NCBI GenBank assembly: GCA_037142615.1 | Contig: JBAXAI010000010.1 | Location: 32,001-96,000, forward strand | DNA length: 64,000 bases | From: Spirochaetales bacterium | GTDB lineage: Bacteria > Spirochaetota > Spirochaetia > JABEVK01 | Reading direction: 5' to 3' | Shown: positions 1 through 64,000 of the stretch, piece after piece | Layout: the number at the start of each line of letters is the position of its first letter | How positions within the stretch are numbered: the first letter of the stretch is position 1 | Position numbers and translations under genes: made by a program | Notes under the pieces: model-generated | Databases searched by the model: none | Seen by the model: only the letters and a program-made list of their open reading frames with translations | What the model was told of the DNA's origin: nothing

Positions 1-459
1 GCTCACGATGCGCCCGAGCTTGCCCGAGTCGAGAAGGCGTTTCACCTCGCGGTAAAGGGGCGAGTAACGCAGCGTGAACCCGGTCATGATCAGGCGATCG
101 CTTCGGCGCTCGGCTGCGGCCAAGGCGAGGCAGTCGTCCTCGGTGGTCGCAAGGGGTTTTTCGGCAAACACGTGCAGGCCGTGGGACAAGGCGGCCTCGA
201 TGTGCGCGCGGTGGTAGGCGTTGGGCGACGCGACCAAGGTCCAGCTCACCTCTGGCAAGGCCAAGGCGTCCTCAAAGCTGCCGGGCCTGGGCAAACCCGA
301 CGCTCCTGCGGCCGCGTACAGGTCGTCGACCGCTTGGGCGCTCGGGTCCCAGGCCCCGGCCAGTTCAAGACCCGGCTGAGTCTTGAGCATGGCGACCAAA
401 TTGATCGCGCGGCCGCCGCAGCCGACCACCACGTACTTGACCGTTGGTACTGCGCTCAT
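1..459 (-). CDS. Gfo/Idh/MocA family oxidoreductase (3' end runs off the window)
   Basis: Hand translation: MSAVPTVKYVVVGCGGRA...VASPNAYH...VFAEKPLA...TGFTLRYSP (Rossmann fold, EKP motif). ATG overlaps the upstream TGA (ATGA, 456-459). Not in the ORF track. Confidence 0.9.
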   Translation of the reverse strand, partial: MSAVPTVKYVVVGCGGRAINLVAMLKTQPGLELAGAWDPSAQAVDDLYAAAGASGLPRPGSFEDALALPEVSWTLVASPNAYHRAHIEAALSHGLHVFAEKPLATTEDDCLALAAAERRSDRLIMTGFTLRYSPLYREVKRLLDSGKLGRIVS

Positions 460-2138
460 GAGTCCAACTCCCTGGTGAGCTCGCTGGCCAGCAATTCCCG
501 CATTCGGGCGGGGCGGCCGAGGTCGACGGGGCTGACGCCGGTGGGAGTCAGCTCGCCGAACAACCAACTGACCACGGCCAGTTGAGTCGATATATCGGGG
601 CTGTAGGCGTTGAGCAGGGTATCGGCCCACGGCACGTCGTGCCCCAAATAGGGGGTGCCGAAGCTGACATGCACCACGGGGCAAGCCGGTTGTTCGTAGC
701 GGACGAACCACCCCGAACGCATCCAGGGCCCCGACGGCCGGATGAAGTTGGTGCCCCAGGTGGGTCCGACAACCCAAAGCATCAGCACCGCCTGATAGCG
801 GGTAAAGTCGTGCCCACGGTAGGCAAAGGCCGGGTCGGCCTCGGTGCGACGCTCGACCTCGACTCCCCGCGCTTCGAGCAGCTTGTCGATTCCATCGACG
901 TGGTACTCGGCGTTGGCGCGCAGGTGCACCACCAGCACCCGGTCGCCCTTTTTCAGGCCCAGCGGCACCTGATCGTCGGAGCGCACCAAGGTGAGGGCCT
1001 TGCGGGCCAAGTCGCGGCTGGCGGCGGCAAACCGGGCCCGGTGTGGCGCGAGCCAGGCTTCGGGATCGGCAGCCGGCCGGGCGCTGGCCGGGTTGGCGGC
1101 GAACCCGAGCCTTTCTTTGAGTTCCAAGACTCGCGTGCAAGCTTCGTCGAGGCGCGCCAGGCTGATGTCACCACTCGCCACGGCCTTTTTCAGCGAAAAG
1201 AAGTCCTCGCGGAGGGTGAACAGCAAAACGTCGTTGCCGGCGTTGATCAGGCGCACCAGCAGCTCGTAGCGATTACGAACGCGGCTCATCGAACCGTTCA
1301 TTTCGATGGCATCGCTGACGACCAGGCCGTCGAAGCCGAGCTCGCCGCGCAGCAGGTCGGTGGTGACTTTGCGGCTCAGGATGGCCGGGGGTGGCCCGAA
1401 CCCGTCGCCCGAATCGTCACCGTCCACGCTGGGCAGCGCGATGTGGCCGATCATGGTGGTCCACGCGCCGCCCGCGTCAGGTCCGGCACCAAAAGTAGCG
1501 ACAAAGGGCTTGGCGCTGAGGCGGTGCCAGTCGGCGCGGCTCAGGGGGTTCACGCTGGTGACCAGGTGCTGGTCGCGGTCGTCCCAGCCGTCGCCGGGAA
1601 AGTGTTTTACCGTGGTGGCCAGGCCGTGGCTCTGCATGCTCTGGACCAAAATCCTAGCCAAACGGCTGACCCTCGCCACGTCGTCACCCAGGCTGCGGGT
1701 GTTCGTGATGGGATTGCCGGGATTCATGTTGAGATCGACCACCGGCCCGAAGGTCCAATGCACGCCGTAGGCCCGCGCTTCCACGGCGGTGGCCTCACCC
1801 ATGAGCGCGGTCAAAGTGTCATCGGCGGCGGCGGCGGTGCTCATCAGGTCGGGGAAGCTGGTGGCGCCGTCGATCATGCGGCCGGCCCCGCTCTCGAGGT
1901 CGGTGCTGATCACCAAAGGAACCCCCGGTCCGTCCTGCAGCAAGTTGGTGACGCGGACAAAGTCGTTGGCGCTTCCAAAAAAGACGAAGGCTCCGCCGAC
2001 CCGGACCGGTGGAAGGCTGTCGTGAATCTGCTGCGCGGTGGCTTGCGGGCGCAGGTTGGGATGCAGCAACTGACCGATTTTTTCATCCACGCTGAGGGTG
2101 GCGAGGGTCCGGGTGACCCAAGGACTGAGGGGTTTCAT
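456..2138 (-). CDS. Glycoside hydrolase family 3, beta-N-acetylglucosaminidase (NagZ/Nag3-like)
   Basis: KHFPGDGxxxxDQH motif, GPVVDLNMNPGNPI, VSDAIEM nucleophile region, GH3 C-terminal domain. Confidence 0.9.
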   Translation of the reverse strand: MKPLSPWVTRTLATLSVDEKIGQLLHPNLRPQATAQQIHDSLPPVRVGGAFVFFGSANDFVRVTNLLQDGPGVPLVISTDLESGAGRMIDGATSFPDLMSTAAAADDTLTALMGEATAVEARAYGVHWTFGPVVDLNMNPGNPITNTRSLGDDVARVSRLARILVQSMQSHGLATTVKHFPGDGWDDRDQHLVTSVNPLSRADWHRLSAKPFVATFGAGPDAGGAWTTMIGHIALPSVDGDDSGDGFGPPPAILSRKVTTDLLRGELGFDGLVVSDAIEMNGSMSRVRNRYELLVRLINAGNDVLLFTLREDFFSLKKAVASGDISLARLDEACTRVLELKERLGFAANPASARPAADPEAWLAPHRARFAAASRDLARKALTLVRSDDQVPLGLKKGDRVLVVHLRANAEYHVDGIDKLLEARGVEVERRTEADPAFAYRGHDFTRYQAVLMLWVVGPTWGTNFIRPSGPWMRSGWFVRYEQPACPVVHVSFGTPYLGHDVPWADTLLNAYSPDISTQLAVVSWLFGELTPTGVSPVDLGRPARMRELLASELTRELDS

Positions 2139-2194
2139 GCGCTCAGCATAATACTAAACTGCCCCCACACGCCAACCCATGGTAGAATGGTAGC

Positions 2195-3508
2195 GTGAAA
2201 CTACCGAAGTTCGACATCACGCCCTGGAAGGCCTCCAACAAGCCGGTGTGGCGCGAACCCGAACGCCTGGGCTGGTTCCCACCGCTGGTCGATCTCATCG
2301 GCCCGCCGTACATCCGCTTCGGGCTGGGGTTGCAAAAGGTAGAACTCCGCGAGGCCGCTCGGCTGGCCGAGGCGCTGAAGGGAGTCGAGTCGCACGGGGA
2401 CCGCCTGGTGCTGGTGTTCCGTCACTGCGGCGACGCCGACCCGCATGGGGTGTACTACGCGCTCAACACGCTGGCCAAGCCCGCCTACCGCCGGGCAGGC
2501 CTCAAGCGGCCCCGCTTTTTGTTCCTCGCCAGCGCCGAGATTGCGCTGTGGGGCGGTGGGCTCACCGATTTTGCCTTGCGGGCGGGTGGTACCCTCAGCC
2601 TGGCACACGGCCCGGGAGCCCGCCGGTCGCTCGAATACCTGCAAAAACACCTGGAGGCCAGCCCCGACCCGGTGGTGCTGGCCCCCGAAGGTCAGATCAC
2701 CTACGAGCTGGGCAGTCCCATCCACCTGGACCCCGGCGCGGCCAACATCGCGGGGTGGGCCGCCACGGCAGCCCAAGGCGAGGCCAAAGTGGTGCCCATC
2801 GGCTTGCGCTACCTGTGCCCGGGGGAAACTTGGGCGCGCTGGCACCGGTTCGTCGGCGTGCTGGAACGTGATGCGGGTCTTCCTGCCTGGACGCAGCAAA
2901 CCTCGGTGGAAGCCGACGCGGGAGCACGTCAGCGACGCCTCTGGGACCACCTGCTGACGCTGGGCGAAACCTACTATCGGCGCAAACACCTGCGCAAGCT
3001 CGAGCCTCAACCGACCCTCGACGCCCGCTGCCGGCAACTGACCCGCATCGCTGTCGAGGTGGGAGCCCGGGCCCGCGACATTGCTGTCGGCGACGACCTG
3101 CGGCCCGCGATTTTTGAACTGAGGTATTCGGCCATGGACCTGGTGTTTCCTCGGCCCCGGGGGCTTTCACGGCTGGAAAAGCTGATGGACGACCGCGCCG
3201 CCGCCGAGGGCTGGTGGAACAATCGCCACCAGGACCTCGCCGACGTGCTTCAGTACCTTTACCCCGACTCGTTGCCCGCGCAGCCCTCGCTGGAACGGTC
3301 GGTCGAAAGTGTGCTCAACCTGGCCGACCTCGCCGGGCGCTTGGCGGGCGGCAACATCAAACACCGCCCCCGGTACTTCCGCCGGGTGCTCCAGCTCACC
3401 GTGGGCGAGGTGTGGGCCATCGACAAAAGCGATGGGCGACCTCGCAAGGAAAAAGCTTCCGAGGTCACCCGCAAGATTCAGGAATCGCTTCAGTTCTTGT
3501 CGAGATAG
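2195..3508 (+). CDS. PlsC-like glycerolipid acyltransferase with C-terminal extension
   Basis: FRHCGDAD (HxxxxD), LAPEG, VVPIGLRY acyltransferase blocks; GTG start 6 nt after TAGAAT. Confidence 0.7.
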   Translation: MKLPKFDITPWKASNKPVWREPERLGWFPPLVDLIGPPYIRFGLGLQKVELREAARLAEALKGVESHGDRLVLVFRHCGDADPHGVYYALNTLAKPAYRRAGLKRPRFLFLASAEIALWGGGLTDFALRAGGTLSLAHGPGARRSLEYLQKHLEASPDPVVLAPEGQITYELGSPIHLDPGAANIAGWAATAAQGEAKVVPIGLRYLCPGETWARWHRFVGVLERDAGLPAWTQQTSVEADAGARQRRLWDHLLTLGETYYRRKHLRKLEPQPTLDARCRQLTRIAVEVGARARDIAVGDDLRPAIFELRYSAMDLVFPRPRGLSRLEKLMDDRAAAEGWWNNRHQDLADVLQYLYPDSLPAQPSLERSVESVLNLADLAGRLAGGNIKHRPRYFRRVLQLTVGEVWAIDKSDGRPRKEKASEVTRKIQESLQFLSR

Positions 3509-6500
3509 AACTCGACGCGCCGGTTCTTCCACCGGTTTTCGAGGTCGCCATGGGGCACGATGGGCTTGTCGCCACCGAACCCGAGCACCGTGAACCGTTC
3601 CGGATCGATACCCAGCAGCACCATCACCGCGCGCACCGAGTTGGCCCGGTCGAGCGACAGTGGCAAGAGCTGCGTCGTCTGTTCCTTGGCAGCGGCCTTG
3701 GCGTCGTTCCAGAACTCGCTGACCGCGTAGCCTTCCAAGCGGATCTTGTAGCCGGGAAACTTGCCAAGCGCGTTGGCCAGCCGTTTGAGCACGTACAGGT
3801 TCTTGTTGAGCTGGTCGCCGGGAAGTTTGAACAGGTCGGACGAATTGCCCGGGAACTGGATGCTGCTCACCACGATTTTGTACTTGCCCTCGGCGATTTT
3901 CACCACGGCGATGTCGATGGTGACGGTGGCCTGCTGACGCGTCACATTCTTCTGCGTGTCGGCCACCTTGAGCTGAAGCTGGTAATCGTCGCCCGATTCC
4001 ACCGTGTCGCCCGTGTCGCTCTTGCCGTCCCAGTACAGGCTGGCCGGAGGAAGACCCTTGCCGCTCCACTGCCGGAAGGTTTTGCCGCGCGGGTCGATGA
4101 CGGCCAATTGCCAGTTGTCGACGGGCACGACGCCTTCGGTGGTCTTGATCTTGATGGTCAGGTCGGTGGCGCCATCGACGTTGTTGGGCGCGAAGGTCTT
4201 GGTTGACAACGTCATTTCGACGAGCGGACCCTGATCGTTGAGGTAGGTCGAGTCGATCTTGACCTGGCCCGAGGCCCGGGACACCGAGCCGTTGGCGTAG
4301 TTCACGGTCAGCGCCACCTCGTAGGTGCCGTTGGCCAGCGCCTTGGTTTGCGCGTTCAGGCCGTTCCAGTCCCAGAACGACAGGGGGCCGGCGGCGGACT
4401 TTTCACCCACGGTTTTGCCGTCAGGGCCGAGCACGCTGACCACGGTTTTTTCGACCGAGTCGATGGCCTCGAGCAGCGGCGTGATGCGCACCGAACCATT
4501 CGCCCCCTTGCCGGGAACGATGACGGTGCGGCTGAGGTCGAGCGACACCTTGGCCTGGCGGCTGTCCTTGCGAAGTTGCAAAAGCACAACGCCGGAAACC
4601 CCGGCTTTGCTCACGGCGGAGGCGCGTACGGTGTACGGACCGTCGGCAAGGGCCTTGCCCTGACCGTCGAGGCCGCTGAACGGCACGCTGGCCTGCCCCT
4701 TGTCACCGAGTGGCGACTTCAGGACTGTTTTGCCGTCAGAATCGAGAATCTCGAGGGTCCAGGGCAGTCCGGCATCACCCGCGAAACTGATCGTGACACC
4801 CGTGCGGCCAGAGCCGCCGAAGACGGCGTCGCTCGAGGTGAGCTGACCCTGCGGTTCCTTGAGGAAGCTGGAATCGAGCTTGACGCTTTTGCGGGCCTGG
4901 CTGACGGTTCCGTTCGCGTAGGCCACCTTCAAACTCAGTTGGTAGTCGCCGTCGGGAAGCACCTGCCCCTGCGGGTCTTTGCCGCTCCAGTCCCAGAACG
5001 GCACCAAGCCGGCCCCGCCGCGCTCGTCGAACAGTTTGCCGTCGGGCGAAAGGAAGCTCAGCGTCGTCGTTTCGATGGAGTCGAGCACATCGAGCACGGG
5101 GGTGATTTTCACCGAGCCGTTGAGGCTGTTGCCGGGAACCAGCACGGGGCTCGACAGGTCGAGGTCGACCTTGAGCGCGCGGCTGTCTTTGCGCACCTGG
5201 GCCGTGGCGGTGCCGACGAGGCCGCCCTTGCTGGTCGCGGTGGCCTTGAGGGTGTACACGCCATCGGGAAGGGCCTTGCCCGCCGCATCGGTGCCGAGTT
5301 CCGCCTTGCCCTGGCCGCTGTCACCGAGCGGGTACTGCCGCACCGACTTGGTTCCTGGCGCGGGGCCCGCAAGAACGTCGAGCGTCCAAACAACCCCAGC
5401 GTCGCCGGCAAACGTGGCGGTGGCGGTGGGCCGCGAAGCCGAGCCGAACACGGCGGCCGAAACGCTGAGTTTTCCCTGAGGCTCGGTGAGGTAGCCGGAG
5501 TCGACCTTGAGGTCGGCGTCGGCCTTGGCTACGGTGCCGTTGGCGTAGGTGACGGCCAGCTTCGCGGTGTAGGCTCCGTCGGCTGCCGCAGCGGCAGAAG
5601 GCGAGGCGTCGGCGCTCCAGTCCCAGAAGGTGAGCAGGCCGTCACGGGTCTGACTCGCCACCAGGTCACCGGCCTCGTTGCGCAGTTCCAGCGTCGTGTT
5701 CACCACAGAGTCGAGGATGTCGAGGATGGGCGTGACCCGCAGTTGGCCGTTGGCGCCCTTGCCCGGGACGACGACGGCGCGCGACAAGTCGAGGGCCACC
5801 TTCATCGGTCGGCTGTCTTTGCGCAGCGACTGCGACGTAGAGCCCTTGACCCCCTGCGCCGACACGGCCGAGGCCGTCAGCGTGTACGAGCCGTCGGGCC
5901 AGTTGGCATCGGTGGCGGCGGGAACGTCGAGAGGCGCGGGGGCACCCTTGCCCAGCGGATACTTGCCTACCGTCGCACCCGCCTTGTCGGTGACGACCAG
6001 CGTCCATTCCAGCCCCGCGTCGCCCTTGAAGTTCACACTGACGTGCGGTCGACCGGTGCCGCCGAACAGGGTGTCGGACAGCGAGAGCGTCCCTTGCGGC
6101 TCGTTGAAGTACTTGGAGTTGATGGCGACGTCTTTGGTGGCGCTGCTGACCGCGCCGTTGGCATAGGTCGCGGTGAGCGACACGCGGTAGCTTCCATCGG
6201 CGAGCGTCTTGCCCACGATGTCGCGGCCCGTCCAGGTGTAAGGGGCCAGCCCAGTGTCGTCGGCGCTCAGGCGCTTTTGGTCGACGAGCGTGGCCTTGGC
6301 GTCGGTGGTGCTGACAGCCCATTCGGCCCCGGTCAAGCCGTCGGCCAGCTCGAACACGGGCGTCACCGAAATGCTGCCGTTGGCGTTGTTGCCAGGAACC
6401 AGAATGCTCGACGAGGGCTCGAGCGTCACTTTGCGGCTGCGGCTGTCTTTGGTAATTTCGTAGGTGGCCGTGCCCAGGTTGCCGGACTTGTCGTGGGCGC

Positions 6501-7869
6501 TGGCCCGCAGGGTGTACGCGCCGTCGGGGCGGGCCTTGCCGGCGTCCGCCGATTGGACTTCGAGCTTGACGCCGCTCCCGGTGCCGCTCACCGAATTGCC
6601 CACGGGCAGCCCGTCCGCGCCGAGAACTTCGAAGGTCCAGTTGACGTTGCCATCGCCGTTGAACTCGACGGGCAGCGTGAGGCGTCCCGAGCCGCCATAA
6701 ACGGTCACAGCGCTCTGATAGCGGCCCTGGGGTGGCGTGGTGTCGATGTCGAAGGGCAGCGCCGGCGACTCGCCTGAGTTGCCGTTACTGAAGTTGGCCT
6801 TGAGCACCGCTTGATAGCGCCCCTCGCCCAAATCCTTGCCCCGAAGGTCTTTGCCATCAAAGGCAAGGCTGACAGGAAGCGGAGCCTTACCCGCTTTTGT
6901 CCACAGGACGACCGCAGGAGCGGCGGGGTCGGCCACGGTGACGGTCCAGTCGACCAGCGCGTCGGCGTTGCCCGAGTCGGGTTTGAGGGTCAGGGTGCTC
7001 GGGGACCCCTTGTCGGCCTTGGGCGAGAAGACGGCTTGGTCCGACGACAGGCGCAGCACGCCGGGCTTCTCACTGATGATGACGGGCACGGGAAGCGCCT
7101 GCGAGAGTTTGGCCCCGGTGCGGCTGAAGCCCGTGAGGGTGTAGGTGTACTCGCCCTCGTAAACAAACTGGCCGGCCTGGTCCTTGCCGTCCCATTCAAA
7201 ATCGACCGGTGCCTGGTCTTCGCTCTCGGAACCCGACGAATTGGTCCAATCGATGGTGCGGACGGTTTCGCCGGCGGCGTTCAGGAACTGCCCGGTCCAC
7301 TGCTTTTCGCGGGAGCCCGACTGGTGCACGGTCAGCGTGCTGCGCTTGCCCCGGGGGGAAAAGATCGAATAATCGACGCCCAGCCGGGTGATGGCTATCG
7401 CGGTGTTCTGGATCACCACGGTACGCGGGGCCGAGCGGGTGGTCTGCCCCTGACTGTCGGTGACGGTGACAAACCAAGTGTACGTGCCGTTGGGCGCGGG
7501 TTTGCCCTCGGCGTCGAGCCCATCCCACGTCAGTTGCGCGGGGACAGTGACCGCCGGACGCTCGCCGAAATTGAACAACTCGCCAAAGAAACCCCGGTCG
7601 AGCGTCTGCTGATCGGCCTTTTGCCAGACCAACCGTCCAGTGGCGTCGTACACGTCGAAGGTCCACGCCTTGAGCACGTGGCCGGTGGTGGCAGCCGGCG
7701 CGAAAGTCAGCGTCAGCGCCTTGATCGAGGCGTTGGGGTTGGCGGGAGCCACGTAGGTAGCCACAGCCTCGGGAAAGTTCACCGTAGGCGGAAGTTCTTT
7801 TTGACCGTTGGCAAACGCGACGACCGAAGTCAGCACAAAAAAGACGAAGAGGGAAACCAGCTTGTTCAT
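3490..7869 (-). CDS. Exported FlgD Ig-like repeat protein with C-terminal OmpA peptidoglycan-binding domain
   Basis: Signal peptide MNKLVSLFVFFVLTSVVAFA; repeated WDGxDxxG...DGxY units; LSLDRANSV...GFG...NRRVEF at the C-terminus. Confidence 0.9.
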   Translation of the reverse strand: MNKLVSLFVFFVLTSVVAFANGQKELPPTVNFPEAVATYVAPANPNASIKALTLTFAPAATTGHVLKAWTFDVYDATGRLVWQKADQQTLDRGFFGELFNFGERPAVTVPAQLTWDGLDAEGKPAPNGTYTWFVTVTDSQGQTTRSAPRTVVIQNTAIAITRLGVDYSIFSPRGKRSTLTVHQSGSREKQWTGQFLNAAGETVRTIDWTNSSGSESEDQAPVDFEWDGKDQAGQFVYEGEYTYTLTGFSRTGAKLSQALPVPVIISEKPGVLRLSSDQAVFSPKADKGSPSTLTLKPDSGNADALVDWTVTVADPAAPAVVLWTKAGKAPLPVSLAFDGKDLRGKDLGEGRYQAVLKANFSNGNSGESPALPFDIDTTPPQGRYQSAVTVYGGSGRLTLPVEFNGDGNVNWTFEVLGADGLPVGNSVSGTGSGVKLEVQSADAGKARPDGAYTLRASAHDKSGNLGTATYEITKDSRSRKVTLEPSSSILVPGNNANGSISVTPVFELADGLTGAEWAVSTTDAKATLVDQKRLSADDTGLAPYTWTGRDIVGKTLADGSYRVSLTATYANGAVSSATKDVAINSKYFNEPQGTLSLSDTLFGGTGRPHVSVNFKGDAGLEWTLVVTDKAGATVGKYPLGKGAPAPLDVPAATDANWPDGSYTLTASAVSAQGVKGSTSQSLRKDSRPMKVALDLSRAVVVPGKGANGQLRVTPILDILDSVVNTTLELRNEAGDLVASQTRDGLLTFWDWSADASPSAAAAADGAYTAKLAVTYANGTVAKADADLKVDSGYLTEPQGKLSVSAAVFGSASRPTATATFAGDAGVVWTLDVLAGPAPGTKSVRQYPLGDSGQGKAELGTDAAGKALPDGVYTLKATATSKGGLVGTATAQVRKDSRALKVDLDLSSPVLVPGNSLNGSVKITPVLDVLDSIETTTLSFLSPDGKLFDERGGAGLVPFWDWSGKDPQGQVLPDGDYQLSLKVAYANGTVSQARKSVKLDSSFLKEPQGQLTSSDAVFGGSGRTGVTISFAGDAGLPWTLEILDSDGKTVLKSPLGDKGQASVPFSGLDGQGKALADGPYTVRASAVSKAGVSGVVLLQLRKDSRQAKVSLDLSRTVIVPGKGANGSVRITPLLEAIDSVEKTVVSVLGPDGKTVGEKSAAGPLSFWDWNGLNAQTKALANGTYEVALTVNYANGSVSRASGQVKIDSTYLNDQGPLVEMTLSTKTFAPNNVDGATDLTIKIKTTEGVVPVDNWQLAVIDPRGKTFRQWSGKGLPPASLYWDGKSDTGDTVESGDDYQLQLKVADTQKNVTRQQATVTIDIAVVKIAEGKYKIVVSSIQFPGNSSDLFKLPGDQLNKNLYVLKRLANALGKFPGYKIRLEGYAVSEFWNDAKAAAKEQTTQLLPLSLDRANSVRAVMVLLGIDPERFTVLGFGGDKPIVPHGDLENRWKNRRVEFYLDKN
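4236..6735 (-). repeat. Four intragenic ~208-aa tandem repeats in the OmpA-domain protein
   Basis: Each unit runs PQG...FxGD...KDSR...VPG...NG...YANG...; PQG codons near 6730, 6097, 5480, 4853. Confidence 0.85.
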
Positions 7870-7917
7870 GGTTTCAAAATAACGCATTCGCGGCCACTTG
7901 CCCATCCGGGCAAAAGA

Positions 7918-7934
7918 GGTTACTTTTTGTAACC
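7918..7934. promoter_or_regulatory. Palindromic operator GGTTAC-N5-GTAACC immediately before the LLM start codon
   Basis: Perfect 6-bp inverted repeat; related site at 28601-28621. Confidence 0.55.
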
Positions 7935-8993
7935 ATGGAACTAGGACTTTTCTCCTTTGGCGACTATTCGCCGGAACTCTTCGGTGACGACGCCGTGACC
8001 CCTGATCAGCGCGTGCGCAACCTCCTCGAAGAGATGGTACTCGCCGATCAGGTGGGCCTCGACTTTTTTGGACTGGGGGAGCACCACCGGCCAGACTTTT
8101 TGGTCAGCTCACCGGTAACGGTGCTCGCCGCCGCCGCCGTACTCACCAAGCGCATCCGCCTTTCGACCGCCGTGACCGTGATGAGCTCGGAAGACCCGGT
8201 GCGGGTGTTCCAGCAGTTTGCCACCCTCGACCAGCTTTCGAATGGCCGCGCCGAGATCATGGCGGGCCGGGGCAGCTTCATCGAAAGCTTCCCGTTGTTC
8301 GGGTACGACCTCGACGACTACGAAGAGCTGTTCACCGAAAAGCTCGACCTGCTGCTGGCGCTTACCAAGGGCGGCGAACACGTGCACTGGAAGGGCAGCG
8401 GCAAGTTCCGCGCTCCGCTCACCGGCCAGTCCATCCAGCCCCGCCCGGTGCAGAAGGAACTGCCGGTGATCATCGCCGTCGGTGGCAGTCCGGAATCGGC
8501 CGCCCGCGCAGGCACGCTGGGCCTTCCGCTGGCCATCGCCATCATCGGGGGCCAACCGGCGCGGTTCCAGCCGTTTGTCGACTACTACCGCGAAGCCGGA
8601 GCCAAGGCTGGGCACTCCCCCGACAAGCTGAAGGTGACCATCAACCAGCACGGTTTCTTGGCCGAAGACAGCCAGGCCGCCGCCGACCTCGTGTGGCCCA
8701 GCTATAAGCTCATGGTCGATAAGCTCGGCCGCGAGCGCGGTTGGCCGCCTCAGGGCCGCCCTCACTTTGAGCATGGGCGTGGCAAGTTTGGCCACCTGGT
8801 GGTCGGCAGCCCGCAAGAGGCCATCGACAAGATTTTGGCCGAGCACGAACTGTTCCACATGGACCGCTTCGCCATCCAGTTCACGGTGGGTGGCAGCCAC
8901 CACAAGGAAGTTCTGAAGTCGATCGAGCTGTTCGGCACGGTGGTGGCCCCGGCGGTGAAAAAGGCCCTGGGTACCGCACCGGTCGCGAAGTGA
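7935..8993 (+). CDS. Luciferase-like (LLM) flavin-dependent oxidoreductase
   Basis: GEHH, TKRIRLSTAVTV, DPVRVFQQFATLD, GRGSFIESFPLFG. Confidence 0.92.
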   Translation: MELGLFSFGDYSPELFGDDAVTPDQRVRNLLEEMVLADQVGLDFFGLGEHHRPDFLVSSPVTVLAAAAVLTKRIRLSTAVTVMSSEDPVRVFQQFATLDQLSNGRAEIMAGRGSFIESFPLFGYDLDDYEELFTEKLDLLLALTKGGEHVHWKGSGKFRAPLTGQSIQPRPVQKELPVIIAVGGSPESAARAGTLGLPLAIAIIGGQPARFQPFVDYYREAGAKAGHSPDKLKVTINQHGFLAEDSQAAADLVWPSYKLMVDKLGRERGWPPQGRPHFEHGRGKFGHLVVGSPQEAIDKILAEHELFHMDRFAIQFTVGGSHHKEVLKSIELFGTVVAPAVKKALGTAPVAK

Positions 8994-10039
8994 AACTGCT
9001 CGAGCCCTACCGACTGGGCGACCTGGACTTGCCCAACCGCGTGGTGATGGCCCCCATGACCCGCAACCGGGCCGTGGGCCAGGTGCAGCACCCGTGGGCC
9101 ATCGAGCACTACTCGGTGCGGGCGGCTGCGGGCTTAATCTTGAGTGAGTCGACGCAGGTTTCGGCCCGGGGCCAGGGCGCCTTCGACACGCCCGGCTTGC
9201 ACACCCCCGAGCAGACCGCCGCTTGGAAGGCCGTGGTCGACGCCGTTCACGCGGCCCAAGGTCCGGGGGCGGGCGGGCGGATCATGGCTCAACTGGGCCA
9301 CGCGGGGCGGCTGAGCCACTCCGACTACCAGGGTTTGCCACCGGTGGCCCCTTCGGCGGTCTTGCCTGCCGGTTTTGTGCGGACTCCTTTAGGCACCAAG
9401 AGTTATGAAGAGCCCTACGTTCCGACGGCAGCCGAAATCCCGGCGCTGGTCGAGGAGTTTGCCCACGCCGCCCGTTGTGCCCGTCAAGCGGGGTTCGACG
9501 GCGTTGAGTTGCACGGGGCCCACGGCTTTCTGCTCGACCAGTTTCTTCAAAGCGGCACCAACCAGCGGAGCGATGCCTACGGGGGCTCGGCCAAGAACCG
9601 CCGCCGGTTCGCGCTCGAAGTCGTCGAGGCCGTCAAGGGCGTGTGGCCGGCCGGCCGAATCGGGTTCACCGTCAGCCCCGGCGGCAACCACAAGGGCATT
9701 CACGACAGCGACCCGGTGACCACCTTCACCGAATTGGCCCAGGCTCTGTCGGCGGCCGGGCTGGGTTGGCTGCACGTGGCCAATCTGCCGTTGGGCGAGT
9801 TGTTCCCGAGCGAGTTCCTACGGCCGGTATTTCGGCGTACGTTGATTGTCAGCGAAGGCTACACCCGCGAAAGTGCGGAACTTGCAGTCACCCAGGGGAA
9901 CGCCGACTTGGTGGCTTTCGGCAAGGCGTTCACGGCCAATGCCGACTTGGTCGATAAGTTGCGGCGTGGTGATAGCCTCGAGCTGGCCGATCCCAAGACC
10001 TTCTACGCGGGCGGACGCACCGGGTACGTGGGCCCCTAG
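8990..10039 (+). CDS. Old yellow enzyme family alkene reductase (NemA-like)
   Basis: NRVVMAPMTR, AGFDGVELHGAHG, NQRSDAYGGS, FY..G..GY; GTGA overlap with the LLM gene. Confidence 0.92.
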   Translation: MKLLEPYRLGDLDLPNRVVMAPMTRNRAVGQVQHPWAIEHYSVRAAAGLILSESTQVSARGQGAFDTPGLHTPEQTAAWKAVVDAVHAAQGPGAGGRIMAQLGHAGRLSHSDYQGLPPVAPSAVLPAGFVRTPLGTKSYEEPYVPTAAEIPALVEEFAHAARCARQAGFDGVELHGAHGFLLDQFLQSGTNQRSDAYGGSAKNRRRFALEVVEAVKGVWPAGRIGFTVSPGGNHKGIHDSDPVTTFTELAQALSAAGLGWLHVANLPLGELFPSEFLRPVFRRTLIVSEGYTRESAELAVTQGNADLVAFGKAFTANADLVDKLRRGDSLELADPKTFYAGGRTGYVGP

Positions 10040-10713
10040 GCCCAGTTCAGCGCCTCGTCGAGCGTGGCGCTGTCGAGCGAAGTCGAGACGGGGCGGTAGC
10101 CGATCATCGACCGCGCGTCGGCGGCCTGCCACAGTTGAAGGGTAAAGGTCAGGTCGGTGAGCACCTCTTCGGGCTTGAAGGCCCCCTTGCGGACCGGCTC
10201 GAAGTGCTGGAACAAGTTGATGCGAGAGCCCTCCTCGCGGGCAAAGAACAGGCCTCCCCACCCCAACTGGTAGGCCGCCTGAAACTTTTCGAGGGCAGCG
10301 TACACCTCACGGGTCTCTTCGACGACGCGCTGACGAAGGCCCGAGCGGCCGCGAGCCTCGAACCGACGCTCCACCTTGAGGTGGTTGACCGGAGTCGTCG
10401 TCACCAGAGTTCCGTCGAACTTGAGCTTGGGCGTTTCGGGTGGCTTGCTGCTCAAAGAAAGCAGGACGTGCCCGTCGGCGTCAAGGTAGTAGAGGTGGAG
10501 CTCGGCAAAGCCTTCGTAGCGGCGGGCCTCGGCGATGGCGACCTGAACTTCGGTCTTGAGAGCGCCCAAAGGATCCGAACCGGCAGGCGGACGACGGGTC
10601 AGCGAAAAGAAAAACAAAGACTTACCTTGAACCACCAACCCAGGTTGGTCGGCCAGATGGATGCCCTGGCGCTCCAACCCCTGGAGGCCGTAACGGGATG
10701 TCAGCGAACTCAT
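10036..10713 (-). CDS. Hypothetical protein
   Basis: 225-aa ORF with host-like codon usage; ATG 6 nt after CAAAAT; no motif recognised. Confidence 0.65.
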   Translation of the reverse strand: MSSLTSRYGLQGLERQGIHLADQPGLVVQGKSLFFFSLTRRPPAGSDPLGALKTEVQVAIAEARRYEGFAELHLYYLDADGHVLLSLSSKPPETPKLKFDGTLVTTTPVNHLKVERRFEARGRSGLRQRVVEETREVYAALEKFQAAYQLGWGGLFFAREEGSRINLFQHFEPVRKGAFKPEEVLTDLTFTLQLWQAADARSMIGYRPVSTSLDSATLDEALNWA

Positions 10714-10749
10714 GCGGCTATTTTGGCACAACCGGCCCTAAAAAGCCAA

Positions 10750-11055
10750 CTATCCGTTCGAACTGCGGGAGCGCTCAAAGACGCCGATCTGGCGGTCCTC
10801 GTTCATGATGTGGAGCAGAAGCCACTCTTGGATGTAGTCGAGGATCAGGTAAGTCGCGGCTCCGTCGAGTTTGTCGAGGCGCTTGAGGAAGGCGGCGTGG
10901 TGGGCCAGGTGCTTCTGCAAAAGTTCGGCCGGATAGCCGATCGACCTCATGTAGGCCTCTTCGTCGGCAAAGTGCGTCACGGCGTAGCTGGCGAGTTCGC
11001 CCATCAGTCGCGGGGTATCGATCTGATGCTCGGGTACCGATTCCACGGCGTTCAT
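10750..11055 (-). CDS. Bacteriohemerythrin-like protein lacking the N-terminal helix
   Basis: HFADEE, GYP...HLAHH, WLLLHIMNED; the first His ligand region (IDxQH) is absent. Confidence 0.7.
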   Translation of the reverse strand: MNAVESVPEHQIDTPRLMGELASYAVTHFADEEAYMRSIGYPAELLQKHLAHHAAFLKRLDKLDGAATYLILDYIQEWLLLHIMNEDRQIGVFERSRSSNG

Positions 11056-11106
11056 ACGCGTTAAGATCAATTCAGGCAAACAGCAAAGCTGGAGGTTCGA
11101 GGACTT

Positions 11107-12495
11107 TTACGCGAAGTTGGCGCTGTTTGCCGCTTCGTAGGGGAAGTCGAGCACGACCGTCGTCCCGTGGCTGCGTTCAAGCTGAAGGTTCGCTCGAAGG
11201 CCCTTGGCCAGCATGGCTACCAACGACAGGCCAAAACCGGTCGAATGTTCAAAGTCGACCCCTTCGGGAAACCCGACACCGTCGTCTGCCACCACCAAAC
11301 GGAGGTGATCGCCATCGGCCTTGAGCGTGACGCTGACTTTGCCGTAGGGTCGTCCGGCGAAGGCGTACTTGTGAACGTTGGTCAGCAGTTCGTTGACAAT
11401 GAGCCCCAGAGACTGCAGCCGCGACGCCGAAAGCGGCACGTCCTCGACCTCGACCGTAACGTTCTTGGTTTCTTCCACCGAGAAGTTGGCCAGGATCTCT
11501 TTGACCAACATCGGCAGGTAGCCCTTGGCCGACAATGCGCCAGGCTCGCCGGAGCGATACAGTTTGTCGTACAGCACCATCATCGCCATCAGGCGGCTTT
11601 CGGCGTCGCGCAGCGGCGGCTCAGCGGACGACCCTGCCACCGAATCAGCCTGCAACACCAGCAGGCCCTTGAGGACGGTCATATTGTTCTTGATGCGGTG
11701 GTGCACTTCGCGCAGGAGGGCATCCTGCGCATTGCGGCGCTCCGTCACGTCGACGAACGTCACTAAGACCTGTTGTTCCTGCCGGCTGCTGTTGTACTGG
11801 GGGATGGCATCGACACTGAGCCAACGGCGGCTTCGGGCAACCGGGTGGTAAACGCCCATGATGGTATTGAGTACGGGCGCGCCGGTGGCGAGGGCCACGG
11901 GAGCCGGATGCTGGGCGCCGGGAAACGGCGAACCGTCCTCGTGGATCACGTTCCACATCGGATCCACCGAGGTTCTTCCCAATACTTGGTCTTCCGAGAG
12001 ACCCAAGAGTTCGAGCGCAGTGGGGTTGGCCTGCAGGATTTCCACCGAGGAATTGTGCACCACCACGCCAACGTTCATGTCGTTGACCAGGGCGCGGAAC
12101 CGCTGTTCGCTGGCAACCAGCGCGGCCTCGGTCTTGACGCGCTCGGTGCAGTCGCGGGCAACGAGCTGAATGGCCGCCTTTCCGTCGAACTCGATCGGCA
12201 TGGTCTTGATTTCGACATGCAGTTCGTTGCCGCCAGGCAGGCGGATGCGTTCCCGAAGCAGCTCCGTGCTGCGTTGTTCCGTGGTCACCTGCGAGATGCG
12301 TTGTTTGACGCGCGAAAGGAAGTCTTTGGGGACAAAAGCGAGAATCGAACGACCCTCGAGTTCCGAACGGGTGCCCAAACCTGAGAGCCTCAGGGCCTCG
12401 TCGTTGGCATAGAGGATGGTCTGCCCGTCATGAACCAGAATGGCGTCGGGAAAGTCGGCCATGAGCTGATCATAGGTGTCATACGTGGTGCCCAT
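11107..12495 (-). CDS. Cytoplasmic PAS-PAS HisKA_2 histidine kinase
   Basis: Two PAS domains, REVHHRIKNN H-box, NELLTN, DDGVG, GFGL. Confidence 0.92.
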   Translation of the reverse strand: MGTTYDTYDQLMADFPDAILVHDGQTILYANDEALRLSGLGTRSELEGRSILAFVPKDFLSRVKQRISQVTTEQRSTELLRERIRLPGGNELHVEIKTMPIEFDGKAAIQLVARDCTERVKTEAALVASEQRFRALVNDMNVGVVVHNSSVEILQANPTALELLGLSEDQVLGRTSVDPMWNVIHEDGSPFPGAQHPAPVALATGAPVLNTIMGVYHPVARSRRWLSVDAIPQYNSSRQEQQVLVTFVDVTERRNAQDALLREVHHRIKNNMTVLKGLLVLQADSVAGSSAEPPLRDAESRLMAMMVLYDKLYRSGEPGALSAKGYLPMLVKEILANFSVEETKNVTVEVEDVPLSASRLQSLGLIVNELLTNVHKYAFAGRPYGKVSVTLKADGDHLRLVVADDGVGFPEGVDFEHSTGFGLSLVAMLAKGLRANLQLERSHGTTVVLDFPYEAANSANFA

Positions 12496-12577
12496 GCAAA
12501 GCCTCTCGCGCTTGAGTCAGCGTAAACCCCGTTGACTAAATCGGTCAAGCAGGGCATCGCCAGAGGGCTCGCAGGAA

Positions 12578-13789
12578 CTACTCCAGGAGAAACTTCACCA
12601 CGGACTGCCGGAAAATCCCGTCGACCACGCCATCGGGCGCGGGATCCAAGGTCAGCACATACTTGGGGTAGTTGTCGGTCAGCTGACGCAGGGGCCGGAA
12701 CTCACGCTCACGGATGGCGTCGTCGGCCAAAAGGTAGGCCACCTGCACATACAGCCGCTCCTCGCCCTTGGTGGCCACGAAGTCGATCTCGAGGTCACCC
12801 CACCGGCCCACCCATACCTGGTAGCCGCGCTTGCGGAGTTCCAAGTAGACCACGTTTTCAAGGTACCGCCCTATGTCGTTGTCACGGTAGCCAAAAAGTG
12901 CATGGCGCAGGCCGAGGTCGGCCAAGTAGTACTTCTCGAACGTCTCGAGCAGGCGTTTGCCCTGGAGGTCGTAGCGGGGAACTTTGTAAAAGACGAAAGC
13001 ACTTTGCAGAAAGGCGAGGTAGTTGTAGACGGTCTCGATGCCCAGGTTCCGCCGCTCGTTCTTGAAGAAGTCGGCGATGCTTCGTGCCGAGATGATGCTG
13101 CCGATGTTGTCGGCAACGTAGGCCAGGAGTTTTTGCAGCAGATGCACGTCGCGCACCTGGTGGCGCATCACGACGTCCTTCAGCACGACACTATCGAGGA
13201 CGGCCGAAAGGTACTGGCGGATCGAATCGGCGCTGAAGTCGAGCCGGTGCAGGCCTGGAAAGCCTCCGGTCTGCAGGAACTCGCCAAAGGCCTCGCTTGT
13301 TGGGCCCACGGGAGGACGGAACACAAGATACTCGCTGAACACAAGGGGGAAGATCGAGAACTCGACGTAACGACCGCTCAGTCGGCTGGCCAATTCGCCC
13401 GAAAGCAAGTCCGAGTTGGAGCCAGTCAGGTAGACATCGGCCACGCCATCCGACAGGAACGAGTTGATCGCTTTTTCCCACGAGGGGATTTCTTGCACCT
13501 CATCGAGGAACAGGTAGAGAGGAACGCCGAGAGCCCGGTACCGCTCCATGACAAAGGAGTGGAGCCGTCGGTAGTCGGTGTAGACGGCGTTCGACAGCGA
13601 CTCCATGTTCAAAAAGACAAGACGTTGCGGATCGACTCCACGCCGCACCAAGCGGTCAGCCACCAAGCGCAGCAGCGAGCTCTTGCCCGACCGGCGGATT
13701 CCGGTCAGCACCTTGATCACCGGCTTGTCGGCGAAGGTCAGCACCCAAGCTTCGTAGGCGTCGCGGACTAGGCTGATCTTGTCGTTCAT
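12578..13789 (-). CDS. AAA_14 ATPase with DUF4143 domain
   Basis: TGIRRSGKS Walker A, FLDEVQ, LTGSN, LSGR, KYYLADLG, EIDFVA, YVQV. Confidence 0.9.
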   Translation of the reverse strand: MNDKISLVRDAYEAWVLTFADKPVIKVLTGIRRSGKSSLLRLVADRLVRRGVDPQRLVFLNMESLSNAVYTDYRRLHSFVMERYRALGVPLYLFLDEVQEIPSWEKAINSFLSDGVADVYLTGSNSDLLSGELASRLSGRYVEFSIFPLVFSEYLVFRPPVGPTSEAFGEFLQTGGFPGLHRLDFSADSIRQYLSAVLDSVVLKDVVMRHQVRDVHLLQKLLAYVADNIGSIISARSIADFFKNERRNLGIETVYNYLAFLQSAFVFYKVPRYDLQGKRLLETFEKYYLADLGLRHALFGYRDNDIGRYLENVVYLELRKRGYQVWVGRWGDLEIDFVATKGEERLYVQVAYLLADDAIREREFRPLRQLTDNYPKYVLTLDPAPDGVVDGIFRQSVVKFLLE

Positions 13790-13844
13790 AGCAGACAAAT
13801 TACATACAATACATGTTTTTGTCTAGCACACCCGACAAATATAA

Positions 13845-15077
13845 TCACCCCCGGTCTACGAGCGAGTCGATGTCGTGCGCCGCCCGATGCAAGGCCCCCG
13901 CGACCGTGTCGGTGCCGAGGTAGGCCTCGCGCAAGGCCTCGGTCCAGCGAGCGGCCACCCTCCGGTAGTTCCGGGCGGGAGTCACGAGCACCTTCCCGCG
14001 CACTTGGGCCAGTTCGCGCGACACGGGCACAAAGTTGCCCCAGGCTTTGGTCAGGGTCTTGAACTCCGCCGAGTCCCAAACGCTGGCACGGGTCGGGTTC
14101 ATGTTCCCTTCGAACGCCGAGCGGAGCAAAAAGGGCGCGCCCGCGGCCCATTCCAGGAACTCCCAGGCGGCTGCCTTCTGCTTCGACTTCGCGTTCATCA
14201 CCAGCGACCACGTCCACTGGTTGGGGGTGCGTTCGCCCGTGGGTCCGGCCGGGGGAAGCGCGTAGCCGAGCGTTCCGACACGGGTGGAGAACTTCGGGTC
14301 CTCGAAGAACGCGACGTAGTGGTCCGAATCGACCAGCAGGCCGTACTGGCCGCGAGCCGCGTCGAGGGCCAGTTCGTACCAGCGCTGGTTGGTCCAGTCG
14401 GGGGGTCCACCAACGCGCAGGGCGTCGATGAAGTCCTCGGTGGCGTGGATTCCGGCCGCAGAATCGATGACACAACGGCCCGAAGCGTCGAAGTCGGTGG
14501 CCCCGTACGACCAGAACTGCGTGGCGTAGCCGGTGTACATGGTGTGCCAGATGTCGACCCCTCGCTGGCCAAAGCCGCGCACGCCCGCCGAAGAGGTGGC
14601 CGCGATCTTCTTGGCCACCGCGAAATAATCGTTCCAATTCTGCGGAACCTCCAGCCCCAGCCGACGGAGCTCTTCGGGCAAATACACCAGGTTGTACGAC
14701 TCGCAGTTGACCGGCAACGCGAGCAAGGGCCCACTACCCAACCGATCACCAAAATGCCCCGTCCAGCGGTTGGCGCGAAGGAGCGTGTCGAAGAAGTCCC
14801 CGAAGCGAAACTCCGCCGAGGCCCCGCCAAGGTACCCGTCAAGGGGCTCGACAAACCCGTCCTTCAGGTGCTCCCAGAGCAAGACAGGACCCGACATATA
14901 CACGTCGGCGGCGTCGGGGCCCTGCAGGTAACGGTGAATGTCGTTCGAGAAGTACTCGTCGGACGAAATGATCTGCGGTATCACGCGGTGGCCGGTTTGG
15001 GCTTCGAACTCAGCCAAGTGTGTCAGGACGCTCGAAACGTAGGCGTCCGTGTCGGGGGCAAAGAATCGGATGTTCAT
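13845..15077 (-). CDS. Family 1 sugar solute-binding protein, apparently without a signal peptide
   Basis: SBP_bac_1-like sequence (ALPVNCE, VPQNWNDY, KQKAAAWEFLEW); GGGAGG SD 4 nt before the ATG at 15077. Confidence 0.8.
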   Translation of the reverse strand: MNIRFFAPDTDAYVSSVLTHLAEFEAQTGHRVIPQIISSDEYFSNDIHRYLQGPDAADVYMSGPVLLWEHLKDGFVEPLDGYLGGASAEFRFGDFFDTLLRANRWTGHFGDRLGSGPLLALPVNCESYNLVYLPEELRRLGLEVPQNWNDYFAVAKKIAATSSAGVRGFGQRGVDIWHTMYTGYATQFWSYGATDFDASGRCVIDSAAGIHATEDFIDALRVGGPPDWTNQRWYELALDAARGQYGLLVDSDHYVAFFEDPKFSTRVGTLGYALPPAGPTGERTPNQWTWSLVMNAKSKQKAAAWEFLEWAAGAPFLLRSAFEGNMNPTRASVWDSAEFKTLTKAWGNFVPVSRELAQVRGKVLVTPARNYRRVAARWTEALREAYLGTDTVAGALHRAAHDIDSLVDRG

Positions 15078-15087
15078 GGTTCCTCCC

Positions 15088-15132
15088 AAAAAAAAGGGGC
15101 CCATCCCCAGGAAACTTCCCCAGGGATGGGCC
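15088..15132 (-). terminator. Intrinsic terminator after rhaS
   Basis: GGCCCATCCC/GGGATGGGCC stem followed by T8 on the minus strand. Confidence 0.85.
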
Positions 15133-15160
15133 AACACAGCGTCAAGCTGCGCAGTTCAGA

Positions 15161-16174
15161 CTAGTACACGGTCTTCCAGTCGGCAATGTTGGTCTTGTCG
15201 AACTTGAAGGGGTCTCCGAGCATGATCTGGGTGCCGTCGCCATCGGCGATGACCGTCTTGTCGCCGAGCTTGCCAGCGGTGACCATGTCGCCCACCTTGC
15301 CGGTGAAAGGACCCTTCACGAGAGCCTGAGCGGCAAAGCCGGCCAGGTAGCCCACGTCGAGGGGGTTCCACAGGTACATCCATTCGCAAGCGCCGCTTTC
15401 AATGTATTCGGCCATTTCCGAAGGCAGACCAAGACCGGTGACCTTCACCTTGCCAATCAGACCCTTGTCGGTGACGACCTTACCAGCGGCGGCAATGCCG
15501 ACCGTCGTGGGGCAAATCACGGCTTTCAGGTTGGGGAAGCTCTTGAGCAGGCCTTCCATTTCGCTGACGCTCTTGTCGCGAAGGTCGTCGCCATAAGCAA
15601 CCTTGACCAGCTTGACCTTGGCGTACTTGGGATCCTTCAGTTCTTCCTTCATCCACTCAATCCAGGCGTTCTGGTTGGTGGCCTGGCTGGTGGCCGACAA
15701 AACGGCGATTTCGCCTTCGCCGCCAATCATGTCGTAAGCAGCCTGAACTTCCACGCGGCCAATGCGTTCCGGGTCGGCCTGGTTGATGTGCACCATGCGA
15801 CTGGCGGCGTTGACGCCGGAGTCAGCCGAAAGCACCTTGATGCCGGCAGCCATGGCCTTCTTCAGGGCGGGTTCCAGCGCGTCTTTGTCGTTGCCGACGA
15901 TACAGATGGCGGCGACTTTCTGGGCAATCAGCTCTTCGATCATGGCGATCTGAGCCTCAGCGGTCGGCTGGTCGGGAGCCTTGAGAATGGCTTCGCCGCC
16001 AAACTCGGCCACGGCATTCTTGTAGCCTTCCATTTCCTTTTCACCGTACGGGTTCCCGGTGTTCTTAAAGATGATGGCGTACTTGGCCGGACCAGCGGGT
16101 GCCGCAGGAGCACACCCGACCAAGAACACCAGAGCAGCCATCGCAACAGCGATCAGTGGAATGAACTTCTTCAA
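15161..16174 (-). CDS. rhaS: Rhamnose ABC transporter substrate-binding lipoprotein
   Basis: KNTGNPY, ILSATSQATNQNAWI-like block, YGDD, TGLGLPSEM, LWNPLDVGY; lipobox LVGC; TTG start after GGAGG. Confidence 0.85.
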   Translation of the reverse strand: MKKFIPLIAVAMAALVFLVGCAPAAPAGPAKYAIIFKNTGNPYGEKEMEGYKNAVAEFGGEAILKAPDQPTAEAQIAMIEELIAQKVAAICIVGNDKDALEPALKKAMAAGIKVLSADSGVNAASRMVHINQADPERIGRVEVQAAYDMIGGEGEIAVLSATSQATNQNAWIEWMKEELKDPKYAKVKLVKVAYGDDLRDKSVSEMEGLLKSFPNLKAVICPTTVGIAAAGKVVTDKGLIGKVKVTGLGLPSEMAEYIESGACEWMYLWNPLDVGYLAGFAAQALVKGPFTGKVGDMVTAGKLGDKTVIADGDGTQIMLGDPFKFDKTNIADWKTVY

Positions 16175-16205
16175 TTCATTTCCCTCCTTTCTTTCTTTCA
16201 TTGCC

Positions 16206-17171
16206 TCAAGGCAATTTCTTACGCGATAATACGTTGGGCATCATGACGGCGATGACCAACAACAGCCCGATAATGATCAGCAAAATCTGCGCAGGCACAT
16301 TGATCAGCCCTAGCCCATAGCGCAGATACCCCAACAGGAACACAGCCAAAACAGCCCCGATGATGCGCCCCTTGCCGCCCGAGGTGCTGATGCCGCCCAA
16401 CACAACCATGGTGATCACCTCGAGTTCGTAACCGGTGGCGACGTTGGGCCTCGTGCTCCCCATGCGGCTGGTGAGGAACAGGGCGGTCACACCCGACATA
16501 AACCCGGTGGCCGTAAACACCAGCATCCGGATGCGGTCGACTTTGATGCCCGAAAACCGGGCCGCCGTCTGGTTGCTTCCCATAGCATACACCCGGCGGC
16601 CGAAGGCCGTCTTGTGCAACACCCAGGCAAAAAGCACGGCGAAGATCACGAACAGGATGAGCATGAAGGGCACTTCGAACACGTAGCCCCACCCCAGGAA
16701 GGTAAACCACGACGGAAAGTGGCCCGAGGATTGGTTTTCGAGCAGGATGTAGGCGATGCCTCGGAAGATGATCATGGTGGCCAGTGTGACGATGACGGCC
16801 GACAATTCCTTGAACCGGGTGATGAGCCAGCCGTTGATGGCGCCACAGACGGTGCCGACCACCAGCGACAGCACGATGGCCAGCGGCATGGGCAGGCCGG
16901 CGTTGAAGGCAATGGCCATCATCACCGACGAAAGTGCCACGATCGACGCCACCGAAATGTCGATGTCGCCCAAGATGATGATGAACACCATCGGCAGCAC
17001 GATGAAAGCCTTGTCGAGAAAGGTCATGGTGACGTCGCGCAGGCCCACCGGGCTCAGGTAGTACGGCGACAGGAACGAGTTGACGACATTGACCAGCACG
17101 AACAGCAGAACGAGCATCCATTCCCACTGGAAGAAAAAGCGTTGGACGGAAAACGGGCGGGTGGCTTCCAT
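16206..17171 (-). CDS. rhaQ: Sugar ABC permease (RhaQ-type)
   Basis: BPD_transp_2 motifs DIDISVAS, GRRVYAMGSN, GYELEVI. Confidence 0.8.
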   Translation of the reverse strand: MEATRPFSVQRFFFQWEWMLVLLFVLVNVVNSFLSPYYLSPVGLRDVTMTFLDKAFIVLPMVFIIILGDIDISVASIVALSSVMMAIAFNAGLPMPLAIVLSLVVGTVCGAINGWLITRFKELSAVIVTLATMIIFRGIAYILLENQSSGHFPSWFTFLGWGYVFEVPFMLILFVIFAVLFAWVLHKTAFGRRVYAMGSNQTAARFSGIKVDRIRMLVFTATGFMSGVTALFLTSRMGSTRPNVATGYELEVITMVVLGGISTSGGKGRIIGAVLAVFLLGYLRYGLGLINVPAQILLIIIGLLLVIAVMMPNVLSRKKLP

Positions 17172-17173
17172 GG

Positions 17174-18151
17174 TCAGATGTTCCTTTTCTGCATCGTGGC
17201 GCGGATGCCCCGGCGTTTCACCAAGGCGTTGATAAGCACGGCGACCAGGATGATGGTGCCCTGAATGAAGGTTTGCCAAAAGGGCGACACGTTGACCAGT
17301 GGCAGCGCATTGTTGAGGATTCCCAGCAAGAGCGCACCGAGCAGAATGCCCGAGATGGTGCCGGTGCCCCCGGCGATGCTCACCCCGCCGAGCACGCAGG
17401 CCGCAATGACGCTGAGCTCAAAGCCCATGGCGGTGTCGCCCTGCGCCGAGGCGAACTTGCTCACCCAAAGCACGCCGGCGAGGCCCGAGAGCCCGCCCAT
17501 GATGGTGTACACCAACAGCAGAATCTTGTTGTTGTTGATGCCGCTCACCTGCGCCGAGTCGGGATTGCTGCCCACCGCGTAGATCTGCCGGCCGGTGCGG
17601 TTCCAGTTCACGAACCACCAACCGGCGATAAAAATGACCACGGCGATCCAAATCAAGGTGTTGATGCCCAAAAAACCGCTCGAGGCGATGGCCTTGAAGC
17701 TGGCCGGCATCTGGTTGGCGCTCACCCACTTGCCACCGCTGACCAAAAACGTGATACCGCGGAACACGTTCATCAGGCCCAAACTGGCGATGATGGGCAG
17801 CACCTTGCCCTTGCTGACCAGCCCGCCCACGGCCGCGCCGCACAGCAGGCCGATGGCGATGGCCAGGGCGATGGCCACCAGCGGGTGGGTGTCTTTCCAC
17901 GCCGAAACGGTTTGTGCGGCGATCATGCCGCTCAGGGCCAGCGTGGCGCCAATGCTCAGGTCGATGCCCCGCGTGATGATGACCAGCATCATGCCCAGCG
18001 CGAGGATGGCGAGGATGGCGGTGTTCTTGGTGAGGTCGGCGATGTTTTCGGCGGTCAAAAAGCTGGGGTTGAGGATTTGCACCAGCGCCGAGAGCGCGAC
18101 GATGAACAAAATGAGCCCGAGGTTGCGCGACGCGCGGCGTGTCTTATCCAT
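17174..18151 (-). CDS. rhaP: Sugar ABC permease (RhaP-type)
   Basis: GIDLSIGA, GRQIYAVGSN, GFELSVIAACVLGG. Confidence 0.8.
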   Translation of the reverse strand: MDKTRRASRNLGLILFIVALSALVQILNPSFLTAENIADLTKNTAILAILALGMMLVIITRGIDLSIGATLALSGMIAAQTVSAWKDTHPLVAIALAIAIGLLCGAAVGGLVSKGKVLPIIASLGLMNVFRGITFLVSGGKWVSANQMPASFKAIASSGFLGINTLIWIAVVIFIAGWWFVNWNRTGRQIYAVGSNPDSAQVSGINNNKILLLVYTIMGGLSGLAGVLWVSKFASAQGDTAMGFELSVIAACVLGGVSIAGGTGTISGILLGALLLGILNNALPLVNVSPFWQTFIQGTIILVAVLINALVKRRGIRATMQKRNI

Positions 18152-19679
18152 TCTGGACTCCTGAAGCTGCGACGGTCGACGCCATGGCGGCTTCGAGAAT
18201 CTTTTCCTGGGTGGCCTCGGCCCGGTCGAGCACCGTGACCAGGCGGCCTTCGCGCATCACGGCAATGCGGTCGCTCATGCCCAGCACTTCGGGCATTTCG
18301 CTCGAGATCATGATGATGCCAAAGCCCTGACAGGCCAGCTCGCCCATGATTTCGTGGATGGCGGCCTTGGCCCCCACGTCGACGCCCTTGGTGGGTTCGT
18401 CGAGGATGATGACCTTGGGCTTGGTGCCCAGCAGCTTGGCCACGATGACCTTTTGCTGGTTTCCGCCCGACAGGGTGTTGGCCAGGGCCGAAATGCCGCC
18501 GGCTTTCACCTTCACCGATTCGGCCAGTTCCTTCACCAGATCGCCTTCCTTCACGTCGTCGAGCCACCACGTGCCCGAGAACTCGTCGATCATGGGCAGG
18601 CTGATGTTGTGGCCGATTTGCCAACTGAGCACCAGGCCCTGCTTCTGGCGGTCTTCGGGCAAGTAGCCGATGCCCAGGCGGATGGCGTCCCACGGGTGGC
18701 GGATGTTGACCAGCTTGCCGCGCACGCGGATCTCGCCGGTATCGGCGGGCAGAATGCCGAACAGGCTTTGGCACACTTCGCTGCGGCCTGCGCCGATGAG
18801 GCCCGTCAGGCCCAGAATCTCGCCCTGCGCCAGCGTGAAGCTGATGCCGCCGAACAGGCCGGTTTTGCCCAGGTTGTCGACGCGCAACAACTCGGCACCA
18901 ATATCGGCCTTTTTCTTCGGGAACAAATGCGTGATCTCGCGCCCAACCATGGCGATGATGAGGTCTTCGGTGGCGATTTCGGCTACGGGCCAGCTGCCGA
19001 TGTAGCGCGAGTCGCGGAACACGGTCACCTGGCTGGCCAGGCGTTCCATGTCTTCAAAGCGGTGGCTGATGAAGATGATCGACACGCCGCTGTCGCGCAG
19101 CTTTTCGGTAATGCGGTACAACTCCTCGCTCTCGCGCTTGGTGAGCGCGGCGGTGGGCTCATCCATGATGATGATGCGGGCCTTGGTCGAAAGGGCCTTG
19201 GCGATCTCGACGATCTGCTGCTGAGCCACCGACAACGTACCCATTTCGGTGTGCGGGTCGAGCGGGCTGCCGAGTTCCAGCAGCAGGGCCTTGGCCTCAG
19301 CGTGCATCTTTTTCCACTGGATGCTGCGCGACACCTTGCTGGTCGCCTCGTGGCCCATGAAGATGTTCTCGGTGACGCTCAGGTCGGGGTAGCAGGTAAC
19401 ATGCTGATAAATCGCGGCAATGCCCAGGCGCTGGGCTTCGCGCGGAGTGGCGATCTTGACCGGCTTGCCCTCCAGCAAAATCTCGCCCTCTTCGGGCTGG
19501 TACACGCCGGTGATGATCTTGATGAAGGTCGACTTGCCGGCGCCGTTTTCGCCCATCAGCGCGTGGATCTGGCCCGGACGCAGTTGAAAGTGCACGTCCT
19601 GCAGGGCGTGGACGCCCGGGAAGCTTTTGCGGATGCCTTTGAGCTCAAGCACGAACTCGGAGCGCGGAATCTCAGACAC
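18144..19679 (-). CDS. rhaT: Sugar ABC ATP-binding protein (RhaT-type, two ABC domains)
   Basis: [34 protein letters not shown]; GTG start overlapping the upstream stop. Confidence 0.85.
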
Positions 19680-21096
19680 GGGTGAACCCCATTCCCAGCA
19701 ACTTGGCCAGTTTTTCGAGCTGGTCGGCGATGTGGCCGACACCGATGGCGGTGTGGTGCGCGGGGCCGGCGTTCGACCACGCGTTGATGAACCCCCGCGC
19801 TCCGAGTGCGAAACGATAGCGGCTGTTGGTGTTGCCAATCTGCAACGTGGGACCGGCGACCGATTCACCCTCGGCGCAGAGCAAGCTCACCACGCCGTGG
19901 CGGCCTTCGACCACCGACAGCAGGGTGACCGGGCCGTGTTTGACGCTCATTTGGATGGAAAGGCCTTTGCCGGGCTTGCCGTGATAAATGGGCAACGGCA
20001 CCAAGCCGACCGGGCCTTCGGCAATGGCGGCGTGAGCCGGACCGTCGTGGCCCCACAGCACCACGTCGTCGACAAAGTCGGCCAGGTAGAACTCGCTGAA
20101 CGAACCGCCAACGCCGAACAGGTCGAGGATTTTCATCGCGATCACGTTCTTCACCTCGCACTCGCCGGCGACGGGAACATGGTGTGCCGTGAGCAAGGTG
20201 TTGCCGGGAATCACCGAGGTGACGAGGTTCTCGCTGGTGTTGCCGGTAGTGCCTTCGTAGTAATAAGCCATGGCGTCAAGCCGATGGGTGGCCACCAGCT
20301 TGTCGAGCGCCACCGAGGTCTTGGCCGCGCGGTCGAGCTCGTAGTTGTCGCATTCGTTGGACACCGCGAACTCGCTGGCAAAGGCCTGGCGCTTGGTGGC
20401 GATGTCGCCCGTGCCGACCAGGGTCCACAGCGCCTGCAGCTGGTCGATTTCGAGCAGCTCGAAGTGGCAGCCGAACACGCTGGCCAAGTTGGTGACGTCG
20501 GTGTAGACGTCGAGCATGCCGCAGTAGTAGTGGCCCAAAATGCCCACGCGGGAATCGCGAAGGGCGGCGCGCACCTTCACGGCGGCGGTCCACTCAGCGA
20601 TTTGCCGCCAGGCGTAGGGTTCGTCGAGGTAGCCCGTGATCAGATGGAACTCGATGCCGGCGCGGCGGAACACGGCGGCGATCTCGGGGGCCGAGCAGGC
20701 TTGGCAGTGCGCCAGCCATTCGCCGGTCATCTTGCCGCGATCGCCCAGGGCGTTGAACTTGGCGTAGTCGAGTTGGGCCACCGGTTGCAGGTTCAGCACG
20801 ATCACCGGCACGCCGGCCTTCTGCACCACGGGGAGCACGGTGTGGCTCAGCGCGTAGGTGGAAATGAACAGGAAAATGACCTCGACGTTCTGTTTGCGGA
20901 ACTCGTCGCCGGCATCGCGGGCAACGTCGGGGGTGTCGATCAGCCCCAGGTCGCACACCTCGACGCCCAGCTTAACAAGACCGCTGGAGATCCGGGCCTG
21001 ATACCCGACCAACTTGTCTTTGAGCCCTTCAAACTGACTCCAATACGTGTCGAGGCCGATCCCAAAGAGTCCCACCCGCGTCAAACTTCGTTTCAT
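19672..21096 (-). CDS. L-fucose/L-arabinose isomerase family protein of unknown substrate
   Basis: [25 protein letters not shown] metal-binding pattern of the FucI/AraA fold. Confidence 0.8.
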
Positions 21097-21102
21097 GCTG
21101 AC

Positions 21103-21161
21103 ATCTTGGACCTGTTTTGGCGGGGCGTGAATGGACAAAACCCGGGCAAGTGATGGACAAT
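21103..21161 (-). promoter_or_regulatory. AraC-activated promoter of the isomerase-rhaTPQS operon
   Basis: ATTGTCCATC-N12-TTTGTCCATT-N21-CAAGAT-N6-ATG. Confidence 0.65.
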
Positions 21162-21167
21162 CGGCCC

Positions 21168-22058
21168 ATGTCGGACTGCGATTTCGCCTACCTGACCCAC
21201 AGCATCGAAGACGAAAACTGGCAAATGGTCTGTACCGACGCGGGTTGGAGCCGGATTCCCCCGGGTGGGGTTTACCCGCCGCGGCTGGACGACCATCCTG
21301 CGGGCTTCCGTCCCGTCTCGCTGGGGCGGCGCATCAATGAATACCAGATGGTGTACATCCTCGAAGGCCGTGGTCACCTCGAAATGGACGACATCGAGTA
21401 CCCGATCGAGGCGGGAACCCTGTTTCTGCTGTTCCCTGACATCCGGCATGCCTACCGGCCCGACCCGGCTACCGGCTGGACCGAGAACTGGGTGGGCATC
21501 ACCGGGCCGCACATGGACGACCTGCTCGAAGGCGGCATCATTTCGCCGTCGCGGCCGGTGTACCATCCGGGCTACCAGCACAACCTCGTCGAGGGGTTTC
21601 AGTACATTTTCGGCCAAGTGAAGCAGCAGGCGCCGCTGTATCAGTTTCGGGTGTGCGCCGAGGTGCTCAAACTGCTGGCCGAGACCCTGAGCCAGGAACG
21701 CCTGTCGGTGCAGCAGACCAAGGCCAACGAGATCGTGTCGCACGCCAAACGCTACATCGAGTCGAACATCCAGACGGTGTTTGATCTGGAAAGCCTGGCC
21801 GCCGAAGTCGGTTTGTCGCTGACGCACATCGCCGAGGTGTTCAAGGGCTACACAGGCATGACGCCCTACCAGTACGGCATCCACGTCAAGATCAACCGCG
21901 CGAAAGAGATCTTGGCCAGCGGTGAAAGCTCGGTCAAAGAAATCGCGTGGCAAGTTGGCTTCGAAGACCAGTTCTACTTTTCGCGCCTGTTCAAGAAGAA
22001 GACAGGCTATAGCCCCAGTCAGTGGATGTTGATGCAAACCCCGGGAGCGACTTCATGA
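21168..22058 (+). CDS. AraC family transcriptional regulator
   Basis: N-terminal cupin domain; C-terminal FKGYTGMTP...[28 protein letters not shown]. Confidence 0.93.
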
Positions 22059-22600
22059 GAGTTTTGCTTGAGCACGCGCAGGGCCTGCTGGTCGATGTGC
22101 AGGAACGCCTTTTGCCCGCGATGGACGATGCGCCGGGTCTGCTCGCGCGGACGGTTCGGCTGGTGAAGGGCCTGCAAATGTTCGGGGTGGGCATCACCGT
22201 GTCAGAGCAGTACCCCAAGGGCCTGGGCCCCACCGTGCCCGAACTCGCGGCCCTGTTAAGCGGCCCCAAGCTGGCCAAACGCAGCTTCAGTTGCTTCGAC
22301 GACGAAGGGTTGAAGGGGGCCTTGGCGGCGGCGGGTCGTCCAACGGTGATACTTTTTGGCATCGAGGCACACGTGTGCCTGCTGCAGACCGCGCTCGACC
22401 TGGCCGCCGCCGGGTACCACCCGGTGGTGATCGCCGATGCCGTGGCCAGCCGGCGCACCAGCGACCGCGACCTGGCCCTGGCCCGCCTTCGTGCCGAAGG
22501 CATCACGGTCACCAGCAGCGAGTCGCTTCTGTTCGAACTCTGCCGCACCGCCGACCACCCTCAGTTCAAAGCCCTTTCGAACCTCGTTAAGGCCCCCTAA
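22055..22600 (+). CDS. Isochorismatase family cysteine hydrolase
   Basis: LLVDVQERL, EQYPKGLG, K..FSC, GIEAHVC. Confidence 0.9.
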   Translation: MRVLLEHAQGLLVDVQERLLPAMDDAPGLLARTVRLVKGLQMFGVGITVSEQYPKGLGPTVPELAALLSGPKLAKRSFSCFDDEGLKGALAAAGRPTVILFGIEAHVCLLQTALDLAAAGYHPVVIADAVASRRTSDRDLALARLRAEGITVTSSESLLFELCRTADHPQFKALSNLVKAP

Positions 22601-22716
22601 GCTACCGCAGCCCACGGGGCCCCGCTTCGGAGCCGGCAGGACCTCACTAGTCCTCGGCAGTAACCTGCGGGATCGTTCGGCCCTACCGGCTCCGGCGCCC
22701 CATGGACCGCGGTAGC
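22601..22716 (-). repeat. 116-nt rod-like palindrome filling a convergent intergenic gap
   Basis: GCTACCGC/GCGGTAGC, GGGGC/GCCCC, GGAGCCGG/CCGGCTCC and further stems. Confidence 0.75.
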
Positions 22717-24231
22717 CTACAGTTTGTACAGTTCGCCGTACTTCGTCTTGAGGTAACTGATGTAGGGCCCAATCGTCATCGGCGCTCCGGTGGCTCGCTG
22801 CACGAGTTCGGCTGCCGTGAACTTGCGACCGTGGCGGTACAGGTTGTCGCCCAGCCAGCCTTTGAGTCCGGCAAACTCGCCGGTTTTCAGCTGAGCCGGG
22901 ATGCCCGGCTGGGCCTTCACGGCCGCATTGTAAAACTGAGCGCTGAGGATGTTGCCCAGCGTGTAGCCTTGGAACGCGCCGCCAATGGCCCCAAAAAACC
23001 AATGCACGTCCTGCAGGCAGCCGTTGCCCACATTGGGCACCTTCAGCCCAAAGTCGCTTTCAAAGCGGGCGTTCCAGGCCTCGGGCAGGTCGGCAATTTG
23101 GAGCTTGCCTTCGAGCATTTGCAGTTCGAGGTCGAAGCGGAGCATGACGTGCAGGTTGTAGGTCACCTCGTCGGCGTCGGTGCGGATGAGCGAGCGGCTC
23201 ACCTTGTTGATGCCCCGGTAGAAGAGCTCCAGGTCGACCTTGCCCAGTTGGGTGGGGAACACAGCCTGCAACTTCGGGTAGAAGTGCTCCCAGAACCCAC
23301 GGCTGCGGCCCACCAGGTTTTCCCAGGTGCGCGACTGGCTTTCGTGAACGCCCGACGAGGTGCCACCGGCCAGCGGGGTGCCTTCGTAGCCCCGGTCAAT
23401 CCCCTGCTCGTACATGGCGTGGCCTGCCTCGTGAATGTTGCTGAACAGCGCCTCGCCGAGGTAGGTCTCGCTGACGCGGGTGGTGATGCGCACGTCCCCC
23501 AACGAGAACTTGGTCATAAACGGGTGGTGGGTCTTGTCGATGCGACCCCGCGAAAAGTCGTAGCCGAGCTCGCGGACCACAGCCTCGCCAAACTTCAGCT
23601 GGTCGGCCTCGGGGTAGTGCAGCCGCAGGAACGAGTCGTCGGCCTCGGGCTGCGACGTGATGGCCTTGACGAGGGGCACCAACTGGGAGCGCAACTCGGC
23701 GAACAGCGTCTTCACGCTCGAGGCCTTCATGCCGTAGTCGGAAAAGTCGATGAGCGGGTCGGCAATGTGCTCGTACCCGGGGAAGAAGTCTGCGAGCCGG
23801 CGGCTGAGGTCCAGGGTCTTCTCGAGGATGGGCGTCATGCGGGCAAAGTCGTTGGCGGGGCGCGCCTCGGCCCAGGCCATGTAGCTCAAGGAGCCGTGCT
23901 CGTTGATTTCGGACAGGAACGCCGGGGGAATGCGGGTGGCCTGTTCGTAGTCACGGCGGGTGACGCGGATCAGGCTGGCGTCATCGTGCTCGAACGGCAG
24001 GCCCTCTTCGTAGGGGCGCAGCTTGTCGAGCAGGCGCCCCACTTCGACGTCGATGAGCCTTTCCTGCGCGATGCGGGCCAAGGTGGCCATCTGGCGGCCC
24101 CGGGCTTCGGCGCCCCCGGCGGGCATGTAGGTGGATTGGTCCCACCCAAGCACGGCACCGGCCATGTTGAGGTCGTTCACTTCCGCGAGGCGGAGTTTGA
24201 GGTTTGCAAGGAGTTTTTCGGTGTTTGCCAT
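22717..24231 (-). CDS. Carboxypeptidase Taq family (M32)
   Basis: HPF, DVRITTR, HEAGH (HExxH), HESQ, IRTDAD, QDVHW. Confidence 0.95.
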   Translation of the reverse strand: MANTEKLLANLKLRLAEVNDLNMAGAVLGWDQSTYMPAGGAEARGRQMATLARIAQERLIDVEVGRLLDKLRPYEEGLPFEHDDASLIRVTRRDYEQATRIPPAFLSEINEHGSLSYMAWAEARPANDFARMTPILEKTLDLSRRLADFFPGYEHIADPLIDFSDYGMKASSVKTLFAELRSQLVPLVKAITSQPEADDSFLRLHYPEADQLKFGEAVVRELGYDFSRGRIDKTHHPFMTKFSLGDVRITTRVSETYLGEALFSNIHEAGHAMYEQGIDRGYEGTPLAGGTSSGVHESQSRTWENLVGRSRGFWEHFYPKLQAVFPTQLGKVDLELFYRGINKVSRSLIRTDADEVTYNLHVMLRFDLELQMLEGKLQIADLPEAWNARFESDFGLKVPNVGNGCLQDVHWFFGAIGGAFQGYTLGNILSAQFYNAAVKAQPGIPAQLKTGEFAGLKGWLGDNLYRHGRKFTAAELVQRATGAPMTIGPYISYLKTKYGELYKL

Positions 24232-24237
24232 TCGCCA

Positions 24238-24266
24238 AGCTTCGAACGCCGCGATGGCGGTGTCAA
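24238..24266 (-). promoter_or_regulatory. Sigma70 promoter, leaderless start of the M32 gene
   Basis: TTGACA-N17-GAAGCT-N6-ATG; no SD. Confidence 0.65.
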
Positions 24267-24290
24267 GCGGGCCAGACCAACCAGCAGGGC

Positions 24291-25166
24291 TTAGCGCCCC
24301 CAGCGCGAGGGGGGAGTGCCGGTCTTCTTTTTGAACAGGCGCGAAAAGTGGAACTCACTTTCGAACCCGAGGTGGAACGCCGTCTCTTTGACCGACTTGC
24401 CCGACACCAGCCAGCCTTTTCCGTGATTGATCTTCAGATTGAGCCAATACTGATGCGGCGTCTGCCCGGTGTACTGGCGAAACAACGACGTGAAGGCCAC
24501 GTACGACAGACCCAGCTTGCGCGCCAAGTCGGCCAAGTCAACGTCGTGGTCGGTGAGGTGCTCTTCGAACACCAGCTTGGCCTTGCCGACGATTTCCGAG
24601 GTGCCATCGGGGATGTTCTGTGCGCGGCGGGCGGCAACCAACCGCGAAAGCAGCAGCACGACCCGGCTGGCAGCGACCAACCGGTAGCCGGGCGGTTCGG
24701 CCGCCACCTCGTCGAGCAACTGTCGGAAGTCATTGACAGCCGAAGGGTCAAAAGCGCCGGGGTAAACCGGGTCGTCGGGCGAAAAAAAGCCCTTCTTGAC
24801 CAGCAAGTCGGGCAAGACGCCGCGAAACCCGACCCAGTACTCGGTCCAGCCCGTGGCCGGGTCGGGCGCATAGGTGTGCGTCACCCCGGGAAACAGCAGG
24901 AACGCCGTGCCCGCCTGCACCGGGTACACTTTTTTGCCCACGGTGAGCGAGCCTTGGCCTTCGCTGATGCACAGCAACTGGTACTCTGACAGGGTGCGGC
25001 CCTCGCGCAAGGTTTCGGCGTAGCCGGGCGGATGTTCGCCCAACACCGGGTACGGCGCCCCGGGAGCCACCGCCACGTGGCCCACATCGACGCAGCCAAT
25101 CTGCCAGCCGTCGTCGGTCTCGCTCGAGGTCAGGTAACGGATGAGTTTTGCGCCGCTTTTGGCCAT
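24291..25166 (-). CDS. AraC family regulator (probable rhamnose regulon activator)
   Basis: Paralog of 21168-22058; divergent from rhaB; starts MAKSGAKLIRYLT. Confidence 0.9.
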   Translation of the reverse strand: MAKSGAKLIRYLTSSETDDGWQIGCVDVGHVAVAPGAPYPVLGEHPPGYAETLREGRTLSEYQLLCISEGQGSLTVGKKVYPVQAGTAFLLFPGVTHTYAPDPATGWTEYWVGFRGVLPDLLVKKGFFSPDDPVYPGAFDPSAVNDFRQLLDEVAAEPPGYRLVAASRVVLLLSRLVAARRAQNIPDGTSEIVGKAKLVFEEHLTDHDVDLADLARKLGLSYVAFTSLFRQYTGQTPHQYWLNLKINHGKGWLVSGKSVKETAFHLGFESEFHFSRLFKKKTGTPPSRWGR

Positions 25167-25176
25167 GGCGAACCAT

Positions 25177-25235
25177 AACATGCATGACACCGGGGACGAA
25201 AGTGCATGGCGTTTTCGTGACAGTTGTGGTGAAAT
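25177..25235 (+). promoter_or_regulatory. AraC-activated rhaBM promoter
   Basis: AACATGCATG-N12-AAAGTGCATG-N21-TGAAAT. Confidence 0.7.
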
Positions 25236-25253
25236 GAGCACAGAGGTGAACCC

Positions 25254-26756
25254 ATGTCGAAAGATTCCACCCTTCTGGCCGTCGATTTGGGCGCCGGCAG
25301 CGGCCGCGTTCTTGCCGGACGTTTGCGTCAGGCTCCGAGCGGCAACCTGCTCGAAGTGCGCGAGGTGCATCGTTTCGAGTACCCGCTCAAGACGGTGGCG
25401 GGCCTGCTGCGCTGGGATTCGAACCTCATCGAGGCCGAAATCCGCAAAGGGGTGGCCCTCGTGGATGCCGACCAAAAGGTCGCCAGTTTGGGCATCGATT
25501 CGTGGGCAGTCGACTTTGTGCTCGTCGACGACGCCGGCCATCTGCTCGAACTCCCCCGCGCCTACCGCAACGAACACACGCGTGAGCAGGTGCCCGTGGT
25601 GCATCAGCTGCTGGGGGAGAGAGCGCTCTACCAGCGCTCGGGCATCCAGACACTGCACTTCAACACGATCTACCAGTTGGCGGCGTGGAAGGCGGCGAAT
25701 CCCGAATCGCTGACCCGGGCCCGGCGCTTTGCCATGATGCCCGACTGGCTGATCCACCGGTTGGGGGCCCCGCTGACAAACGAGACGACCAACGCGAGCA
25801 CCACCCAACTGCTCGACGCCCGCACGCGCGATTGGGACGACGCCAGCCTGAAGGCCCTCGGGCTGCCGCGCGACTGGTTTTCGGCCCCGGTGGCGCCTGG
25901 CACGGTGCTCGCCCCGCAGGTGTCGCTGGGCCACCACGCCTGCGCGCTCATCGCGCCCGCCACCCACGACACCGGCTCGGCCGTGGCGGCCATCCCTCTG
26001 GCCGACGAGAAGGCCGCCTACATCGCCACCGGCACCTGGTGCCTCATCGGCATCGAGTCGAAGGTCCCCGAAACCGGAGCGGCGGCCCAAGCCGCCAACT
26101 TCACCAACGAGGCAGGGGTCGACGGCACCTACCGTTTTTTGAAAAACTGCATGGGTCTGTGGCTGCTGCAACAGCTCAAAGCGACCTGGCCGGGCTGCCC
26201 CGACTTTGGTCCGCTGGTGGCCGCTGCCGCCGACGCCCCCCCGTTCGCCGCGTTGGTCGACGCCGACGACGCCGCGTTCTTTCAGCCCGCTTCGATGAAA
26301 GAGGAGCTGGAAGGTTGGTTTGCCCGCTCGCAGCAGAAAGCGCCCCCCGCCACGCCGGGAGCGTACGCCCGCGCCTGCATCGAGGGTCTGGTGCTGGCCT
26401 TTTGCAAAACGCTGGCCGAGATCGAGGCCATCCGCGGGCTCAGGCTTGAGCGGATTCACCTGGTGGGTGGCGGCTGCCGCAACACCCTTTTGTGCCAGTT
26501 GACGGCCGACGCCACGGGTTTGCCGGTGCTGGCTGGCCCGGTGGAAGGCAGCGCACTGGGCAACCTCATCGTGCAGGCGCGCTCGCTGGGGCTGGTCGCC
26601 AACCATCGGGAGGGCCGTGCGCTCGTCGACCGCTCCTTCCCCGTCACCGCCTACACGCCCCAGGCCGACCGGACCCCTTGGCTCAAAGCGGGGCAACAAC
26701 TCGAGGATCTGAAAAAGCTCGCTGCCCAAGCGAGCGAAGGAGTAAGTCATGCGTAG
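25254..26756 (+). CDS. rhaB: Rhamnulokinase
   Basis: AVDLGAGSGR, GIDSWAVDF, FNTIYQL, THDTGSAV, FTNEAG, KNCMGLW; adjacent to rhaM. Confidence 0.9.
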   Translation: MSKDSTLLAVDLGAGSGRVLAGRLRQAPSGNLLEVREVHRFEYPLKTVAGLLRWDSNLIEAEIRKGVALVDADQKVASLGIDSWAVDFVLVDDAGHLLELPRAYRNEHTREQVPVVHQLLGERALYQRSGIQTLHFNTIYQLAAWKAANPESLTRARRFAMMPDWLIHRLGAPLTNETTNASTTQLLDARTRDWDDASLKALGLPRDWFSAPVAPGTVLAPQVSLGHHACALIAPATHDTGSAVAAIPLADEKAAYIATGTWCLIGIESKVPETGAAAQAANFTNEAGVDGTYRFLKNCMGLWLLQQLKATWPGCPDFGPLVAAAADAPPFAALVDADDAAFFQPASMKEELEGWFARSQQKAPPATPGAYARACIEGLVLAFCKTLAEIEAIRGLRLERIHLVGGGCRNTLLCQLTADATGLPVLAGPVEGSALGNLIVQARSLGLVANHREGRALVDRSFPVTAYTPQADRTPWLKAGQQLEDLKKLAAQASEGVSHA

Positions 26757-27063
26757 AGCTGCATTTGTGATGTATCTGAAGCCGGGCTGCGAGGCCGAGT
26801 ACAAAAAGCGCCACGACGAAATCTGGCCCGAACTGATCCGGGAACTCGAAGACGCCGGGGTGAGCGACTATTCCATCTACCTCGAGCCCAAGACCAATAT
26901 ACTGTTCGCCTTCCAAAAGGTGAAAGACCACGATAGCAGCGGCAACCTGGCCAACACGGCCATCGTCAAAAAGTGGTGGGCCTACATGGGCGACCTGATG
27001 GCCACCAACCCCGACAACTCGCCGGTCGTCACAGACCTGCGGGAAGTCTTCCACATGGATTAG
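26749..27063 (+). CDS. rhaM: L-rhamnose mutarotase
   Basis: EYKKRHDEIWPEL, DYSIYL, KKWWAYM, NPDNSP, LREVFH. Confidence 0.95.
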   Translation: MRRAAFVMYLKPGCEAEYKKRHDEIWPELIRELEDAGVSDYSIYLEPKTNILFAFQKVKDHDSSGNLANTAIVKKWWAYMGDLMATNPDNSPVVTDLREVFHMD

Positions 27064-27206
27064 CCCGTCGCCGAGAGGCTACTGCGGCCGATTTCCACTT
27101 CGCGTCATCCTCCCTCAAATCCTCACGTATCCACGATACGCTTCGGTTTTCGGATCGGCGTGCCGCTCGCGGAAACGGGTCCTCGCTACGCCTCTCGGCG
27201 GCGGGC
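27063..27206 (-). repeat. ~144-bp palindromic repeat element (copy A)
   Basis: Terminal arms GCCCGTCGCCGAGAGGC / GCCTCTCGGCGGCGGGC; apical CGTATC-N3-GATACG; motifs shared with 48748-48893. Confidence 0.85.
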
Positions 27207-27207
27207 T

Positions 27208-27273
27208 CCCGCCGCCGAGAGGCTACTGCGGCCCATTTCCACTTCGCGTCATCCTCCCTCAAATCCTCAGGTA
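27208..27273 (-). repeat. Truncated second copy of the palindromic element
   Basis: Near-identical ~57-bp direct repeat of 27069-27125. Confidence 0.85.
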
Positions 27274-27530
27274 GTCGTTTCCCGCGTTAGGCCCACAGGG
27301 TTCCCGACGACCGGGTGCCCCAACAGGATGCCCTCGATGGAAAGGTCTTCGTCGAGAGCTTCCCAATGGAGACCGTGCCCGCCACCAATCAACTCCACCT
27401 GCAGGAGTTCGTCGCGGGTTGCATGCGCCAGTCGCGGCGAGTAGGCCAATGGAGTGCCCAGCTGGCGGCCATCTTCAAGCAAAATCCAGAAGTTGTCGGC
27501 GTCAAACCAGACCTTCGCAAGTGATTCGCG
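27267..27530 (-). pseudogene. DUF2442 (antitoxin-associated) gene remnant lacking its native start
   Basis: AKVWFDADNFWILLEDGRQLGTPLAYSPRL...GLHWEALDEDLSIEGILLG; in-frame TGA just upstream and no ATG. Confidence 0.7.
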
Positions 27531-27698
27531 TCAGGCGGACGAAGGGTAAGGCTCAAGCGAAGCCCGGAGGAGGCCGCCCGCGAAGCGGGGACGCCAAGAT
27601 TTTTCGAAGACTTCTGAAGCAAACCGCGTGAGGTTCGCCGGTTTCCCGGGAGGCGACGCGTACCGAGTTCCTGCAGTATTATTCGAAGGGGGTACACC

Positions 27699-27782
27699 AT
27701 GAGGGATGAGTACGACTTTACCAACGCCGAACGTGGTCGGTTCTTCCGCGAAGCCGCGATGCTGGCGTCTGTCGTCAACTAG
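27699..27782 (+). pseudogene. N-terminal fragment of a BrnA/CopG-type antitoxin
   Basis: MRDEYDFTNAERGRFFR then a stop after 27 aa; the EYDF start is typical of this antitoxin family. Confidence 0.55.
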
Positions 27783-28588
27783 CCAAACACATGCCCCGAG
27801 ATGGGCACACCCATCAGGTCCTGGTTGTGGTCGGTACGGCCGAGGTCTGTCCCCGCAGCACCGGCGGCCACAAACAATGGAATCAGGTGCTCGCTGCGCG
27901 GATGGCAGTCGCGGGCTCCGGGTGCCGACTCCCAAGCGATCAGGCGCTTGTTGCGCTCGGCGGTATCGGTCAGGGCGACGGTGGCGTTCAGCCAGTCGTC
28001 GAAGGCCTTGGCCGTTTGCGCCACGCGGGGATCGCCCGACATGAAGCCGCGCATGTTGTGGTAGCTCATGCCGCTGGCAATAATGAGCACGCCCTCGTCG
28101 CGAAGGGGTTCGAGCGCTGCACCCAGCTTGACGTGGTCGGCAGGGTCGAGCGAGCGAAGCAACGACAACTGGGCCACCGGAAGGTCGGCCTGGGGAAAGG
28201 CCACCATCATCGGAACAAAGGTGCCGTGGTCGTAGCCGCGCTCGGTCTCACGGCCGGGGCTAAAGCCGGCTGCCTTCAGCAGTTCCTCGACGCGGGCGGC
28301 CACAGCGGGGGCACCAGGCGCCGGCCACTTGAGCTGGTAAGTATGCGGCGGAAAGCCACCGTAGTCGTAGAGCATGCCGGGAGCCTTGCCAAAATGCACC
28401 GTCGGCTGGCGTTCTTCCCAATGGGCCGAGATCACCAGCAGCGCTTTGACGTCTTTGCGGAAGCGCTGACCCACTCCGACGAGCCAGGCTTCCAGTTCGT
28501 TGTAGGGAGCGGGATCGCCAAAGGCATCTTTCATGACATTCCAAGGGCCACCGCCGTGCGGCAGCGACAAAACGGGCAAGCGAGACAT
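27779..28588 (-). CDS. DODA/YgiD-type class III extradiol dioxygenase (LigB family)
   Basis: PHGGGP, ISAHWE, LYDYGGFP, GYDHG, SGMSYHN, HPRSEHLIPL. Confidence 0.9.
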   Translation of the reverse strand: MSRLPVLSLPHGGGPWNVMKDAFGDPAPYNELEAWLVGVGQRFRKDVKALLVISAHWEERQPTVHFGKAPGMLYDYGGFPPHTYQLKWPAPGAPAVAARVEELLKAAGFSPGRETERGYDHGTFVPMMVAFPQADLPVAQLSLLRSLDPADHVKLGAALEPLRDEGVLIIASGMSYHNMRGFMSGDPRVAQTAKAFDDWLNATVALTDTAERNKRLIAWESAPGARDCHPRSEHLIPLFVAAGAAGTDLGRTDHNQDLMGVPISGHVFG

Positions 28589-28600
28589 ACGAACCTCCTA

Positions 28601-28621
28601 GGTTACTTACTTAAAGTAACC
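28601..28621. promoter_or_regulatory. Palindromic operator GGTTACTT-N5-AAGTAACC upstream of the dioxygenase
   Basis: Perfect 8-bp inverted repeat containing TACT-N7-AGTA. Confidence 0.65.
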
Positions 28622-28661
28622 TTGTTCACGGAGAATGTCCAGTGCTGGTCGCGCGGGGCAC

Positions 28662-29954
28662 CTACTTCTCCAGCTTGAACGCCACCACGAGCTCGTCGAC
28701 CTGCTCCTTGTTGATGGCCACCAGAGGCCCCAACTCCTGCGCGGCGATAAGGGCCTGCGCGCTGTAGTCGGCCACCTCAAGGCGGTCGAAGGCGTTCAGC
28801 AGGCTCGTGCCGGCCACCATGAGGCAGTCGTTTTCGAGGAGGACGATCGGGGTGCGGCTGGTGAGCGTTTTCACGATGCTCTCGGGGTCGGTGAAGTTGG
28901 TGCCGTAGGGCAACTTGGGAACTTCGCGCAGCAAAATGTAGCTTTCGGGGATGGTACGGCTGTCGAAGCTGGCCTCGGTGACGGCGAACACCAGCGCCGA
29001 CGGCGGGTGCGCGATGATCACCGACGCGATGTCGGGATGAGCTTCGTACAGGCGCTGGTGCAAACTCACCGACCGGCTGGGGGTTTTGCCGGCCTCGGCA
29101 CGGCCGTTTTCGATGCGCACCAGGTCGCTGGGCTCCAGGTACTTGCGGTCAACTCCATACGGGGTAATGACAAAGCTATTGCCCTCGAGCCGCTGGCTGA
29201 AGGTGCCCTGCGTGCTCGAAACCAGTCGCTGGTCGTACGAGCGGTGAATCAGGGCACACAGGTCGCGGCGGGCGGCGCGTTCGGCGCTGTTCACGGGGCC
29301 GGGCACGAACGTCGGCAAAGGTGGTTGTCGCTTGCGGGCGGTGAGCGTCACCTGCTCGGGCGCCAGCGTTCGGATCTTGCCCATGCGGCGGGCCGAGATT
29401 TCGAGCCGGGCACAGAAGTCGAGCGTTTCGAAGGCCATGAACGCCTGAAACAGGTCGAGCGCGCCGATTACAATGCCATGGTTTTCGAGCAGCACGGTGT
29501 TCAGGCCGCGCGAGAACACCTCAGCGATGGTGTCGCCCAGCAGCTTGCTTCCCGGCAGGGCGTAGGCCGCGTACTCGATCTGCCCGCACAGATCGTGCAC
29601 GTGCGGAATCAGGAAGGTCTGCGGAACTTGGCGCACGATGCTGAAGGCCACCAGGGCCGGCGGATGCGCGTGCAGCACCGACTTCAGGTCGGGCCTCCGG
29701 TCGTACACGGTTTTGTGAAACGGGAACTCGCTCGAGGGCTTGTGAGGGCCGATCACGGTGCCGTCGGGTTGCACGCGCACGATGTCGCCCCGCGTGAGCG
29801 AACCTTTGTCGATGCCGCCGGGGGTGATCCAGATGTCGCCGTTGTCGTCTTTGATCGACAGGTTACCGCCCGAGGTCGTCGTCATGCCATACGCGTAAAT
29901 GCGCTGCATGATGAGGACGATCTGGTCGGCCGGGTGAAGCAGGTCAAATTGCAT
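28662..29954 (-). CDS. Class II aldolase with two tandem domains (rhamnulose/fuculose-1-P aldolase candidate)
   Basis: Domain 1: GGNLS, PSSEFPFH, HAH, LENHG. Domain 2 has degenerate equivalents. Confidence 0.85.
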   Translation of the reverse strand: MQFDLLHPADQIVLIMQRIYAYGMTTTSGGNLSIKDDNGDIWITPGGIDKGSLTRGDIVRVQPDGTVIGPHKPSSEFPFHKTVYDRRPDLKSVLHAHPPALVAFSIVRQVPQTFLIPHVHDLCGQIEYAAYALPGSKLLGDTIAEVFSRGLNTVLLENHGIVIGALDLFQAFMAFETLDFCARLEISARRMGKIRTLAPEQVTLTARKRQPPLPTFVPGPVNSAERAARRDLCALIHRSYDQRLVSSTQGTFSQRLEGNSFVITPYGVDRKYLEPSDLVRIENGRAEAGKTPSRSVSLHQRLYEAHPDIASVIIAHPPSALVFAVTEASFDSRTIPESYILLREVPKLPYGTNFTDPESIVKTLTSRTPIVLLENDCLMVAGTSLLNAFDRLEVADYSAQALIAAQELGPLVAINKEQVDELVVAFKLEK

Positions 29955-29971
29955 CGGGTCCCCCTTGGACG

Positions 29972-31243
29972 CTATCGCTTGGAAAGCACCTCGCTCTCGT
30001 ATTTGTCGCTGACGTTGATCCAGCTGGCTCCCGTGGGCACGCTGGCGTCGAGGCACAATTTATCCCACACGGCGCTCAGAGGCAGGTTTTTCAGTTCTTC
30101 CATCAAGGCCAAGCGGGCACCAAAACGGCCGGCGGCTTCTTCGTCCTTGAGGAGGGCCGAAGGTTCGAGCAGGGCGCTGAGCATGGCTTTGCGGGCGGCG
30201 CGGGCGCCGATGGTCCAGGCCATGATGCGGTTGATGCTGGCGTCGAAAAAGTCGAGCCCGACGGCGACGCGGTTCCAGGCTCCGGCCCGCTGGATTTCGG
30301 TGAACACGGCCTGCACGTCGTCGTTGTACGTCACCACGTGGTCACTGTCCCAACGCAGGCCGCGGCTGACGTGCAGCAGTAACCCGGGAACGAAGGGCAG
30401 CATGCCGGGGATTTTGTCGGCGATGGTTTCGGTGGGGTGAAAGTGCCCCATGTCGAGCGTCAGGGCCATTTTGTTCTGCACCGCGTAGCCCATGTAGAAC
30501 TCGTGGCTGCCCACGACGTAGGCCTCGCTGCCGATGCCGAAGAGCTTGCATTCCACGGCGTCGAGCAGTTGGCTGGCGGGGAACTTTTCGGCGAACATCG
30601 CGTCGAGCGAGTCCTTGAGGCGCAGGCGTGGGCTCAGGCGGTCGGCCGGCAGGTCTTTGGTGCCATCGGGGATCCAGACGTTGTTCGACGCGGGCGCTCC
30701 GGTGGCCTTGCCCATGGCGGCGGCGATGCGGCGGCTCTGGATGCCGTGGCGGATCCAAAACTCGCGGGTAGCCTTGTCGGCGGCCGACAGCGTGCCGTGG
30801 TCGGCCTTGGGGTGGCTGAAAAAGCTGGGGTTGAAGTCAAGGCCGAGCTTGGCCTTTTGCGCCCAGGCGATCCAGTTGGCAAAGTGCTCGGGGCCCAGCT
30901 CGTCGCGGGCGATCTTTTTGCCGTTGGTTTCGGCGTACAGCGCGTGGACGCTGATCTTCTTGGCGCCGGGGATGAGGCTGGAAGCCAGCGCGAGGTCGGC
31001 GCGCAGCTGCTCGGCATTGCGGGCCTTGCCGGGGTAGTTGCCGGTGGCCAAAATGCCACCCGTGAGCGCCTGGTCGGCGTTTTCGAACCCGGTGACGTCG
31101 TCACCCTGCCAGCAATGCAGGCTCAGCGGTACAGCCGAGGCCTGCGCGACGGCACCGTCGGTATCGACTCCGAGCAGGGCAAAGGCCTGCTTGGCGGCGG
31201 CATAGTTGGCGTTGACTTGGTCTTTCGAAAGGGACTTGTACAT
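29972..31243 (-). CDS. rhaA: L-rhamnose isomerase
   Basis: SLHCWQGDDVTGFE, TGNYPG, WIPDG, ECKLFGIGSEAYVVGSHEFY, HFHPTE, RWDSDHV, DASINR. Confidence 0.97.
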   Translation of the reverse strand: MYKSLSKDQVNANYAAAKQAFALLGVDTDGAVAQASAVPLSLHCWQGDDVTGFENADQALTGGILATGNYPGKARNAEQLRADLALASSLIPGAKKISVHALYAETNGKKIARDELGPEHFANWIAWAQKAKLGLDFNPSFFSHPKADHGTLSAADKATREFWIRHGIQSRRIAAAMGKATGAPASNNVWIPDGTKDLPADRLSPRLRLKDSLDAMFAEKFPASQLLDAVECKLFGIGSEAYVVGSHEFYMGYAVQNKMALTLDMGHFHPTETIADKIPGMLPFVPGLLLHVSRGLRWDSDHVVTYNDDVQAVFTEIQRAGAWNRVAVGLDFFDASINRIMAWTIGARAARKAMLSALLEPSALLKDEEAAGRFGARLALMEELKNLPLSAVWDKLCLDASVPTGASWINVSDKYESEVLSKR

Positions 31244-31264
31244 GGGGAACTCCTTGTTTGAAAA

Positions 31265-32398
31265 CTACTTGCTACTAACCGAACTTCTGAACGCTTCGAC
31301 TTCCCAGCTGACGATAAAATCGATGGCGGGCTTGGTCATAAAAAGGGGGCCGCCGAAAGAGGGGCTGGCCACGGCGATCTGAACGGCGTCGAGGAGCAGT
31401 TGTTGGGCCTGCCCAGCGGCCTTGGCGTTGGGGCCGAGGCAAAACCCGCCCAAGCCTTTGGCCAGCACGGCTCGCGGGGCTTTGCCGTACTTTTGTTTGT
31501 AGTCGGCAAAGGCGCGCGGAAGCTCGCCCACCGCATCGACCCGCACGGGTGACACCCCCATATAAACGATGTGGTCGGGGGTAAAGGCCGACGACAGCGG
31601 CCCAAACGCCGCTTCGCTTTCGGCCAGCGCCAGCACCGACTTGGCCGTTGACCGGGCGACAAACGCCACCTCGGTGCCGAGTTCTTGCCTCGCCAAGGGG
31701 GCCAGGGCCTGCAAAAAGGCGATTTCGGCCAAGGCGTCAACGCCGGCGGGGGTCAGGTCGGCCTTGAACTTGAGCTCGCGTTCCAGATCGGCCAGCAATG
31801 TGCGGTAGGTATCGCGGATCTCGGCAGGCGAATTGCCGGCCACCACAAGGCCGTGGTTCTGCAAAAAGATCACCGAAGGCGCCTTCCCGTGGGCCTTTTG
31901 GTAGGCCTCGAGGGCATCCTTGACGACCTTGGACAGCACGTAGCCCGGGTCGACGAGCGGGATCCACACCGCCACGGCACCAAACAGACGGTCGAACGCC
32001 GCCTTGCCGTTTTGCCCGCAGGTGAGCGCGTTGACGAGGGTCGGGTGCGTGTGCACCACGTAGGTGAAAGGCAGCATGTCGTGCAGCAGGGTCTCGACGC
32101 TGGGGCGTTTAGCCTCTTCGCCGGGCAACCGCGCGGCCATCAGGCACTCGAGCACCTGCTTTTCGCGCAAAGCCGTGTCGGCCGAAAAACTTTGGGTCCA
32201 CAGCGCGGCCAGCGCGGCGCGGTCCATTTTCACAAAGCCTTGTTCGCCGATGGTGCCAAGCGCCTGGCCCGAGCCCTTGACCCATAGCGTGGTCTTGGTC
32301 TTGTACGAGGTGTTGCCGCCACCAGCGATCACGTACTCGGTCCGGGTGCCGTAGTGATTCGAGAGGGCGATCAGGCCCTCGAGTTCTTGACTCATCAT
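31265..32398 (-). CDS. Class II aldolase, stand-alone RhaE-type domain (no fused SDR)
   Basis: GGGNTSYK, VKGSG, RPSVETLLH, VHTHP, LQNHGL, TPDH, WEVE. Confidence 0.85.
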   Translation of the reverse strand: MMSQELEGLIALSNHYGTRTEYVIAGGGNTSYKTKTTLWVKGSGQALGTIGEQGFVKMDRAALAALWTQSFSADTALREKQVLECLMAARLPGEEAKRPSVETLLHDMLPFTYVVHTHPTLVNALTCGQNGKAAFDRLFGAVAVWIPLVDPGYVLSKVVKDALEAYQKAHGKAPSVIFLQNHGLVVAGNSPAEIRDTYRTLLADLERELKFKADLTPAGVDALAEIAFLQALAPLARQELGTEVAFVARSTAKSVLALAESEAAFGPLSSAFTPDHIVYMGVSPVRVDAVGELPRAFADYKQKYGKAPRAVLAKGLGGFCLGPNAKAAGQAQQLLLDAVQIAVASPSFGGPLFMTKPAIDFIVSWEVEAFRSSVSSK

Positions 32399-32404
32399 GC
32401 GCTC

Positions 32405-32463
32405 ATGCTAAGCCCACTCGCCCCGGACGGCCATGGACATTCCTCACGAAGCTCATGCACTTT
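32405..32463 (-). promoter_or_regulatory. AraC-activated promoter of the aldolase-rhaA operon
   Basis: AAAGTGCATG-N12-AATGTCCATG-N21-TAGCAT-N6-ATG; first box identical to the second rhaB box. Confidence 0.75.
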
Positions 32464-32484
32464 TGTGCGAGCCATTGGTGGGGC

Positions 32485-32515
32485 AAAAAAAAGGGCCGCC
32501 CCGAAGGACGGCCCC
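32485..32515 (-). terminator. Intrinsic terminator of the second sugar ABC operon
   Basis: GGGCCGTCC-TTCG-GGGCGGCCC followed by T8 on the minus strand. Confidence 0.9.
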
Positions 32516-32537
32516 AAAGTGTCAGCTCAGCTTCGAA

Positions 32538-33476
32538 TCAATCGTACAGCAGGGGAGCCAGGTCGGGCGAGTCGATGTTGGTCTTGTCGTACCACTTGAA
32601 GCCGGTGTCGGTGACCTTGGGAAGGTAAACACCCTTGACGGCCATGAAGGCGGACATCACGGTCTTGTAGCCCATGCCCACGGGGTCTTGGGTAATGGCG
32701 CCGTACTCAGCACCGGAGCGGATCGCATCTTTCTGCTGCTTGCCAGCGTCGTAACCGATGACGATGACCTTGGTGCGCTTCATTTCCTTGACGCCGTTGA
32801 GCACGCCGATGATGGAGCCTTCGTTGGCACCAAAGAAGCCCTTCAGGTTGGGGTAGGCCTGGAGAATCGACTTGGCGATGTCGGTCGACTTCAGCTGGTC
32901 ACCACCACCGTACTGAACCGAAACAACCTTGATGTTGGGGTACTTCTTCATGCCCAGCAGGAACCCGTCGCGGCGGTCGATACCGGTGCGGCTGGTCTGG
33001 TCATGCACGATCACGGCGACTTCACCAGCGTTGCCGATGGCCTTGGCCATCATGTCGGCGGCGAGGCCGGCGGCGGCGATGTTGTCGGTGGTACAGGTGG
33101 TCAACGGAATGTCGGAATCGACACCGGAGTCAAACGCGATCACGGGAATACCGGCGGCCTGGGCCTTCTTCAGCAAGGGAATGGCGGCCTTGCTGTCGAC
33201 TGCGGCGAAACCAATGGCGGTAGGCTTCTTGGCAATGGCGGCGGCGAGCTGGTCCATTTGCTTGTCAACCATGGCTTCCGTCTCGGGGCCTTCGAAGGTG
33301 ATGGTGATGCCCAAGTCCTTGCCGGCTCTTTCGGCGCCGAGTTGGACAGCCTTCCAGAACTGGTGCTGGAATCCCTTCGAAACCAAGGGAACGTACATCG
33401 TCTCGGCGCTGACAACCGCGCTGGACAGAACCAAGGACAGGATGGTCAGAATCGTGAACAATTTCTTGCTCTTCAT
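32538..33476 (-). CDS. Monosaccharide ABC transporter substrate-binding protein
   Basis: Signal peptide; KGFQHQFWKAV, TTDN, RRDGF, ANEGS, QDPVGMGY. Confidence 0.9.
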   Translation of the reverse strand: MKSKKLFTILTILSLVLSSAVVSAETMYVPLVSKGFQHQFWKAVQLGAERAGKDLGITITFEGPETEAMVDKQMDQLAAAIAKKPTAIGFAAVDSKAAIPLLKKAQAAGIPVIAFDSGVDSDIPLTTCTTDNIAAAGLAADMMAKAIGNAGEVAVIVHDQTSRTGIDRRDGFLLGMKKYPNIKVVSVQYGGGDQLKSTDIAKSILQAYPNLKGFFGANEGSIIGVLNGVKEMKRTKVIVIGYDAGKQQKDAIRSGAEYGAITQDPVGMGYKTVMSAFMAVKGVYLPKVTDTGFKWYDKTNIDSPDLAPLLYD

Positions 33477-33546
33477 ACAAATACCTCCAAACTATTTCCC
33501 CCCTCCATACGGAAGGGTTTGAACACAACTTGAACGCGGTGGCGAA

Positions 33547-34551
33547 CTACTTTCGCCGCCGAAGGATATCGGCGTACACCGCGAAGATGACGATGAGCCC
33601 CGTCACCGTGATCTGCCATTCCTGCGGCACCGACAGGATGCGCAGCCCGTTGATGAGCACGCTCATGATGAACGCGCCGATCACGGTGCCCAGAATGGTT
33701 CCCTCTCCACCGGCCAGCGACACGCCGCCGATGACGGCCGCCGCGATGGCGTCGAGCTCATAGCCCTGGCCCAGGGCCGGCTGGGCCGAGTTCAGCCGCG
33801 ACGAGATGAGGATGCCCGCCACACCGACGATGGCACCGGCCAAGGTGTAGATGCCGATCTTCCAGCGGTCCACGTTGACACCCGAGAGCCGCACGGCTTC
33901 CTCGTTGCTGCCCAGGGCGAAGGTGTAGCGGCCCAGAGCCGTCTTGTTCAGGATGAAGCCAGCGACCAAGGCCACGCCGAAAAAGATCAGCACCGCGTTG
34001 GGAATAACCAGATTGGGCACGAAGGCACTGAGGTCGATCACGGAGCCCATGGAAATCCAGTTGTACTCTTCCGTGTCGTTGAAATAGATGGGCTTGGTGC
34101 CCGAGATGACCAGTGAGAGCCCCTTGGCGACGAGCATCATGCCCAGCGTGGCGATGAAGGGAGGGATTTTGAGCTTGGCGATGAGCACGCCGTTGAGGGC
34201 ACCCACCAGCGAGCCGATAACTAGACCCGCGATCACGCCCAGCCAGACAGGCAGGCCCAGGTAGGTGATGATCACTCCGACCATGACGGCGCAGAAGGTC
34301 ATCACGGTACCGATCGATAGGTCGATGCCGCTGGTGATGATGACAAAAGTGACCCCGATTCCCAGCACGCCGGCGACGGCAGTGGACAGCATGATGGAGA
34401 TCAGGTTCTCGGTCTGGAAGAAGTTGGGCGAGGCAAACGAAAAGATGATCAACATCGCCACGAGGCTGGCAAAGGCCAGAATCTTCTGCGTGGCGTTGGC
34501 ACCGTAGGTCACGGGTTTCTTGGTACTAAGCGGGGTCGGTGTCTGTGACAT
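33547..34551 (-). CDS. Monosaccharide ABC permease
   Basis: [35 protein letters not shown]. Confidence 0.92.
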
Positions 34552-34564
34552 GGAAAATCCTTTC

Positions 34565-36094
34565 TTAACTCGAAATCGTTTCTCGCGCCGTGGCGAGCTT
34601 CATGATGTTTTCTTGGGTAATCTCGGAACCCGAGAGCTCGCCAGTGATCCGGCCTTCGCACATGACCAACACGCGGTGGCACAAGCGCACCACTTCCGGC
34701 AGTTCCGACGAAATCAAAATCAGCGTCTTGCCGTCTTCGACCAGCTTGTTGAGCAGTTTGTAGATTTCAAACTTGGCCCCCACGTCGATGCCCCGGGTGG
34801 GTTCGTCAAAAATCAGCACTTCGCTGTCGCGGACAATCCATTTGGCGATAATGACCTTCTGCTGGTTGCCGCCGGAAAGGAACTTCACCGTCTGCGAAAG
34901 GCTGGGGGTCTTGATGGCCAGCGAGTCCACGTACTGGGCCCCGATTCGCGAAGTCTCTTTGTTCTTGATCAAACCGGCCCAGTTGCAGAACCGTCCCAGG
35001 CTGGCAAGCACGATGTTGGTCTCCACATCCATGCCGACGGCCAAACCAAAGCGCTTGCGGTCTTCTGAAAGGTAACCGATGCCGTGGCCCACGGCGTCCT
35101 GCGGCTGCTTGATGGTGACCTTTTTGCCCTTGACGAAGATCTCGCCGGTTTCGAAGGGGTCAGCGCCAAACACGGCCCGGGCGACTTCGGTGCGGCCGGC
35201 GCCCATGAGGCCGGCAAAGCCCAGAATCTCGCCCTTGCGGACCTGGAAGTTCACGTTCTTGATGGCGCGGCCGCGATTGAGGTTTTTTACCTCGAGCAGA
35301 ATCTTGTCGCTGGCGATTTTGGACTCGGGCCTTACCATTTCGTCGAGTTGGCGGCCCACCATCATGTTGATAATCTGCTCAAGCTCGACGTCGGCGGCCC
35401 GCACGGTGTCGATGTAGGTGCCGTCGCGCATGACGGTGACGCGGTCGCTGATCTTCTTGATTTCGTCCATGCGGTGGCTGATGTACACAATGGCCACGCC
35501 GGTGGACTTGAGCTGGCGGATGATGCGGAACAGCTCCTCGATCTCTTTGTCGTTGAGGGCGGCGGTAGGCTCATCCATGATCAGCAGGTGCGAGTCGTGG
35601 CTCAAGGCCTTCACGATCTCGATCATCTGCTGCTTGGCGACCACCAGGTCCATCACCCTCACCCGGGGGTCAAGGTCGATCTTGATCTGGTCAAACAGCT
35701 TCTGGGTCTTGGCGTTGAGGGTCTTCTCATCGAGCACCATGCCACCCCACATGCGGGGCTCGCGGCCGATGAAAATGTTCTGCGCGGCCGTCAGGTGCTG
35801 CATCAGGTTGAGTTCCTGATGGATGATGCCGATGCCGAGTTTTTGGGCGGCGCGGGGGCTGGAACTGTCGATGGACTTGCCCTCGAAGGTGATCGTTCCC
35901 GAGTCCTTGGTGTACACGCCAGCGAGGATCTTCATCAGCGTCGACTTGCCGGCCCCGTTTTCACCGAGCAGGGCATGAACCTCGCCCCGGCGCACATCAA
36001 ACCTGACGTTGTTGAGGGCCAACACACCGGGGAAAGATTTGTGGATGCCTTCCATGCGCAGCAAAACATCGTCGTTGGTCGCAGAATCACTCAT
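34565..36094 (-). CDS. Monosaccharide ABC ATP-binding protein
   Basis: [33 protein letters not shown]. Confidence 0.93.
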
Positions 36095-36132
36095 GGGCTC
36101 ATCGTGGGGCCGTTCCCGGAATCCGCAAATCC

Positions 36133-36163
36133 AAAATCCGGCACAGAGTGTTTAAAATCCGGC
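36133..36163. promoter_or_regulatory. Perfect 10-bp direct repeat (AAAATCCGGC, period 21), probable YesN-type regulator site
   Basis: Copies at 36133 and 36154, between the divergent ABC and two-component operons. Confidence 0.65.
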
Positions 36164-36196
36164 GCGCGGGAACCCCATGCTATACTTCACGATGCC

Positions 36197-37708
36197 ATGA
36201 GCGATACCACCTACACTGTTCTGATGGTCGATGACGAGGAACTGATCCGCCGCGGCTTCCAGGCGAAAGTCCCTTGGACAGACTTGGGCTTCGAGTTTTG
36301 GGAGCCTTGCGTCGATGGTCGCCAAGCCCTCGCCACGTTCGCCAACCGCCGCCCCGATGTTCTGATCACCGACATCAACATGCCTCATGTAGACGGTCTG
36401 GAACTCTGCCGCCTGGTCAACACGCAGTACCCGGAGGTTCTGCTGGTCGTGTTGTCGGGCTTCGACGACTTCGAGTACGCCCGCACAGCCCTTCGCTACC
36501 GGGTGTGGGACTACATCCTCAAGCCCTTGAACGTGGAAGACCTGAAGCTTTTTCTGGGCAGGCTCCGGGGTGAACTTGAAGCCCGGCGCACCGCCGCCCG
36601 CGCGGGTACCGAAGCCTTGGGCCTGCATCTGCTCCGGGGTTCGGTTCCCGAGACCCTGTTGCCGGAAGCCTACCGGAGGCTGGGCGAAACGTTCGCCGAC
36701 CGGGTGTGGGCCTGTTGCCACCTGGAAACCTCGTGGGGAGGCGATCTGGCCGCGCTGTCGGGCGTCCCTGGCGAGGAGGCGCCGGTGGTCGTGGGCCTCG
36801 AAGCCCCACCGCACGGCGTCTTTCGCCGCTGGAAGCTTTTGTATCACGCCACCGACGCCGCAGCGGCCAAGCGCGTGGCCTACTTCGGATCGCGCCGCCT
36901 GGTTCAGGAGTTGCGCCGCCAGACAGAATGGGCCGTGGCCGCGCTGGCTCCCGCAGTGAAGGGCATCGCCAACCTGCCTGCGGCCTCGCACGAAGCCGAG
37001 GAAGGGCTGGTGTTGCGCTTTGTGCTCGACGACGAAGTGTACCAGCCCTCGTCGGTCGACAAGTCGGTCCCCGTGGGCCTGGATGCGTTTCCGGACTCGT
37101 TCCGCACCGCGCTGACCTCGGTGTCGATGGACGATCTGGGGTTGCTCGTGTCGCGCTTCGAGTCGGCCCTGCGTCGCGCGCCGGCCTCGCCCCGACGCCT
37201 GTCGGACGAACTTCAGGCTGTGTTCACCACGGTGGCCGATTTGCATCCTTCGCCCGAGGAAGTCGATGATCTTCGCTCATCCTCGCTGGCCCGCGACACC
37301 AGCGACCTGTGCCGCCGTCTGGAAACCCTGTGCCGCCGCGTCAAACAGCGCTTGGACCTGGAAAGCTCACCCTTGGCCGACCAAAAGGTGAGGGAGTTTC
37401 AGGCCCTTCTGGACCGCCGCTTTGCCGAACCGCAACTGGGCATCGACGAGGTCAGCCGTGAGCTGGCGTTGAGCCCGAGCTACCTCACCAAATTGCTGCG
37501 CAAAAAGCTGGGGCGAAGTTTTCTGGACTGCCTGACCGAGGCGCGGATGAACTCGGCCCGCCACCTGCTGGCTTCCACCAACATGATGACGTACGAAATT
37601 GCCGAAAAGTCGGGCTTTTCCGACTCGCGCTACTTCAGTTCGGCGTTCAAGAAGAACAACGGCAACACTCCCTCGGAGTTTCGCGCCAAGCGCAGGGAGA
37701 ACCGATGA
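36197..37708 (+). CDS. YesN-type response regulator (REC + AraC HTH)
   Basis: VDDE, ITDINMP, SGFDDFEYA, YILKP; C-terminal YEIAEKSGFSDSRYFS. Confidence 0.92.
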   Translation: MSDTTYTVLMVDDEELIRRGFQAKVPWTDLGFEFWEPCVDGRQALATFANRRPDVLITDINMPHVDGLELCRLVNTQYPEVLLVVLSGFDDFEYARTALRYRVWDYILKPLNVEDLKLFLGRLRGELEARRTAARAGTEALGLHLLRGSVPETLLPEAYRRLGETFADRVWACCHLETSWGGDLAALSGVPGEEAPVVVGLEAPPHGVFRRWKLLYHATDAAAAKRVAYFGSRRLVQELRRQTEWAVAALAPAVKGIANLPAASHEAEEGLVLRFVLDDEVYQPSSVDKSVPVGLDAFPDSFRTALTSVSMDDLGLLVSRFESALRRAPASPRRLSDELQAVFTTVADLHPSPEEVDDLRSSSLARDTSDLCRRLETLCRRVKQRLDLESSPLADQKVREFQALLDRRFAEPQLGIDEVSRELALSPSYLTKLLRKKLGRSFLDCLTEARMNSARHLLASTNMMTYEIAEKSGFSDSRYFSSAFKKNNGNTPSEFRAKRRENR

Positions 37709-39423
37709 AGCCCCGCAGCATCCGGACGAGTTTGATCCTGTCGTTCACGCTGGTGGTGGTGCTCAGCATTCTCATTCTGGGACTGTCGTCGGGCCTGGTG
37801 TTTCAGAAGAATCTGCTCGACAACAACCAGTCGTCGACCCTGCAGCTGGTCGGTCAGCTCAACCGCGTTCTCGACGGCTACATCGGCTACATGGAAGACC
37901 TGGTGCTGGTGGCGTCGGGAAACAGCGATGTGAGGGCTTACCTGGAAAGCCCGGCGGAAGACCCGGTGCTGCGCGCACGGGTTTCGGTGTTTCTGAAGAA
38001 CCTGCGGACGGTGCGACGCGACATCGACTCGGTGTTCGTGGTCCGGTCCCCCAACGAAATCCTCACCTCGGAGGCCAACGTCGGCCTCAACCCCTTTTTG
38101 GACCAGCGGCAGCTGGAGTGGTACCTCCCCTACCTCAAGACGAACTCGAGCATCGCGGTCTCGTCAGCACGGGTCGAGAACCTGCTGGCTGACCGCTACA
38201 CCTGGGTGGTGTCGCTGGCGCGCCCGTCGCCCGACCAGAAGATCGTTCAGGTCGACCTCAACTACGCTGTCATCCGCGACCTGTGCAAGGCCCTGCAACT
38301 CGGGCGCACGGGCTACGTCTATATCGTGAACTCCAACGGCGACCTCGTGTACCACCCGCGCCAGCAACTGGTATATTCCAAAATCCGCGAAGAAAAGACC
38401 TCCGAAGTGCTGGCCATGAAAAATGGCACGCTCACCACCCAGGTGGGCGACCGCACGGTGGTGTACACGGCGGCCACCTCGACGCACACGGGCTGGACGG
38501 TAGTGGGCGTCTCGTTTCTAGATGAGGTGTTTTCATCGAGCCGCGACGTGTTTACCACCACCTCGCTGATTGCCCTGGGGAGTCTGCTCGTGGCGATCCT
38601 GCTGGCGTGGCTGGTGTCGCGGCGCATTTCGGCGCCCATCGAGGAACTGCGGCGGTCGATGCAAAAAATCGAAACCGGCGACTTTGACATCGAAATCTCG
38701 GTGCAGGCCGACAACGAACTGACGCAGTTGGCGAATGACTGCAACCTGGCGATCAAGACCATCCGCGAGCTCATGCTCGACAACGAGCGGGAGCAGGAAA
38801 ACAAACGCCGCCAGGACCTGTTGTTGTTGCAGTCGCAGATCAACCCCCACTTTCTGTACAACACCCTCGACTCCATCGTGTGGATGTGCGAAATGGAAGA
38901 CGGCCCGGGGGCCATCAAGATGACCACGGCGCTGGCCAAGTTCTTCCGTTTGGGCATCAGCCGGGGTTCCGACATCCTGACACTCAAGGACGAGGCGGGG
39001 CACGTGGAGTCGTACCTGCAGATCCAAAAGATGCGCTACGGCGACAAGTTCGAGTACAGCATCAAAATCGACGACGGCATCCGCGAGGCGCTGATGTTGC
39101 GCCTGTTGCTGCAGCCGTTGGTGGAAAACGCCCTGTACCACGGCATCAAACCCAAGGAAGGGCCCGGTCGCATCGAAGTGTTGGGCCACCGTGAAGGGGC
39201 CAATCTGATGCTGACCATCCGCGACGACGGGGTGGGAATGAGCTCGGTAGCCCTGGAACGCCTGCAGAATCCCGGCAGCCAAGTCCACATCGGCCTGGAA
39301 AACGTGCAGGAACGCATCCGCATCTTTTACGGCACCGAAGGGGGGCTCGAGGTGAACAGCACGCCGGGCAAGGGCACGGAAGTCCGCCTTACCCTGCCCT
39401 TTTTGACCACGGAGTTGTCATGA
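37705..39423 (+). CDS. YesM-type sensor histidine kinase (dCache, HAMP)
   Basis: Two TM helices, LQSQINPHFLYNTL, LQPLVENALYHG, DDGVG. Confidence 0.93.
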   Translation: MKPRSIRTSLILSFTLVVVLSILILGLSSGLVFQKNLLDNNQSSTLQLVGQLNRVLDGYIGYMEDLVLVASGNSDVRAYLESPAEDPVLRARVSVFLKNLRTVRRDIDSVFVVRSPNEILTSEANVGLNPFLDQRQLEWYLPYLKTNSSIAVSSARVENLLADRYTWVVSLARPSPDQKIVQVDLNYAVIRDLCKALQLGRTGYVYIVNSNGDLVYHPRQQLVYSKIREEKTSEVLAMKNGTLTTQVGDRTVVYTAATSTHTGWTVVGVSFLDEVFSSSRDVFTTTSLIALGSLLVAILLAWLVSRRISAPIEELRRSMQKIETGDFDIEISVQADNELTQLANDCNLAIKTIRELMLDNEREQENKRRQDLLLLQSQINPHFLYNTLDSIVWMCEMEDGPGAIKMTTALAKFFRLGISRGSDILTLKDEAGHVESYLQIQKMRYGDKFEYSIKIDDGIREALMLRLLLQPLVENALYHGIKPKEGPGRIEVLGHREGANLMLTIRDDGVGMSSVALERLQNPGSQVHIGLENVQERIRIFYGTEGGLEVNSTPGKGTEVRLTLPFLTTELS

Positions 39424-40433
39424 AACAATCCACCCGCATGATCGCGGGGCTGGCCGTTCTGGTAGCCTTGGCCTTGGCCACCTTCGCCCTGTTTATTGTG
39501 CCCGGCTTTCTGTCGGCCGCCGAAGGCCGTTACCAGGGCCGCCCCAAGGTCATCGTGCTGCTCAAAGAAAACAACAGCGCCATGACCTTCTGGAAGATTG
39601 TTCGTGAAGGGGCGGAATCGGCGGCCGAAGACGTCAACTTGGACCTCGACATCCGGGGGCCCGACAACGAAAAGGCCGTGGACCAGCAGATTCAGCAGCT
39701 CGACCAGGCCGTACGCGAAAAGCCGGCTGCCATCGTGTTGGCCGCCACCGACTTTCTGCGACTGGTGCCGGGAGTGAAGGCAGCCCGCAGCGCGGGAATC
39801 CCCATCGTTACCATGGATTCTTTCATCGCTTCGGACGACGCGCTTTCGCAGATTGGCACCGACAGCGTGGCGATGGGAGCCGAAGCGGCCCGAAGTCTGC
39901 TGAAGTTTGCAGCGCTGAAGCCAGAAGTGGCGATCTTGAGCCACATCCGCGGTTCCTCGACGGCCCTCGACCGCGAAAAAGGGGCTCAGGAAGTGCTCAA
40001 GGGCAAGGCGACGGTGCTGCCTGTGGTGTACAGCGGCGCCGACATCGCCACCGCGTACCGCCTGACCCAGGAGATTCTCGCCACGCACCCGAACCTGGGT
40101 GGCATCTTGGCGATGAACGAACCCACGACCCAGGGCGTCATCCGCGCGCTTCGCGAGTCGGGACGTGCCAACTCCATCCCGCTGGTCGGCATTGACCAGT
40201 CGTTTGAACTGCTCAAGGGCCTCGAAGAGGGGGTTCTGCGCAGCCTGATGGTTCAGCAACCCTTCAACATGGGCTATTTGAGCGTCGTGTCGGTGCGCAA
40301 TCTGCTCGATCACAAATCGGTGCCCCGAAATCAGGACACCGGTTCGATAGAAATCACCAAAGAGAATATGTTTTTGCCTGCCAACGAACAGCGGTTGTTC
40401 CCCTTTGACGAGGCCCAACCGCTGTTGAAGTAG
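39420..40433 (+). CDS. Membrane-anchored sugar-binding protein associated with the two-component system
   Basis: Peripla_BP_4-like (FWKIVREGA, QQPFNMGY); ATGA overlap with the kinase. Confidence 0.85.
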   Translation: MKQSTRMIAGLAVLVALALATFALFIVPGFLSAAEGRYQGRPKVIVLLKENNSAMTFWKIVREGAESAAEDVNLDLDIRGPDNEKAVDQQIQQLDQAVREKPAAIVLAATDFLRLVPGVKAARSAGIPIVTMDSFIASDDALSQIGTDSVAMGAEAARSLLKFAALKPEVAILSHIRGSSTALDREKGAQEVLKGKATVLPVVYSGADIATAYRLTQEILATHPNLGGILAMNEPTTQGVIRALRESGRANSIPLVGIDQSFELLKGLEEGVLRSLMVQQPFNMGYLSVVSVRNLLDHKSVPRNQDTGSIEITKENMFLPANEQRLFPFDEAQPLLK

Positions 40434-40442
40434 TTCTCGACC

Positions 40443-41441
40443 TCAAGGCGTGATGGTGCCGTCCAGGTCCCAAAGGTCTTCCCAGGTCTGACCCTCTTTC
40501 CACAGAAACACCTGACCCTTGATCAGGCGGCAGTTGCGGTCAATTCGCGATAGGGCCTGAACTTCCTGGGCGGTGAGGGGCAGCGCGATGCTGGCCTCGA
40601 GATTGGCCTGAAGGTTCTTGGCCTTCACCGAGAACGGGATGACGACATGCCCCCGCTGAAGGCCCCATTGCAAGCAGACCGTCACGGGGTGGACGCCGTG
40701 CTGCTTGGCGATCTCGACAACCACGGGGTCGTCCATGTCGACGGTGTCTTCGGGGGTGCGGTCGCGTTCGGGCCGACCAGGCGAGCCGATGGGGCTGTAA
40801 CCGATGGGCACCACCCCGTTCTTGACCACGAATTGGAGCAGTTCTGGCTGCTGAAAGTGCGGGTGCAGCTCCATTTCGTTGACAGCGGGTTTGATCCTGG
40901 CGTCGCGAAGCACAAGTTCCAGCTTGGGGATGGTCATGTTGCTGGTGCCGATCGAGCGCACCAGGCCTTGGTCGACCAAAGACTCGAGCTTGCGCCAGAT
41001 CTTCATGTAGTCGGCGTGAAGGTAGGGCTTGGCGTCGTGGGCACGGCTGGTGACATCCACCCCGGGCGCGTGGTGGTTGGGAAAAGGCCAATGGATCAAG
41101 TACAGGTCGAGGTAGTCCAAGCCCAGATCGCGCAGAGACTTTTCGAAGGCGGGGATGACGTCGGCCTCGGCGTGTTTGTTGTTCCACAGCTTCGAGGTGA
41201 TGAACAGATCTTCGCGTTTGACGCCGCCGGCCATCACCTGCTTCAGGGAAGCCCCGACCAGACGCTCGTTGTTGTACACCGCCGCGCAGTCGAAGTGACG
41301 GTAGCCGAGGCGGGCCGCCTCGAGCACGGCGGCTGCCACCTGCTCGCCCGAAACCGCGTCGGAACCGAAGGTGCCCATGCCGACCACCGGAATGCGATGG
41401 CCGTTGGAAAAGGTTTGAAAGGGAACGTCTTTGGGGTTCAT
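40443..41441 (-). CDS. Aldo/keto reductase
   Basis: GMGTF, GYRHFDCA..Y, FITSKLW, DLYLIHWP, IGTSN. Confidence 0.93.
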   Translation of the reverse strand: MNPKDVPFQTFSNGHRIPVVGMGTFGSDAVSGEQVAAAVLEAARLGYRHFDCAAVYNNERLVGASLKQVMAGGVKREDLFITSKLWNNKHAEADVIPAFEKSLRDLGLDYLDLYLIHWPFPNHHAPGVDVTSRAHDAKPYLHADYMKIWRKLESLVDQGLVRSIGTSNMTIPKLELVLRDARIKPAVNEMELHPHFQQPELLQFVVKNGVVPIGYSPIGSPGRPERDRTPEDTVDMDDPVVVEIAKQHGVHPVTVCLQWGLQRGHVVIPFSVKAKNLQANLEASIALPLTAQEVQALSRIDRNCRLIKGQVFLWKEGQTWEDLWDLDGTITP

Positions 41442-42367
41442 AGAGCCTCCTTGAGGTAGGGTTTCAGCGCCTCGACCAGCGCCGGTTCTTCGGCCGGGGT
41501 TCGTCCGGCGGGCAGGTTCACCCCGTCGAACAGATACCAGGTTTCCTGGTGATCGACACCCTGACCGGGCTCCAAGCGGGCCAGGGGTCCCAGAGTCTCT
41601 ACTTCCAGAAAGCCGGGCATGGTGAAGAACTCGCAGTTGCACCCCTGGTCGGGGTAGGTCTGTCCCTCGCGGTAGGCGAAGGTCTTGACGAACAGCTGAC
41701 GGCCTAGCTCGTAGGCCGCCCAGCCCTGGCGGTTGCCCAGGCCGAACTTCTGCTTGGTGGGCAGCGACTCGTCCTGGCGGAACTGGAGCAGGCGGTCGCC
41801 CCAGGTGAAGCGGGGATCGTTCATCCGGGTGAAGCGCCACAGCACCACCGGCCGCGCCGGGGTAAACGACACACCGTGGTCGACAAACGGTTCCTGCGGA
41901 ACCAGCGCCCGCCCGCCGGCCGCCATCACGCTCAGCGCCCACGGCGCCACGTCGATGGCCCACAGGTTTTCGTTCACCAGGCGGTGGTTCAGGTGCACCC
42001 GACCGTCTTCCAGCCGCAGTGTGATTTCCTTGCGAATCCCCGTGGTCGGTTCGGTCTTGCTCAGCAAGGTGAGCGTTGCCCCGTCCCAGCGGTGCTCCAC
42101 CGGGTCAAAGTCGGGCGCGTAGGTTCGCGGAGCCACTTCGGGGGCATGCCAGAGCCGGTGCCCACCAAAGCTCAGCCATTCGTTGCCACTGGTTTGGCCC
42201 AGGTGCTCAGCGAACTCCTTGAACAGGTTTTGCCCGCCCACGGTGCCAAACCGGATGACCCGGGGCCCCACGTCGAGGGTGACCACCAGTTCGACGCGGC
42301 CGTCGGTGAGCCTGACACAGTTCGGCCACCCCCCGTAAGCGAGCTTCTCCAGCCGGGATGCGCTCAT
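41438..42367 (-). CDS. DUF4380-like / galactose-mutarotase-fold protein
   Basis: VTLDVGPRVI, GGHRLWHAPE, EVETLGP, HQETW. Confidence 0.6.
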   Translation of the reverse strand: MSASRLEKLAYGGWPNCVRLTDGRVELVVTLDVGPRVIRFGTVGGQNLFKEFAEHLGQTSGNEWLSFGGHRLWHAPEVAPRTYAPDFDPVEHRWDGATLTLLSKTEPTTGIRKEITLRLEDGRVHLNHRLVNENLWAIDVAPWALSVMAAGGRALVPQEPFVDHGVSFTPARPVVLWRFTRMNDPRFTWGDRLLQFRQDESLPTKQKFGLGNRQGWAAYELGRQLFVKTFAYREGQTYPDQGCNCEFFTMPGFLEVETLGPLARLEPGQGVDHQETWYLFDGVNLPAGRTPAEEPALVEALKPYLKEAL

Positions 42368-43437
42368 TTGACTTCCTCGTCGAACACCACCGCCACCTTG
42401 CCACACTTGCCGCTGGCCATCAGCGAGTACGCGTCGGCGCAGTTGTCGAGAGTGAACCGGTGGGTGATGAGGGTTTCGGGGTGGATTCCCCAGCGCACGA
42501 TGCGTTCCACCAGCTCTTCCATGCGCCAGATGTTGGTCACCCAACTGCCATAGATGGTCTTCTGGTCGTGGATGATGTCGGCCGAAGGGGCAAACTGCAC
42601 CGTGCCGCCTTCGCCGATGAAGCAGATTTTTCCCCACTTGCGCGTGGCCTGGATGCAGGTCAGTCGGGCCTTGTCGTTGGCCGAGCAGTCGATGGCCTTT
42701 TCGACGCCGAAGCCGCCGGTCAGCGCCTTCACCTGCGCCACGTTGTCGGGGCCGGAGGGGAACACGTGGTCGCACAGGCCTTGGTCTTTGGCCAGGGCCA
42801 GCCGTTCGGGCACGGTGTCGGTGCCGATCACCAGCTTGGCTCCCATGGCACGGGCCAGCATGGCGGTGGCCAGGCCGACCGGCCCCAACCCGGTCACCAG
42901 CACGGCGTCGTTACCGCTGATGCCGATCTTTTCGAGGCCTTCGTACACGGTGCCGAACCCGCAGGCCACCTGGGCACCGTCGCTGTAGGTCAGCTCGTCG
43001 GGGAGCAGAACCAGGTCCTTTTCTTCGGCCAGCAGGTATTCGGCCATGCCACCGTTGCGCTGCCAGCCGTAGGCCCGGCGGTACTTTTCGCTGGTGCAGC
43101 TGATCATGTAGCCGCGCCGGCAATCGTTACACACGCCACAGCCCGAAATGTGGTACACGATGACGCGGTCACCGGTCTTGAAACGGCGGCAACCAGGGCC
43201 TTCCTGCACAATTTGGCCGCAGGGTTCGTGGCCGGCGATCATTCCGGTTTGGTAGCCTTCCGGGCCCTTGCCCGTGTGTTCGCGGTAGATGGCGCGGATG
43301 TCGGACCCGCAAATCGTCGAGCTCTTGACCCGAATCAGCACCTCGCCGTGCCCTGGGGTTGGAACCTCGAAGTAGCCCATTTGCACGGTGCTGTTTCCGG
43401 GGAGCATGGCCCCGGTCATTTTCTTGGGAATTGTCAT
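42364..43437 (-). CDS. yphC: Zn-dependent sugar/polyol dehydrogenase, YphC-like
   Basis: LPGNSTV, ICGSD, GHEPCGQI, YHISGCG.C..C, AYGWQR.GG.AEYLLAEEKDL, AYSLMASGKCGKV match E. coli YphC as I recall it. Confidence 0.8.
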   Translation of the reverse strand: MTIPKKMTGAMLPGNSTVQMGYFEVPTPGHGEVLIRVKSSTICGSDIRAIYREHTGKGPEGYQTGMIAGHEPCGQIVQEGPGCRRFKTGDRVIVYHISGCGVCNDCRRGYMISCTSEKYRRAYGWQRNGGMAEYLLAEEKDLVLLPDELTYSDGAQVACGFGTVYEGLEKIGISGNDAVLVTGLGPVGLATAMLARAMGAKLVIGTDTVPERLALAKDQGLCDHVFPSGPDNVAQVKALTGGFGVEKAIDCSANDKARLTCIQATRKWGKICFIGEGGTVQFAPSADIIHDQKTIYGSWVTNIWRMEELVERIVRWGIHPETLITHRFTLDNCADAYSLMASGKCGKVAVVFDEEVK

Positions 43438-43460
43438 TGTTTCCTCCTGCTCATAGCGCC

Positions 43461-43518
43461 ATTCTCGACCCGATTCGCGGGGCTGAACATGGATACCTCT
43501 GGCCGAAGGATGGATATT
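43461..43518 (-). promoter_or_regulatory. AraC-activated promoter of the yphC-like operon
   Basis: AATATCCATC-N11-GGTATCCATG-N21-GAGAAT. Confidence 0.6.
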
Positions 43519-43543
43519 TGTGAACCAGGAGCCGGGAGACAAC

Positions 43544-44389
43544 TTAGCTGCGCAGGCGTCGAAAGCCCTCGGGCGACTGGCCGTACACGGTTTTGAAGCA
43601 GCGGCTGAAATGGTAGGGGTCGTCATACCCGGTGAGCGCCGCGACCTCCTTGACGAGCAACTGGGGATCGAGCAACAGCGACGCTGCCAGGGCCATCCGG
43701 CACTGAACCAGAAACTGATGCGGCGTCTGTTGGTCAAACCGGCGGAACAGCCGGGCCAGGTACGACGGCGAAACCCCGCATTCCCGGGCAGCCTGCTCCA
43801 GGCCGAAGCCCTGGGTGGCCAGCTCCCGGAGCTTTTCTTTCAGGGCCCGGAACCGCCCCGAGCCCGGGTCGTTGGGCTGGGCCACGCTGCGGTCGGTGAG
43901 CAGCACCAGGATTTGCCGAACGATGAGGGAGCACACTTCGGCCCGACTGGCCTGCAAACTATCGGCGCTGGCCTTGAGATCTTCGAACAGCCGCGCCAAC
44001 GCGCCGGTGGCCGTGACCCGGCCAGGTCTGCTCTCGGGAAACGCCCGGGCAAGCAGTTCGGCCCCGAGTTCACCCGAAAAATCGACAAAGTACTTCACCA
44101 TCGACGAGGCGGGCGAGGCCTCGATCCGGTGCGCCACCCCGGGTCCGTAGCAGAACACCGAGCCCGGACCGAGCTCATGGCGGCGGCCCTCGAGCACCAG
44201 AACCCCCTGCCCCGAGGCCACAAACTCCAGCGATTGGTAACGGAAGTTGGCCCGGTCGACCACGTAGGTCGAATCACACACTTCCCGCCCGCCGCAGACC
44301 ACCGCCAACCCCGAGGTTGGCGCCGGTGAAAGGTCGAGAAAATAGTAGTCGCCGCGCTGAACCCGCTGGGACAGAAAGTTCGGTTCCAT
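43544..44389 (-). CDS. AraC family transcriptional regulator
   Basis: Cupin domain plus VKEVAALTGYDDPYHFSRCFK. Confidence 0.92.
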   Translation of the reverse strand: MEPNFLSQRVQRGDYYFLDLSPAPTSGLAVVCGGREVCDSTYVVDRANFRYQSLEFVASGQGVLVLEGRRHELGPGSVFCYGPGVAHRIEASPASSMVKYFVDFSGELGAELLARAFPESRPGRVTATGALARLFEDLKASADSLQASRAEVCSLIVRQILVLLTDRSVAQPNDPGSGRFRALKEKLRELATQGFGLEQAARECGVSPSYLARLFRRFDQQTPHQFLVQCRMALAASLLLDPQLLVKEVAALTGYDDPYHFSRCFKTVYGQSPEGFRRLRS

Positions 44390-44409
44390 GCGTTCATCGT
44401 AACACCGAC

Positions 44410-44455
44410 TTGACGGGAACGCACGCCCGGGCTACCGTGTTTGGTAACGGTTACA
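44410..44455 (+). promoter_or_regulatory. LacI gene promoter with autoregulatory operator
   Basis: TTGACG-N17-TACCGT followed by GGTAACGGTTACA. Confidence 0.65.
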
Positions 44456-44468
44456 CCCTGGAGGGCCC

Positions 44469-45446
44469 ATGGCGACGATCAAGGATGTGGCCGCTCAGGC
44501 GGGAGTTTCGGTGGCCTCGGTGTCGCGGGCGATCAACGACCCCTCGTCGGTGGCGCCGGGCACGCTGGAACGCATCAACGCCGTCATCCGCAAAACGGGC
44601 TTTGCCCCCAACAAGATCGCGCGCAGCCTCAAGGTGCAGACCAGCAAGAGCGTGGCGGTGGTGGTGCCCGACATTTCCAACCCCTTTCACCTCAAGGTGA
44701 TCAAGGGGGCCGAATCGGTGCTGGCCGCGGCGGGCTACACGCTGTTCATCATGGACACCGAAGAAAGCGCCGAAAAGGAAACCCGCTCGCTGCGCGACCT
44801 GTTTGACCGGCAGATCGACGGACTGGTGTACATCCCGGTGCTCACCAACCAGCGCCTGCCCCGGGTTCTGGCGGAGTCGCGCATTCCCTTCGTCGTGGTC
44901 GACCGAGCGCTGGGCACCGACCATGACACGGTCCTGAGCAACAACTTCGCTGGCATCTCCTTGTTGTTGAATCACTTAGCTTCCCTCGGCAAACACCGCA
45001 TTGCTCTCATCGGTGGCCCGGAAGGGACTCACCTCGGCCGGGAACGCAACCAGGCCTACCGCACGCTGGTTCGCCAGTACCGGCTCGAAGACAACCCCGC
45101 ACTGGTGCGCTGCGGCGAGTTCACCATCGAAGCCGGTTTGGCCCTGGCGCGGCAACTGGTCGCCGAGCAGTTGGCTCCCGAGGCGGTGGTGGCCGCTGCC
45201 AACTTTCTGGGCATCGGCGCGCTCAAGGCCTTTCGCGACCTCGGGGTCAAGGTGCCCGGCGACCTCGAACTGGTGGTTTTTGACGAAATGGGCGACCTGG
45301 TCGATCCCCCGATCACCCACGTGCGCCAGCAGGCCTTTGAGATGGGCGCCCAGGCCACGCGGTTTCTGCTCGAACGCCTTCAGGGGCTGACGGTCGCGCC
45401 CCGCACCGTGCTTTTTGAACCCGTCTTGTATCTCGCGCCTGCATGA
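44469..45446 (+). CDS. LacI family repressor (probable fucose operon regulator)
   Basis: MATIKDVAAQAGVSVASVSRAIN, PNKIARSL, VPDISNPF. Confidence 0.95.
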   Translation: MATIKDVAAQAGVSVASVSRAINDPSSVAPGTLERINAVIRKTGFAPNKIARSLKVQTSKSVAVVVPDISNPFHLKVIKGAESVLAAAGYTLFIMDTEESAEKETRSLRDLFDRQIDGLVYIPVLTNQRLPRVLAESRIPFVVVDRALGTDHDTVLSNNFAGISLLLNHLASLGKHRIALIGGPEGTHLGRERNQAYRTLVRQYRLEDNPALVRCGEFTIEAGLALARQLVAEQLAPEAVVAAANFLGIGALKAFRDLGVKVPGDLELVVFDEMGDLVDPPITHVRQQAFEMGAQATRFLLERLQGLTVAPRTVLFEPVLYLAPA

Positions 45447-45452
45447 AACTTC

Positions 45453-45500
45453 TTGACAGAATGAGGGGTTGGGTCTAGCCTGTTCATGTAATCGTTTACA
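45453..45500 (+). promoter_or_regulatory. fucU operon promoter with LacI-type operator
   Basis: TTGACA-N17-TAGCCT followed by TGTAATCGTTTACA. Confidence 0.75.
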
Positions 45501-45523
45501 GTCGCAACAAGAGGAGCCAACAA

Positions 45524-45955
45524 ATGCTGATGGGTATTTCGCCGGTCATCGGACCGGAACTGCTGGATGTGCTGTTTCGCATGGGGCACGGCGACGAGAT
45601 CGTGCTGGCCGACGCTTTCTTTACCGGCGACTCGCTGGGCAAACGGGTCATCCGCGCCGACGGTCTGCGCATTCCCGATCTGTTGGACGGCATACTGCGA
45701 CTGATCAACCTCGACGACTTCGTCACCGACTCACTGGTGATCATGGACCCCGTGAAGGGTGACCATCTGGACCCGAACATGGAGAAGACCTACCGCGCGG
45801 CGATCGAAAAACACTGGCCCAAGGCCCCCGCCTTCACGCGGCTGGAGCGCTTCAAGTTCTACGACCGCTCGCGGGCCGCTTTTGCGGTGGTGATGACCGG
45901 CGAAACCGTCAAGTACGGCAACATCATTCTCAAGAAAGGCGTGATTCCCGTATGA
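45524..45955 (+). CDS. fucU: L-fucose mutarotase (RbsD/FucU)
   Basis: MGHGDEIVLADA, ERFKFY, TGETVKYGNIILKKGV. Confidence 0.92.
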   Translation: MLMGISPVIGPELLDVLFRMGHGDEIVLADAFFTGDSLGKRVIRADGLRIPDLLDGILRLINLDDFVTDSLVIMDPVKGDHLDPNMEKTYRAAIEKHWPKAPAFTRLERFKFYDRSRAAFAVVMTGETVKYGNIILKKGVIPV

Positions 45956-46950
45956 CGCCCGAAGTTGTGGCGCACGGAGAGGTCCTGATCGACCTTTCGC
46001 AGCACGGTCCGGGCCCCATGGGTTACCCCGCGTACGAGGCCCTTCCCGGCGGTGGGGTGGCGAACCTGGCGGTCGCGCTGGGGCGCTGGGGCCACCGGGT
46101 CGGGTTTTCCGGCCGGGTCGGCGCCGATGCCTTGGGAACCTTGCTCCGCAAAGTGCTCGAGGACGGCAAGGTCGACACCAGCCGCCTGACCAGCGATTTT
46201 CCGCCCACCACCATGGCCATCGTTTCGCTCGATGCGCATGGCGACCGAAGTTTTGACTTCCTGTGGCAGGGAACCAGTTGCGCGGGCCTCCCTGTTGCCC
46301 TGGCCAGGCCAACTGGCCAAGCCGACAAAGCGCAACTGCCCAAGGTCTTCCATTTCAGCACCGTGTCGATGTGCGAGCCCGTGGGTTTTGCCAACAATCT
46401 GACCTCGGCACGTTCGCACAAAGAAGCCGGCGTGGCGATCAGCTTTGACCCGAACTTCCGCCCCCGCCTTTGGGAGAAGCCCGACGAAGCCCGGCGCGCC
46501 ATCCACGAGGGCTTGGCCCTGGCCGATATCGTCAAAATCAGCGAGGAAGAAGTCGCGTTCGCGCTCGGCGAACCCGCCGGAGACCCGCTCGAACAGGCCA
46601 AGAAGCTCAGAGCCCAGCTCGCGAAGGGGAAAACCCAGCCGGCGCTGCTTTTTGTCACCCTGGGCCCTCAAGGCTGCCTGTGGAACTGCGGTGGCGAATG
46701 GGGTCGGCAAACCCCGCCGCCGGTCAAGGTGGTTGATACCACGGGCGCCGGCGACTGCTTCATGGCCGGCGTGCTGCATTCGCTGCTGGTGCTGGGCAAG
46801 GCGCCTTCGCAGGTTCTCCCCGCCGAAGCGGCCGCCTTGGCGGCTTTTGGCGTCAAGACCGGTTCCTTAGCCACCACCAAACGGGGTGGCATTCCCTCGA
46901 TCCCGACTCTCGAAGAAGTGAAAGTAGACAAAGGAGTTTCTCATGGCTAA
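45952..46950 (+). CDS. PfkB family carbohydrate kinase
   Basis: [30 protein letters not shown]. Confidence 0.92.
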
Positions 46951-48745
46951 GAAATCAGCAGGAATCTGGAAGGCGTCGTTGCCCAAAGTTGGCATCCGCC
47001 CCACCATCGACGGTCGCCTCAATGGCGTTCGTGAATCGCTCGAAGAACAGACGATGAACTTGGCCAAGGCGGCCGCAAAGTTCATCAGCAAAAACCTGCG
47101 TCATCCCAGCGGTGAACCCGTGGAATGCGTGCTTGCCGAAACCACCATTGGCGGCGTCAACGAAGCTGCGCGTTGCCGCGAGTACTTCCGCGAACAGGGT
47201 GTGGGGCTCACGCTCACCGTCACCACCTGCTGGTGCTACGGCAGCGAAACCATGGACATGGATCCCCTGACCCCCAAGGCAGTTTGGGGCTTCAACGGCA
47301 CTGAGCGCCCCGGCGCGGTGTACTTGGCCGCCGTGTTGGCTGCTCACGCTCAGAAAGGCCTGCCCTGCTTTGGCATCTACGGCCACGATGTGCAAGAAGC
47401 CGGCGACACGAAGATCCCTGCCGACGTGCAAGAGAAGATTCTCCGGTTCGTGAAGGCCGGGCTGGCCGTGGCCACGATGCAGGGCCGCAGCTACCTCTCG
47501 ATGGGCTCGGTGTCGATGGGCATCGCGGGTTCGATCGTCAACGAGGACTTCTTCCAGAAATACCTGGGCATGCGCAACGAGTTTGTCGACATGAGCGAGT
47601 TCACCCGGCGCATCGACGAAGGCATTTACGACCCCGAGGAGTTCAAAAAGGCTTTGGCCTGGGTGAAGAAGAACTGTCCGCAAGGCCCCGACCTCAACCC
47701 GCCCAAGGCCAAGAAGAAGCAAAGCGTGCTCGACAAGGAATGGGAGTACGTGGTCAAAATGACCCTCATCGCCCGCGACCTGATGGTGGGCAACGCCCGG
47801 CTGGCCGAGCTCGGCTTTGGTGAAGAGGCTTTGGGCCGCAACGCCCTCGCCAGCGGCTTCCAGGGCCAGCGCGCCTGGACCGACCACTCGCCCAACGGCG
47901 ACTTCCTCGAGGCCATTTTGTGCAGCAGTTTTGACTGGAACGGCATCCGCGAGGCCTTCGTGGTCGCCACCGAAAACGACAGCCTCAACGGTGTCACGAT
48001 GCTCTTCAGCCACCTGCTCACCGGCACCGCTCAGGTCTTTGCCGACGTGCGCACGTACTGGAGTCCCGACTCCGTCAAGCGTGTCACGAACCACAAGCTC
48101 GAAGGCCACGCCAAGAACGGCATCATCCACCTGATCAACTCGGGGGCCGCCGCGCTCGATGGGGCCGGCGGCATGAAAGACAAGAAGGGCAACAGCGTGA
48201 TGAAACCCCTGTGGGACATCACCGACGCCGATGTCGAAGCCTCGCTGAAAGCCACGACCTGGGGACCTGCTATCACCGAATATTTCCGTGGCGGCGGTTT
48301 CAGTTCCACCTGGTCGACCGAAGGCGAAATGCCGGTGACGCTGGTGCGGCTCAATCATGTGGCTGGCGTGGGCCCCGTGCTTCAGTTGGCCGAAGGCTAC
48401 ACGGTCAACCTGCCCAAGGACGTCGCCAAGACCCTCGAGGACCGAACCAACCCCACCTGGCCGAGCACTTGGTTTGCTCCGACCCTCACGGGACAGGGTG
48501 CCTTCCGCGATGTGTACAGCGTGATGAACAACTGGGGTGCCAACCATGGTGCCTTCAGCTACGGCCATATCGGCGGCGACTTGATCGCCCTGTGCGCGCT
48601 GCTGCGCATCCCCGTGTGCATGCACAACGTGAGCGCCGAAAAGGTGTTCCGCCCGGCCTCGTGGTCGGCCTTTGGCACCTCGGAACTCGAAGGCGCCGAC
48701 TACCGCGCCTGCGCCGCGTACGGTCCCTTGTACGGGAGGGCCTAG
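46943..48745 (+). CDS. fucI: L-fucose isomerase
   Basis: [51 protein letters not shown]. Confidence 0.97.
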
Positions 48746-48747
48746 CC

Positions 48748-48893
48748 GTGCGTTGGCTTCAGAGCGTTGCGAGGACGGGTTCCGGCAAAGCCGTTGGCGA
48801 AGGTCGACCCGGAGCGTATCTGTGATACGTGAGGATTCGACCAAGCCGGCGGCGCAGCCGGAACCCGCCGCAGTAGCTCCGAAGCCAACACAC
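48748..48893 (+). repeat. ~146-bp palindromic repeat element (copy B)
   Basis: GTTGGCTTC/GAAGCCAAC, CGGGTTCCGGC/GCCGGAACCCG, GGTCGA/TCGACC, apical CGTATC-TGT-GATACG. Confidence 0.85.
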
Positions 48894-50390
48894 ATGGACC
48901 ACGTTTTGGCGATTGATCTAGGCGCTTCCGGAGGGCGCGTCATCCGCGGGACGTGGGACGCGTCGGCCGCAAAGCTGAAGCTCGAGGAAATCCACCGGTT
49001 CGCCAACGAGCCGGTGGAGGTTCTGGGCACCCTGCACTGGGACACCCTCCGGTTGTGGTTCGAGATTCAAAAAGGGGTCCGCGAAGCGGTGAGGACCCTC
49101 CCCAAGGGCGAACGTATCCGGTCGCTGGCCGTCGATACCTGGGGCGTCGATTTTGGTCTGCTCGATGCGCACGGCCGCTTGCTGGGAAACCCCGTACACT
49201 ACCGCGACAAGCGGACCGAAGGGCAGGTGGCCAAGCTGACGGCTCAATTTGGCGAGGGGGAGCTGTTCCGCCGGGCCGGCACGCAGGACGAGTGGTTCAA
49301 CACCATTGGTCAGCTTCGCGGCGCTTTGGAGCGCGACCCTCACTTCCTCGCAGGCGCCAAGGCTCTGCTGTTTTCGCCCGACCTGTTCAACTACTTCTTC
49401 TCGGGGCTTAAGGCCGCCGAAAGAACTATCGCGAGCACCTCGCAGCTGCTGCAAGCCGGCAAAACCAGTTGGGACAACGAGATCCTGGCCAAGCTGGGGG
49501 TTCCGGCGGGTCTGATGCAAGCGGTGCGCGAACCGGGAACGTTGCTGGGTCCGGTGTTGCCTGCCGTCGCCGCCGAACTCGGTCTGACCCCTGATACGCA
49601 GGTGGCCCTGGTTCCCAGCCACGATACCGAAAGCGCCGCCTTGGCGGTGCCCACGACTTCGGGCAAGCCCTTTGCCTTTATCAGCTGCGGCACGTGGGCC
49701 GTGCTCGGCGCCGAACTGTCTGCGCCCGTGACTTCCGAAGCCGCAAGGCTTGCCAAGTTTTCGAACGAGGCCGGGGCCTTCGGGACCAACCTGCTGCTGA
49801 GCAACATCATGGGCATGTGGCTGGTGCAGGAATGTAAACGCTGGTGGGAGCGCGACGGAAAGAAGTTTGGCCATGCCGAGCTCGTCGATTGGGCCGCCCA
49901 AGCTCCTTGGGGAGGAAGCCTGATCGATGTGAATGACCCCCTGTTTTCGACCCCCGGCGACATGCCAGGACGCCTCGTGGACTACTGCATGAAGAAGGGC
50001 CTACCGGTACCCGAGGGTCGCGGCGCGGTGGTCCGCTGTGTGCTCGAAAGTCTGGCTTGCGAGTTCCGCCGCAGTCTGGAGACCATGGAAAAGGTGACCG
50101 GTCAGGCGTTTGCCGAACTGTGGCTCGTCGGTGGCGGCTCGCAAAACCAACTGCTGTGCCAACTCACGGCCGACCTCACAGGCCGAACCGTGCTCACGGG
50201 GCCCATCGAGACCACCGCGCTGGGCAACATTGCGGCGCAGTTTGTGGCCTTGGGAACCTTCGGGTCGGCGAGGGAGGCCCGTCAGGCGGTTTCCAGCTCG
50301 TTTGGTGTGTCGCACTACGAACCGGGCAACCGCCTGTTGGCCGCCGACACGTACCGGCGGTGGTTGGCCGTTACTTCTTCGAATGGTTGA
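48894..50390 (+). CDS. RhaB-family FGGY kinase, probable L-fuculokinase
   Basis: AIDLGASGGR, DTWGVDF, HYRD, HDTESA, FSNEAG; follows fucI. Confidence 0.85.
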   Translation: MDHVLAIDLGASGGRVIRGTWDASAAKLKLEEIHRFANEPVEVLGTLHWDTLRLWFEIQKGVREAVRTLPKGERIRSLAVDTWGVDFGLLDAHGRLLGNPVHYRDKRTEGQVAKLTAQFGEGELFRRAGTQDEWFNTIGQLRGALERDPHFLAGAKALLFSPDLFNYFFSGLKAAERTIASTSQLLQAGKTSWDNEILAKLGVPAGLMQAVREPGTLLGPVLPAVAAELGLTPDTQVALVPSHDTESAALAVPTTSGKPFAFISCGTWAVLGAELSAPVTSEAARLAKFSNEAGAFGTNLLLSNIMGMWLVQECKRWWERDGKKFGHAELVDWAAQAPWGGSLIDVNDPLFSTPGDMPGRLVDYCMKKGLPVPEGRGAVVRCVLESLACEFRRSLETMEKVTGQAFAELWLVGGGSQNQLLCQLTADLTGRTVLTGPIETTALGNIAAQFVALGTFGSAREARQAVSSSFGVSHYEPGNRLLAADTYRRWLAVTSSNG

Positions 50391-50895
50391 CCGGAGGGAC
50401 TCCGATCTTCTCGGACAAGGCAAAAAGGACGGCAGTGACGACGAAGGTCATGTGAATGCCGACCATCCAGGCCAGGTGTTCCGTTGACCAGTCCTTCAGA
50501 TTCAGGAAAGCCCCCAAGAGGTTGATCCCTGACAACGCTACGATGGAGCCGATGAGCTTGAGCTTCAGGCCGGCGAAGTCCACCTCGCCCATCCAGGAAG
50601 GTCGATCCGGAGACTCGTCAGCAGCACCGATCTTCGAAACGAAGTTCTCGTAGCCACTGAAGATGACCAGGATCATGAGGTTGCCCAATAGTGTCATGTC
50701 GATGAGGCTGAGGATCCCCAGAAGCAAGTACGTCTGGTCCTTTTCGAGCACATTGAGGGCAAAGCGAAAGAACTCCTCGCCGAACTTGAACATCAGCAAC
50801 AGAAGGGCGAGGACGAGCCCCAGGTAGAAGGGAGCCAGCAGCCACCGACTGGCAAAGATCAATTTTTCCGTCGATTCCTCAATGAACTTGCGCAT
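50371..50895 (-). CDS. yqhA: UPF0114/TIGR00645 membrane protein
   Basis: IFASRWLLAPFYLGL, FSGYENFVSKI, LKLKL..SIVALS. Confidence 0.88.
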   Translation of the reverse strand: MRKFIEESTEKLIFASRWLLAPFYLGLVLALLLLMFKFGEEFFRFALNVLEKDQTYLLLGILSLIDMTLLGNLMILVIFSGYENFVSKIGAADESPDRPSWMGEVDFAGLKLKLIGSIVALSGINLLGAFLNLKDWSTEHLAWMVGIHMTFVVTAVLFALSEKIGVPPVNHSKK

Positions 50896-50972
50896 GGAAA
50901 CTCCTTAATTCGCACGATCAGACAGGAATTAAGGCTAGTGTGAGGATTGATAGATTGCAATGACCACTAAGT

Positions 50973-51788
50973 TTACACCCAGCGCTCCCGCAGCAATTCC
51001 ATCATGTGCACGTTGAGCTCCCACTGTTCGGCAACGGGTTGGGCCGTGTACGGGAGCGCCGGCATGTACGGCGCCGGGCCAAACTCGGGCGTCACGGTGA
51101 AGGTGGCAGCCCCGGCCTGCTGGTGACGTGTGAACACTTTGTCCCACCAAGTGAGGTGTGCCTCGACGGCCGGCTGCCACTCGGGAGCCCTGGGATCGCT
51201 CACCTGGGGGCCTTGGGCGTGACCCACCCGGGCGTGCAGGTGGTCGGTGCGTTCTATGGCCAGCGCCAGCGACTCGGCCTGGTCTTCAAGCAGCGATTCG
51301 GACACGTTGCACCAATGCGAAAAGTCGGCCGTGAGGCGCAGTTGCGGGTCGTCTCGCAAAAAACCGGCGGTGACGGCGGCCGCGTACGCGAACTTGGCCC
51401 TGTGGGTCTCGTGCACGATTTTGACACCGGTTTGAGCCGAAACCTCGGCCGCCACGTCGAGGATGCGGCGGTTGAGCTCGGCCGGGAACCAGTCCCTCCC
51501 CGTCTGCGAATTGATGAACAACGGCTTGGCGGCCGCAACCCACTCGAGGTGCGCCCGGTACTCGCGCAGGTGAGCCAGGGGGTCGGCCGTGGTCGTCTCC
51601 CAATGTTGGCCGATCAACTGTAGCCCCTGCGCTGCCAGCGCCCCGAGAATCTCCTCGGTGCCCTTGCGGTCGTCGAGCGGTAGGCTGCACTCGACCCCGT
51701 GGAAGCCCGCTTGGCGAACCTTGCGCGCAAAGTCTGCCCACGAAAGGCTTTCCGAGCCCCAGCGTGGGCAGAAGAACTGAAGTTCCAT
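50973..51788 (-). CDS. Sugar phosphate isomerase/epimerase-like TIM barrel (AP_endonuc_2)
   Basis: HETHR, TADFSHW, HLHARVG, TPEFGP metal-ligand pattern; starts 4 nt after the methyltransferase stop. Confidence 0.8.
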   Translation of the reverse strand: MELQFFCPRWGSESLSWADFARKVRQAGFHGVECSLPLDDRKGTEEILGALAAQGLQLIGQHWETTTADPLAHLREYRAHLEWVAAAKPLFINSQTGRDWFPAELNRRILDVAAEVSAQTGVKIVHETHRAKFAYAAAVTAGFLRDDPQLRLTADFSHWCNVSESLLEDQAESLALAIERTDHLHARVGHAQGPQVSDPRAPEWQPAVEAHLTWWDKVFTRHQQAGAATFTVTPEFGPAPYMPALPYTAQPVAEQWELNVHMMELLRERWV

Positions 51789-51792
51789 GGTG

Positions 51793-52869
51793 CTACTTCG
51801 ACCCGCAGCCGCAGGTGGTGAAGGCCATCACCTTGGCCATGATGGTCTTTTCGTAGCCCGGCATCGAGAGCACGTCGCATTCGCTGCCAATGATGAACGG
51901 GTGGCCCGAGGCTTTGAGTTTGCTTTCAATCTCGCACACCAGGTCGGGAATGCCGCTCAAGGGGACCTCTTCGTCGGAATAGAACTTCTTGGTAGGGAGG
52001 TTGCCGTACAGCACCGTCGTCTTGGGCACCAAGGGCTCGGCCTCCCACAGCTTGACCGGGCTGCCGAAGCTGATGATCACCGGGTCGAGCACCGCAAACG
52101 AGGCGATCATCTCGGGCGTGAGCGAGCCGCAGTCGTGGAAAATCAGGTCGGTGCCGTGCTGGTTGAACAACGCTTTGAGCCTCAGGTTGGGCTCGATGAC
52201 GAAGGTTTGGTACACGGTGCCACCCTCGGCAATCTGCTTGGGTGAAAAATACACGAGGTTGGCCGCGGGTTCGCACAAAAAGATGGCTTTGGCACCGGCC
52301 TTGATCTGCGCCAGCACGCAGGCGTGCACGGTCTTTTCGCACAGGTCCATCAGCGACGCCAGCAGCCCGACTTCGTCGTCGTCCTCGGGCGCGACACCAC
52401 TGCCCGCCATGTAGATGGGCGTGATGGGGTCTTTCATCAGCTTGGTCATCAGCGAGAACGGGCCGATGCTCATGCCGATGGGCACTTCCTTGCCCCCAGC
52501 CGCGAACGCCTTGGCAATCGCCGCCAGCGAGTCGCAGTTGGCCTTGATGCGCGGCGAGCCAAGCACATCCATGGCAGCCACCTTGGCCACCAACGCGGGG
52601 TCGGGCTTGTCGTGAAAATGGTAGGTGGGAATGGCGGCCGCCGCAACGCCCATGGTGCGCAGCATCACGTCTTTTTCGAGCGTGAGGTCCATGATGGGCA
52701 GCGCCAGCGGGCTATCGAAGCGGCGGGCGGTTTCGAGCATCACTTCGGCCAGGCGTTTGCCGTCGAGCAGAATGGCTTCGGGGTCCGATTTTTCGTGCAG
52801 GACGAGATGCGTCGCCACGGGCAACCGTTTTCCGGAAGCTGCGAGCGAGAGATAAAACGATCGGTCCAT
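51793..52869 (-). CDS. Uroporphyrinogen decarboxylase-fold corrinoid methyltransferase (MtaA/CmuA-like)
   Basis: GPFS, EPAA, Zn ligands FHDCG and SECD, LYGNL; follows the corrinoid protein. Confidence 0.8.
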   Translation of the reverse strand: MDRSFYLSLAASGKRLPVATHLVLHEKSDPEAILLDGKRLAEVMLETARRFDSPLALPIMDLTLEKDVMLRTMGVAAAAIPTYHFHDKPDPALVAKVAAMDVLGSPRIKANCDSLAAIAKAFAAGGKEVPIGMSIGPFSLMTKLMKDPITPIYMAGSGVAPEDDDEVGLLASLMDLCEKTVHACVLAQIKAGAKAIFLCEPAANLVYFSPKQIAEGGTVYQTFVIEPNLRLKALFNQHGTDLIFHDCGSLTPEMIASFAVLDPVIISFGSPVKLWEAEPLVPKTTVLYGNLPTKKFYSDEEVPLSGIPDLVCEIESKLKASGHPFIIGSECDVLSMPGYEKTIMAKVMAFTTCGCGSK

Positions 52870-52883
52870 GGGACGCTCCTTGG

Positions 52884-53516
52884 TCAGCTGACGAGTTCGA
52901 TGGCCTTGTCGCCAGCCGAAGCGGCGTCGGCCGTGTACGCGTCGGCTCCGATGCTGGCGCAGAAGCTGTCGGTGATGGGGGCACCACCGATCATCACCTT
53001 GACCTGCTTGCGCACGCCGGCGGCTTCGAGGGCTTCAATGACGGTCTTCATTTCGTTCATGGTGGTCGTCAACAGCGCCGAGAGCGCCACGATCTGGGGC
53101 TTGTGCTCGTGCACGGCAGCCACAAACTTTTCCGCCGAGACGTCGACGCCGAGGTCGATCACTTCGAGGCCTTTGCCTTCCATCATCATGCGCACCAGGT
53201 TCTTGCCGATGTCGTGCAGGTCGCCTTTGACGGTACCGAGAATCACCTTGCCGGTGGCTTTGACTCCGGCTGTCACCAAATAGGGCTTGAGCAGTGCGGT
53301 GCCCTGATTCATGGCGCGGGCGGCGATGAGCACTTCGGGCACGTAGACCTCGTTGCGCTTGAACTTGCCGCCGATGATGTTCATGCCGGCCATCAGGCCG
53401 TCTTCGAGAATGCTCTTGGCCGCAATGCCCTGGTCGATGGCCTGCTGCACCAGCTCTTTCACTTCTTTGGCTTTACCCTTCTGCAAGAAGGTGGAAATGT
53501 CGTCGAGAATTGCCAT
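52884..53516 (-). CDS. Corrinoid (B12-binding) protein, MtaC/MttC-like
   Basis: GDLHDIGKNLV (DxHxxG), SALLTTT, IGGAP; N-terminal four-helix cap. Confidence 0.95.
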   Translation of the reverse strand: MAILDDISTFLQKGKAKEVKELVQQAIDQGIAAKSILEDGLMAGMNIIGGKFKRNEVYVPEVLIAARAMNQGTALLKPYLVTAGVKATGKVILGTVKGDLHDIGKNLVRMMMEGKGLEVIDLGVDVSAEKFVAAVHEHKPQIVALSALLTTTMNEMKTVIEALEAAGVRKQVKVMIGGAPITDSFCASIGADAYTADAASAGDKAIELVS

Positions 53517-53551
53517 GCTATTCCTCCGTTTATCGTCCGTTTCTTCTGTTC

Positions 53552-53604
53552 AGCTTAAAGCAAGCGGTGACTGCCGTATTGCACTCCCTTACGCTTTTTG
53601 GGAC
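53552..53604 (-). promoter_or_regulatory. Putative PocR-AraC operator/promoter of the corrinoid protein operon
   Basis: GTCCCAA-N13-GTGCAA-N21-TAAGCT. Confidence 0.75.
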
Positions 53605-54863
53605 AAATTGCGGTTCGTGAGCCAGGCTGCCAGGCCCGCCGTAGGCAAGACCACAGCCCGGCTGCGGAGTTTCTGGTACGCCGCCAAGCCGGGGCCGCCG
53701 GTAAAGTCGCGCAGGGCCATGGGTTGGTCTTCCAAAAGGACCAGTTCGCGGGCTTCGGCGGCCGCCTCGAGGTTGCGCAGGTTTTGGGCACCGACCACCA
53801 GGTTGCCGACGATCACCAGGTCGGCCTCGCGCACCAAACGGCAGTTGTCGGCGTGGGCCGTGTCGGAAAGGGGTGAGAACGGCGGCGAGACCACGCTGAC
53901 CAAGTCGTAGACGCCGGCCACGTACAGGTCGCTGTCGCCGGGGCTGAGCACACCGGTCGACACCTGAAAGTCACCTTCGGCCAGCTCGCGAAGCACCGCC
54001 GAGGCCGCCCCGCCGCCGCCGATCACGTGGATGCGGGGTGCCGTGAGGCCGGGGTCGGTTCCCCTCAAGTGAAAATCGAACTGACCGGTGGCAGGATTGA
54101 CGTACACCCGCACCTGAACTCCGTAAGCCGCCTCGAGGTTACCCGGCGTGAAAACCTCACTGGGGGTCCCTTGAGCCAGGACTCGGCCTTCGGCCAACAG
54201 CACAACCCGGGTGCAATACCGTGCGGCCAACCGCAAATCGTGCACGGCTGCCACGATGGTTTTTCCTTCGGCGGCCAGAGTTTGCGCGTAGCGGAAGGTC
54301 TGCTGCTGGTGGCTCAGGTCGAGGCTCGCGCTGGGCTCATCGAGCAGCAGCACCGGCGTTTGCTGCGCCAGCACCTTGGCAAACAGCACGCGCTGGCGCT
54401 CGCCGCCCGACATCTGGTCGAGGGGCTGCAACGCCAGCGCCTCGGTCGCGGTGAACGCCATGGCCTGGGCCACCGCGCGGCGGTCGGCGGCCGACTCCGG
54501 GCGAAAACGGCCCTGGTGGGGGTAGCGGCCCATCATCACCACGTCGGCGGCCGGGAACGACGAGGTCAGCGCCGTGTCCTGGTGCATCAGCGCCACCCGT
54601 AGCGCGATCTCGCGCGGCGGCAGGCCTCGCTGGGCCTGTGAAGTCAAAGGTTGGCCGAACACCTCTACCTGTCCTTCGAAGGGGATCAAGCCCGCCAAAC
54701 ATCGCAACAGCGTCGACTTGCCCGCACCGTTGGGTCCCAGGATGCCCAGAATCTCGCCGGGGAACACCTGCAGGTCGAGCCCCCGCAACACGGGTTTGTC
54801 GCCTAGGGAGCAATGCAGCCCTTGCACCGAAAGCGCGGGGCTCGAGACGCCTCCGGCGCTCAC
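53589..54863 (-). CDS. btuD: Cobalamin ABC ATPase with C-terminal extension
   Basis: GPNGAGKST, MSGGERQRV, LLDEP, HDL; extra domain IHVIGGGG...GDSD; GTGA overlap. Confidence 0.85.
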   Translation of the reverse strand: MSAGGVSSPALSVQGLHCSLGDKPVLRGLDLQVFPGEILGILGPNGAGKSTLLRCLAGLIPFEGQVEVFGQPLTSQAQRGLPPREIALRVALMHQDTALTSSFPAADVVMMGRYPHQGRFRPESAADRRAVAQAMAFTATEALALQPLDQMSGGERQRVLFAKVLAQQTPVLLLDEPSASLDLSHQQQTFRYAQTLAAEGKTIVAAVHDLRLAARYCTRVVLLAEGRVLAQGTPSEVFTPGNLEAAYGVQVRVYVNPATGQFDFHLRGTDPGLTAPRIHVIGGGGAASAVLRELAEGDFQVSTGVLSPGDSDLYVAGVYDLVSVVSPPFSPLSDTAHADNCRLVREADLVIVGNLVVGAQNLRNLEAAAEARELVLLEDQPMALRDFTGGPGLAAYQKLRSRAVVLPTAGLAAWLTNRNLSQKA

Positions 54864-55900
54864 AGAGTCCCTCCGCGCCGCACACTGCGCAACAGCAAGA
54901 ACAGGAAGTACGGCGCTCCCACCAGCGCGGTCACAATGCCCACGTTGATCTCTTGCGCGCCCAGAGCCATGCGGGCCACGAGGTCGCAGATCACCAGAAA
55001 CGCCGCGCCGCCGAGCGCTGCCGCCGGGACGAGCAGACGATGATCGGGACCCAACAACAAGCGCAGAATGTGCGGCACGATGAGGCCGACAAAGCTGATC
55101 GGCCCGCTGATGCAAACCGCCGAGGCCGTCACCGCCGACACCAGAACCAGCAGAATCAGGCGGGTACGGAACACATCGACGCCAACGGCCTGCGCTTCCT
55201 CTTCGCCCAGCAGCAGAACGTTCAGGTCGCGGGTGAACCACAGCAGCGCAAATACCCCGGTGCCGATGGGCAGAATCACGAGCCCCAGCGATTCCCAGCG
55301 CACGTTGTACAGGTTGCCCATCGACCAAAAGAGGAACTGCGCGATGCTGTCATGGCTGGCAAACGTGAGCACCAGCGACGTGCCGGCCCCGAAAAATGTG
55401 CTCACCGCGATACCGGCCAAAATGAGGGTGAACAGGCCCATTTTGCCGGCCCGAATGGCCAACACAAAAATGATTCCGGCGGCGGTGAGCGAACCCAGCG
55501 ACGCAAACACCGGCAACGCCCACGCGCTGGTGGCGGCAACCCCGAGAGCAATGCTGAGCACAGCGCCAAAACCCGCGCCGCTGGACACACCGATGAGTCC
55601 CGGGTCGGCCAGAGGATTGCGCAACAGGCCCTGCATCACCGTCCCCGCGACCGCCAACGCAGCACCGATCACCACGGCCCCGAGCACGCGAGGCAGGCGC
55701 ACCAGAAAAATGATGGCGTCCCACTTCTGGTCGGGAGGCGGCAACCATCCGGCGGGAAAGCCCAGCCGCGCCAAGATCACCCCGGCCGTGTCGCCCAGCG
55801 GCACCGACACCGACCCGATGGCCGTCGCCACAAGCACCAGCCCCAACAACGCCAACGTCAGAGGAAGCAGAATCCACCACGCCAGGCGGGGGGTATTCAT
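54860..55900 (-). CDS. btuC: Cobalamin ABC permease (FecCD family)
   Basis: RLPR, QGLLRNPLADP, GEEEAQAVGV, FVGLIVPH. Confidence 0.88.
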   Translation of the reverse strand: MNTPRLAWWILLPLTLALLGLVLVATAIGSVSVPLGDTAGVILARLGFPAGWLPPPDQKWDAIIFLVRLPRVLGAVVIGAALAVAGTVMQGLLRNPLADPGLIGVSSGAGFGAVLSIALGVAATSAWALPVFASLGSLTAAGIIFVLAIRAGKMGLFTLILAGIAVSTFFGAGTSLVLTFASHDSIAQFLFWSMGNLYNVRWESLGLVILPIGTGVFALLWFTRDLNVLLLGEEEAQAVGVDVFRTRLILLVLVSAVTASAVCISGPISFVGLIVPHILRLLLGPDHRLLVPAAALGGAAFLVICDLVARMALGAQEINVGIVTALVGAPYFLFLLLRSVRRGGTL

Positions 55901-55913
55901 CGCGGTAGCGGGC

Positions 55914-56861
55914 CTAGCGGAACAGCGCCGGGTAGCCGGCTTTGGCCAGGTCTTCCACCGCGTCGGCCATGTACTGACTGGTCGACTGCAGGTGCTTGTC
56001 TTGCATCACCAGCACCCGTTTGTTCTTGACGGCCTTGAGCCCAGCAAACACGGGGTCGGCCACAAAGTCGGCCAGAAACTTGGCCGCATCGCTGCTGCCG
56101 TCGTAGCTCCAGCTGGGCAACAGGATCACGTCGGGGTCGAGGGCCAACACCTGCTCTTTGCTCACCTGAGGCCAGCCGGACAGGCCAGCCTTGGTGGCGA
56201 CGTTCACCAGCCCGGCTTTTTCGATCAAAGCCTCAAAGCTGGTCCCTTTGGCGTAGGTGCTGCCCCAGAAGCTGTAACTGAGCACGGTGGGTTTGGCGGC
56301 GACGCCCTTGAGCTTGGTGGCCACTGCTGCCAGACGTTTTTCCACCGTGGCAAGCAAGGCCTTTCCCTTGGCGGTTTCACCGGTGACGGCCGCCATCTGG
56401 GTGACGAGCGTGGTCAGCTCGTCGAAATTGTCGGGCGTTTTGAACACGAACACCGGGATTTTGGCCTCGCGCAGGGCAGCGATGAACTCGGGTTCCTTCC
56501 AACTGGCCACGAACACGAGGTCGGGCTGCAACGCGATGATCTTTTCTTTTTCGCCGGCGATTTTGGTGGGAAAGGCCTTGGCCCAGGCAGCGATGTTGGA
56601 AATGCCCGCGTCGGTGGCGAAACTGTCGATGGCCTTGATGCGGCTCTGGTCGACCAGTTCGATGAGGATTTCGTCGGTGGGCAACGTGAGCGAAATGATG
56701 GCCTTGGGAGCGGCGGACAAGGTGATGGCCGTGCCTTGCGCATCCTTGAGCGTGAGCGGGAAAACCTTGTCGGTCGCCCCGGTGCCGGCGGCATTGAGGC
56801 CGACAAGGGTTGTGAGCAGCAGGGACGACAACGCGACCCGGCGCAACAGGTGAGAACTCAT
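55914..56861 (-). CDS. btuF: Cobalamin ABC substrate-binding protein
   Basis: Peripla_BP_2 (TDEIL, EKIIALQPDLV, KEQVLALDPDVI, LKAVKNKRV); downstream of a B12 riboswitch. Confidence 0.88.
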   Translation of the reverse strand: MSSHLLRRVALSSLLLTTLVGLNAAGTGATDKVFPLTLKDAQGTAITLSAAPKAIISLTLPTDEILIELVDQSRIKAIDSFATDAGISNIAAWAKAFPTKIAGEKEKIIALQPDLVFVASWKEPEFIAALREAKIPVFVFKTPDNFDELTTLVTQMAAVTGETAKGKALLATVEKRLAAVATKLKGVAAKPTVLSYSFWGSTYAKGTSFEALIEKAGLVNVATKAGLSGWPQVSKEQVLALDPDVILLPSWSYDGSSDAAKFLADFVADPVFAGLKAVKNKRVLVMQDKHLQSTSQYMADAVEDLAKAGYPALFR

Positions 56862-56870
56862 GGTGAAACT

Positions 56871-56970
56871 CCTATCTCTCGTAGGTTTTCAGTACGGCAC
56901 CGAGGTGAGCGACCTGGCTTTACAGTGGCGGGACCGCGCGGGATTTTCACCCGCTTCCCTCTGCCTCGGC
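56871..56970 (-). ncRNA. Cobalamin riboswitch (compact, class II-like)
   Basis: Minus strand: AGGGAA-GCGGG-TGAAAAT-CCCGC-GCGGTCCCGCCACTGT-AA-AGCCAG; P1 GCCGAGG/CCTCGGT; downstream hairpin CCTA-CGAGAGA-TAGG overlaps the SD. Confidence 0.88.
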
Positions 56971-56988
56971 TGTCTGTCAACACTGTCC

Positions 56989-57041
56989 ATTCAAGCGCAT
57001 TTCGGCGGTGCGTTCTAGCAAAAACCGGGGAATCTTGGGAT
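56989..57041 (-). promoter_or_regulatory. Putative PocR-AraC operator/promoter of btuFCD
   Basis: ATCCCAA-N13-TTGCTA-N21-TTGAAT, same spacing as the other two sites. Confidence 0.6.
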
Positions 57042-57123
57042 TATTGCATCAGGATACGGCACGTGAACGTCACACTTGCCATGGTATCTTGCTCTGGTGA
57101 GGGGGGGGGAGTATCATGACAAT

Positions 57124-57306
57124 ATGGCAACCATGACTGGCATCCAGGTACCTCCCCCTCCAATTCCTAGCAAGGAAGAGAAACATCAGATGACCCTAGA
57201 AGCCCTGAAGAGCATTGACGAGGGTCGAGTGTCCACCGACAAGGAAGCTTCGGCCTGGCTCAGAAGCCTAGGTACCGCCAATCCTCTTCCACGCCCTCAC
57301 AAATGA
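57124..57306 (+). CDS. ParD/CopG-type antitoxin (C-terminal part, no RHH recognisable)
   Basis: TLEALKSIDEGRV...AWLRSLGTANPLPRP; promoter TTGCTC-N17-TATCAT-N6-ATG. Confidence 0.7.
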   Translation: MATMTGIQVPPPPIPSKEEKHQMTLEALKSIDEGRVSTDKEASAWLRSLGTANPLPRPHK

Positions 57307-57512
57307 GCGTTATCTGGTCCAATGAGTCCCTCGAGGATATGGAGCGGATTTACGAGTTTCACGCCGAGTTCAGCGTTCACGTCGCCAGGCGTGTCGTAGC
57401 GATGATCCGAAGAGCAACCAAGTTGCCAACTGTGTTTCCGCAAGTCGGCCGCCCGTGTGATCGGTACATCCCCAGAGACGTCCGGGTCTGGCCTTCCAAA
57501 GAAGACCGCTGA
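57303..57512 (+). pseudogene. Truncated RelE/ParE toxin
   Basis: VIWSNESLEDMERIYEF...FPQVGRP; stops at 69 aa without the C-terminal YR/H strands. Confidence 0.65.
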
Positions 57513-57594
57513 GCTACGGCATCCAAACCTTCTTGGCCCAGCGGGTGCCCTTCGGCCCTCAGGCAACGAAAACTACACTGGCAGTACGGAATTG

Positions 57595-58140
57595 TCAAAT
57601 GCTTTGCGGGAAGTGAGTTAGCAGACAACTCGTGAACGTCACCGTGAGAGAGCCATGGTTGTAGGGGATGCCGTTGGCCTCGCACACTTGGCTGACGAAC
57701 AGCCCGTAAGCCTCCATCGACACGATGGCCTTATCGGGAAAACGGCATGGTTCCGCCGGGCACGGACATTCGGCGCAAAGCGTGCAGGCCCCGGCGCCCA
57801 TGGGCAAACAGTGGGGTACCGTTCCACGCACGTCGCCCACCAACTGGTGAAACCGTTGGTTGTGCAGGGCTTGCGCCGCCTCCATGGACTCGTAGTCGAA
57901 GTCGTCATCAAGCTTGCCGACCGTTTGCACCAGAATGCCCCGCTCGAAGGCAGCCACCTTCCGGGTAGACTCGTCGAGCGTGCCGCAATGGGGCGGGCAG
58001 GTCCAGTTTTTGCCATAGCTGCGGCAGGTGTTGGCGGCGCACATGGAGCGCACCTCGGGCAGAAACTTGAGCGTGGCGACGCTTAGTTCGCCGGCGTCTT
58101 CGAAGCCGTGGTCGCGGGCGAGTTGCAAAAGGGCGGTCAT
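57595..58140 (-). CDS. DUF2284 Cys-rich metal-binding protein
   Basis: C..N.C..YGKNWTCPP, GAGACTLCAEC, CRFP, SMEAYG. Confidence 0.85.
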   Translation of the reverse strand: MTALLQLARDHGFEDAGELSVATLKFLPEVRSMCAANTCRSYGKNWTCPPHCGTLDESTRKVAAFERGILVQTVGKLDDDFDYESMEAAQALHNQRFHQLVGDVRGTVPHCLPMGAGACTLCAECPCPAEPCRFPDKAIVSMEAYGLFVSQVCEANGIPYNHGSLTVTFTSCLLTHFPQSI

Positions 58141-58454
58141 TCCTTGCTGATCCGCATCACCACGTCCTTGGGGAGCGCGAGGACGCAAGCCACTTCGATG
58201 CCTTTGAGGATGGCTGCCGGGACGGGGCAGGCGGCGTGGTGGCAGTGAAGCCTCGCCGCCTTGGCCACCGTCGAACTACCCCATTTGCCGAGCACTTCGG
58301 TATAGCCATCGAGTTCCTGCAGGTCGGCCTCCATGGCCTTAATGGCCTCGCAGTCGGAGGTGAGGCTGACTTTGACCTGCAGGTCGTCATCGGCGACGGC
58401 CGTGATTTCGGTGGTGAACCCGCAGATTCCAGGTTCAACGTGCACGTGTGCCAT
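58137..58454 (-). CDS. DUF6951 family protein
   Basis: PGICGF, SDC, HCHHAACPVPAAILKGIEVA..LALP. Confidence 0.75.
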   Translation of the reverse strand: MAHVHVEPGICGFTTEITAVADDDLQVKVSLTSDCEAIKAMEADLQELDGYTEVLGKWGSSTVAKAARLHCHHAACPVPAAILKGIEVACVLALPKDVVMRISKE

Positions 58455-58465
58455 GGACTTCTCCT

Positions 58466-59668
58466 TTACGACCCACCGGCTTGTTGGTTTCCCGCTTGCC
58501 GGAACTTGCCCGGCGACTGGCCGGTGACTTTCTTGAACACCCGGTTGAAGTAGCTTTGGTCCTCAAACCCGACCAGACCCGCGACGACCACCAAGGGGAT
58601 GGAGCGGTCGGCCAGCAGGCGTTTGCTTTTTTCGATGCGCACGTCGCTCAAAAAGGCGACAAAACTGGTCTTGAGCTCTTCTTTGAACACCCGGCTGAAA
58701 TAGCTGGGGCTCAGGTACACCTGCGCGGCCACCGCTTCGAGCGACAGTTTTTGCGCGTAGTTCAGCCGGATGTAGCGCACGGCCTTCTGGATGATGTCGG
58801 CGTGCTTGACGGCCTTGAGCACGAACATGCAGTCGGCGAAGCGGCGCACCACGCGCGCCAAAATGGTCTCGAGGTCATCGATGCTGCGGGCCAACTGAAG
58901 GCGCTGCATCCAGTTCTCGCTGATACCGAACACCTCTTCGGCCGACGCGCCGCCCTCGACCGCCGCCCGAGAAAGCAACACCAGCAACTCTTGCGCCCGC
59001 AGGCGCACGGTGGCGATCTTTTGACCTGAGAAGAAGAACACGTGGCCCAAAATGTCGTTCACCAGCGCGCGGGCTTCGTCGTGGTTGCCGTTCGAAAGCA
59101 GAGCGATGAGCTCTTTTTCTTTTTCGAACGGGTACGTGGGCGGAAGTTCGGCGCCGGTGTCGGGGTACCAACTGGTGGGCCTTTGCAACGGCTGGGGCTC
59201 GGCTTCGGGCGCCAGTCGGTGGCGCAGTTCGGCCACCAGGCGGTAGAGCACCTCGGCGAGCGCCGTCGCACGCGCGGGCTGCAGGTAGGGAACCAGACGC
59301 AGCTCGTCTTCCAACTGATCCAACCCTTTGAGCTTGAGGTCGGTAAGCATTTCCTCGGGTTCCAGCAGCAGAACTGGGCCGCCAACCACCACCGCTTGGA
59401 CTTCGGCGTTCACAGTCAACGGTATAGACCAATGGAGCAAATTGTTGGGGCAAAAGTAGATGTACTTGCCACCGAAGCGCTCGGCCTGGTAGGCGCCGTA
59501 CTGGTGGGCCTTGCTGCACTCCGACCGGTGCCCGGGCAGAGCGTGCTGCATAGCGCGGCAAAACCGGCACCCCCCCGCTTGGCCGAGCTGGTCCTTGTCA
59601 AACACTTGGCAGTCGACGCCGCAGGCTTCGCGGTAACTGCGAACCAGGTTCTCCAGTTCAGTCGTCAT
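58466..59668 (-). CDS. PocR ligand-binding domain + AraC HTH regulator
   Basis: CRFC...C...YFCPNNL...VVGGPVL (PocR cysteines); YLSPSYFSRVFK, GFEDQSYFNRVFKK. Confidence 0.9.
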   Translation of the reverse strand: MTTELENLVRSYREACGVDCQVFDKDQLGQAGGCRFCRAMQHALPGHRSECSKAHQYGAYQAERFGGKYIYFCPNNLLHWSIPLTVNAEVQAVVVGGPVLLLEPEEMLTDLKLKGLDQLEDELRLVPYLQPARATALAEVLYRLVAELRHRLAPEAEPQPLQRPTSWYPDTGAELPPTYPFEKEKELIALLSNGNHDEARALVNDILGHVFFFSGQKIATVRLRAQELLVLLSRAAVEGGASAEEVFGISENWMQRLQLARSIDDLETILARVVRRFADCMFVLKAVKHADIIQKAVRYIRLNYAQKLSLEAVAAQVYLSPSYFSRVFKEELKTSFVAFLSDVRIEKSKRLLADRSIPLVVVAGLVGFEDQSYFNRVFKKVTGQSPGKFRQAGNQQAGGS

Positions 59669-61247
59669 CACCGGGATCCTCCGGGAACAGCATAGCCTCG
59701 GCGAAAGCCATTTGGAACTCGGGTTCGGCCGAAAGATCGACGGCGGCGGTGGCCTTGGCAATGGCCAGGGCCCGGTCGAGGGCCAGCGGCTCTGCAAGTA
59801 CAGCGAGCGCTCCCTTGAGCGCGGTGTTGCCCGAGGGCACCACTTTCCCCCGAAGGGCTTGCGGAAGCAGACCAATGGCAAGCGCCGACGCCGGCCGCAA
59901 AAAGGTTCCAAAGCCGCCAGCCAGGTGCACGCGCGAAATCTGCTCCAGGGCGACGGCGCTCTTGAGGCACAGAACTTCGATGCCGGCGGCGATGGCCCCC
60001 TTGGCCAGCTGCAGCTGACGGATATCGGCCTGGCTGAGGCACACCGGCGAGGCGGCGTCGGGGAAGAAATCGTCGCCTTCAGCCAGCTCCAGATACCCGG
60101 TTTCGTCGAGTTGGCCGCCCCGACGGAGGGCGGCCGCCAGGTCGAGCAGGCCCGAGCCGCAGATGCCGGTCAGGGGCTTGTCGCCAATCGTGGTGTACCA
60201 AAACTCGCCGGCCGTATCACCGGTGGCCGAGGTCCAGCCCGCATGGTCGAGCGCTCCGGGTACGCCGGGACAGCCGTGGGCAATCTGCGCGCCTTCGAAG
60301 GCCGGGCCGGCGGCGGTGGCTGTGGACTTCATTCCGTGGCGGTTGCCGAGCACCATTTCGCCGTTGGTACCGATATCGAGCAGCAGCTCCAACTCTTCGG
60401 CCTGGTCGAGCCCGGTGGCAAGCACCCCGGCCGTGAGGTCGGCCCCCACAAACGCCGAAATGCCGGGCAGAAGTTGCACGGTGCAAGTGGCAGGAAGCGC
60501 AAGGCCCAACGACGGAGCAGGCGTGACTCTCGGCTCCAGAAACACCGGCCGGAAGGGAACCCTGGCCATGCCCGTGGGATCGGCCCCGGCGAACAGGTGT
60601 AGCATCACGGTGTTGCCCGCGACCACGATCCCATCGAGCTCCGAAGGCATGCGCCCGGCGGCGTCGAGCTGCTCGGTGATCAAGTTTTGGATCTGCCCCG
60701 CGACCGCGCGACGCATGGCCTCGAGGGCCTCGGGGTGATCGATCACCGACTGGATGCGCGCCACCACGTCGGAACCCCAGGTTTTTTGGGCGTTGGCGGC
60801 GGTGCGCACCGAAAGCACCCGGCTGGCGGCCACATCGACCAGGGCGACTGCCAGGGTGGTGGTACCGATATCGACCGCCACGCTCAGCGGTCGGCCCGAA
60901 GTTTGGGCGGCGGCACGCAGCGCCGGGTCAACGTCAATCGTCAACTGCTCCTGCGGCACGGCGATGCCGTCGTCCCCCGCAGCCAGTTCCACCCACCCTT
61001 CATGCTCAAAACGCGCCAAGCACGCCAAACGCACACCGCGAGCCCGCTCGACCTCGCTCAGGTGACGCAGTTCCAGCGGGTCCGCGAGGCTCAACGGCGA
61101 GGCAGCGACCGCGGAAGAGGGACAGACCTCGACGCGGCACTTGCCGCACGAGCCTCGGCCCGCGCAGGGAGCCCTCAAAGCGTGATCGTTCCCCCGAAGC
61201 ACTTCGAGGAGGGTCTGGCCGGCCTGGCCGTGGACGCGAAGGTTCAT
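59658..61247 (-). CDS. Reductive activator of corrinoid enzymes (RACE/RACo, ASKHA ATPase with 2Fe-2S domain)
   Basis: CAGRGSCGKC...RLAC, DIGTTT, GSDVVARI, FVGAD, DIGTNGE, AGPAFEG, GICGSG, LAGGFG. Confidence 0.93.
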   Translation of the reverse strand: MNLRVHGQAGQTLLEVLRGNDHALRAPCAGRGSCGKCRVEVCPSSAVAASPLSLADPLELRHLSEVERARGVRLACLARFEHEGWVELAAGDDGIAVPQEQLTIDVDPALRAAAQTSGRPLSVAVDIGTTTLAVALVDVAASRVLSVRTAANAQKTWGSDVVARIQSVIDHPEALEAMRRAVAGQIQNLITEQLDAAGRMPSELDGIVVAGNTVMLHLFAGADPTGMARVPFRPVFLEPRVTPAPSLGLALPATCTVQLLPGISAFVGADLTAGVLATGLDQAEELELLLDIGTNGEMVLGNRHGMKSTATAAGPAFEGAQIAHGCPGVPGALDHAGWTSATGDTAGEFWYTTIGDKPLTGICGSGLLDLAAALRRGGQLDETGYLELAEGDDFFPDAASPVCLSQADIRQLQLAKGAIAAGIEVLCLKSAVALEQISRVHLAGGFGTFLRPASALAIGLLPQALRGKVVPSGNTALKGALAVLAEPLALDRALAIAKATAAVDLSAEPEFQMAFAEAMLFPEDPGDDD

Positions 61248-61253
61248 CGTCAC

Positions 61254-61306
61254 AGCCTAGCGCCCGCCGCGCGGACTGTCTTGCACATTGGCTTTATTCT
61301 TGGGAC
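61254..61306 (-). promoter_or_regulatory. Putative PocR-AraC operator/promoter of the RACE operon
   Basis: GTCCCAA-N13-GTGCAA-N21-TAGGCT-N6-ATG. Confidence 0.75.
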
Positions 61307-62313
61307 TTTTCGGGCAAGGTCGGCACGTAGATGTAGCCCGGATCGGTTTTCTGTTTTTTGCGGATTTCGAACAAGAGCCTCAGCCCGGCCCAGAGGCTTT
61401 TCTGGCTCGGGGGCAGATCGTAGGCAATGGCCCGGTGCAGCTTACCCTCGTTGTAGCACGGGACGGCCGCGTACATGTGGTGCGCGGTGTGATAGTTCAT
61501 GTTCCAGTACAACCATCGGGTGATGGGGCCACCGGTGAACGAATGGCACACCAGCCGCCAGTCGGGGGTGCTGTCGCCCAGACCGGTGTGCTGCATGGCC
61601 CCGCAGAGTTTGCCGTACCAGCTGGCAAAGAACACCCCAAAGGTCACCAGGTAGATGAGCACCCAGAGTTGAAAGTAAATGAAGACTCCCAGCAGGATCA
61701 GATGGCTGAGCAGCATGAATCTCGCCCACCCCACCATTTGCCCTCGGCGCTTGTCGCCCTTCTCAAACAGGGGATTCCAAAAGAAGTAGTCCGCGTCGGC
61801 TTTACCGAAGGTGTGCATCACCGCCAAACCGAACCACGACCGAAACTGAGTCCAGTCAAAGGTGAACCACTGCAGCAGGTTCCAGAAGTTCAGTTTGTCT
61901 TTCACCGGGCCCTGCACGACTTCCTTGTCGGGGTCCTTGAACACCGTCAGTTGGTGATGCAGCCCGTGGCTGGCGCGAAAGTGGACGGGGTTGTTCCAGG
62001 TCATCCAGCAGAACAAATGGTAGAAAAATTCGTTCAGGGCCTTGGTCTTGAACATGGTGCCGTGGCTGAGTTCGTGAACCCCGGCGGCCATGCTGAAGAA
62101 CATGAGGAAGGTCGAGTGGACGTAGCAGGCGACGACCATGGGCACCCACATCTGATTGACAAAGAAATAGAGCGCAGCCGATATCGTGACGACCCAGCCC
62201 AGCAGAAAGCTCAGCGTCTTGCGTAGCCCCTTGAAGTCGCTCTTGGTGGCCAGCTCCTTGAGCAGCGCCTTGTCGACCGGAGTCCGGTACCACTCGATTT
62301 TTTTGGGATCCAT
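61294..62313 (-). CDS. Membrane di-iron oxygenase, fatty-acid-desaturase superfamily, MocD (rhizopine oxygenase)-like
   Basis: His boxes HELSH, HGLHH, QH, NYHTAHH; WYRTPV...SD N-terminus and LYWNMNYH resemble MocD. Confidence 0.8.
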   Translation of the reverse strand: MDPKKIEWYRTPVDKALLKELATKSDFKGLRKTLSFLLGWVVTISAALYFFVNQMWVPMVVACYVHSTFLMFFSMAAGVHELSHGTMFKTKALNEFFYHLFCWMTWNNPVHFRASHGLHHQLTVFKDPDKEVVQGPVKDKLNFWNLLQWFTFDWTQFRSWFGLAVMHTFGKADADYFFWNPLFEKGDKRRGQMVGWARFMLLSHLILLGVFIYFQLWVLIYLVTFGVFFASWYGKLCGAMQHTGLGDSTPDWRLVCHSFTGGPITRWLYWNMNYHTAHHMYAAVPCYNEGKLHRAIAYDLPPSQKSLWAGLRLLFEIRKKQKTDPGYIYVPTLPEKSQE

Positions 62314-62347
62314 GTTGATTCTCCTTCTTGAACCAAGGCTCTCGCCT

Positions 62348-64000
62348 CTAGGCCGTCTTGAACTTCTGGATGGCGCCGTCCAGGTTGCCCGCAATCACTC
62401 CAATGCCGTCGGCCTGCTCCGACACCTGACGGATGGTTCCCGAGATGTCGCTCAGGCCGGTGCCGATTTCGCCGATGTTCGAAACCACCTCTTGCGACAC
62501 GCGCCGAACCTCTCCCATCACCTTTTGAACGGCTCCGCTGGATTGCAGAACCTGAACGGCTTCTTCGGTGATCTTGAGAGAACCCGACTTGAGTTCGCTC
62601 ATCGCCTCGAGCACATGCTGACTCCCCACTTGCATCTCATTCACATTGCCATGGATTTCGCGAACCGAGCGGCTGACTTCGCCAATCCGCCTCGTGATCA
62701 CCTCAAAGGCCTGACTCGTCGTTTCGCGGGTACTGCCAGCCTCTTTCATCTTGCTCAGAATCGTGCGGATGACTCGGGCTATGTCGTCGGAGCTGGTTCG
62801 GGCGGCCTGGGCCAGCTTGGTGATTTCGTCGGCGACCACCGCGAAACCTTTGCCAAACTCTCCGGCGTGCGCAGCCTCGATGGCGGCGTTCATGGCTAGA
62901 ATCTGGGTCTGGCCGGCGATGCCCGAAATTACGTCGGCCATCTCTTGAATCGACCCGACACTCTCGGTGATTTCAGCCACTTTTTCAAAGGCCGCATTGA
63001 AGACCTCGCGACCGCCATCCGCCTCGCGCACCAAGCTTTCGGCCGACCTCTGGTCGCGCTCGGTAAGCAGCGAGATGTTGCCGATCGAGGTGAGCACCTG
63101 GGTCACCGAGCCCACGGAATCCTCGACAAGCGAATTCTGATTCCGGATGGCCAGAGTGAACCGGTCCAAGGCACCCAGAATGTTGTCCATGTCGGACGAA
63201 GACACAGCAATCATGTGGTCCATGGTTTCCATCTGCGAACGAATCGACGACGAGTTGGCCTCGATCTCGACTGAAGAACTGGAGGCTTCGGTTACGGCCC
63301 TGACCAGTTCCTCCCTGAGCGCCAGGTTGTGCCGGGAGGCCTGCTGAATCGTCGACAACGAACCATTCAAACTGTCGAGCAGATCGTCGAGCTTACGCCC
63401 CAGAATTCCGATCTCGTCGCGCCGTTTGAGCCGAAGGCGCTGAGTGAAGTCGCCCGCACTCATCAAAGTGATGTTTTTGTCGACGGCGCGAAACGATAGC
63501 GTGATGCTCCTTGTGAGCGAAAGCGACAGGGTCAAAGTGACAACAAGAAGCAGAATCACCGCTCCAAGACTGATCCAGGTTGCCCTTGACTGCAAGGCGC
63601 TGACTTCGCCAAAAATGACGGCGTCTTTTTCCTTGATGACCTTCACAGTCGTGACAAACAGATCATTGAGGTTCGTTAAGTTGTTAAGCAGGGAACCCGT
63701 GTGGAACATGGCCAACCCGCTGGTGTCGTCGGTATTCTTGAGCAGATTGACGACAATGAAGTCGTCCGAAACCCCTTGGTAAAGTTCCTTGGCGTCGGCT
63801 TCCAAGTCGGCCAAGTTCCCCGCAACCTGCTCGAGCCCGTCGGCCGAAAGGGAACCCAAGTCCTTCACAGCGGTCACGGCCTGCTTGAGAGTCTCGCTGA
63901 CCGTGGGCAACAGGGTTACGGTGTCCATTTCTTTCAAAGCAAGCTGAAAGTTGGCGACCGAATCGCGGAACCTCTTCACTTGCGTTTCAAACCCCGAAGT
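62348..64000 (-). CDS. Methyl-accepting chemotaxis protein (5' end beyond the window)
   Basis: TM helix, HAMP (RRDEIG), ILAMNAAIEAAHAGEFGKGFAVVADEI. Confidence 0.93.
   Translation of the reverse strand, partial: TSGFETQVKRFRDSVANFQLALKEMDTVTLLPTVSETLKQAVTAVKDLGSLSADGLEQVAGNLADLEADAKELYQGVSDDFIVVNLLKNTDDTSGLAMFHTGSLLNNLTNLNDLFVTTVKVIKEKDAVIFGEVSALQSRATWISLGAVILLLVVTLTLSLSLTRSITLSFRAVDKNITLMSAGDFTQRLRLKRRDEIGILGRKLDDLLDSLNGSLSTIQQASRHNLALREELVRAVTEASSSSVEIEANSSSIRSQMETMDHMIAVSSSDMDNILGALDRFTLAIRNQNSLVEDSVGSVTQVLTSIGNISLLTERDQRSAESLVREADGGREVFNAAFEKVAEITESVGSIQEMADVISGIAGQTQILAMNAAIEAAHAGEFGKGFAVVADEITKLAQAARTSSDDIARVIRTILSKMKEAGSTRETTSQAFEVITRRIGEVSRSVREIHGNVNEMQVGSQHVLEAMSELKSGSLKITEEAVQVLQSSGAVQKVMGEVRRVSQEVVSNIGEIGTGLSDISGTIRQVSEQADGIGVIAGNLDGAIQKFKTA

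Follow-up and report, generated by a model that had tools for sequence, protein, structure and literature searches.

A B12 uptake and corrinoid methyl-transfer locus of a Spirochaetales bacterium as a candidate shared hub for several methyl donors

Among the systems closest to the locus described here, the Methanosarcina MtaB-MtaC-MtaA methyltransferases share with it a corrinoid protein (CP) with cap and Rossmann domains, an adjoining UroD-fold partner of the HxC...C type (here termed MT), and an MtaB homolog, which in our case lies on the same contig. They differ in that MT is 15–16% identical to MtaA in structural alignment, MtaB is here 27 kb from CP, the activase is of the bacterial RACE type, and the host is a sugar-fermenting bacterium in whose genome ComA (coenzyme M synthesis) gave 0 matches. 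Unrelated proteins act in marine Bacteroidota, where a cytochrome P450 reportedly demethylates 6-O-methyl-D-galactose in an oxygen-dependent reaction that forms formaldehyde; there too a sugar methyl ether is removed so that the sugar enters catabolism, whereas the route considered here would need no oxygen and would pass on the methyl group intact.

The bacterial three-component systems (aryl O-demethylases Odm/Vdm/Mtv/Mto, acetogen MtaABC, and chloromethane Cdm) likewise combine a loading methyltransferase (MT1), a CP, an unloading methyltransferase (MT2), and an ATP-dependent activase. Their MT1 enzymes come from the UroD superfamily (PMC13222342; PMC8630106), and many MT1 paralogs can use one common CP and MT2 (PMC13391211). 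Their MT2, however, is a pterin-binding or an MtrH-like protein that methylates THF or H4MPT, neither of which was found in our genome; nor was a Wood-Ljungdahl pathway, and the candidate MT1 genes lie here in sugar or glycan operons rather than by aromatic-compound transporters. Type 1 mlp clusters, as presented in a preprint by Kountz and Balskus (PMC10418091), combine UroD-family MtaA-like genes with CP and RACE, have no THF methyltransferase in non-methanogens, and carry a His-Cys-Cys motif. The preprint defines them by Mlp2 and Mlp3, each ~30% identical to CoM methyltransferases; our window instead has a single MT, much more distant, and lacks an Mlp2/Mlp3 pair, and genes for B12 uptake, sugars, and methanol surround it in place of sulfur/selenium genes. 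In Ruegeria and Phaeobacter, a split MetH hub, MtgBCD (PMC12478193; 10.1101/192971), relies on a single stand-alone CP with a RamA-like activase and DUF1638 (on our side present at MT loci of other phyla), and a number of donor enzymes feed the same second methyltransferase. That shared enzyme is the pterin-binding MtgD, supplied by MttB-family proteins that act on betaines, whereas here it would be a UroD-fold protein, with MtaB and UroD paralogs as donors.

We analyzed a 64,000-nucleotide stretch of DNA from a Spirochaetales bacterium (the window) and searched the whole genome, the assembly of which is 96.7% complete. The host is a freshwater, sugar-fermenting spirochaete. Every gene that a sequence-only reading had listed for the B12 module was recovered by Pfam and NCBIfam, all on the minus strand (Table 1), and its 4-nt spacing between the MT stop and the start of the adjacent TIM barrel was confirmed. 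It had also attached the module to rhamnose and fucose catabolism: rha genes (RhaA and class II aldolases) are indeed in the window, as are the fuc genes, although the latter run convergently on the plus strand and thus form a separate transcription unit.

Table 1 Features of the B12 module and its surroundings in the window.
Feature	Position	Strand	Evidence
RhaA	29972–31243		rha gene in window
PfkB (fuc)	45952–46950	+	fucose gene in window
FucI	46943–48745	+	fucose gene in window
FGGY kinase (fuc)	48672–50390	+	fucose gene in window
B12 module	50973–61306	-	Pfam, NCBIfam
UPF0114 membrane protein	50371–50895	-	Pfam PF03350, E 6e-35; TIGR00645, 161 bits (cut-off 144)
Xylose-isomerase-like TIM barrel	50973–51788	-	Pfam AP_endonuc_2, 30.0 bits, just under cut-off 31.1
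UroD-fold methyltransferase (MT)	51793–52869	-	PF01208, E 4.6e-14; N-terminus MDRSFYLSLA
Stand-alone corrinoid protein (CP), cap + Rossmann B12 domain	52884–53516	-	Pfam B12-binding (E 2e-28) + B12-binding_2 (E 3e-20)
BtuD-like ATPase	53589–54863	-	Pfam ABC_tran; top NCBIfam 'corrinoid ABC transporter ATPase', 343 bits, below cut-off 537
BtuC-like permease	54860–55900	-	Pfam FecCD, E 2.5e-91; top NCBIfam BtuC, 300 bits, below cut-off 461
BtuF-like periplasmic corrinoid-binding protein	55914–56861	-	Pfam Peripla_BP_2, E 3e-27
AdoCbl riboswitch RF01482	56861–56985	-	50.8 bits vs gathering score 50; E 2.3e-6 over window; full model 1–149
DUF2284 predicted metal-binding protein	ORF 57595–58188, likely 57595–58140	-	Pfam PF10050, E 6e-46
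DUF6951 small protein	58137–58454	-	Pfam PF22263, E 4e-34
PocR-sensor AraC-family regulator	ORF 58466–59911, likely 58466–59668	-	Pfam PocR (E 3e-20) + HTH_18 + HTH_AraC
RACE/RamA-like ATP-dependent reductive activase of corrinoid proteins	59658–61253	-	Pfam Fer2 + Raco_middle (E 1e-46) + RACo_C_ter (E 4e-60)
Fatty-acid-desaturase-family di-iron membrane protein	61294–62394	-	Pfam FA_desaturase, E 3e-28; just upstream of RACE

We read this region, with a probability of roughly 0.55, as a common hub for corrinoid (B12) methyl transfer, serving a network whose donor enzymes are encoded elsewhere and in which MT would act as MT2. B12 would be taken up via the riboswitch-controlled btuFCD, and RACE, probably with DUF6951 and DUF2284, would hold the cobalt of CP as Co(I), with the PocR-AraC protein as regulator. 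MtaB, 'O-class' UroD paralogs, and an MttB-like protein would load methyl groups onto CP, the loaders beyond MtaB each being encoded inside a sugar or glycan utilization operon; MT, probably zinc-dependent, would then unload methyl-CP in place of the pterin-binding MT2 not found in the genome, handing the methyl group to sulfide, a small thiol, or another soft nucleophile. We infer the MT2 role, this kind of acceptor, and paralog action on O-methyl sugars.

The 3' hairpin of the riboswitch contains AGGAG ahead of the btuF ATG, so its control is probably at the level of translation. BtuF has a 65% identical ortholog with matching gene order at one MT locus elsewhere (L013), and the likely start of BtuD is GTG 54863, preceded by GGAGG. 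CP, MT, and TIM follow btuFCD and hence stand behind the riboswitch; a promoter-like site was looked for in the 72-nt gap between btuD and CP and none was found. The riboswitch is of the B12-repressed type, which is odd ahead of a B12-using system and counts against the hub reading.

CP, whose DxHxxG motif reads D-L-H-D-I-G, is the sole stand-alone corrinoid protein found in the genome, PF02310 otherwise matching one 1250-aa MetH-like frame, and RACE is likewise the sole copy found genome-wide (one PF14574 match; 294 bits against the NCBIfam AcsV-like model, below its cut-off of 800). The PocR-AraC gene probably starts at ATG 59668, after a GGAGG and overlapping the RACE stop. DUF6951 may be an accessory of the activase; DUF2284, with a likely start at ATG 58140 and a 4-nt overlap with the DUF6951 stop, immediately follows MT at two other loci (L027 and L041) and adjoins RACE at a third (L051). 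DUF1638, the usual accessory at other loci and a known genetic companion of RamA-like activases (10.1101/192971; PMC12478193), gave no tblastn match in this genome with two queries.

The description of the region as a corrinoid methyl-transfer module lacking the usual THF-methylating partner, with no pterin-binding enzyme and no Wood-Ljungdahl gene in the window, stood, and the genome search for such partners gave the same picture: there was no stand-alone pterin-binding gene (PF00809 matched just two frames, one of 298 aa and the MetH-like one of 1250 aa) and no match to MtrH or to CdhC/ACS, the acetyl-CoA synthase. Conceivably MT acts as a methylcobamide:homocysteine methyltransferase, routing methyl groups from methanol or other donors into methionine via the stand-alone CP. 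Split MetH systems have such a CP, a RamA-like activase, and DUF1638 (10.1101/192971; PMC12478193); MT carries a thiol-type motif, and UroD and MetE barrels are related, MetE entries appearing at Foldseek E 1e-4 to 1e-3. We consider this extremely unlikely: a MetH-like frame of full length is already present, catabolic amounts of methyl exceed what methionine can absorb, and MT matches PF01208 and no homocysteine S-methyltransferase or MetE family from Pfam or NCBIfam.

MT belongs to an uncharacterized, deep-branching UroD-fold group. Its predicted structure (pLDDT 93.5) matches both UroD and MtaA in Foldseek at TM 0.63–0.69 with 15–18% identity, and its top NCBIfam matches are methylcobamide:CoM methyltransferases, far under their cut-offs (29 bits against MtbA/MtaA-type models with cut-offs of 244–600). 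In the motifs FHDCG ... SECD, residues H245, C247, and C331 are invariant across 28 homologs, from which we infer that MT probably binds zinc; D61, E65, D241, D246, E330, and D332 are also invariant. To our knowledge, no UroD-family enzyme is known to unload methyl-CP in bacteria without coenzyme M. In a preprint cited above, the His-Cys-Cys motif, which MT carries, is linked to chemistry on S/Se and not on O (PMC10418091).

The neighborhood of MT was surveyed at 84 non-redundant loci from many phyla, 56 of which have at least 4 kb of flank ("well-flanked"). Near MT in the well-flanked loci were CP (32), DUF1638 (25), RACE (24), other UroD genes (21), PocR-AraC homologs (14), and MtaB (12); the sugar markers were the CUT2 transporter (9), RhaM (4), TIM (2), and FucI (1). 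Within 300 nt of MT, across all 84 loci, DUF1638 was found 20 times, CP 19 times, and MtaB 7 times. Sugar genes are often missing from the surroundings of MT. The order DUF1638-RACE-PocR-CP-MT-MtaB recurs in L058, L097, and L103 and CP-MtaB-RACE-PocR-MT-DUF1638 in L039 and L044; no CUT2 transporter, RhaM, FucI, or TIM was found at these five, a GH5 gene nonetheless being close by in L058. At one further locus (L014), MT is accompanied by a transporter of the betaine type and by an MttB-family gene. Because its usual neighbors are CP, RACE, DUF1638, PocR-AraC, and MtaB, and TIM is near it at only 3 of 84 loci (L016, L024, and L028), MT is most likely a generic CP partner; gene position and elimination of alternatives point to an MT2 role, possibly with a thiol as acceptor. 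Two observations weigh against the hub reading or qualify it: 22 of the 56 well-flanked loci have neither CP nor RACE in the DNA covered, and some loci (L024, L083, L088, and L104) have a canonical MtaA-like gene (HxCGN...GCE) beside MtaB in addition to MT, so MT is not the sole MT2 candidate there.

The same survey bears on the original proposal that MT is an O-methyl-sugar:corrinoid MT1 and that TIM converts the freed sugar for the rha and fuc pathways, which we now regard as unlikely. The tight MT-TIM spacing recurs as adjacency in L028 (TIM 67% identical), L029 strings together CP-MT-FucI-UroD, carbohydrate genes occur at many MT loci (GH5, GH20, GH31, GH42, AraA, PfkB-FucU, and sugar transporters), with RhaM, CUT2 sugar ABC transporters, FucI, FucU, AraA, and glycoside hydrolases recurring around MT/CP clusters of other phyla, and the invariant acidic residues would suit sugar-hydroxyl binding. 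Against this, FucI is near MT at only 1 of 84 loci, the five MtaB-containing loci just described lack the searched sugar-operon markers, it is the UroD paralogs that neighbor sugar transporters, and the 47–89% identity of MT between phyla points to a single small, conserved substrate more readily than to a range of sugars; the sulfur/selenium association of the motif also speaks against it, and the only candidate left in the genome to unload CP would be MtaB in reverse. The structure of TIM matches 'sugar phosphate isomerase/epimerase' clusters in the Atlas at TM 0.97–0.98, and we regard TIM as a lineage-specific add-on. The UPF0114 gene lies 77 nt downstream of TIM, and its membership in the system is uncertain; the desaturase-family protein is possibly linked to it, a 29% identical homolog ending the L029 cluster.

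The genome encodes one homolog of MtaB, the methanol enzyme, on the same contig 27 kb downstream and outside the window (PF12176, E 1e-155). The alignment with M. barkeri MtaB (2I2X_A, E 7e-78) spans the whole protein, and three residues that we take to be zinc ligands are conserved. Because of this gene, methanol is a likely donor for the module. Of 12 other MT-carrying genomes, 6 have MtaB (7 of 13 with this one) versus 1 of 14 control genomes, and the gene is near MT at 13 of 84 loci. A further search found it in 0 of 5 genomes, including the three other MT carriers of the Spirochaetota (G068, G246, and G266), each of which has one MeTr-like pterin protein; this weighs against the hub reading. 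One could hold that MtaB, CP, and MT simply form a bacterial methanol methyltransferase, acting for example on pectin methanol, with the sugar-operon UroDs unrelated to CP; PocR sensor domains bind small alcohols or diols, which would fit. The absence of MtaB from these searches in half of the MT genomes and in the three spirochaetes counts against it, as do the paralog data below, and we find it doubtful. MtaB could also run in reverse, freeing methanol from CP loaded by the donors, in a methyl-ether 'hydrolase' relay where MT would be another donor-side enzyme with a conserved small substrate. Every known THF or CoM exit is missing from the genome searches, MtaB lies within 300 nt of MT at some loci, and its reaction is, reportedly according to Sauer and Thauer, close to equilibrium. 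Yet if the MT substrate is a thioether, as the Cys-rich motif suggests, transfer to water is thermodynamically uphill; half of the MT genomes yielded no MtaB, and we know of no precedent for a physiological reversal of this enzyme. We rate such a relay as very unlikely.

The hub reading draws further on the UroD paralogs. Seven UroD-family genes are present in the genome, MT and six paralogs. Sugar or glycan loci house all six, and the sole MttB-like gene as well; one example is an operon RhaM-UroD_b-CUT2 sugar ABC transporter on the same contig outside the window. The paralogs carry the motif H-x-C-G ... x-H-x, and their top NCBIfam matches are MtaA/CmuA models, not HemE. It is these variable paralogs, not MT, that adjoin sugar transporters, and in L017, L035, L060, and L080 they lie directly beside CP. 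Genes like one of them, UroD_c, occur in 24 of 301 Spirochaetota genomes, of which 23 have RACE versus 87 of 301 overall, a figure that overstates the support since related genomes are not independent and 14 of the 24 come from one family. The family with the most UroD paralogs (f16) has MT in 0 of 14 genomes, so the paralogs do not need MT; there, stand-alone pterin-binding genes adjoin RACE in all 5 genomes checked, in one of the family (G090) also beside a UroD_c-like gene. A predicted complex of CP with UroD_c scored 0.74 (best control 0.00); among solved complexes 116 of 157 attain that mark, against 2 of 215 mismatched pairs, and three runs shared at least 96% of contacts, with partner pLDDT of at least 93. 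The modeled interface brings the CP DxHxxG loop (residues 97–104) against UroD_c residues 265–272 and 392–394, which flank its D261/D262 and H389. The model supports binding of UroD_c by CP, although it may owe its score to an overall resemblance to methyltransferase-corrinoid complexes already solved.

The proposed link to sugars hence extends beyond gene adjacency, through the paralogs, their co-occurrence with RACE, and the modeled complex, and would run via the paralogs rather than MT. We found no published report of a corrinoid route for sugar demethylation; such demethylation via the paralogs is plausible and, if true, would be an oxygen-free way of stripping methyl groups from sugars.

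The source genome (4.27 Mb in 76 contigs; completeness 96.7%, contamination 2.2%) carries a corrinoid-linked cluster as two gene strings on the minus strand of the window (C10:32001-96000), running from 62394 down to 50371 and separated by a 610-nt gap (see the table of cluster features). Profile annotation bore out the list of genes that a sequence-only reading had drawn up for 50973-61306. The window, whose G+C content is 57-66%, also holds rhamnose and fucose genes, with the fuc genes on the opposite strand and converging on the cluster. Elsewhere in the window, a 1471-aa ORF (3490-7905, minus) that encodes repeats of Ig-like domains (FlgD Ig-like and others) and ends in an OmpA domain is, judged by this domain content, likely a large surface protein unrelated to the methyl-transfer cluster. 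Metagenomes with matching DNA came from freshwater or lake water (20 records from 10 studies, five of them with half or more of the sequence words), and no RNA dataset was among the matches listed.

Features of the corrinoid-linked cluster
Feature	Position	Strand	Context
FA_desaturase-family gene	61294-62394	minus	string 1
Reductive activase (RACE)	59658-61253	minus	string 1; Fer2, Raco_middle, and RACo_C_ter (Pfam)
PocR-AraC regulator	58466 to likely start 59668	minus	string 1
DUF6951 gene	58137-58454	minus	string 1
DUF2284 gene	57595 to likely start 58140	minus	string 1
AdoCbl riboswitch RF01482	56861-56985	minus	head of string 2; followed by btuF, btuC, btuD
Corrinoid protein (CP)	52884-53516	minus	string 2; 72 nt after btuD
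UroD-fold methyltransferase (MT)	51793-52869	minus	string 2; 14 nt after CP
Xylose-isomerase-like TIM barrel (TIM)	50973-51788	minus	string 2; 4 nt after MT
UPF0114 membrane protein		minus	string 2; 77 nt after TIM

The architecture of the cluster is that of known corrinoid three-component systems. CP, which stands alone as a gene, combines a B12-binding_2 cap with a Rossmann B12 domain (Pfam E-values of 2e-28 and 3e-20), and its DxHxxG motif is present as D-L-H-D-I-G, with D99, H101, and G104 invariant in 18 homologs; RACE is an ATP-dependent activase of the RACE/RamA type. Genome-wide, PF02310 matched only CP and a 1250-aa MetH-like frame, and PF14574 matched a single RACE. DUF1638, which two reports tie genetically to RamA-like activases (10.1101/192971, PMC12478193), was not found in the genome, where DUF2284 and DUF6951 lie near RACE instead.

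The riboswitch matched its full-length model by a narrow margin (50.8 bits; gathering score, 50). Its final hairpin (56861-56900, minus) contains an AGGAG before the btuF ATG, and the match stops on the A of that ATG; because the AGGAG lies inside the 3' hairpin, btuF is probably controlled at translation rather than transcription. The genes for CP, MT, and TIM come after btuFCD and so are preceded by a riboswitch that should be off when B12 is plentiful; the order BtuFCD-CP-MT also occurs in the two closest relatives (L013 and L050). Scans of 50200-62600 were uninformative for both promoter-like sites (2 against 1.7 expected) and terminator-like sites (12 against 13.6 expected); one of the promoter-like sites (57067-57040, minus) lies just upstream of the riboswitch, and the scan placed none in the 72 nt between btuD and CP. 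The PocR-AraC regulator is of a type recurrent in MT clusters. PocR domains bind small alcohols or diols, which makes methanol, or 1,2-propanediol from rhamnose or fucose fermentation, candidate signals, although we offer these as speculation.

MT itself is a deep, uncharacterized lineage within the UroD superfamily and carries a metal motif of the thiol type. Among 8000 scored candidates, 2397 were relatives at E ≤ 0.001, with identities of 52-100% among the 120 matches listed. An alignment of 28 homologs showed H245, D246, C247, and G248 (FHDCG) and E330, C331, and D332 (SECD) to be invariant, and H245, C247, and C331 match, as putative zinc ligands, the H-x-C ... C zinc motif of coenzyme M methyltransferases in the ligand numbering of MtaA. 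The model built from this alignment (pLDDT 93.5, pTM 0.92) adopts the UroD-type (β/α)8 fold, and Foldseek placed it equally far from true UroD and Methanosarcina MtaA (TM 0.63-0.69, identity 15-18%), with matches to 4AY7 and 4AY8 at E-values of about 1e-9 that are no nearer than those to true UroD. Sequence searches of solved structures with MT alone and with an MT profile returned only marginal UroD or MtaA matches (E 0.003-0.08) and no close relative. A true uroporphyrinogen decarboxylase is ruled out by the Cys/His motifs, the adjacency of CP, and the best NCBIfam matches, which are to methyltransferases. Those best curated matches are to methylcobamide:coenzyme M methyltransferases, where the score of 29.3 bits falls far short of the MtaA/MtbA cut-offs (244 for PRK06252 and 600 for MtbA). 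The C-terminus of MT (51793-51820, minus) is a Cys-Gly-Cys tail, TTCGCGSK; a C-x-C near the end recurs in many, though not all, homologs and may form an additional metal or redox site.

The sequence-only reading had taken MT for a B12-dependent O-methyl-sugar demethylase and TIM for its partner. For comparison we gathered 12 MT loci from species genomes (Spirochaetes, Treponemataceae, Burkholderiales, Propionivibrio, Rhodocyclaceae, Lentisphaerae, Alphaproteobacteria, Bryobacteraceae, and Methylomirabilota) and the best 80 of 520 metagenome relatives, which gave 84 loci after near-identical copies were merged, 56 of them flanked by 4 kb or more. Loci were annotated by tblastn with the window proteins and by Pfam on ORFs called with a crude GC-frame script, which may miss genes; the Pfam annotation covered all but eight long ORFs (L037:12956-15523, L039:2519-4903, L081:4919-7231, L096:13078-15822, L100:4636-8310, L100:11815-14367, L055:2767-5211, and L055:5316-7796).

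Genes found near MT relatives
Gene	Near MT (well-flanked loci)	Within 300 nt of MT (all loci)
CP	32/56	19/84
DUF1638	25/56	20/84
RACE	24/56	2/84
Another UroD	21/56	
PocR	14/56	3/84
MtaB	12/56	7/84
CUT2 sugar transporter	9/56	
RhaM	4/56	0/84
TIM	2/56	1/84
FucI	1/56	1/84

By these counts MT belongs with CP and its activation machinery as a core partner, combined with varied candidate donors (MtaB, MttB-like proteins, and other UroDs), although 22 of the 56 well-flanked loci held neither CP nor RACE. Typical orders include DUF1638-RACE-PocR-CP-MT-MtaB in L058, L097, and L103, CP-MtaB-RACE-PocR-MT-DUF1638 in L039 and L044, and MtaB-CP-MT-DUF1638 in L053; in L014, MT lies beside a betaine-type transporter and an MttB-family gene, and in L027 and L041 DUF2284 is directly 3' of MT. 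Sugar transporters, RhaM, and further UroDs do accompany the family, but CP, DUF1638, and RACE are commoner. TIM occurs in 3 of the 84 loci, adjacent to MT in L028 and about 3 kb away, beside CobT, in L016 and L024. It scored 30.0 bits against PF01261, under the gathering score of 31.1, while Atlas structure matches to PF01261-bearing clusters (TM 0.97-0.98) back the fold; TIM belongs to the generic 'sugar phosphate isomerase/epimerase' group, and we regard it as a lineage-specific add-on. With MT tracking CP, DUF1638, and RACE, and TIM so rarely present, the assignment of MT as the sugar demethylase and TIM as its partner is probably wrong. In two of these loci (L058:7119-8315 and L097:12400-13593), CP-MT-MtaB is followed by a DUF6580 gene (PF20221), with a short gene for a CobW-like GTPase ahead of it in L058, and a CobW gene adjoins MtaB in L016; the products of these genes may serve the system as metal chaperone and transporter component.

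No recognized donor enzyme that loads CP (MT1) lies within 50973-61306. A methanol enzyme outside the view of the sequence-only reading is nevertheless part of the picture: 27 kb beyond MT and outside the window, C10:113006-114379 encodes an MtaB homolog (PF12176, E 1e-155). It aligns over its full length to M. barkeri MtaB (2I2X_A, residues 3-452; E 7e-78), shares the MtaB fold, and keeps E, C, and C at the positions aligned with 164, 220, and 269, which we take to be the Glu/Cys/Cys zinc ligands of MtaB; against the NCBIfam methanogen equivalog it scored 394 bits, under the cut-off of 720. MtaB was present in 6 of 12 other MT genomes as against 1 of 14 control genomes, and the 82-83% identity of the present homolog to MtaB of two Betaproteobacteria suggests lateral spread.

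Two reports describe systems in which different donor enzymes share one CP and one second, CP-unloading methyltransferase, or MT2 (PMC13391211, PMC12478193). Extended to the whole genome, as the sequence-only reading had proposed, the search for MetH-type pterin-domain or MT2 partners returned only a 298-aa frame and the 1250-aa MetH-like frame (PF00809) and no MtrH (PF02007) in this 96.7% complete assembly, so that neither a pterin-binding nor an MtrH-type THF-methylating MT2 was found. Since MT is the shared element and such an enzyme was not found, we read MT as the unloading enzyme. Two MT-carrying Betaproteobacteria likewise yielded, in the pterin-binding search, only one short frame (296-348 aa) and one MetH-length frame each. 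The Spirochaetota family f16 has many UroD paralogs and MT in none of 14 genomes; the five f16 genomes checked contain two or three stand-alone pterin-binding genes (266-289 aa) each, one of them beside RACE in every case, and in one genome (G090) a stand-alone pterin-binding gene also adjoins a UroD_c-like gene. MT and the pterin-binding genes therefore look, from their distribution, like one kind of MT2 replaced by another. Against an MT2 role, three other MT-carrying Spirochaetota genomes have one MeTr-like gene each and no MtaB, and a canonical MtaA-like gene (HxCGN...GCE) lies beside MtaB in four loci (L024, L083, L088, and L104); tblastn with the MtaA-like query from L024 found no such gene in the present genome. 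A type 1 mlp cluster, described in the preprint PMC10418091 as having at least one Mlp2 and one Mlp3 (>25% identical to coenzyme M methyltransferases) together with CP and RACE, is ruled out by the single UroD-family gene in the cluster.

PMC10418091 also argues that His-Cys-Cys marks S/Se methyltransferases and that O-demethylases replace the cysteines. The motif of MT points to a thiol, sulfide, or selenide as its methyl acceptor. Coenzyme M is unlikely because ComA (PF02679), through which its synthesis was searched, had no match in the genome, and an acetogenic sink is ruled out because CdhC/ACS was not found there; the genome has one copy of MTHFR, and THF is a possible acceptor. To our preferred reading, a hub in which MT is the generic unloading enzyme and donors act on methanol and on sugar-linked substrates, we give a probability of about 55%.

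The candidate sugar-linked donors are UroD paralogs. The genome has seven UroD-family genes, one MttB-like gene, and one MtaB homolog, and every UroD paralog other than MT is in a carbohydrate locus. UroD_b is part of a CUT2 sugar transporter operon (RhaM-UroD_b-ATPase-permease-permease-binding protein); UroD_c adjoins FA_hydroxylase and AraC genes and a LacI-UroD fusion of 752 aa (UroD_d); UroD_C3 is near AraC, a sugar ABC transporter, and GH88; UroD_C56 is near LacI and glucuronate isomerase; and UroD_C7 follows the MttB-like gene in a string ordered binding protein, permeases, GH4, GH38, MttB-like, UroD_C7, GH20, and GH63-like gene. A single CP and RACE thus form one hub facing many candidate donor enzymes. 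Aligned to MT, the paralogs (O-class) have H-[STGA]-C-G and replace the second cysteine with x-H-x (HGCG/SDHS in UroD_b, HTCG/PVHN in UroD_c, and HSCG/PSHE in the L017 type), and the curated models that match them best are those of MtaA/CmuA methyltransferases rather than HemE. The O-class UroDs of other phyla directly adjoin CP and sugar genes: LacI-RhaM-CUT2 transporter-UroD-CP-RACE-DUF1638-MT (L017), UroD_c / RACE-DUF1638-CP-MT-FucI-UroD-FA_desaturase (L029), sugar-binding protein-UroD-CP-RACE-DUF1638-MT (L035), PfkB-FucU-UroD-DUF1638-MT (L046), CP-UroD-MT beside AraA (L060), and sugar transporter-CP-MT-SSF-UroD (L104).

Of 8000 candidates scored against UroD_c, 7957 passed E ≤ 0.001, and identity was 65% or higher in each of the 120 matches listed, whose sources include Verrucomicrobiota, Rectinemataceae, and Sumerlaeia. 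Among 301 sampled Spirochaetota genomes, UroD_c-like genes (E ≤ 1e-40) occurred in 24 and RACE in 87, and RACE was present in 23 of those 24 (the exception being G018), lineages that are not independent, since 14 of the 24 come from one family. In that family, f16, all 14 sampled genomes (e.g., G135, G163, and G071) have UroD_c-like genes, with 11 to 82 first-look candidates each, an expansion resembling the MT1 expansions of known demethylating anaerobes. A model of the CP-UroD_c complex scored 0.74, with a best control of 0.00; 116 of 157 solved complexes score as high, as do 2 of 215 mismatched pairs. The runs shared at least 96% of contacts, and the partner pLDDT was at least 93. In this model, the cobalt-ligand loop of CP (residues 97-104) would meet the UroD_c barrel face near conserved D261/D262 and H389, and the score may be due in part to resemblance to methyltransferase-corrinoid complexes already solved.

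The paralog loci and the co-occurrence with RACE thus lend independent comparative support to B12-dependent methyl removal tied to sugar catabolism, which is plausible through a link that appears to run mainly via the paralogs rather than via MT and TIM as first supposed. Genomic context suggests sugar methyl ethers as the putative substrates of the paralogs. Cell walls of plants, mosses, and algae commonly contain O-methyl sugars, and methylated rhamnose, fucose, mannose, or glucuronate from the glycans of these sources would be candidates. Only tentatively do we propose that O-class UroDs cleave these ethers without oxygen and load the shared CP, from which MT, as a new UroD-fold MT2, would pass the methyl group to sulfide or a small thiol, a scheme that would tie glycan breakdown in anoxic waters to the formation of methanethiol or methanol.

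The MttB-like gene, on contig C7 (L107:8470-10809), is a divergent member of the MttB superfamily (PF06253, E 4e-24); it and its UroD-like neighbor lie between a GH38 α-mannosidase and GH20/GH63-like genes, in what looks like a mannoside utilization operon. The LacI-UroD fusion, a single ORF outside the window (L012:11073-13331, plus; C10:107073-109331), joins a LacI-family repressor (HTH and sugar-binding domain) to a UroD-like domain at the C-terminus, where the motif has alanine instead of cysteine (HSAG); two related loci share it (L027:1644-3740 and L041:1431-3539; 698 and 702 aa), and it may be a transcription factor that senses through a dead methyltransferase domain. Membrane di-iron enzymes of the FA_desaturase/FA_hydroxylase type, including the one heading string 1, recur beside sugar transporter, RhaM, and UroD genes (L012:8811-9806, minus; L016:2776-5181; L013:12166-13200; L027:4063-5046; L029:8964-10109), and one Burkholderiales locus encodes the hydroxylase as a fusion with Rieske and NAD-binding reductase domains; these enzymes may provide an oxygen-dependent route to the same demethylation. 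To our knowledge, the only known route of sugar demethylation is by an oxygen-requiring cytochrome P450.

Full-text searches of the literature outside subscription journals found no report of corrinoid-dependent sugar demethylation, of this MT family, or of DUF6951. The present system differs from known three-component systems in that its common methyltransferase would be a new UroD-fold family rather than a pterin, MtrH, or coenzyme M enzyme, its hosts are without coenzyme M genes and the acetyl-CoA pathway, and its candidate donor enzymes sit in glycan operons. It may bear on how anaerobes handle O-methyl sugars, and the methyl acceptor of MT is a question that can be tested at the bench. 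If the paralogs in sugar operons are corrinoid methyltransferases, this would assign a function to the very large 'uroporphyrinogen decarboxylase family', account for some of the need that glycan degraders have for B12, and identify a new C1 source in anoxic freshwater in the form of methanol, methanethiol, or methyl-THF. Whatever the paralogs do, MT represents a partner of MtaB and corrinoid proteins that is uncharacterized and has spread horizontally, in bacteria without coenzyme M or the Wood-Ljungdahl pathway.

Follow-up and report, generated by a model that had tools for sequence, protein, structure and literature searches.

Conserved tandem-box promoters of RACE and corrinoid-protein genes in a Spirochaetales genome, candidate targets of a PocR-AraC regulator

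Gene content of the locus and its promoter patterns

The window, a stretch of 64,000 nucleotides from a Spirochaetales genome, carries a RACE-regulator operon, a btuFCD cluster behind a cobalamin riboswitch, and an operon for a corrinoid protein and a URO-D family methyltransferase (mtaC-mtaA). Rhamnose and fucose genes are also present. The features discussed here are listed below, with protein-coding genes assigned by Pfam.

61300..61306, minus strand: box 1 of the RACE operator, GTCCCAA, within the desaturase gene's final codons; identical in the 87% ortholog locus L076, AATCCAA in the same-genus genome G001
61281..61286, minus strand: box 2 of the RACE operator, GTGCAA followed by GAC; matrix score 21.1, rank 2
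61254..61259, minus strand: predicted -10 hexamer TAGGCT, followed after 6 nt by the conserved ATG at 61247
59658..61247, minus strand: RACE-type reductive activator of corrinoid enzymes (2Fe-2S ferredoxin, RACo middle and ASKHA domains)
58466..59668, minus strand: PocR-AraC regulator (MtaR-like), 400 aa (PocR 2.2e-20, HTH_18 3.8e-22)
58137..58454, minus strand: DUF6951 gene, operon membership by position
57595..58140, minus strand: DUF2284 predicted metal-binding protein, operon membership by position
57040..57067, minus strand: sigma-70-like promoter TTCACG-16-AATAAT with TG extension, 9/12 match, overlapping box 1 of the third pattern
56989..57041, minus strand: third pattern, upstream of the riboswitch, sharing box 1 and spacing only; doubtful
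56861..56985, minus strand: AdoCbl riboswitch aptamer (Rfam RF01482, 50.8 bits against a gathering score of 50)
55914-56861, minus strand: btuF
54860-55900, minus strand: btuC
53589-54860, minus strand: btuD with a C-terminal extension
53598..53604, minus strand: box 1 of the corrinoid-protein operator, GTCCCAA, within btuD's final codons; ATCCCAA, intergenic, in G001
53579..53584, minus strand: box 2 of the corrinoid-protein operator, GTGCAA followed by TACGG; matrix score 25.1, rank 1
53552..53557, minus strand: predicted -10 hexamer TAAGCT, upstream of GGAGG and the ATG at 53516
53523-53527, minus strand: GGAGG ribosome-binding site preceding the ATG at 53516
52884..53516, minus strand: corrinoid protein (MtaC-like), B12-binding and B12-binding_2 domains
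51793..52869, minus strand: URO-D family methyltransferase (MtaA-like)

The original prediction linked the three operons through an operator of fixed geometry. All three strings that it described are present on the minus strand: GTCCCAA-N13-GTGCAA-N21-TAGGCT ahead of the RACE operon (61306-61254), GTCCCAA-N13-GTGCAA-N21-TAAGCT ahead of the corrinoid-protein operon (53604-53552) and ATCCCAA-N13-TTGCTA-N21-TTGAAT ahead of riboswitch-btuFCD (57041-56989). As it had also noted, box 1 of the first two lies inside the final codons of the upstream genes, encoding a fatty-acid desaturase (KSQE*) and a BtuD fusion (LSQKA*). At the RACE promoter, the last two bases of box 2 open the -35 position (aaGACA, 17 nt ahead of the -10). 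The start of RACE was set at the ATG at 61247 rather than at the GTG at 61253 of the ORF list because the ATG is conserved; the spacing from -10 to ATG is kept in all three RACE promoters compared (TAGGCT-N6-ATG in L076, TAGGAT-N6-ATG in G001). A leaderless RACE message is predicted.

The combination GTCCCAA-N13-GTGCAA occurs three times in the 4.27 Mb genome against an expectation of ~0.07, calculated from 444 occurrences of box 1 and 1320 of box 2. When random pairs of crudely defined upstream regions of the same genome were compared, 5 of 6000 shared an exact 7-mer and an exact 6-mer at the operator spacing, and 133 of 6000 reached 29/53 identities. As the window offers ~1000 possible pairs, chance could account for one of them, and the RACE/mtaC pair alone is weak evidence, not compelling. 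What settles that the two strong sites are not a chance likeness is their conservation, not the pair.

Genome-wide ranking and conservation in relatives

A genome-wide scan, proposed with the original prediction, was performed with an independent weight matrix built from only 17 sites, all from other genomes. Among the 8,530,620 positions of this genome, the mtaC site ranked first (25.1) and the RACE site second (21.1). Rank 4 (14.8) fell outside the window, ~21 kb past the RACE site, directly upstream of a gene encoding MtaB, the methanol:cobalamin methyltransferase (Pfam 1e-155). The operator consensus is partly self-selected, since the matrix sites were gathered by their likeness to the pattern. 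In the reverse direction, a matrix of five own-genus sites was run against 67 foreign loci (1,465,078 positions) and returned 23 distinct 37-mers at a score of at least 15; 18 of these lie 40-260 nt upstream, in sense orientation, of PocR, corrinoid-protein, RACE or MtaB genes, a zone that makes up 2.2% of positions, with sites dereplicated by exact 37-mer only and related loci not independent. An unbiased strand-asymmetry count over 74 upstream regions, a noisy signal, placed TCAATA (24 vs 8), TTCAAT, TACAAA and CAATAC among the top 20 6-mers. Six orthologous loci (L030, L031, L034, L048, L050 and L056) gave weak best matches of at most 9.2.

Conservation at orthologous loci, the other sequence check proposed at the outset, bears out the pattern: the geometry recurs upstream of PocR-AraC, corrinoid-protein, RACE and mtaB genes. 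In the conserved layout, 13 bases separate a 7-base box from a 6-base box, and 21-22 bases separate the latter from a TAnnnT -10 hexamer; the family consensus is AAnTnCAAAAAAnnnnAAAnTTTTTCAATAC. Box 1 reads GT-n-C-C/A-AA and runs into an A-rich tract, box 2 reads G/T-T-n-CAA followed by T/G-AC, and T-n-CAA is common to both; the way the alignment was built places the box starts 20 bp apart in all 21 of its sites. TAnnnT stands at N21 in 16 of the 21 sites and at N22 in 3, with at most 3 at every other offset. The pattern is kept across genomes of ~35% and ~61% G+C. At L076 the boxes are invariant and the spacer between box 2 and the -10 has diverged. In G001 the boxes are kept at RACE, mtaC (where the corrinoid-protein ortholog is 89% identical) and mtaB, and, because box 1 is intergenic there, coding constraint does not explain their retention. 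Collectively, by sequence and conservation, the RACE and corrinoid-protein/URO-D methyltransferase patterns qualify as real, conserved operator-promoters.

The RACE, PocR-AraC and corrinoid-protein genes travel together in relatives, most of which have the PocR gene followed by the corrinoid-protein gene, and PocR-AraC is the only conserved regulator gene of the module. MtaB lies beside the module in only 3 of the 70 scanned loci, which leaves room for effectors other than methanol elsewhere in the family.

Candidate regulator, proposed mechanism and alternatives

The domain search found a single PocR domain in the genome, in the local PocR-AraC protein. This protein combines an N-terminal PocR domain with a C-terminal AraC-type domain of two helix-turn-helix units (HTH_AraC, two stretches), which matches the structures of AraC, MarA and SoxS and is its most conserved part (54% mean identity over 13 loci, against 38% for the PocR domain). 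The corrinoid-protein and URO-D methyltransferase genes lie 5 kb downstream of the regulator gene, and the predicted sites precede mtaC-mtaA, RACE and mtaB, thereby including the MtaR-type target genes mtaB, mtaC and mtaA. The sole PocR domain and the geometry kept in orthologous loci agree with the earlier proposal that the boxes are the putative operator of this protein. We consider it probable that the two strong patterns are activator-dependent promoters carrying the operator of this MtaR relative. The protein most likely turns on genes of cobalamin-dependent methanol utilization. Its regulator type is already known, but the DNA target of that type was previously undescribed; what is added here is the operator consensus.

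From sequence, conservation, geometry and gene identities we infer binding, activation, effector and transcription starts as follows. Tandem repeats over the -35 region had been foreseen, and two same-orientation units are indeed present, with starts 20 bp apart and the proximal unit abutting the -35 position. Because box 2 ends 21-22 nt ahead of a weak TAnnnT -10, it appears to take over the place of the -35 element. Such a class II arrangement, with the activator at -35, is typical of AraC/XylS activators. Two DNA-binding domains would sit in tandem, each spanning ~20 bp with its two helix-turn-helix units, and the induced PocR domain, most likely methanol-bound, would lead to recruitment of RNA polymerase. 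The regulon would comprise RACE-regulator-DUF6951-DUF2284, the corrinoid protein with the URO-D methyltransferase (mtaC-mtaA), and mtaB; the regulator gene belongs to the first unit, which implies positive autoregulation.

The original prediction went further, in that the regulator would also drive riboswitch-btuFCD, whose expression would need both the inducer and low B12, with 1,2-propanediol or a methyl sugar as effector; we regard this fuller version as unlikely. The third pattern does match box 1 and both spacers and, with a matrix that includes own-genome sites, scores 19.3, the best non-training match in a genome with only five positions above 18. The layout ahead of the riboswitch is similar in G001 (TTCCCTA-N13-TTTTAT-N22-TTTAAT), and relatives have moderate sites ahead of cobalamin riboswitches that precede corrinoid-protein genes (15.9 at L028, 11.5 at L026). 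However, the independent matrix yields only -0.8 for the third site and -10.9 for its G001 counterpart. The conserved CAA-TAC is absent from box 2 of the third site, and the second base of its '-10', TTGAAT, is not A. The low independent score, together with the sigma-70-like promoter that overlaps box 1, leaves the double gate unproven, and of the proposed three-operon regulon the RACE/regulator and corrinoid-protein/methyltransferase operons stay linked, while the link to btuFCD is not supported. With regard to the effector, the rhamnose and fucose genes would suit propanediol or a methyl sugar, but the independent matrix gave no site above 8 upstream of these genes in the window, a search for microcompartment (BMC) shell genes that gave matches in control genomes found none in this 96.7% complete genome, and the fourth site is at mtaB. 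A PduC search was uninformative, the control genomes being silent. Among the effectors originally put forward, methanol is therefore the likely one, given the mtaB site and the MtaR precedent, and propanediol or a methyl sugar is unlikely.

Reading of the boxes by some other factor, be it a different transcription factor passed down with the RACE/corrinoid module or an alternative sigma factor to which box 2 would be an unusual upstream element, strikes us as improbable. The assignment to the PocR-AraC protein draws solely on co-occurrence, RACE and corrinoid-protein genes co-occur equally tightly, and a fixed 21-22 nt to the -10 would suit a promoter element as well. Yet many of the loci (gathered by regulator homology) have a site immediately ahead of the regulator gene, the usual sign of autoregulation; two 20-bp units in the same orientation match the span expected of two AraC-type domains; a distance of 21 nt exceeds that of a -35/-10 spacer; and the module contains no other conserved regulator gene. 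Some AraC-family members work as both activator and repressor, and box 2 covers the -35 position, which a repressor or dual regulator could block until the inducer frees the promoter. This is highly improbable here, as the promoters lack a recognizable -35 and have a weak TAnnnT -10, the mark of activator dependence; moreover, in the available text on Eubacterium limosum (PMC13602510), a loss-of-function mtaR mutant does not grow on methanol and the upstream region makes a foreign core promoter activatable. That the two promoter regions are alike merely through chance or neutral shared ancestry, without function, has next to no probability: the 5 matches among 6000 random pairs show that such likeness can occur, but genome-wide ranks of 1, 2 and 4 under the matrix of foreign sites, retention of the pattern at ~35% and ~61% G+C, and invariant boxes between diverging spacers all argue against it.

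Comparison with known regulatory systems

Activation by a PocR-AraC protein of the MtaR type has its closest parallel in E. limosum, where, according to the available text of PMC13602510 (2026), induction by methanol depends on MtaR, and a region of 50 nt immediately preceding the -35 is sufficient. Judged by architecture and gene context, the two systems share the domain architecture of the regulator, the target genes mtaB, mtaC and mtaA (predicted targets here), an activating region immediately upstream of or overlapping the -35, and a regulator gene adjoining a corrinoid-protein gene (mtaR-mtaC1 there, PocR-corrinoid protein in most relatives here). The same source predicts an inverted repeat, GAAAAT-N7-AATTTC, for MtaR without a binding assay, whereas our comparison suggests direct repeats. 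The primer sequences in its supplement contain, matched by eye, GTACAGA-N13-TTTCCT within the activating region, with a degenerate box 2 (TTTCCT); this box shares bases with the published -35 TATCCA, and 22 nt separate its end from the published -10 TATAAC. Shifting the match 10 nt upstream (GCACAAA-N13-TGACAA) gives a fit of similar quality. Scanned for the E. limosum promoter pattern, 401 genomes of the class gave no match. For Acetobacterium woodii, which also has mtaR, the available text of PMC13644212 (2026) describes an additional promoter ahead of a gene for a B12-binding protein, as here. The systems differ in that mtaR is first in its E. limosum operon and the regulator here is second, behind RACE; in that the methyltransferase-system genes here are split over three promoters, with mtaB ~21 kb away; and in the host, here, in contrast to E. 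limosum and A. woodii, a freshwater genome of 61% G+C in which acetyl-CoA synthase was not found.

Tentatively, the direct-repeat pair GTnCAAA-N13-TTTCAATAC, 21-22 nt before the -10, might be a general MtaR-type operator across Bacillota, including E. limosum, with the RACE/regulator/corrinoid trio a self-activating plug-on module and the invariant Cys/His set of the PocR domain (C34, C37, C51, H55, C73 and H79) a metal or cofactor site. If so, RACE, regulator and corrinoid protein would form a sensing and maintenance module pluggable onto different methyltransferases, serving here a non-acetogenic freshwater bacterium, and the Cys/His site would sense methanol or the state of the corrinoid system.

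Salmonella enterica PocR, an activator of cob and pdu that responds to 1,2-propanediol, likewise joins a PocR sensory domain to an AraC DNA-binding domain. It activates its own expression and has two binding boxes ahead of the promoter, as summarized in the available text of PMC13602510. Unlike in Salmonella, the searches of this genome turned up neither pdu nor microcompartment genes, the predicted targets are methyltransferase-system genes and the effector is probably methanol.

AraC/XylS class II promoters (araI1-I2, and XylS at Pm) combine a weak core with two half-sites of the same orientation, spaced by about two helical turns, of which the proximal one overlaps the -35. Although its repeats have a period of 20 bp, not 21 bp, and other box sequences, the predicted operator resembles these promoters in its tandem half-sites, in the predicted position of the proximal one at -35 and in its weak core promoter.

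Genomic setting of the candidate operator sites

The sites upstream of the RACE gene (reductive activator of corrinoid enzymes) and of mtaC-mtaA (corrinoid protein plus URO-D methyltransferase) are conserved predicted operator-promoters, and another predicted operator-promoter lies outside the window, at mtaB. The site ahead of the cobalamin riboswitch and btuFCD is doubtful. Each pattern comprises a 7-base box 1, a 6-base box 2 and a predicted -10 hexamer; all three patterns originally claimed on the minus strand are exact in the sequence, and box 1 does fall inside the last codons of the preceding gene at the RACE and mtaC sites.

Candidate sites in the window
61306-61254, minus: RACE site, GTCCCAA-N13-GTGCAA-N21-TAGGCT
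57041-56989, minus: third site, ATCCCAA-N13-TTGCTA-N21-TTGAAT
53604-53552, minus: mtaC site, GTCCCAA-N13-GTGCAA-N21-TAAGCT

Genes and elements around the sites
62348-63979, minus: chemoreceptor (Pfam)
61294-62394, minus: fatty-acid desaturase (Pfam)
59658-61253, minus: RACE-type activator of corrinoid enzymes, GTG 61253 in the ORF list (Pfam)
58466-59668, minus: PocR-AraC regulator (Pfam)
58137-58454, minus: DUF6951 (Pfam)
57595-58140, minus: DUF2284 (Pfam)
57076-57512, plus: ParE-like pair, between RACE operon and riboswitch
56861-56985, minus: AdoCbl riboswitch
55914-56861, minus: btuF (Pfam)
54860-55900, minus: btuC (Pfam)
53589-54860, minus: btuD with C-terminal extension (Pfam)
52884-53516, minus: corrinoid protein (Pfam)
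51793-52869, minus: URO-D family methyltransferase (Pfam)

The window is C10:32001-96000 of a genome of 4.27 Mb (60.8% G+C, 96.7% complete). The DNA runs containing the stretch are freshwater and lake metagenomes; among the runs listed, none of RNA contained 51700-61400. Where this genome has the ParE-like toxin pair, cobalamin-biosynthesis genes and a cobO-like gene occupy the place in a genome of the same genus (G001). The BtuD extension (53589-54100; ~170 residues, no Pfam match) is kept in G001, with 63% identity over 424 residues.

GTCCCAA-N13-GTGCAA occurs three times in the genome against an expectation of ~0.07. In a control with 6000 pairs of crude upstream regions drawn at random, 5 had both a 7-mer and a 6-mer exactly in common at the same spacing; the RACE/mtaC pair by itself is thus not decisive, as a chance match among the window's many pairs could occur, and the argument has to come from other genomes. 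A reading of the boxes as an RNA hairpin was dropped, the TCCC/GGGA pairing spanning only 3-4 bp at one site and not being conserved.

Conservation among relatives and matrix scans

The regulator is the sole PocR-domain protein found in the genome, and its relatives (30-87% identity) occur in a conserved gene module together with RACE and a corrinoid protein. The pattern was found in orthologous loci upstream of RACE, mtaC, mtaB and corrinoid-protein genes.

Sites in relatives
L076 (locus with an 87% ortholog, same synteny), RACE promoter: GTCCCAA-N13-GTGCAA-N21-TAGGCT-N6-ATG
G001, RACE promoter: AATCCAA-N13-TTTCAA-N22-TAGGAT-N6-ATG
G001, mtaC promoter: ATCCCAA-N13-TTCCAA-N22-TATCGT
G001, mtaB promoter: GTGCAAG-N13-TTCCAA-N21-TACGGT
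G039 (another family, 46% identity), corrinoid-protein promoter: TTACCAA-N13-GTGCAA-N21-TAGGCT

In L076 the boxes are unchanged while the spacer between box 2 and the -10 has diverged. Because box 1 is intergenic in G001, its conservation in the present genome is not accounted for by coding constraint. G001 also encodes a second PocR-AraC paralog (L021 9882-11255; 48% identity) divergent from mtaB, and beside it box 1 of the mtaB operator reads GTGCAAG, not GTCCCAA.

A strict pattern, CCAA-N13-nTnCAA, matched only the closest genomes and overlooked most orthologous sites because box 1 there is GTACAAA; weight matrices were used instead. Five own-genus sites gave a matrix that, run over 67 foreign loci (1,465,078 positions), returned 23 distinct 37-mers scoring ≥15. 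Eighteen of these fall, in sense, within the 40-260 nt preceding a PocR, corrinoid-protein, RACE or MtaB gene, a zone covering 2.2% of scanned positions; the enrichment is very large, though relatedness among the loci and the matrix's preference for A/T-rich intergenic DNA make a binomial test overstate its significance. In the opposite direction, an independent matrix based on 17 foreign sites was run over 8,530,620 positions of this genome, and this genome-wide scan, which the original prediction had called for, placed the mtaC and RACE sites first and second.

Best matches to the independent matrix
Rank 1, score 25.1: mtaC site
Rank 2, score 21.1: RACE site
Rank 3, score 15.8: C21:59563, between unrelated divergent genes
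Rank 4, score 14.8: C10:114462-114410, minus, on the window's contig but outside the window

The fourth match, GTCCCAG-N13-GTCCAA-N21-TAACCT, has a ribosome-binding site and then an MtaB gene (Pfam 1e-155) downstream of it. An unbiased count of 6-mer strand asymmetry over 74 upstream regions placed TCAATA, TTCAAT, TACAAA and CAATAC within its top 20, which is supportive of the box pattern but noisy. A cluster of similar matrix hits also disclosed a dispersed repeat, at least about 65 bases long and beginning ATCTGCCCCAAAT (copies at C68:333, C73:836, C55:680 and 2671, C44:27209, C37:5440 and C69:1860), probably a mobile-element end or another dispersed repeat.

The proposal that one operator joins three operons held for the RACE and mtaC sites and is doubtful for the third. 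The third site shares box 1 and the spacings with the strong sites and is the best non-training match (19.3) to a matrix including this genome's own sites. Against it, the independent matrix scores it at -0.8 and its G001 counterpart at -10.9, CAA-TAC is missing from box 2, TTGAAT has no A at -10 position 2, and a sigma-70-like promoter at 57067-57040 (9/12, TG extension) overlaps box 1. In two relatives, L028 and L026, moderate sites precede cobalamin riboswitches that stand ahead of corrinoid-protein genes, and an activator-plus-riboswitch design therefore occurs in the family; for btuFCD in this genome we regard such dual control as rather unlikely. Cobalamin riboswitches lie directly 5' of corrinoid-protein genes at L026 8867-9044, L028 10721-10871 and L031 10712-10887, an unexpected arrangement in which a B12 off-switch stands ahead of a B12-dependent protein.

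Anatomy of the predicted operator-promoters and the regulator

The aligned sites give the consensus AAnTnCAAAAAAnnnnAAAnTTTTTCAATAC. T-n-CAA is common to both boxes, whose starts are 20 bp apart, so the boxes are same-orientation repeats separated by two helical turns; a TAAG-like element lies between them in many sites. TAnnnT follows box 2 at N21 in 16 of 21 sites and at N22 in three, any other offset accounting for at most three. With a 17-nt spacer, the -35 position begins in the last 1-2 bases of box 2 (aaGACA in the RACE promoter); no good -35 hexamer is present and only key positions of the -10 are kept. The predicted promoters would have an activator-dependent class II architecture. 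At RACE, the succession of -10, 6 nt and ATG is kept in all three orthologs (window 61247-61259; L076 about 2975-2990; L021 12787-12801), with no space for a ribosome-binding site, and the message is predicted to be leaderless, starting at ATG 61247 rather than at GTG 61253 of the ORF list.

Some loci have an additional repeat 20 bp upstream (GTCCCTA in L037; GTGCCGA and GTCCCGA, within coding sequence, in this genome and L076), which suggests that some operators contain a third repeat, though it is no general feature of them. Upstream of the regulator gene, L037 5762-5820 carries boxes GTCCCTA, GTACAAA and TTTCAA at 20-bp steps, and L078, L079 and L081 have the same three-box array.

The C-terminal domain of the regulator matches the DNA-binding domains of AraC, MarA and SoxS and shows the highest conservation within the protein (54% identity vs 38% for the PocR domain), which fits a conserved operator. 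A Foldseek search of the PDB with the monomer model (mean pLDDT 74) gave matches for the AraC-type DNA-binding domain and none for the PocR domain, and a PDB sequence search agreed. A homodimer prediction (two copies, regulator alignment A3) scored 0.20 against a mark of 0.42, which speaks neither for nor against a dimer; the regulator may dimerise. Six PocR-domain residues, C34, C37, C51, H55, C73 and H79, do not vary among 11 regulators (40-87% identity, alignment A3), and these Cys/His residues look like a metal- or cofactor-binding set.

Effector, physiology and comparison with MtaR

The MtaB gene (C10:113009-114379, window-equivalent about 81009-82379) lies outside the window, at a distance of 21 kb from the RACE site; a PIN-domain gene is just upstream of it, and it has its own predicted operator. 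This unlinked gene was uncovered by the operator scan. In G001 and L088 mtaB is directly upstream of RACE, so in the present genome the cluster has come apart. The original reading as a PocR-AraC regulon was right in kind, but the regulon is probably a methanol-methyltransferase regulon of the MtaR type rather than one for propanediol or a sugar. Methanol, one of the effectors then proposed, is favoured because mtaB, mtaC-mtaA and RACE carry predicted sites; the window's sugar genes (rhamnose isomerase, aldolases, fucose isomerase, kinases) have no site scoring >8 with the independent matrix, and no microcompartment shell gene (BMC domain, PF00936) was found in the 96.7% complete genome, with positive controls. 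A PduC search was uninformative, its control genomes giving no match. Binding, effector, direction of control and transcription starts are what we infer from these sequences.

The acetyl-CoA synthase domain (PF03598) was likewise not found in the 96.7% complete genome, with positive controls, so this uncultured freshwater bacterium may be a non-acetogen carrying a complete, predicted co-regulated methanol methyltransferase system. MtaB adjoins the module in 3 of 70 scanned loci, most relatives having no adjoining MtaB gene, and URO-D family genes are common in relatives' loci; the regulator family may serve other methyl donors too.

PocR-AraC regulators of methanol methyltransferase operons are in use in acetogens as methanol-inducible switches, and their function was shown only recently, in E. 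limosum (2026). In E. limosum, the PocR-AraC protein MtaR, whose gene precedes mtaC1, is needed for the cells to grow on methanol; a stretch of 50 nt immediately 5' of the -35 makes a foreign core promoter inducible by methanol, and the operator is a predicted inverted repeat, presented in that work without a binding assay (PMC13602510, 2026). Other papers describe, for A. woodii, mtaR with a methanol-inducible promoter upstream and a second putative start before the B12-binding protein gene (PMC13644212, 2026) and, for Sporomusa, methanol-specific induction of mta genes 'likely regulated by mtaR' (PMC12456013). A full-text literature search found, in the text accessible to it, no published operator for MtaR-type regulators. 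The regulator type is hence already known, and the operator consensus and fixed geometry are new; such a concrete candidate operator lets regulons be read from genomes.

A pattern from the published E. limosum -35, -10 and cre had no match in relatives' loci or 401 genomes of the class, and the comparison was therefore made visually, using primer sequences from the supplement. In that primer table (PMC13602510 supplement), the activating region reads GTACAGA-N13-TTTCCT, its box 2 overlapping the reported -35 (TATCCA) and ending 22 nt before the reported -10 (TATAAC), a layout that agrees with the family's, box 2 being degenerate. Moving the register 10 nt upstream gives GCACAAA-N13-TGACAA, about as good a fit. 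The direct-repeat match is a lead, against which the published inverted-repeat proposal is worth comparing.

Follow-up and report, generated by a model that had tools for sequence, protein, structure and literature searches.

A MocD-related desaturase-superfamily gene beside a corrinoid module: gene context hints at O2-dependent sugar demethylation next to an O2-free route

Introduction

Sugar methyl ethers block ordinary glycolytic processing. The one oxidative sugar demethylase that we found characterised in the literature is a P450, and the anoxic corrinoid route is a hypothesis; our literature search returned neither a sugar-demethylating desaturase-like enzyme nor a corrinoid sugar demethylase. 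The window analysed here, a stretch of DNA of 64,000 nucleotides, carries a gene of the desaturase superfamily (hereafter DES) within a 26-kb island of genes on one strand. The other genes of the island serve sugars (a rhamnose mutarotase and an ABC importer of the CUT2 type) or methyl transfer and B12 (URO-D-like methyltransferases, a corrinoid protein and B12 uptake). The host is a lake spirochaete. What is a member of a family best known for lipid desaturases doing in such an island, between the gene of a chemoreceptor (MCP) and that of a corrinoid reductive activase (RACE)? The initial annotation of this DNA had likened DES to rhizobial MocD. According to passages of PMC13434037 and PMC2593844, which give Bahar et al. 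1998 as their source, the oxygenase system MocDEF demethylates 3-O-methyl-scyllo-inosamine (3-O-MSI).

Results

DES lies in a co-directional run with RACE

DES encodes 339 amino acids from an ATG at 62313, with AAGGAGAA 6 nt 5' of this start. It is part of a co-directional run comprising RhaM, URO-D, an ABC ATPase, two permeases, a Peripla_BP_4 binding protein at C10:96251-97438, MCP, DES and RACE, which continues beyond RACE with PocR, B12 uptake, the corrinoid protein and an MtaA-like methyltransferase (Table 1). RACE is the sole strong match of its type genome-wide, and its NCBIfam AcsV/RamA-like match is below the cut-off. The corrinoid protein is the only methyltransferase-type B12-binding protein of the genome, the second B12-binding match being a 1250-aa frame presumed to be methionine synthase.

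Table 1. Features around DES, in window coordinates
Feature	Coordinates	Strand	Basis and remarks
MCP	62348..64000	-	34 nt upstream of DES; MCPsignal + HAMP; extends beyond window end, full ORF 617 aa
DES	61294..62313	-	PF00487, His boxes, hairpins, AF2 model, trees
RACE/RACo-type corrinoid reductive activase	59658..61253	-	Fer2 + RACo middle + ASKHA; PF14574 E 4.4e-60, PF17651, PF00111
PocR-sensor AraC-family regulator	58466..59680	-	PF10114 PocR + HTH_18/HTH_AraC; also in L088, L011
DUF6951 small Cys-rich protein	58137..58454	-	PF22263 E 3.8e-34; also adjoins DES operon in L088, L089
DUF2284 predicted metal-binding protein	57595..58188	-	PF10050 E 6.2e-46
BtuFCD-like ABC uptake (binding protein, FecCD permease, ATPase)	53589..56861	-	PF01497, PF01032, PF00005
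Corrinoid protein	52884..53516	-	PF02310 + PF02607
MtaA-like URO-D family methyltransferase	51793..52869	-	PF01208 E 4.6e-14; HxCG motif in alignment
Xylose-isomerase-like TIM barrel protein	50973..51788	-	PF01261 E 5.2e-07, 30.0 bits, slightly below 31.1-bit cut-off

The initial annotation had placed the last codons of DES over the operator of the RACE operon. The two genes are in fact separated: the DES stop (61294-61296) lies 40 nt from the RACE GTG at 61253 and 46 nt from the conserved RACE ATG at 61247. This gap contains no inverted repeat of at least 8 nt, the only one within 61150-61400 being at 61212-61229, inside RACE, and no promoter-like or terminator-like site was found on the minus strand between MCP, DES and RACE. 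A stretch of 17 nt 3' of the DES stop is conserved in a 94% orthologue (two sequences compared), and the post-stop motif recurs in the window at chance level (3 matches against 2.25 expected). With no site or repeat in the gap and the motif unrepeated, an operator or terminator separating DES from RACE was dropped; MCP, DES and RACE are most likely co-transcribed. A weak hint that DES is expressed comes from a 157-nt RNA-library contig matching 61689-61845, inside the gene, with zero mismatches; it is one of the short Logan contigs of a single study (two metatranscriptome runs), in which most of the stretch is uncovered and DNA carry-over is possible.

DES is a predicted membrane di-iron oxygenase

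DES matches the FA_desaturase profile PF00487 over positions 3-249 of 253 (E 2.3e-28; 100.1 bits against a cut-off of 29.7). All motifs noted on first inspection are present, namely WYRT (residues 8-11), SD (25-26), HELSHGTMFKTKALN (80-94) and YWNMNYHTAHHM (269-280), and the three His boxes, HELSH (80-84), HGLHH (116-120) and HTAHH (275-279), are unchanged in 34 of 34 aligned homologues, so that the description of DES as a desaturase-superfamily protein with all its His boxes is borne out. The boxes follow the superfamily pattern HX3-4H, HX2-3HH, HX2-3HH, which predicts eight iron-ligand histidines. Hydrophobic stretches at residues 33-79 and 193-236 are predicted to form two membrane hairpins.

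The AF2 model of DES (pLDDT 87.4) matches FtAlkB, an alkane 1-monooxygenase (PDB 8SBB), with Z 13.2 and an rmsd of 4.2 over 270 residues, and SCD1 with Z 5.9. The model thus suggests that DES shares with AlkB the membrane di-iron His-box monooxygenase fold. AlkB has six helices, whereas DES has two hydrophobic hairpins and lies among sugar genes, not alkane genes; moreover, a profile search of PDB sequences for solved relatives of DES gave 0 matches at E up to 10, AlkB included. Among the NCBIfam models, DES gave a weak GntB match alone (31 bits against a cut-off of 380), and its relatives in the ESM Atlas are in generic "fatty acid desaturase" clusters only. Judged by its sequence, DES is an integral-membrane di-iron His-box oxygenase of the FA_desaturase superfamily, in the MocD-sister clade described below (clade X).

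DES belongs to a sister clade of the MocD group

The canonical MocD of S. meliloti L5-30 and R. leguminosarum was represented in our comparisons by a homologue on pRL11 of R. johnstonii 3841, whose gene is followed by those of a "MocE family" ferredoxin and an FAD oxidoreductase. DES is 30% identical to this protein over its full length (150 bits), as against 23% identity and 46.6 bits for a Priestia lipid desaturase, and in tblastn searches with DES, MocD-like plasmid genes reached E-values of 1e-25 to 1e-39 while annotated lipid desaturases reached 1e-3 or worse. The motifs WY.T, HE..HGT.FKT and YWNMNYH..HHM are common to DES and the pRL11 homologue. Acyl-lipid desaturases of the Priestia/Bacillus Des type do share the Pfam family and the His-box architecture with DES, but the example gene lies beside cold-shock genes and DES in a sugar and B12 island.

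An IQ-TREE phylogeny of 50 rows, rooted on three annotated lipid desaturases (Priestia, Streptomyces and Ralstonia, all long-branched), resolved a Rieske-type clade (support 99/95) that includes the pRL11 gene, a paralogue from the same genome as DES (on contig C7) and all four Rieske fusions; DES is in its sister, clade X (96/99), and the union of both is supported at 94/89. Long branches set DES apart from the three lipid desaturases in all trees. Clade X counts at least 93 clusters at 50% identity matching at E<=1e-30, from Spirochaetota, Verrucomicrobiota, Planctomycetota, Chloroflexota, Poribacteria, Latescibacterota and Gemmatimonadota. Of the checks proposed at the outset for the likeness to MocD, HMM assignment gave a match to PF00487, and phylogeny gave a tree that unites clade X with the MocD group and not with the three lipid desaturases. 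By these comparisons DES is closer to MocD-like oxygenases than to lipid desaturases, and is a member of a MocD-sister clade but no MocD orthologue. Thus, the initial annotation was right to prefer a MocD-like protein over a lipid desaturase (bit scores, trees and common motifs all concur), but not in so far as it meant MocD proper, given the sister clade and the lack of MocE/F.

Rubredoxin is the probable electron donor

A MocE-type Rieske gene is found near 0 of 88 clade X loci, the window included, against 24 of 32 MocD-proper loci. Searching by tblastn with the MocF-like protein of pRL11 gave no match in the 80 genome loci, and among the metagenome loci a match in L120 only, a MocD-proper locus. 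Likewise, the scanned part of the window has no Rieske or MocF-like gene, as had been stated from the first. Fusions divide in the same manner: 5 of 5 rubredoxin-fused proteins fall inside clade X, two of them also carrying rubredoxin reductase, and 4 of 4 Rieske-fused proteins inside the MocD-type clade. One natural fusion is 818 aa long. AlkB systems also have rubredoxin fusions. Those of clade X belong to a subclade other than that of DES.

The host genome encodes one stand-alone rubredoxin of 54 aa, on contig C3, and a rubredoxin gene adjoins at 0 of 120 loci. Because the fused clade X relatives carry rubredoxin, DES is, by analogy, probably fed by the cell's stand-alone rubredoxin. All 5 of the related genomes checked have a rubredoxin, but one of these, G002, contains only a DES fragment, so that the presence of rubredoxin does not discriminate. 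A predicted DES-rubredoxin complex scored 0.21 and 0.24, where the mark is 0.32, with controls not folded, and speaks neither for nor against binding. The RACE 2Fe-2S domain had originally been singled out as the sole ferredoxin-like domain nearby, which is true within the window but not genome-wide, where there are also a MocE-like Rieske ferredoxin (C7) and the C3 rubredoxin. The Fer2 domain of RACE was dropped as a candidate donor: nothing supported it, and clade X is without RACE in 84 of 88 loci.

URO-D-like genes recur near clade X genes

Neighbours were counted by Pfam scans and home-built HMMs; single-linkage ORF clustering was dropped, being polluted by antisense ORFs of high-GC DNA. 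URO-D-like genes lie within ~8 kb at 16 of 88 clade X loci and at 0 of 32 MocD-proper loci (Fisher p 0.01 at 15/88, kin not being independent), and their proximity requires 14 changes on the tree. RACE is near at 4 of 88 clade X loci, from 3 lineages, and a corrinoid protein is absent nearby in 85 of 88. Adjacency to corrinoid genes had been named in the initial annotation as a test of its reading. That of DES and RACE is confined to near-identical strains and two distant lineages, is already gone at 90% identity (L089), and in G001 the two genes are on separate contigs. Of 61 relatives, 5 have a full DES and 56 do not; RACE occurs in 4 of the former and in 22 of the latter (Fisher p 0.15), which is too weak to use, kin again not being independent. 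In two more distant lineages (L011 and L027), DES, URO-D, a corrinoid protein and RACE are found together, in differing gene orders.

At each of the four nearest orthologue loci for which context is available (L088, L089, L091 and L092), DES is packed tightly with sugar or corrinoid genes in an operon-like arrangement. L089 has LacI, URO-D and DES with overlapping ends, L091 (75% identity) has MCP, AraC, RhaM and DES, and L092 (73%) has an ABC transporter, a binding protein and DES, with LacI/URO-D convergent. Contexts across clade X are mixed: many of the 213 non-redundant flanking ORFs from 80 genome loci are unrelated to sugars, and most members are in varied, non-corrinoid settings. The nearest relatives from the genome collection (L001-L006, 50-58% identity) have housekeeping or lipid-leaning genes as neighbours. 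LacI, xylose-isomerase-like TIM barrel and GFO/IDH/MocA genes are neighbours in both clade X and the MocD group, and so, in Burkholderia RPE67, is an MCP. The TIM barrel family of Table 1 also adjoins DES relatives in L011, L021 and L046 as well as the rhizobial MocD-like gene.

Oxygen use and a second MocD-like gene in the genome

The genome has genes for cytochrome bd and a COX1-type oxidase, from which we infer that the organism can respire O2. Contig C7 carries a closer mocD/mocE-like pair, 40% and 46% identical to their rhizobial counterparts, and both DES paralogues of the genome lie in loci of glycoside-hydrolase and sugar-transport genes. A search for IolB/KduI as a sign of inositol catabolism gave two matches, on other contigs, and is uninformative.

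Discussion

We tentatively propose, with a probability of roughly 0.45, that DES uses O2, and electrons that probably come from rubredoxin, to hydroxylate or O-demethylate a methylated sugar or cyclitol taken up by the cell. DES would receive electrons from the stand-alone rubredoxin, with no dedicated Rieske ferredoxin, and would hydroxylate a methyl C-H on the imported substrate; if the methyl group were O-linked, hydroxylation would yield a hemiacetal and from it the free sugar and formaldehyde, as in the MocD proposal on 3-O-MSI. DES would serve with O2 present, and the corrinoid/URO-D system would strip methyl groups without O2. Gene context hints at such an O2-dependent demethylation beside an O2-free route. 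The initial annotation had suggested this pairing of oxic and anoxic demethylation; the O2 respiration genes, the recurrence of URO-D and the corrinoid sets of L011 and L027 agree with it, while the loss of adjacency to RACE at 90% identity and the varied contexts of the clade do not.

The nearest known system, MocD, shares its superfamily and the wider clade with DES, and the O-demethylation of a methylated cyclitol proposed for it would, by analogy, fit the DES context. It differs in its nearby Rieske ferredoxin, where the fusions of clade X bring rubredoxin, in having no URO-D-like neighbours at the 32 MocD-proper loci, and in that the genome encoding DES has a closer MocD/MocE-like pair elsewhere. 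A P450 6-O-methyl-D-galactose demethylase with ferredoxin and reductase is described for marine Bacteroidota in passages of PMC6292453 and PMC10033563. On the strength of those passages it would be a functional analogue, converting a sugar O-methyl group to formaldehyde with O2 and encoded in polysaccharide-use loci; it is, however, a soluble haem enzyme of an unrelated family, DES being a predicted membrane di-iron enzyme.

DES could also act in the same sugar pathway but catalyse another reaction, hydroxylating or desaturating C-H bonds of a sugar or cyclitol (the C6 methyl of a 6-deoxyhexose, for example) or acting on the URO-D product, in series with the methyltransferases. Because URO-D and DES overlap in one L089 operon, joint rather than alternative use is suggested, and the two genes are directly side by side in L009, L014, L027, L045, L055 and L059. 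In the window's island and in L014, L091, L025 and L036, DES has a rhamnose mutarotase or rhamnosidase gene nearby. AlkB, which matches DES best among the solved enzymes of known reaction, acts by hydroxylating terminal methyl groups. Yet the one reaction proposed for any member of the wider group, that of MocD, is O-demethylation, and the window already encodes the usual isomerases, kinases and aldolases for rhamnose and fucose, which leaves no obvious need for a hydroxylation step. We regard a reaction in series as unlikely.

Less likely still, DES could be a membrane-lipid desaturase or hydroxylase that lies by chance between the chemoreceptor and corrinoid activase genes. Its Pfam family is named after fatty acid desaturases, as are its labelled relatives, it is predicted to be integral to the membrane, and 5 of 80 loci have lipid-leaning neighbours (ceramidase-like in L002, DegV/FakA in L003, GDSL lipases in L007 and L048, PagL in L074), of which the window's own lineage has none. 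Set against this are the distance of DES from the three annotated lipid desaturases in sequence and trees, the packing of all four closest loci with sugar or corrinoid genes, and the 213 scanned flanking ORFs, among which no fab, ACP or pls gene was seen. The distribution of DES is also patchy: it occurs in 6 of the 61 related genomes, and the 12 genomes of the family contain 2 full copies. That DES serves the corrinoid system itself, by consuming O2 near O2-sensitive Co(I) proteins or by modifying a cofactor or ligand, would fit its position directly upstream of RACE with no terminator between and the cobalamin salvage genes (CobD, CobQ/CobT-like, BtuR) and DUF6951 adjoining the L089 operon, but is highly improbable given how few clade X loci have RACE or a corrinoid protein nearby and how many clade X genomes have sulfatase, PhyH or GFO settings with no B12 genes; we know of no precedent for it.

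Returning to O-demethylation, its extension to all of clade X as rubredoxin-fed membrane di-iron O-demethylases of methylated sugars or cyclitols, wired in facultative bacteria to URO-D/corrinoid methyltransferases for demethylation with and without O2, is more doubtful than the proposal for DES alone. Were clade X to consist of such enzymes, a large "fatty acid desaturase" family, probably misnamed in many polysaccharide-degrading phyla, would gain a function, with rubredoxin named as its likely donor, and would be a second O2-dependent sugar-demethylase family beside the P450 type. DES and URO-D/corrinoid would then be a concrete pair of gene sets for oxic and anoxic demethylation in one organism. 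Should DES prove to be an ordinary lipid enzyme, the finding would matter little.

A minor observation concerns the chemoreceptor gene: the MCP upstream of DES is kept in L087 and L088, and L091 has an unrelated MCP upstream.

A complete His-box enzyme related to MocD

The gene under study, DES, has an ATG start with AAGGAGAA ahead of it, and its product, P0001, is a protein of 339 aa. A longer TTG-started frame (to 62394) was rejected, as it overlaps the upstream gene and homologues begin at the same MDPKK/WYRT region. P0001 matches PF00487 (FA_desaturase) with 100.1 bits (E 2.3e-28; cut-off 29.7), its single NCBIfam match, to GntB, being sub-threshold. Its His boxes HELSH (80-84), HGLHH (116-120) and HTAHH (275-279) are invariant in 34/34 aligned homologues, hydropathy reveals two long hydrophobic hairpins (33-79 and 193-236), and an AlphaFold2 model computed from the 34-homologue alignment is confident (pLDDT 87.4, pTM 0.88). 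Thus, the initial annotation was correct in describing a desaturase-superfamily protein with all His boxes. The top solved match of the model is a desaturase-like chain in the Chlamydomonas Orf2971/Ycf2-FtsHi complexes (Z 19.8 and 18.9), followed by FtAlkB (Z 13.2) and SCD1 (Z 5.9); this chloroplast import-motor chain (PDB 8xks_K / 8xqw_M) therefore fits better than AlkB or SCD1. A PDB sequence-profile search with the P0001 family returned no chain at E up to 10.

A tblastn search of plasmids with P0001 yielded 287 records at E<=1e-3, chiefly from Rhizobium and Sinorhizobium, with full-length matches (identity about 30%, lowest E 3e-39). On Rhizobium johnstonii 3841 pRL11, LacI and TIM-barrel genes are followed by a MocD-like gene, a “MocE family 2Fe-2S type ferredoxin” and an FAD-dependent oxidoreductase. 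P0001 is 30% identical to this MocD-like protein (150 bits), and the MocD motifs listed in the initial annotation are present in both, while a Priestia desaturase encoded beside cold-shock genes scores 23% and 46.6 bits. At an E limit of 10, tblastn values were 1e-25 to 1e-39 for MocD-like proteins versus 1e-3 or worse for annotated lipid desaturases (Ralstonia, Priestia, Streptomyces, Mycobacterium). Trees of 119, 83 and 50 rows (the last under a mixture model, quick and careful), with L043 dropped for an internal stop, MocD represented by its pRL11 homologue and three annotated lipid desaturases as a small outgroup on long branches, were concordant in setting P0001 apart from the lipid desaturases. 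Bit scores, E-values and trees thus all uphold the view that P0001 is MocD-like rather than lipid-desaturase-like. In the careful 50-row tree, P0001 belongs to a clade (clade X, 96/99) that forms a union (94/89) with a Rieske-type clade (99/95) containing the pRL11 gene, Burkholderia RPE67, marine metagenome genes and a paralogue on contig C7 of the window's genome, G000.

Papers citing Bahar et al. 1998 and 2000 describe MocDEF as a ferredoxin oxygenase system converting 3-O-methyl-scyllo-inosamine to scyllo-inosamine (PMC10107442, PMC5132102, PMC13434037, PMC2593844). Because of this precedent, we consider oxidative O-demethylation the most likely chemistry of DES, with a probability of about 0.45.

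Rubredoxin as the probable electron donor

Partner genes were counted with small HMMs built from neighbours and run on six-frame ORFs of the locus flanks. The clade X set comprised 88 loci, i.e. 80 genome-collection loci, seven metagenome loci (L088-L094) and the window, L087, identical to the window, being excluded; the MocD-proper set comprised 32 metagenome loci (L095-L126). A MocE-type Rieske gene was found in the available flanks of 24/32 MocD-proper loci but of 0/88 clade X loci, and tblastn on the 80 genome loci gave no match for MocF-like proteins. The claimed resemblance to MocD therefore stands as a family likeness and fails as an identity: P0001 lies in a sister clade without MocE or MocF, and DES is not MocD.

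A search of 1.84 billion representatives returned 1494 relatives with E<=1e-3, 93 of them with E<=1e-30. Among 17 longer relatives scanned for fusions, eight had the desaturase domain alone and nine were fused, to rubredoxin (three proteins), to rubredoxin, rubredoxin reductase and an Rbx_binding domain (two), to a Rieske domain (three) or to Rieske and FNR-like reductase domains (one). The five rubredoxin fusions all group inside clade X, alongside a Kiritimatiellales gene in a subclade supported at 99/96, and the four Rieske fusions all group inside the Rieske-type clade. Although the rubredoxin fusions belong to a subclade sister to that of P0001, we infer that enzymes of clade X obtain electrons from rubredoxin, the electron source of AlkB, and rubredoxin is probably the donor to DES. 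No rubredoxin ORF of at least 35 aa was found at any of the 120 loci. G000 encodes exactly one rubredoxin, canonical, of 54 aa, in a housekeeping setting on contig C3; rubredoxin is common in its relatives (5/5) and so does not discriminate.

The island around DES

Read beyond the window end via locus L133, the island is one minus-strand series: rhamnose mutarotase, a URO-D-like (putative methyltransferase) gene, an ABC ATPase, two permeases, a Peripla_BP_4 binding protein, the chemotaxis receptor MCP (617 aa), DES, the corrinoid reductive activase RACE, a PocR-AraC regulator, DUF6951, DUF2284, BtuFCD-like uptake genes, the corrinoid protein, an MtaA-like methyltransferase and a TIM barrel. 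An AraC gene lies beyond the run. The rest of the window encodes rhamnose and fucose isomerases, an aldolase, kinases, a mutarotase, sugar transporters and regulators. Since DES is flanked on one side by a sugar importer with its chemoreceptor and on the other by the corrinoid activase, and since its nearest orthologues have a rhamnose-type context, our best guess is that it acts on an imported compound.

MCP and DES are 34 nt apart (stop to start), and the DES stop lies 40 nt from a GTG and 46 nt from the conserved ATG of RACE. No promoter- or terminator-like sites were found between the three genes on their strand, nor inverted repeats in either gap; co-transcription of MCP, DES and RACE is the simplest reading. 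The earlier suggestion that the end of DES overlaps a RACE operator is thus not confirmed. The 94% orthologue shares the 17 bases past the DES stop (two sequences only), and their motif recurs across the window no more often than by chance.

The window's stretch was found in lake and freshwater metagenome runs of nine studies. Two metatranscriptome runs of one study contained short contigs inside DES, RACE and the corrinoid protein gene with none or few mismatches, a weak hint that these genes are transcribed.

A chemoreceptor adjoining a MocD-type oxygenase is also seen outside spirochaetes, on Burkholderia sp. RPE67 plasmid p1, where LacI, a MocD-like gene and a Rieske gene stand with a convergent methyl-accepting chemotaxis gene. 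Outside the window, 11-13 kb past DES, the island contains a second pairing of an oxygenase with URO-D: a gene of PF04116 (FA_hydroxylase, likewise a family of membrane His-box oxygenases) and, divergent from it, a URO-D-like gene of 432 aa. A LacI + URO-D-like frame (probably two genes) comes next. Further O2-dependent enzymes in the window include a luciferase-like monooxygenase adjoining an OYE-type NADH:flavin oxidoreductase.

Coordinates of DES and of other features
Feature	Position	Strand
DES	window 61294-62313	-
Metatranscriptome contig inside DES	window 61689-61845	
Luciferase-like/OYE-type pair	window 7935-10036	+
MocD-like paralogue, G000	C7:20498-21490	
The same with its Rieske gene	C7:20160-21490 (L082:8158-9476)	- (L082)
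Third PF00487 paralogue, G000	C7:3191-4189	
Surroundings of third paralogue	C7:1256-11993 (L083)	
PF04116/URO-D-like pairing	C10:104814-107161 (L133:10814-13161)	
DES fragment, G002	C16:77585-77884 (L139)	
Glycyl-radical locus	L013:9130-12471	
RPE67 plasmid p1 locus	L132, 935556-942518	

Paralogues and corrinoid genes in the genome

G000 (4.27 Mb, 60.8% GC, 76 contigs) has three PF00487 genes, DES and two on C7. One of the latter encodes a protein 40% identical to the pRL11 MocD-like protein and is abutted by a 103-aa Rieske ferredoxin gene (46% identity to MocE). Together they are the true mocDE-like pair of the genome, and their locus also carries GH4, a sugar ABC transporter, a Cache-AraC regulator, RpiR/SIS, ROK kinase and GH63-like genes. 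The third paralogue adjoins a GFO/IDH/MocA oxidoreductase and is surrounded by GH63-like, GH20, GH38, URO-D-like and MttB-family (trimethylamine methyltransferase superfamily) genes; no corrinoid protein was found at this locus.

Cytochrome bd and COX1-type oxidase genes make it reasonable to regard the organism as facultative or micro-aerobic. Only two genes of G000 encode a B12-binding domain, one being that for the window's corrinoid protein and the other a 1250-aa frame taken to be methionine synthase; the window's module is the single corrinoid hub. With one strong RACE match, seven URO-D-like genes (five on the window's contig) and one MttB-like gene, it looks like a hub shared by several substrate-specific methyltransferases. 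Di-iron oxygenase genes of two families adjoin URO-D-like genes in G000.

Neighbourhood conservation and the role of DES

Among close orthologues of DES, L087 (100% identity) and L088 (94%) keep MCP, DES, RACE and PocR, L088 additionally DUF6951. At L089 (90%), LacI, URO-D-like and DES genes have overlapping ends, with DUF6951 and cobalamin salvage genes beside them and NamZ, GH3 and an oligopeptide-type ABC transporter after them. L091 (75%) has MCP, AraC with a binding-protein domain, RhaM and DES, and L092 (73%) a sugar ABC transporter, binding protein, DES and convergent LacI/URO-D.

In neighbour counts that are lower bounds because flank lengths differ, URO-D-like genes occur at 15/88 clade X loci, among them 9/20 of the window's Spirochaetota subclade, versus 0/32 MocD-proper loci (Fisher p 0.01, related loci not being independent); a partial URO-D at the L056 contig end raises the clade X count to 16/88. 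The 119-row tree requires 14 changes of URO-D neighbourhood for 16 rows, and 3 changes of RACE for 4 rows; the DES/URO-D link was therefore gained or lost repeatedly and does not go back to a single origin. That DES works in series with a URO-D enzyme we hold to be rather unlikely.

Other neighbours were PhyH (23/88) and sulfatase (13/88) in clade X, LacI (12/88 clade X versus 17/32 MocD-proper) and GFO/IDH/MocA (13/88 versus 11/32). Pfam scanning of the two nearest ORFs per side at the 80 genome loci (213 non-redundant of 288) found many sugar-related neighbours: GH2, GH3, GH20, rhamnosidases, RhaM, sulfatases, glucuronyl esterase, GFO, TIM barrels, LacI/AraC and transporters. The picture is mixed, as lipid-leaning neighbours occur at five of these loci and many other neighbours are unrelated; the closest genome-collection relatives (L001-L006) have contexts neither of sugar nor of B12. 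Plain lipid chemistry is improbable for DES.

RACE neighbours 4/88 and the corrinoid protein 3/88 clade X loci, and service to the corrinoid system is a very improbable role. By tblastn on the 80 genome loci, the window's RACE and corrinoid protein each matched two (L011 and L027), its MCP and MtaA-like protein none. L011 (Spirochaetaceae, 49%) holds, within 9 kb and in a different order, DES, LacI, TIM barrel, URO-D, PocR-AraC, DUF1638, RACE and corrinoid protein; L027 (Terrimicrobiaceae, 39%) holds corrinoid protein, PF02574 methyltransferase, MtaA-like URO-D, DES, a second URO-D-like gene, two AraC and RACE. Comparison of loci thus lends partial support to the proposed pairing of oxic and anoxic demethylation; the comparative link of DES is mainly to URO-D-like genes, and whole corrinoid modules accompany it in three lineages.

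Among 61 related genomes, 6 have DES-like matches (E<=1e-20) and 26 RACE. In the window's family, RACE and full DES co-occur only in G000 and G001, on separate contigs in the latter. G002, of the same genus, has a 110-aa open fragment 64% identical to DES residues 237-336 and no RACE match; the fragment looks like a remnant of a lost island.

In an uncultured Spirochaetales genome (L013), a DES relative has two URO-D-like genes upstream and, immediately downstream, a PFL-like glycyl-radical enzyme with its radical-SAM activase, so that an O2-requiring enzyme adjoins an O2-sensitive one. Latescibacterota, Gemmatimonadota and unclassified genomes (L033, L047, L049, L051, L058, L060, L080) share a block of synteny consisting of aldo-keto reductase, PhyH dioxygenase, sulfatase, alpha/beta hydrolase, DES relative, enolase-superfamily enzyme and GFO oxidoreductase, which looks like a sulfated-sugar catabolic set.
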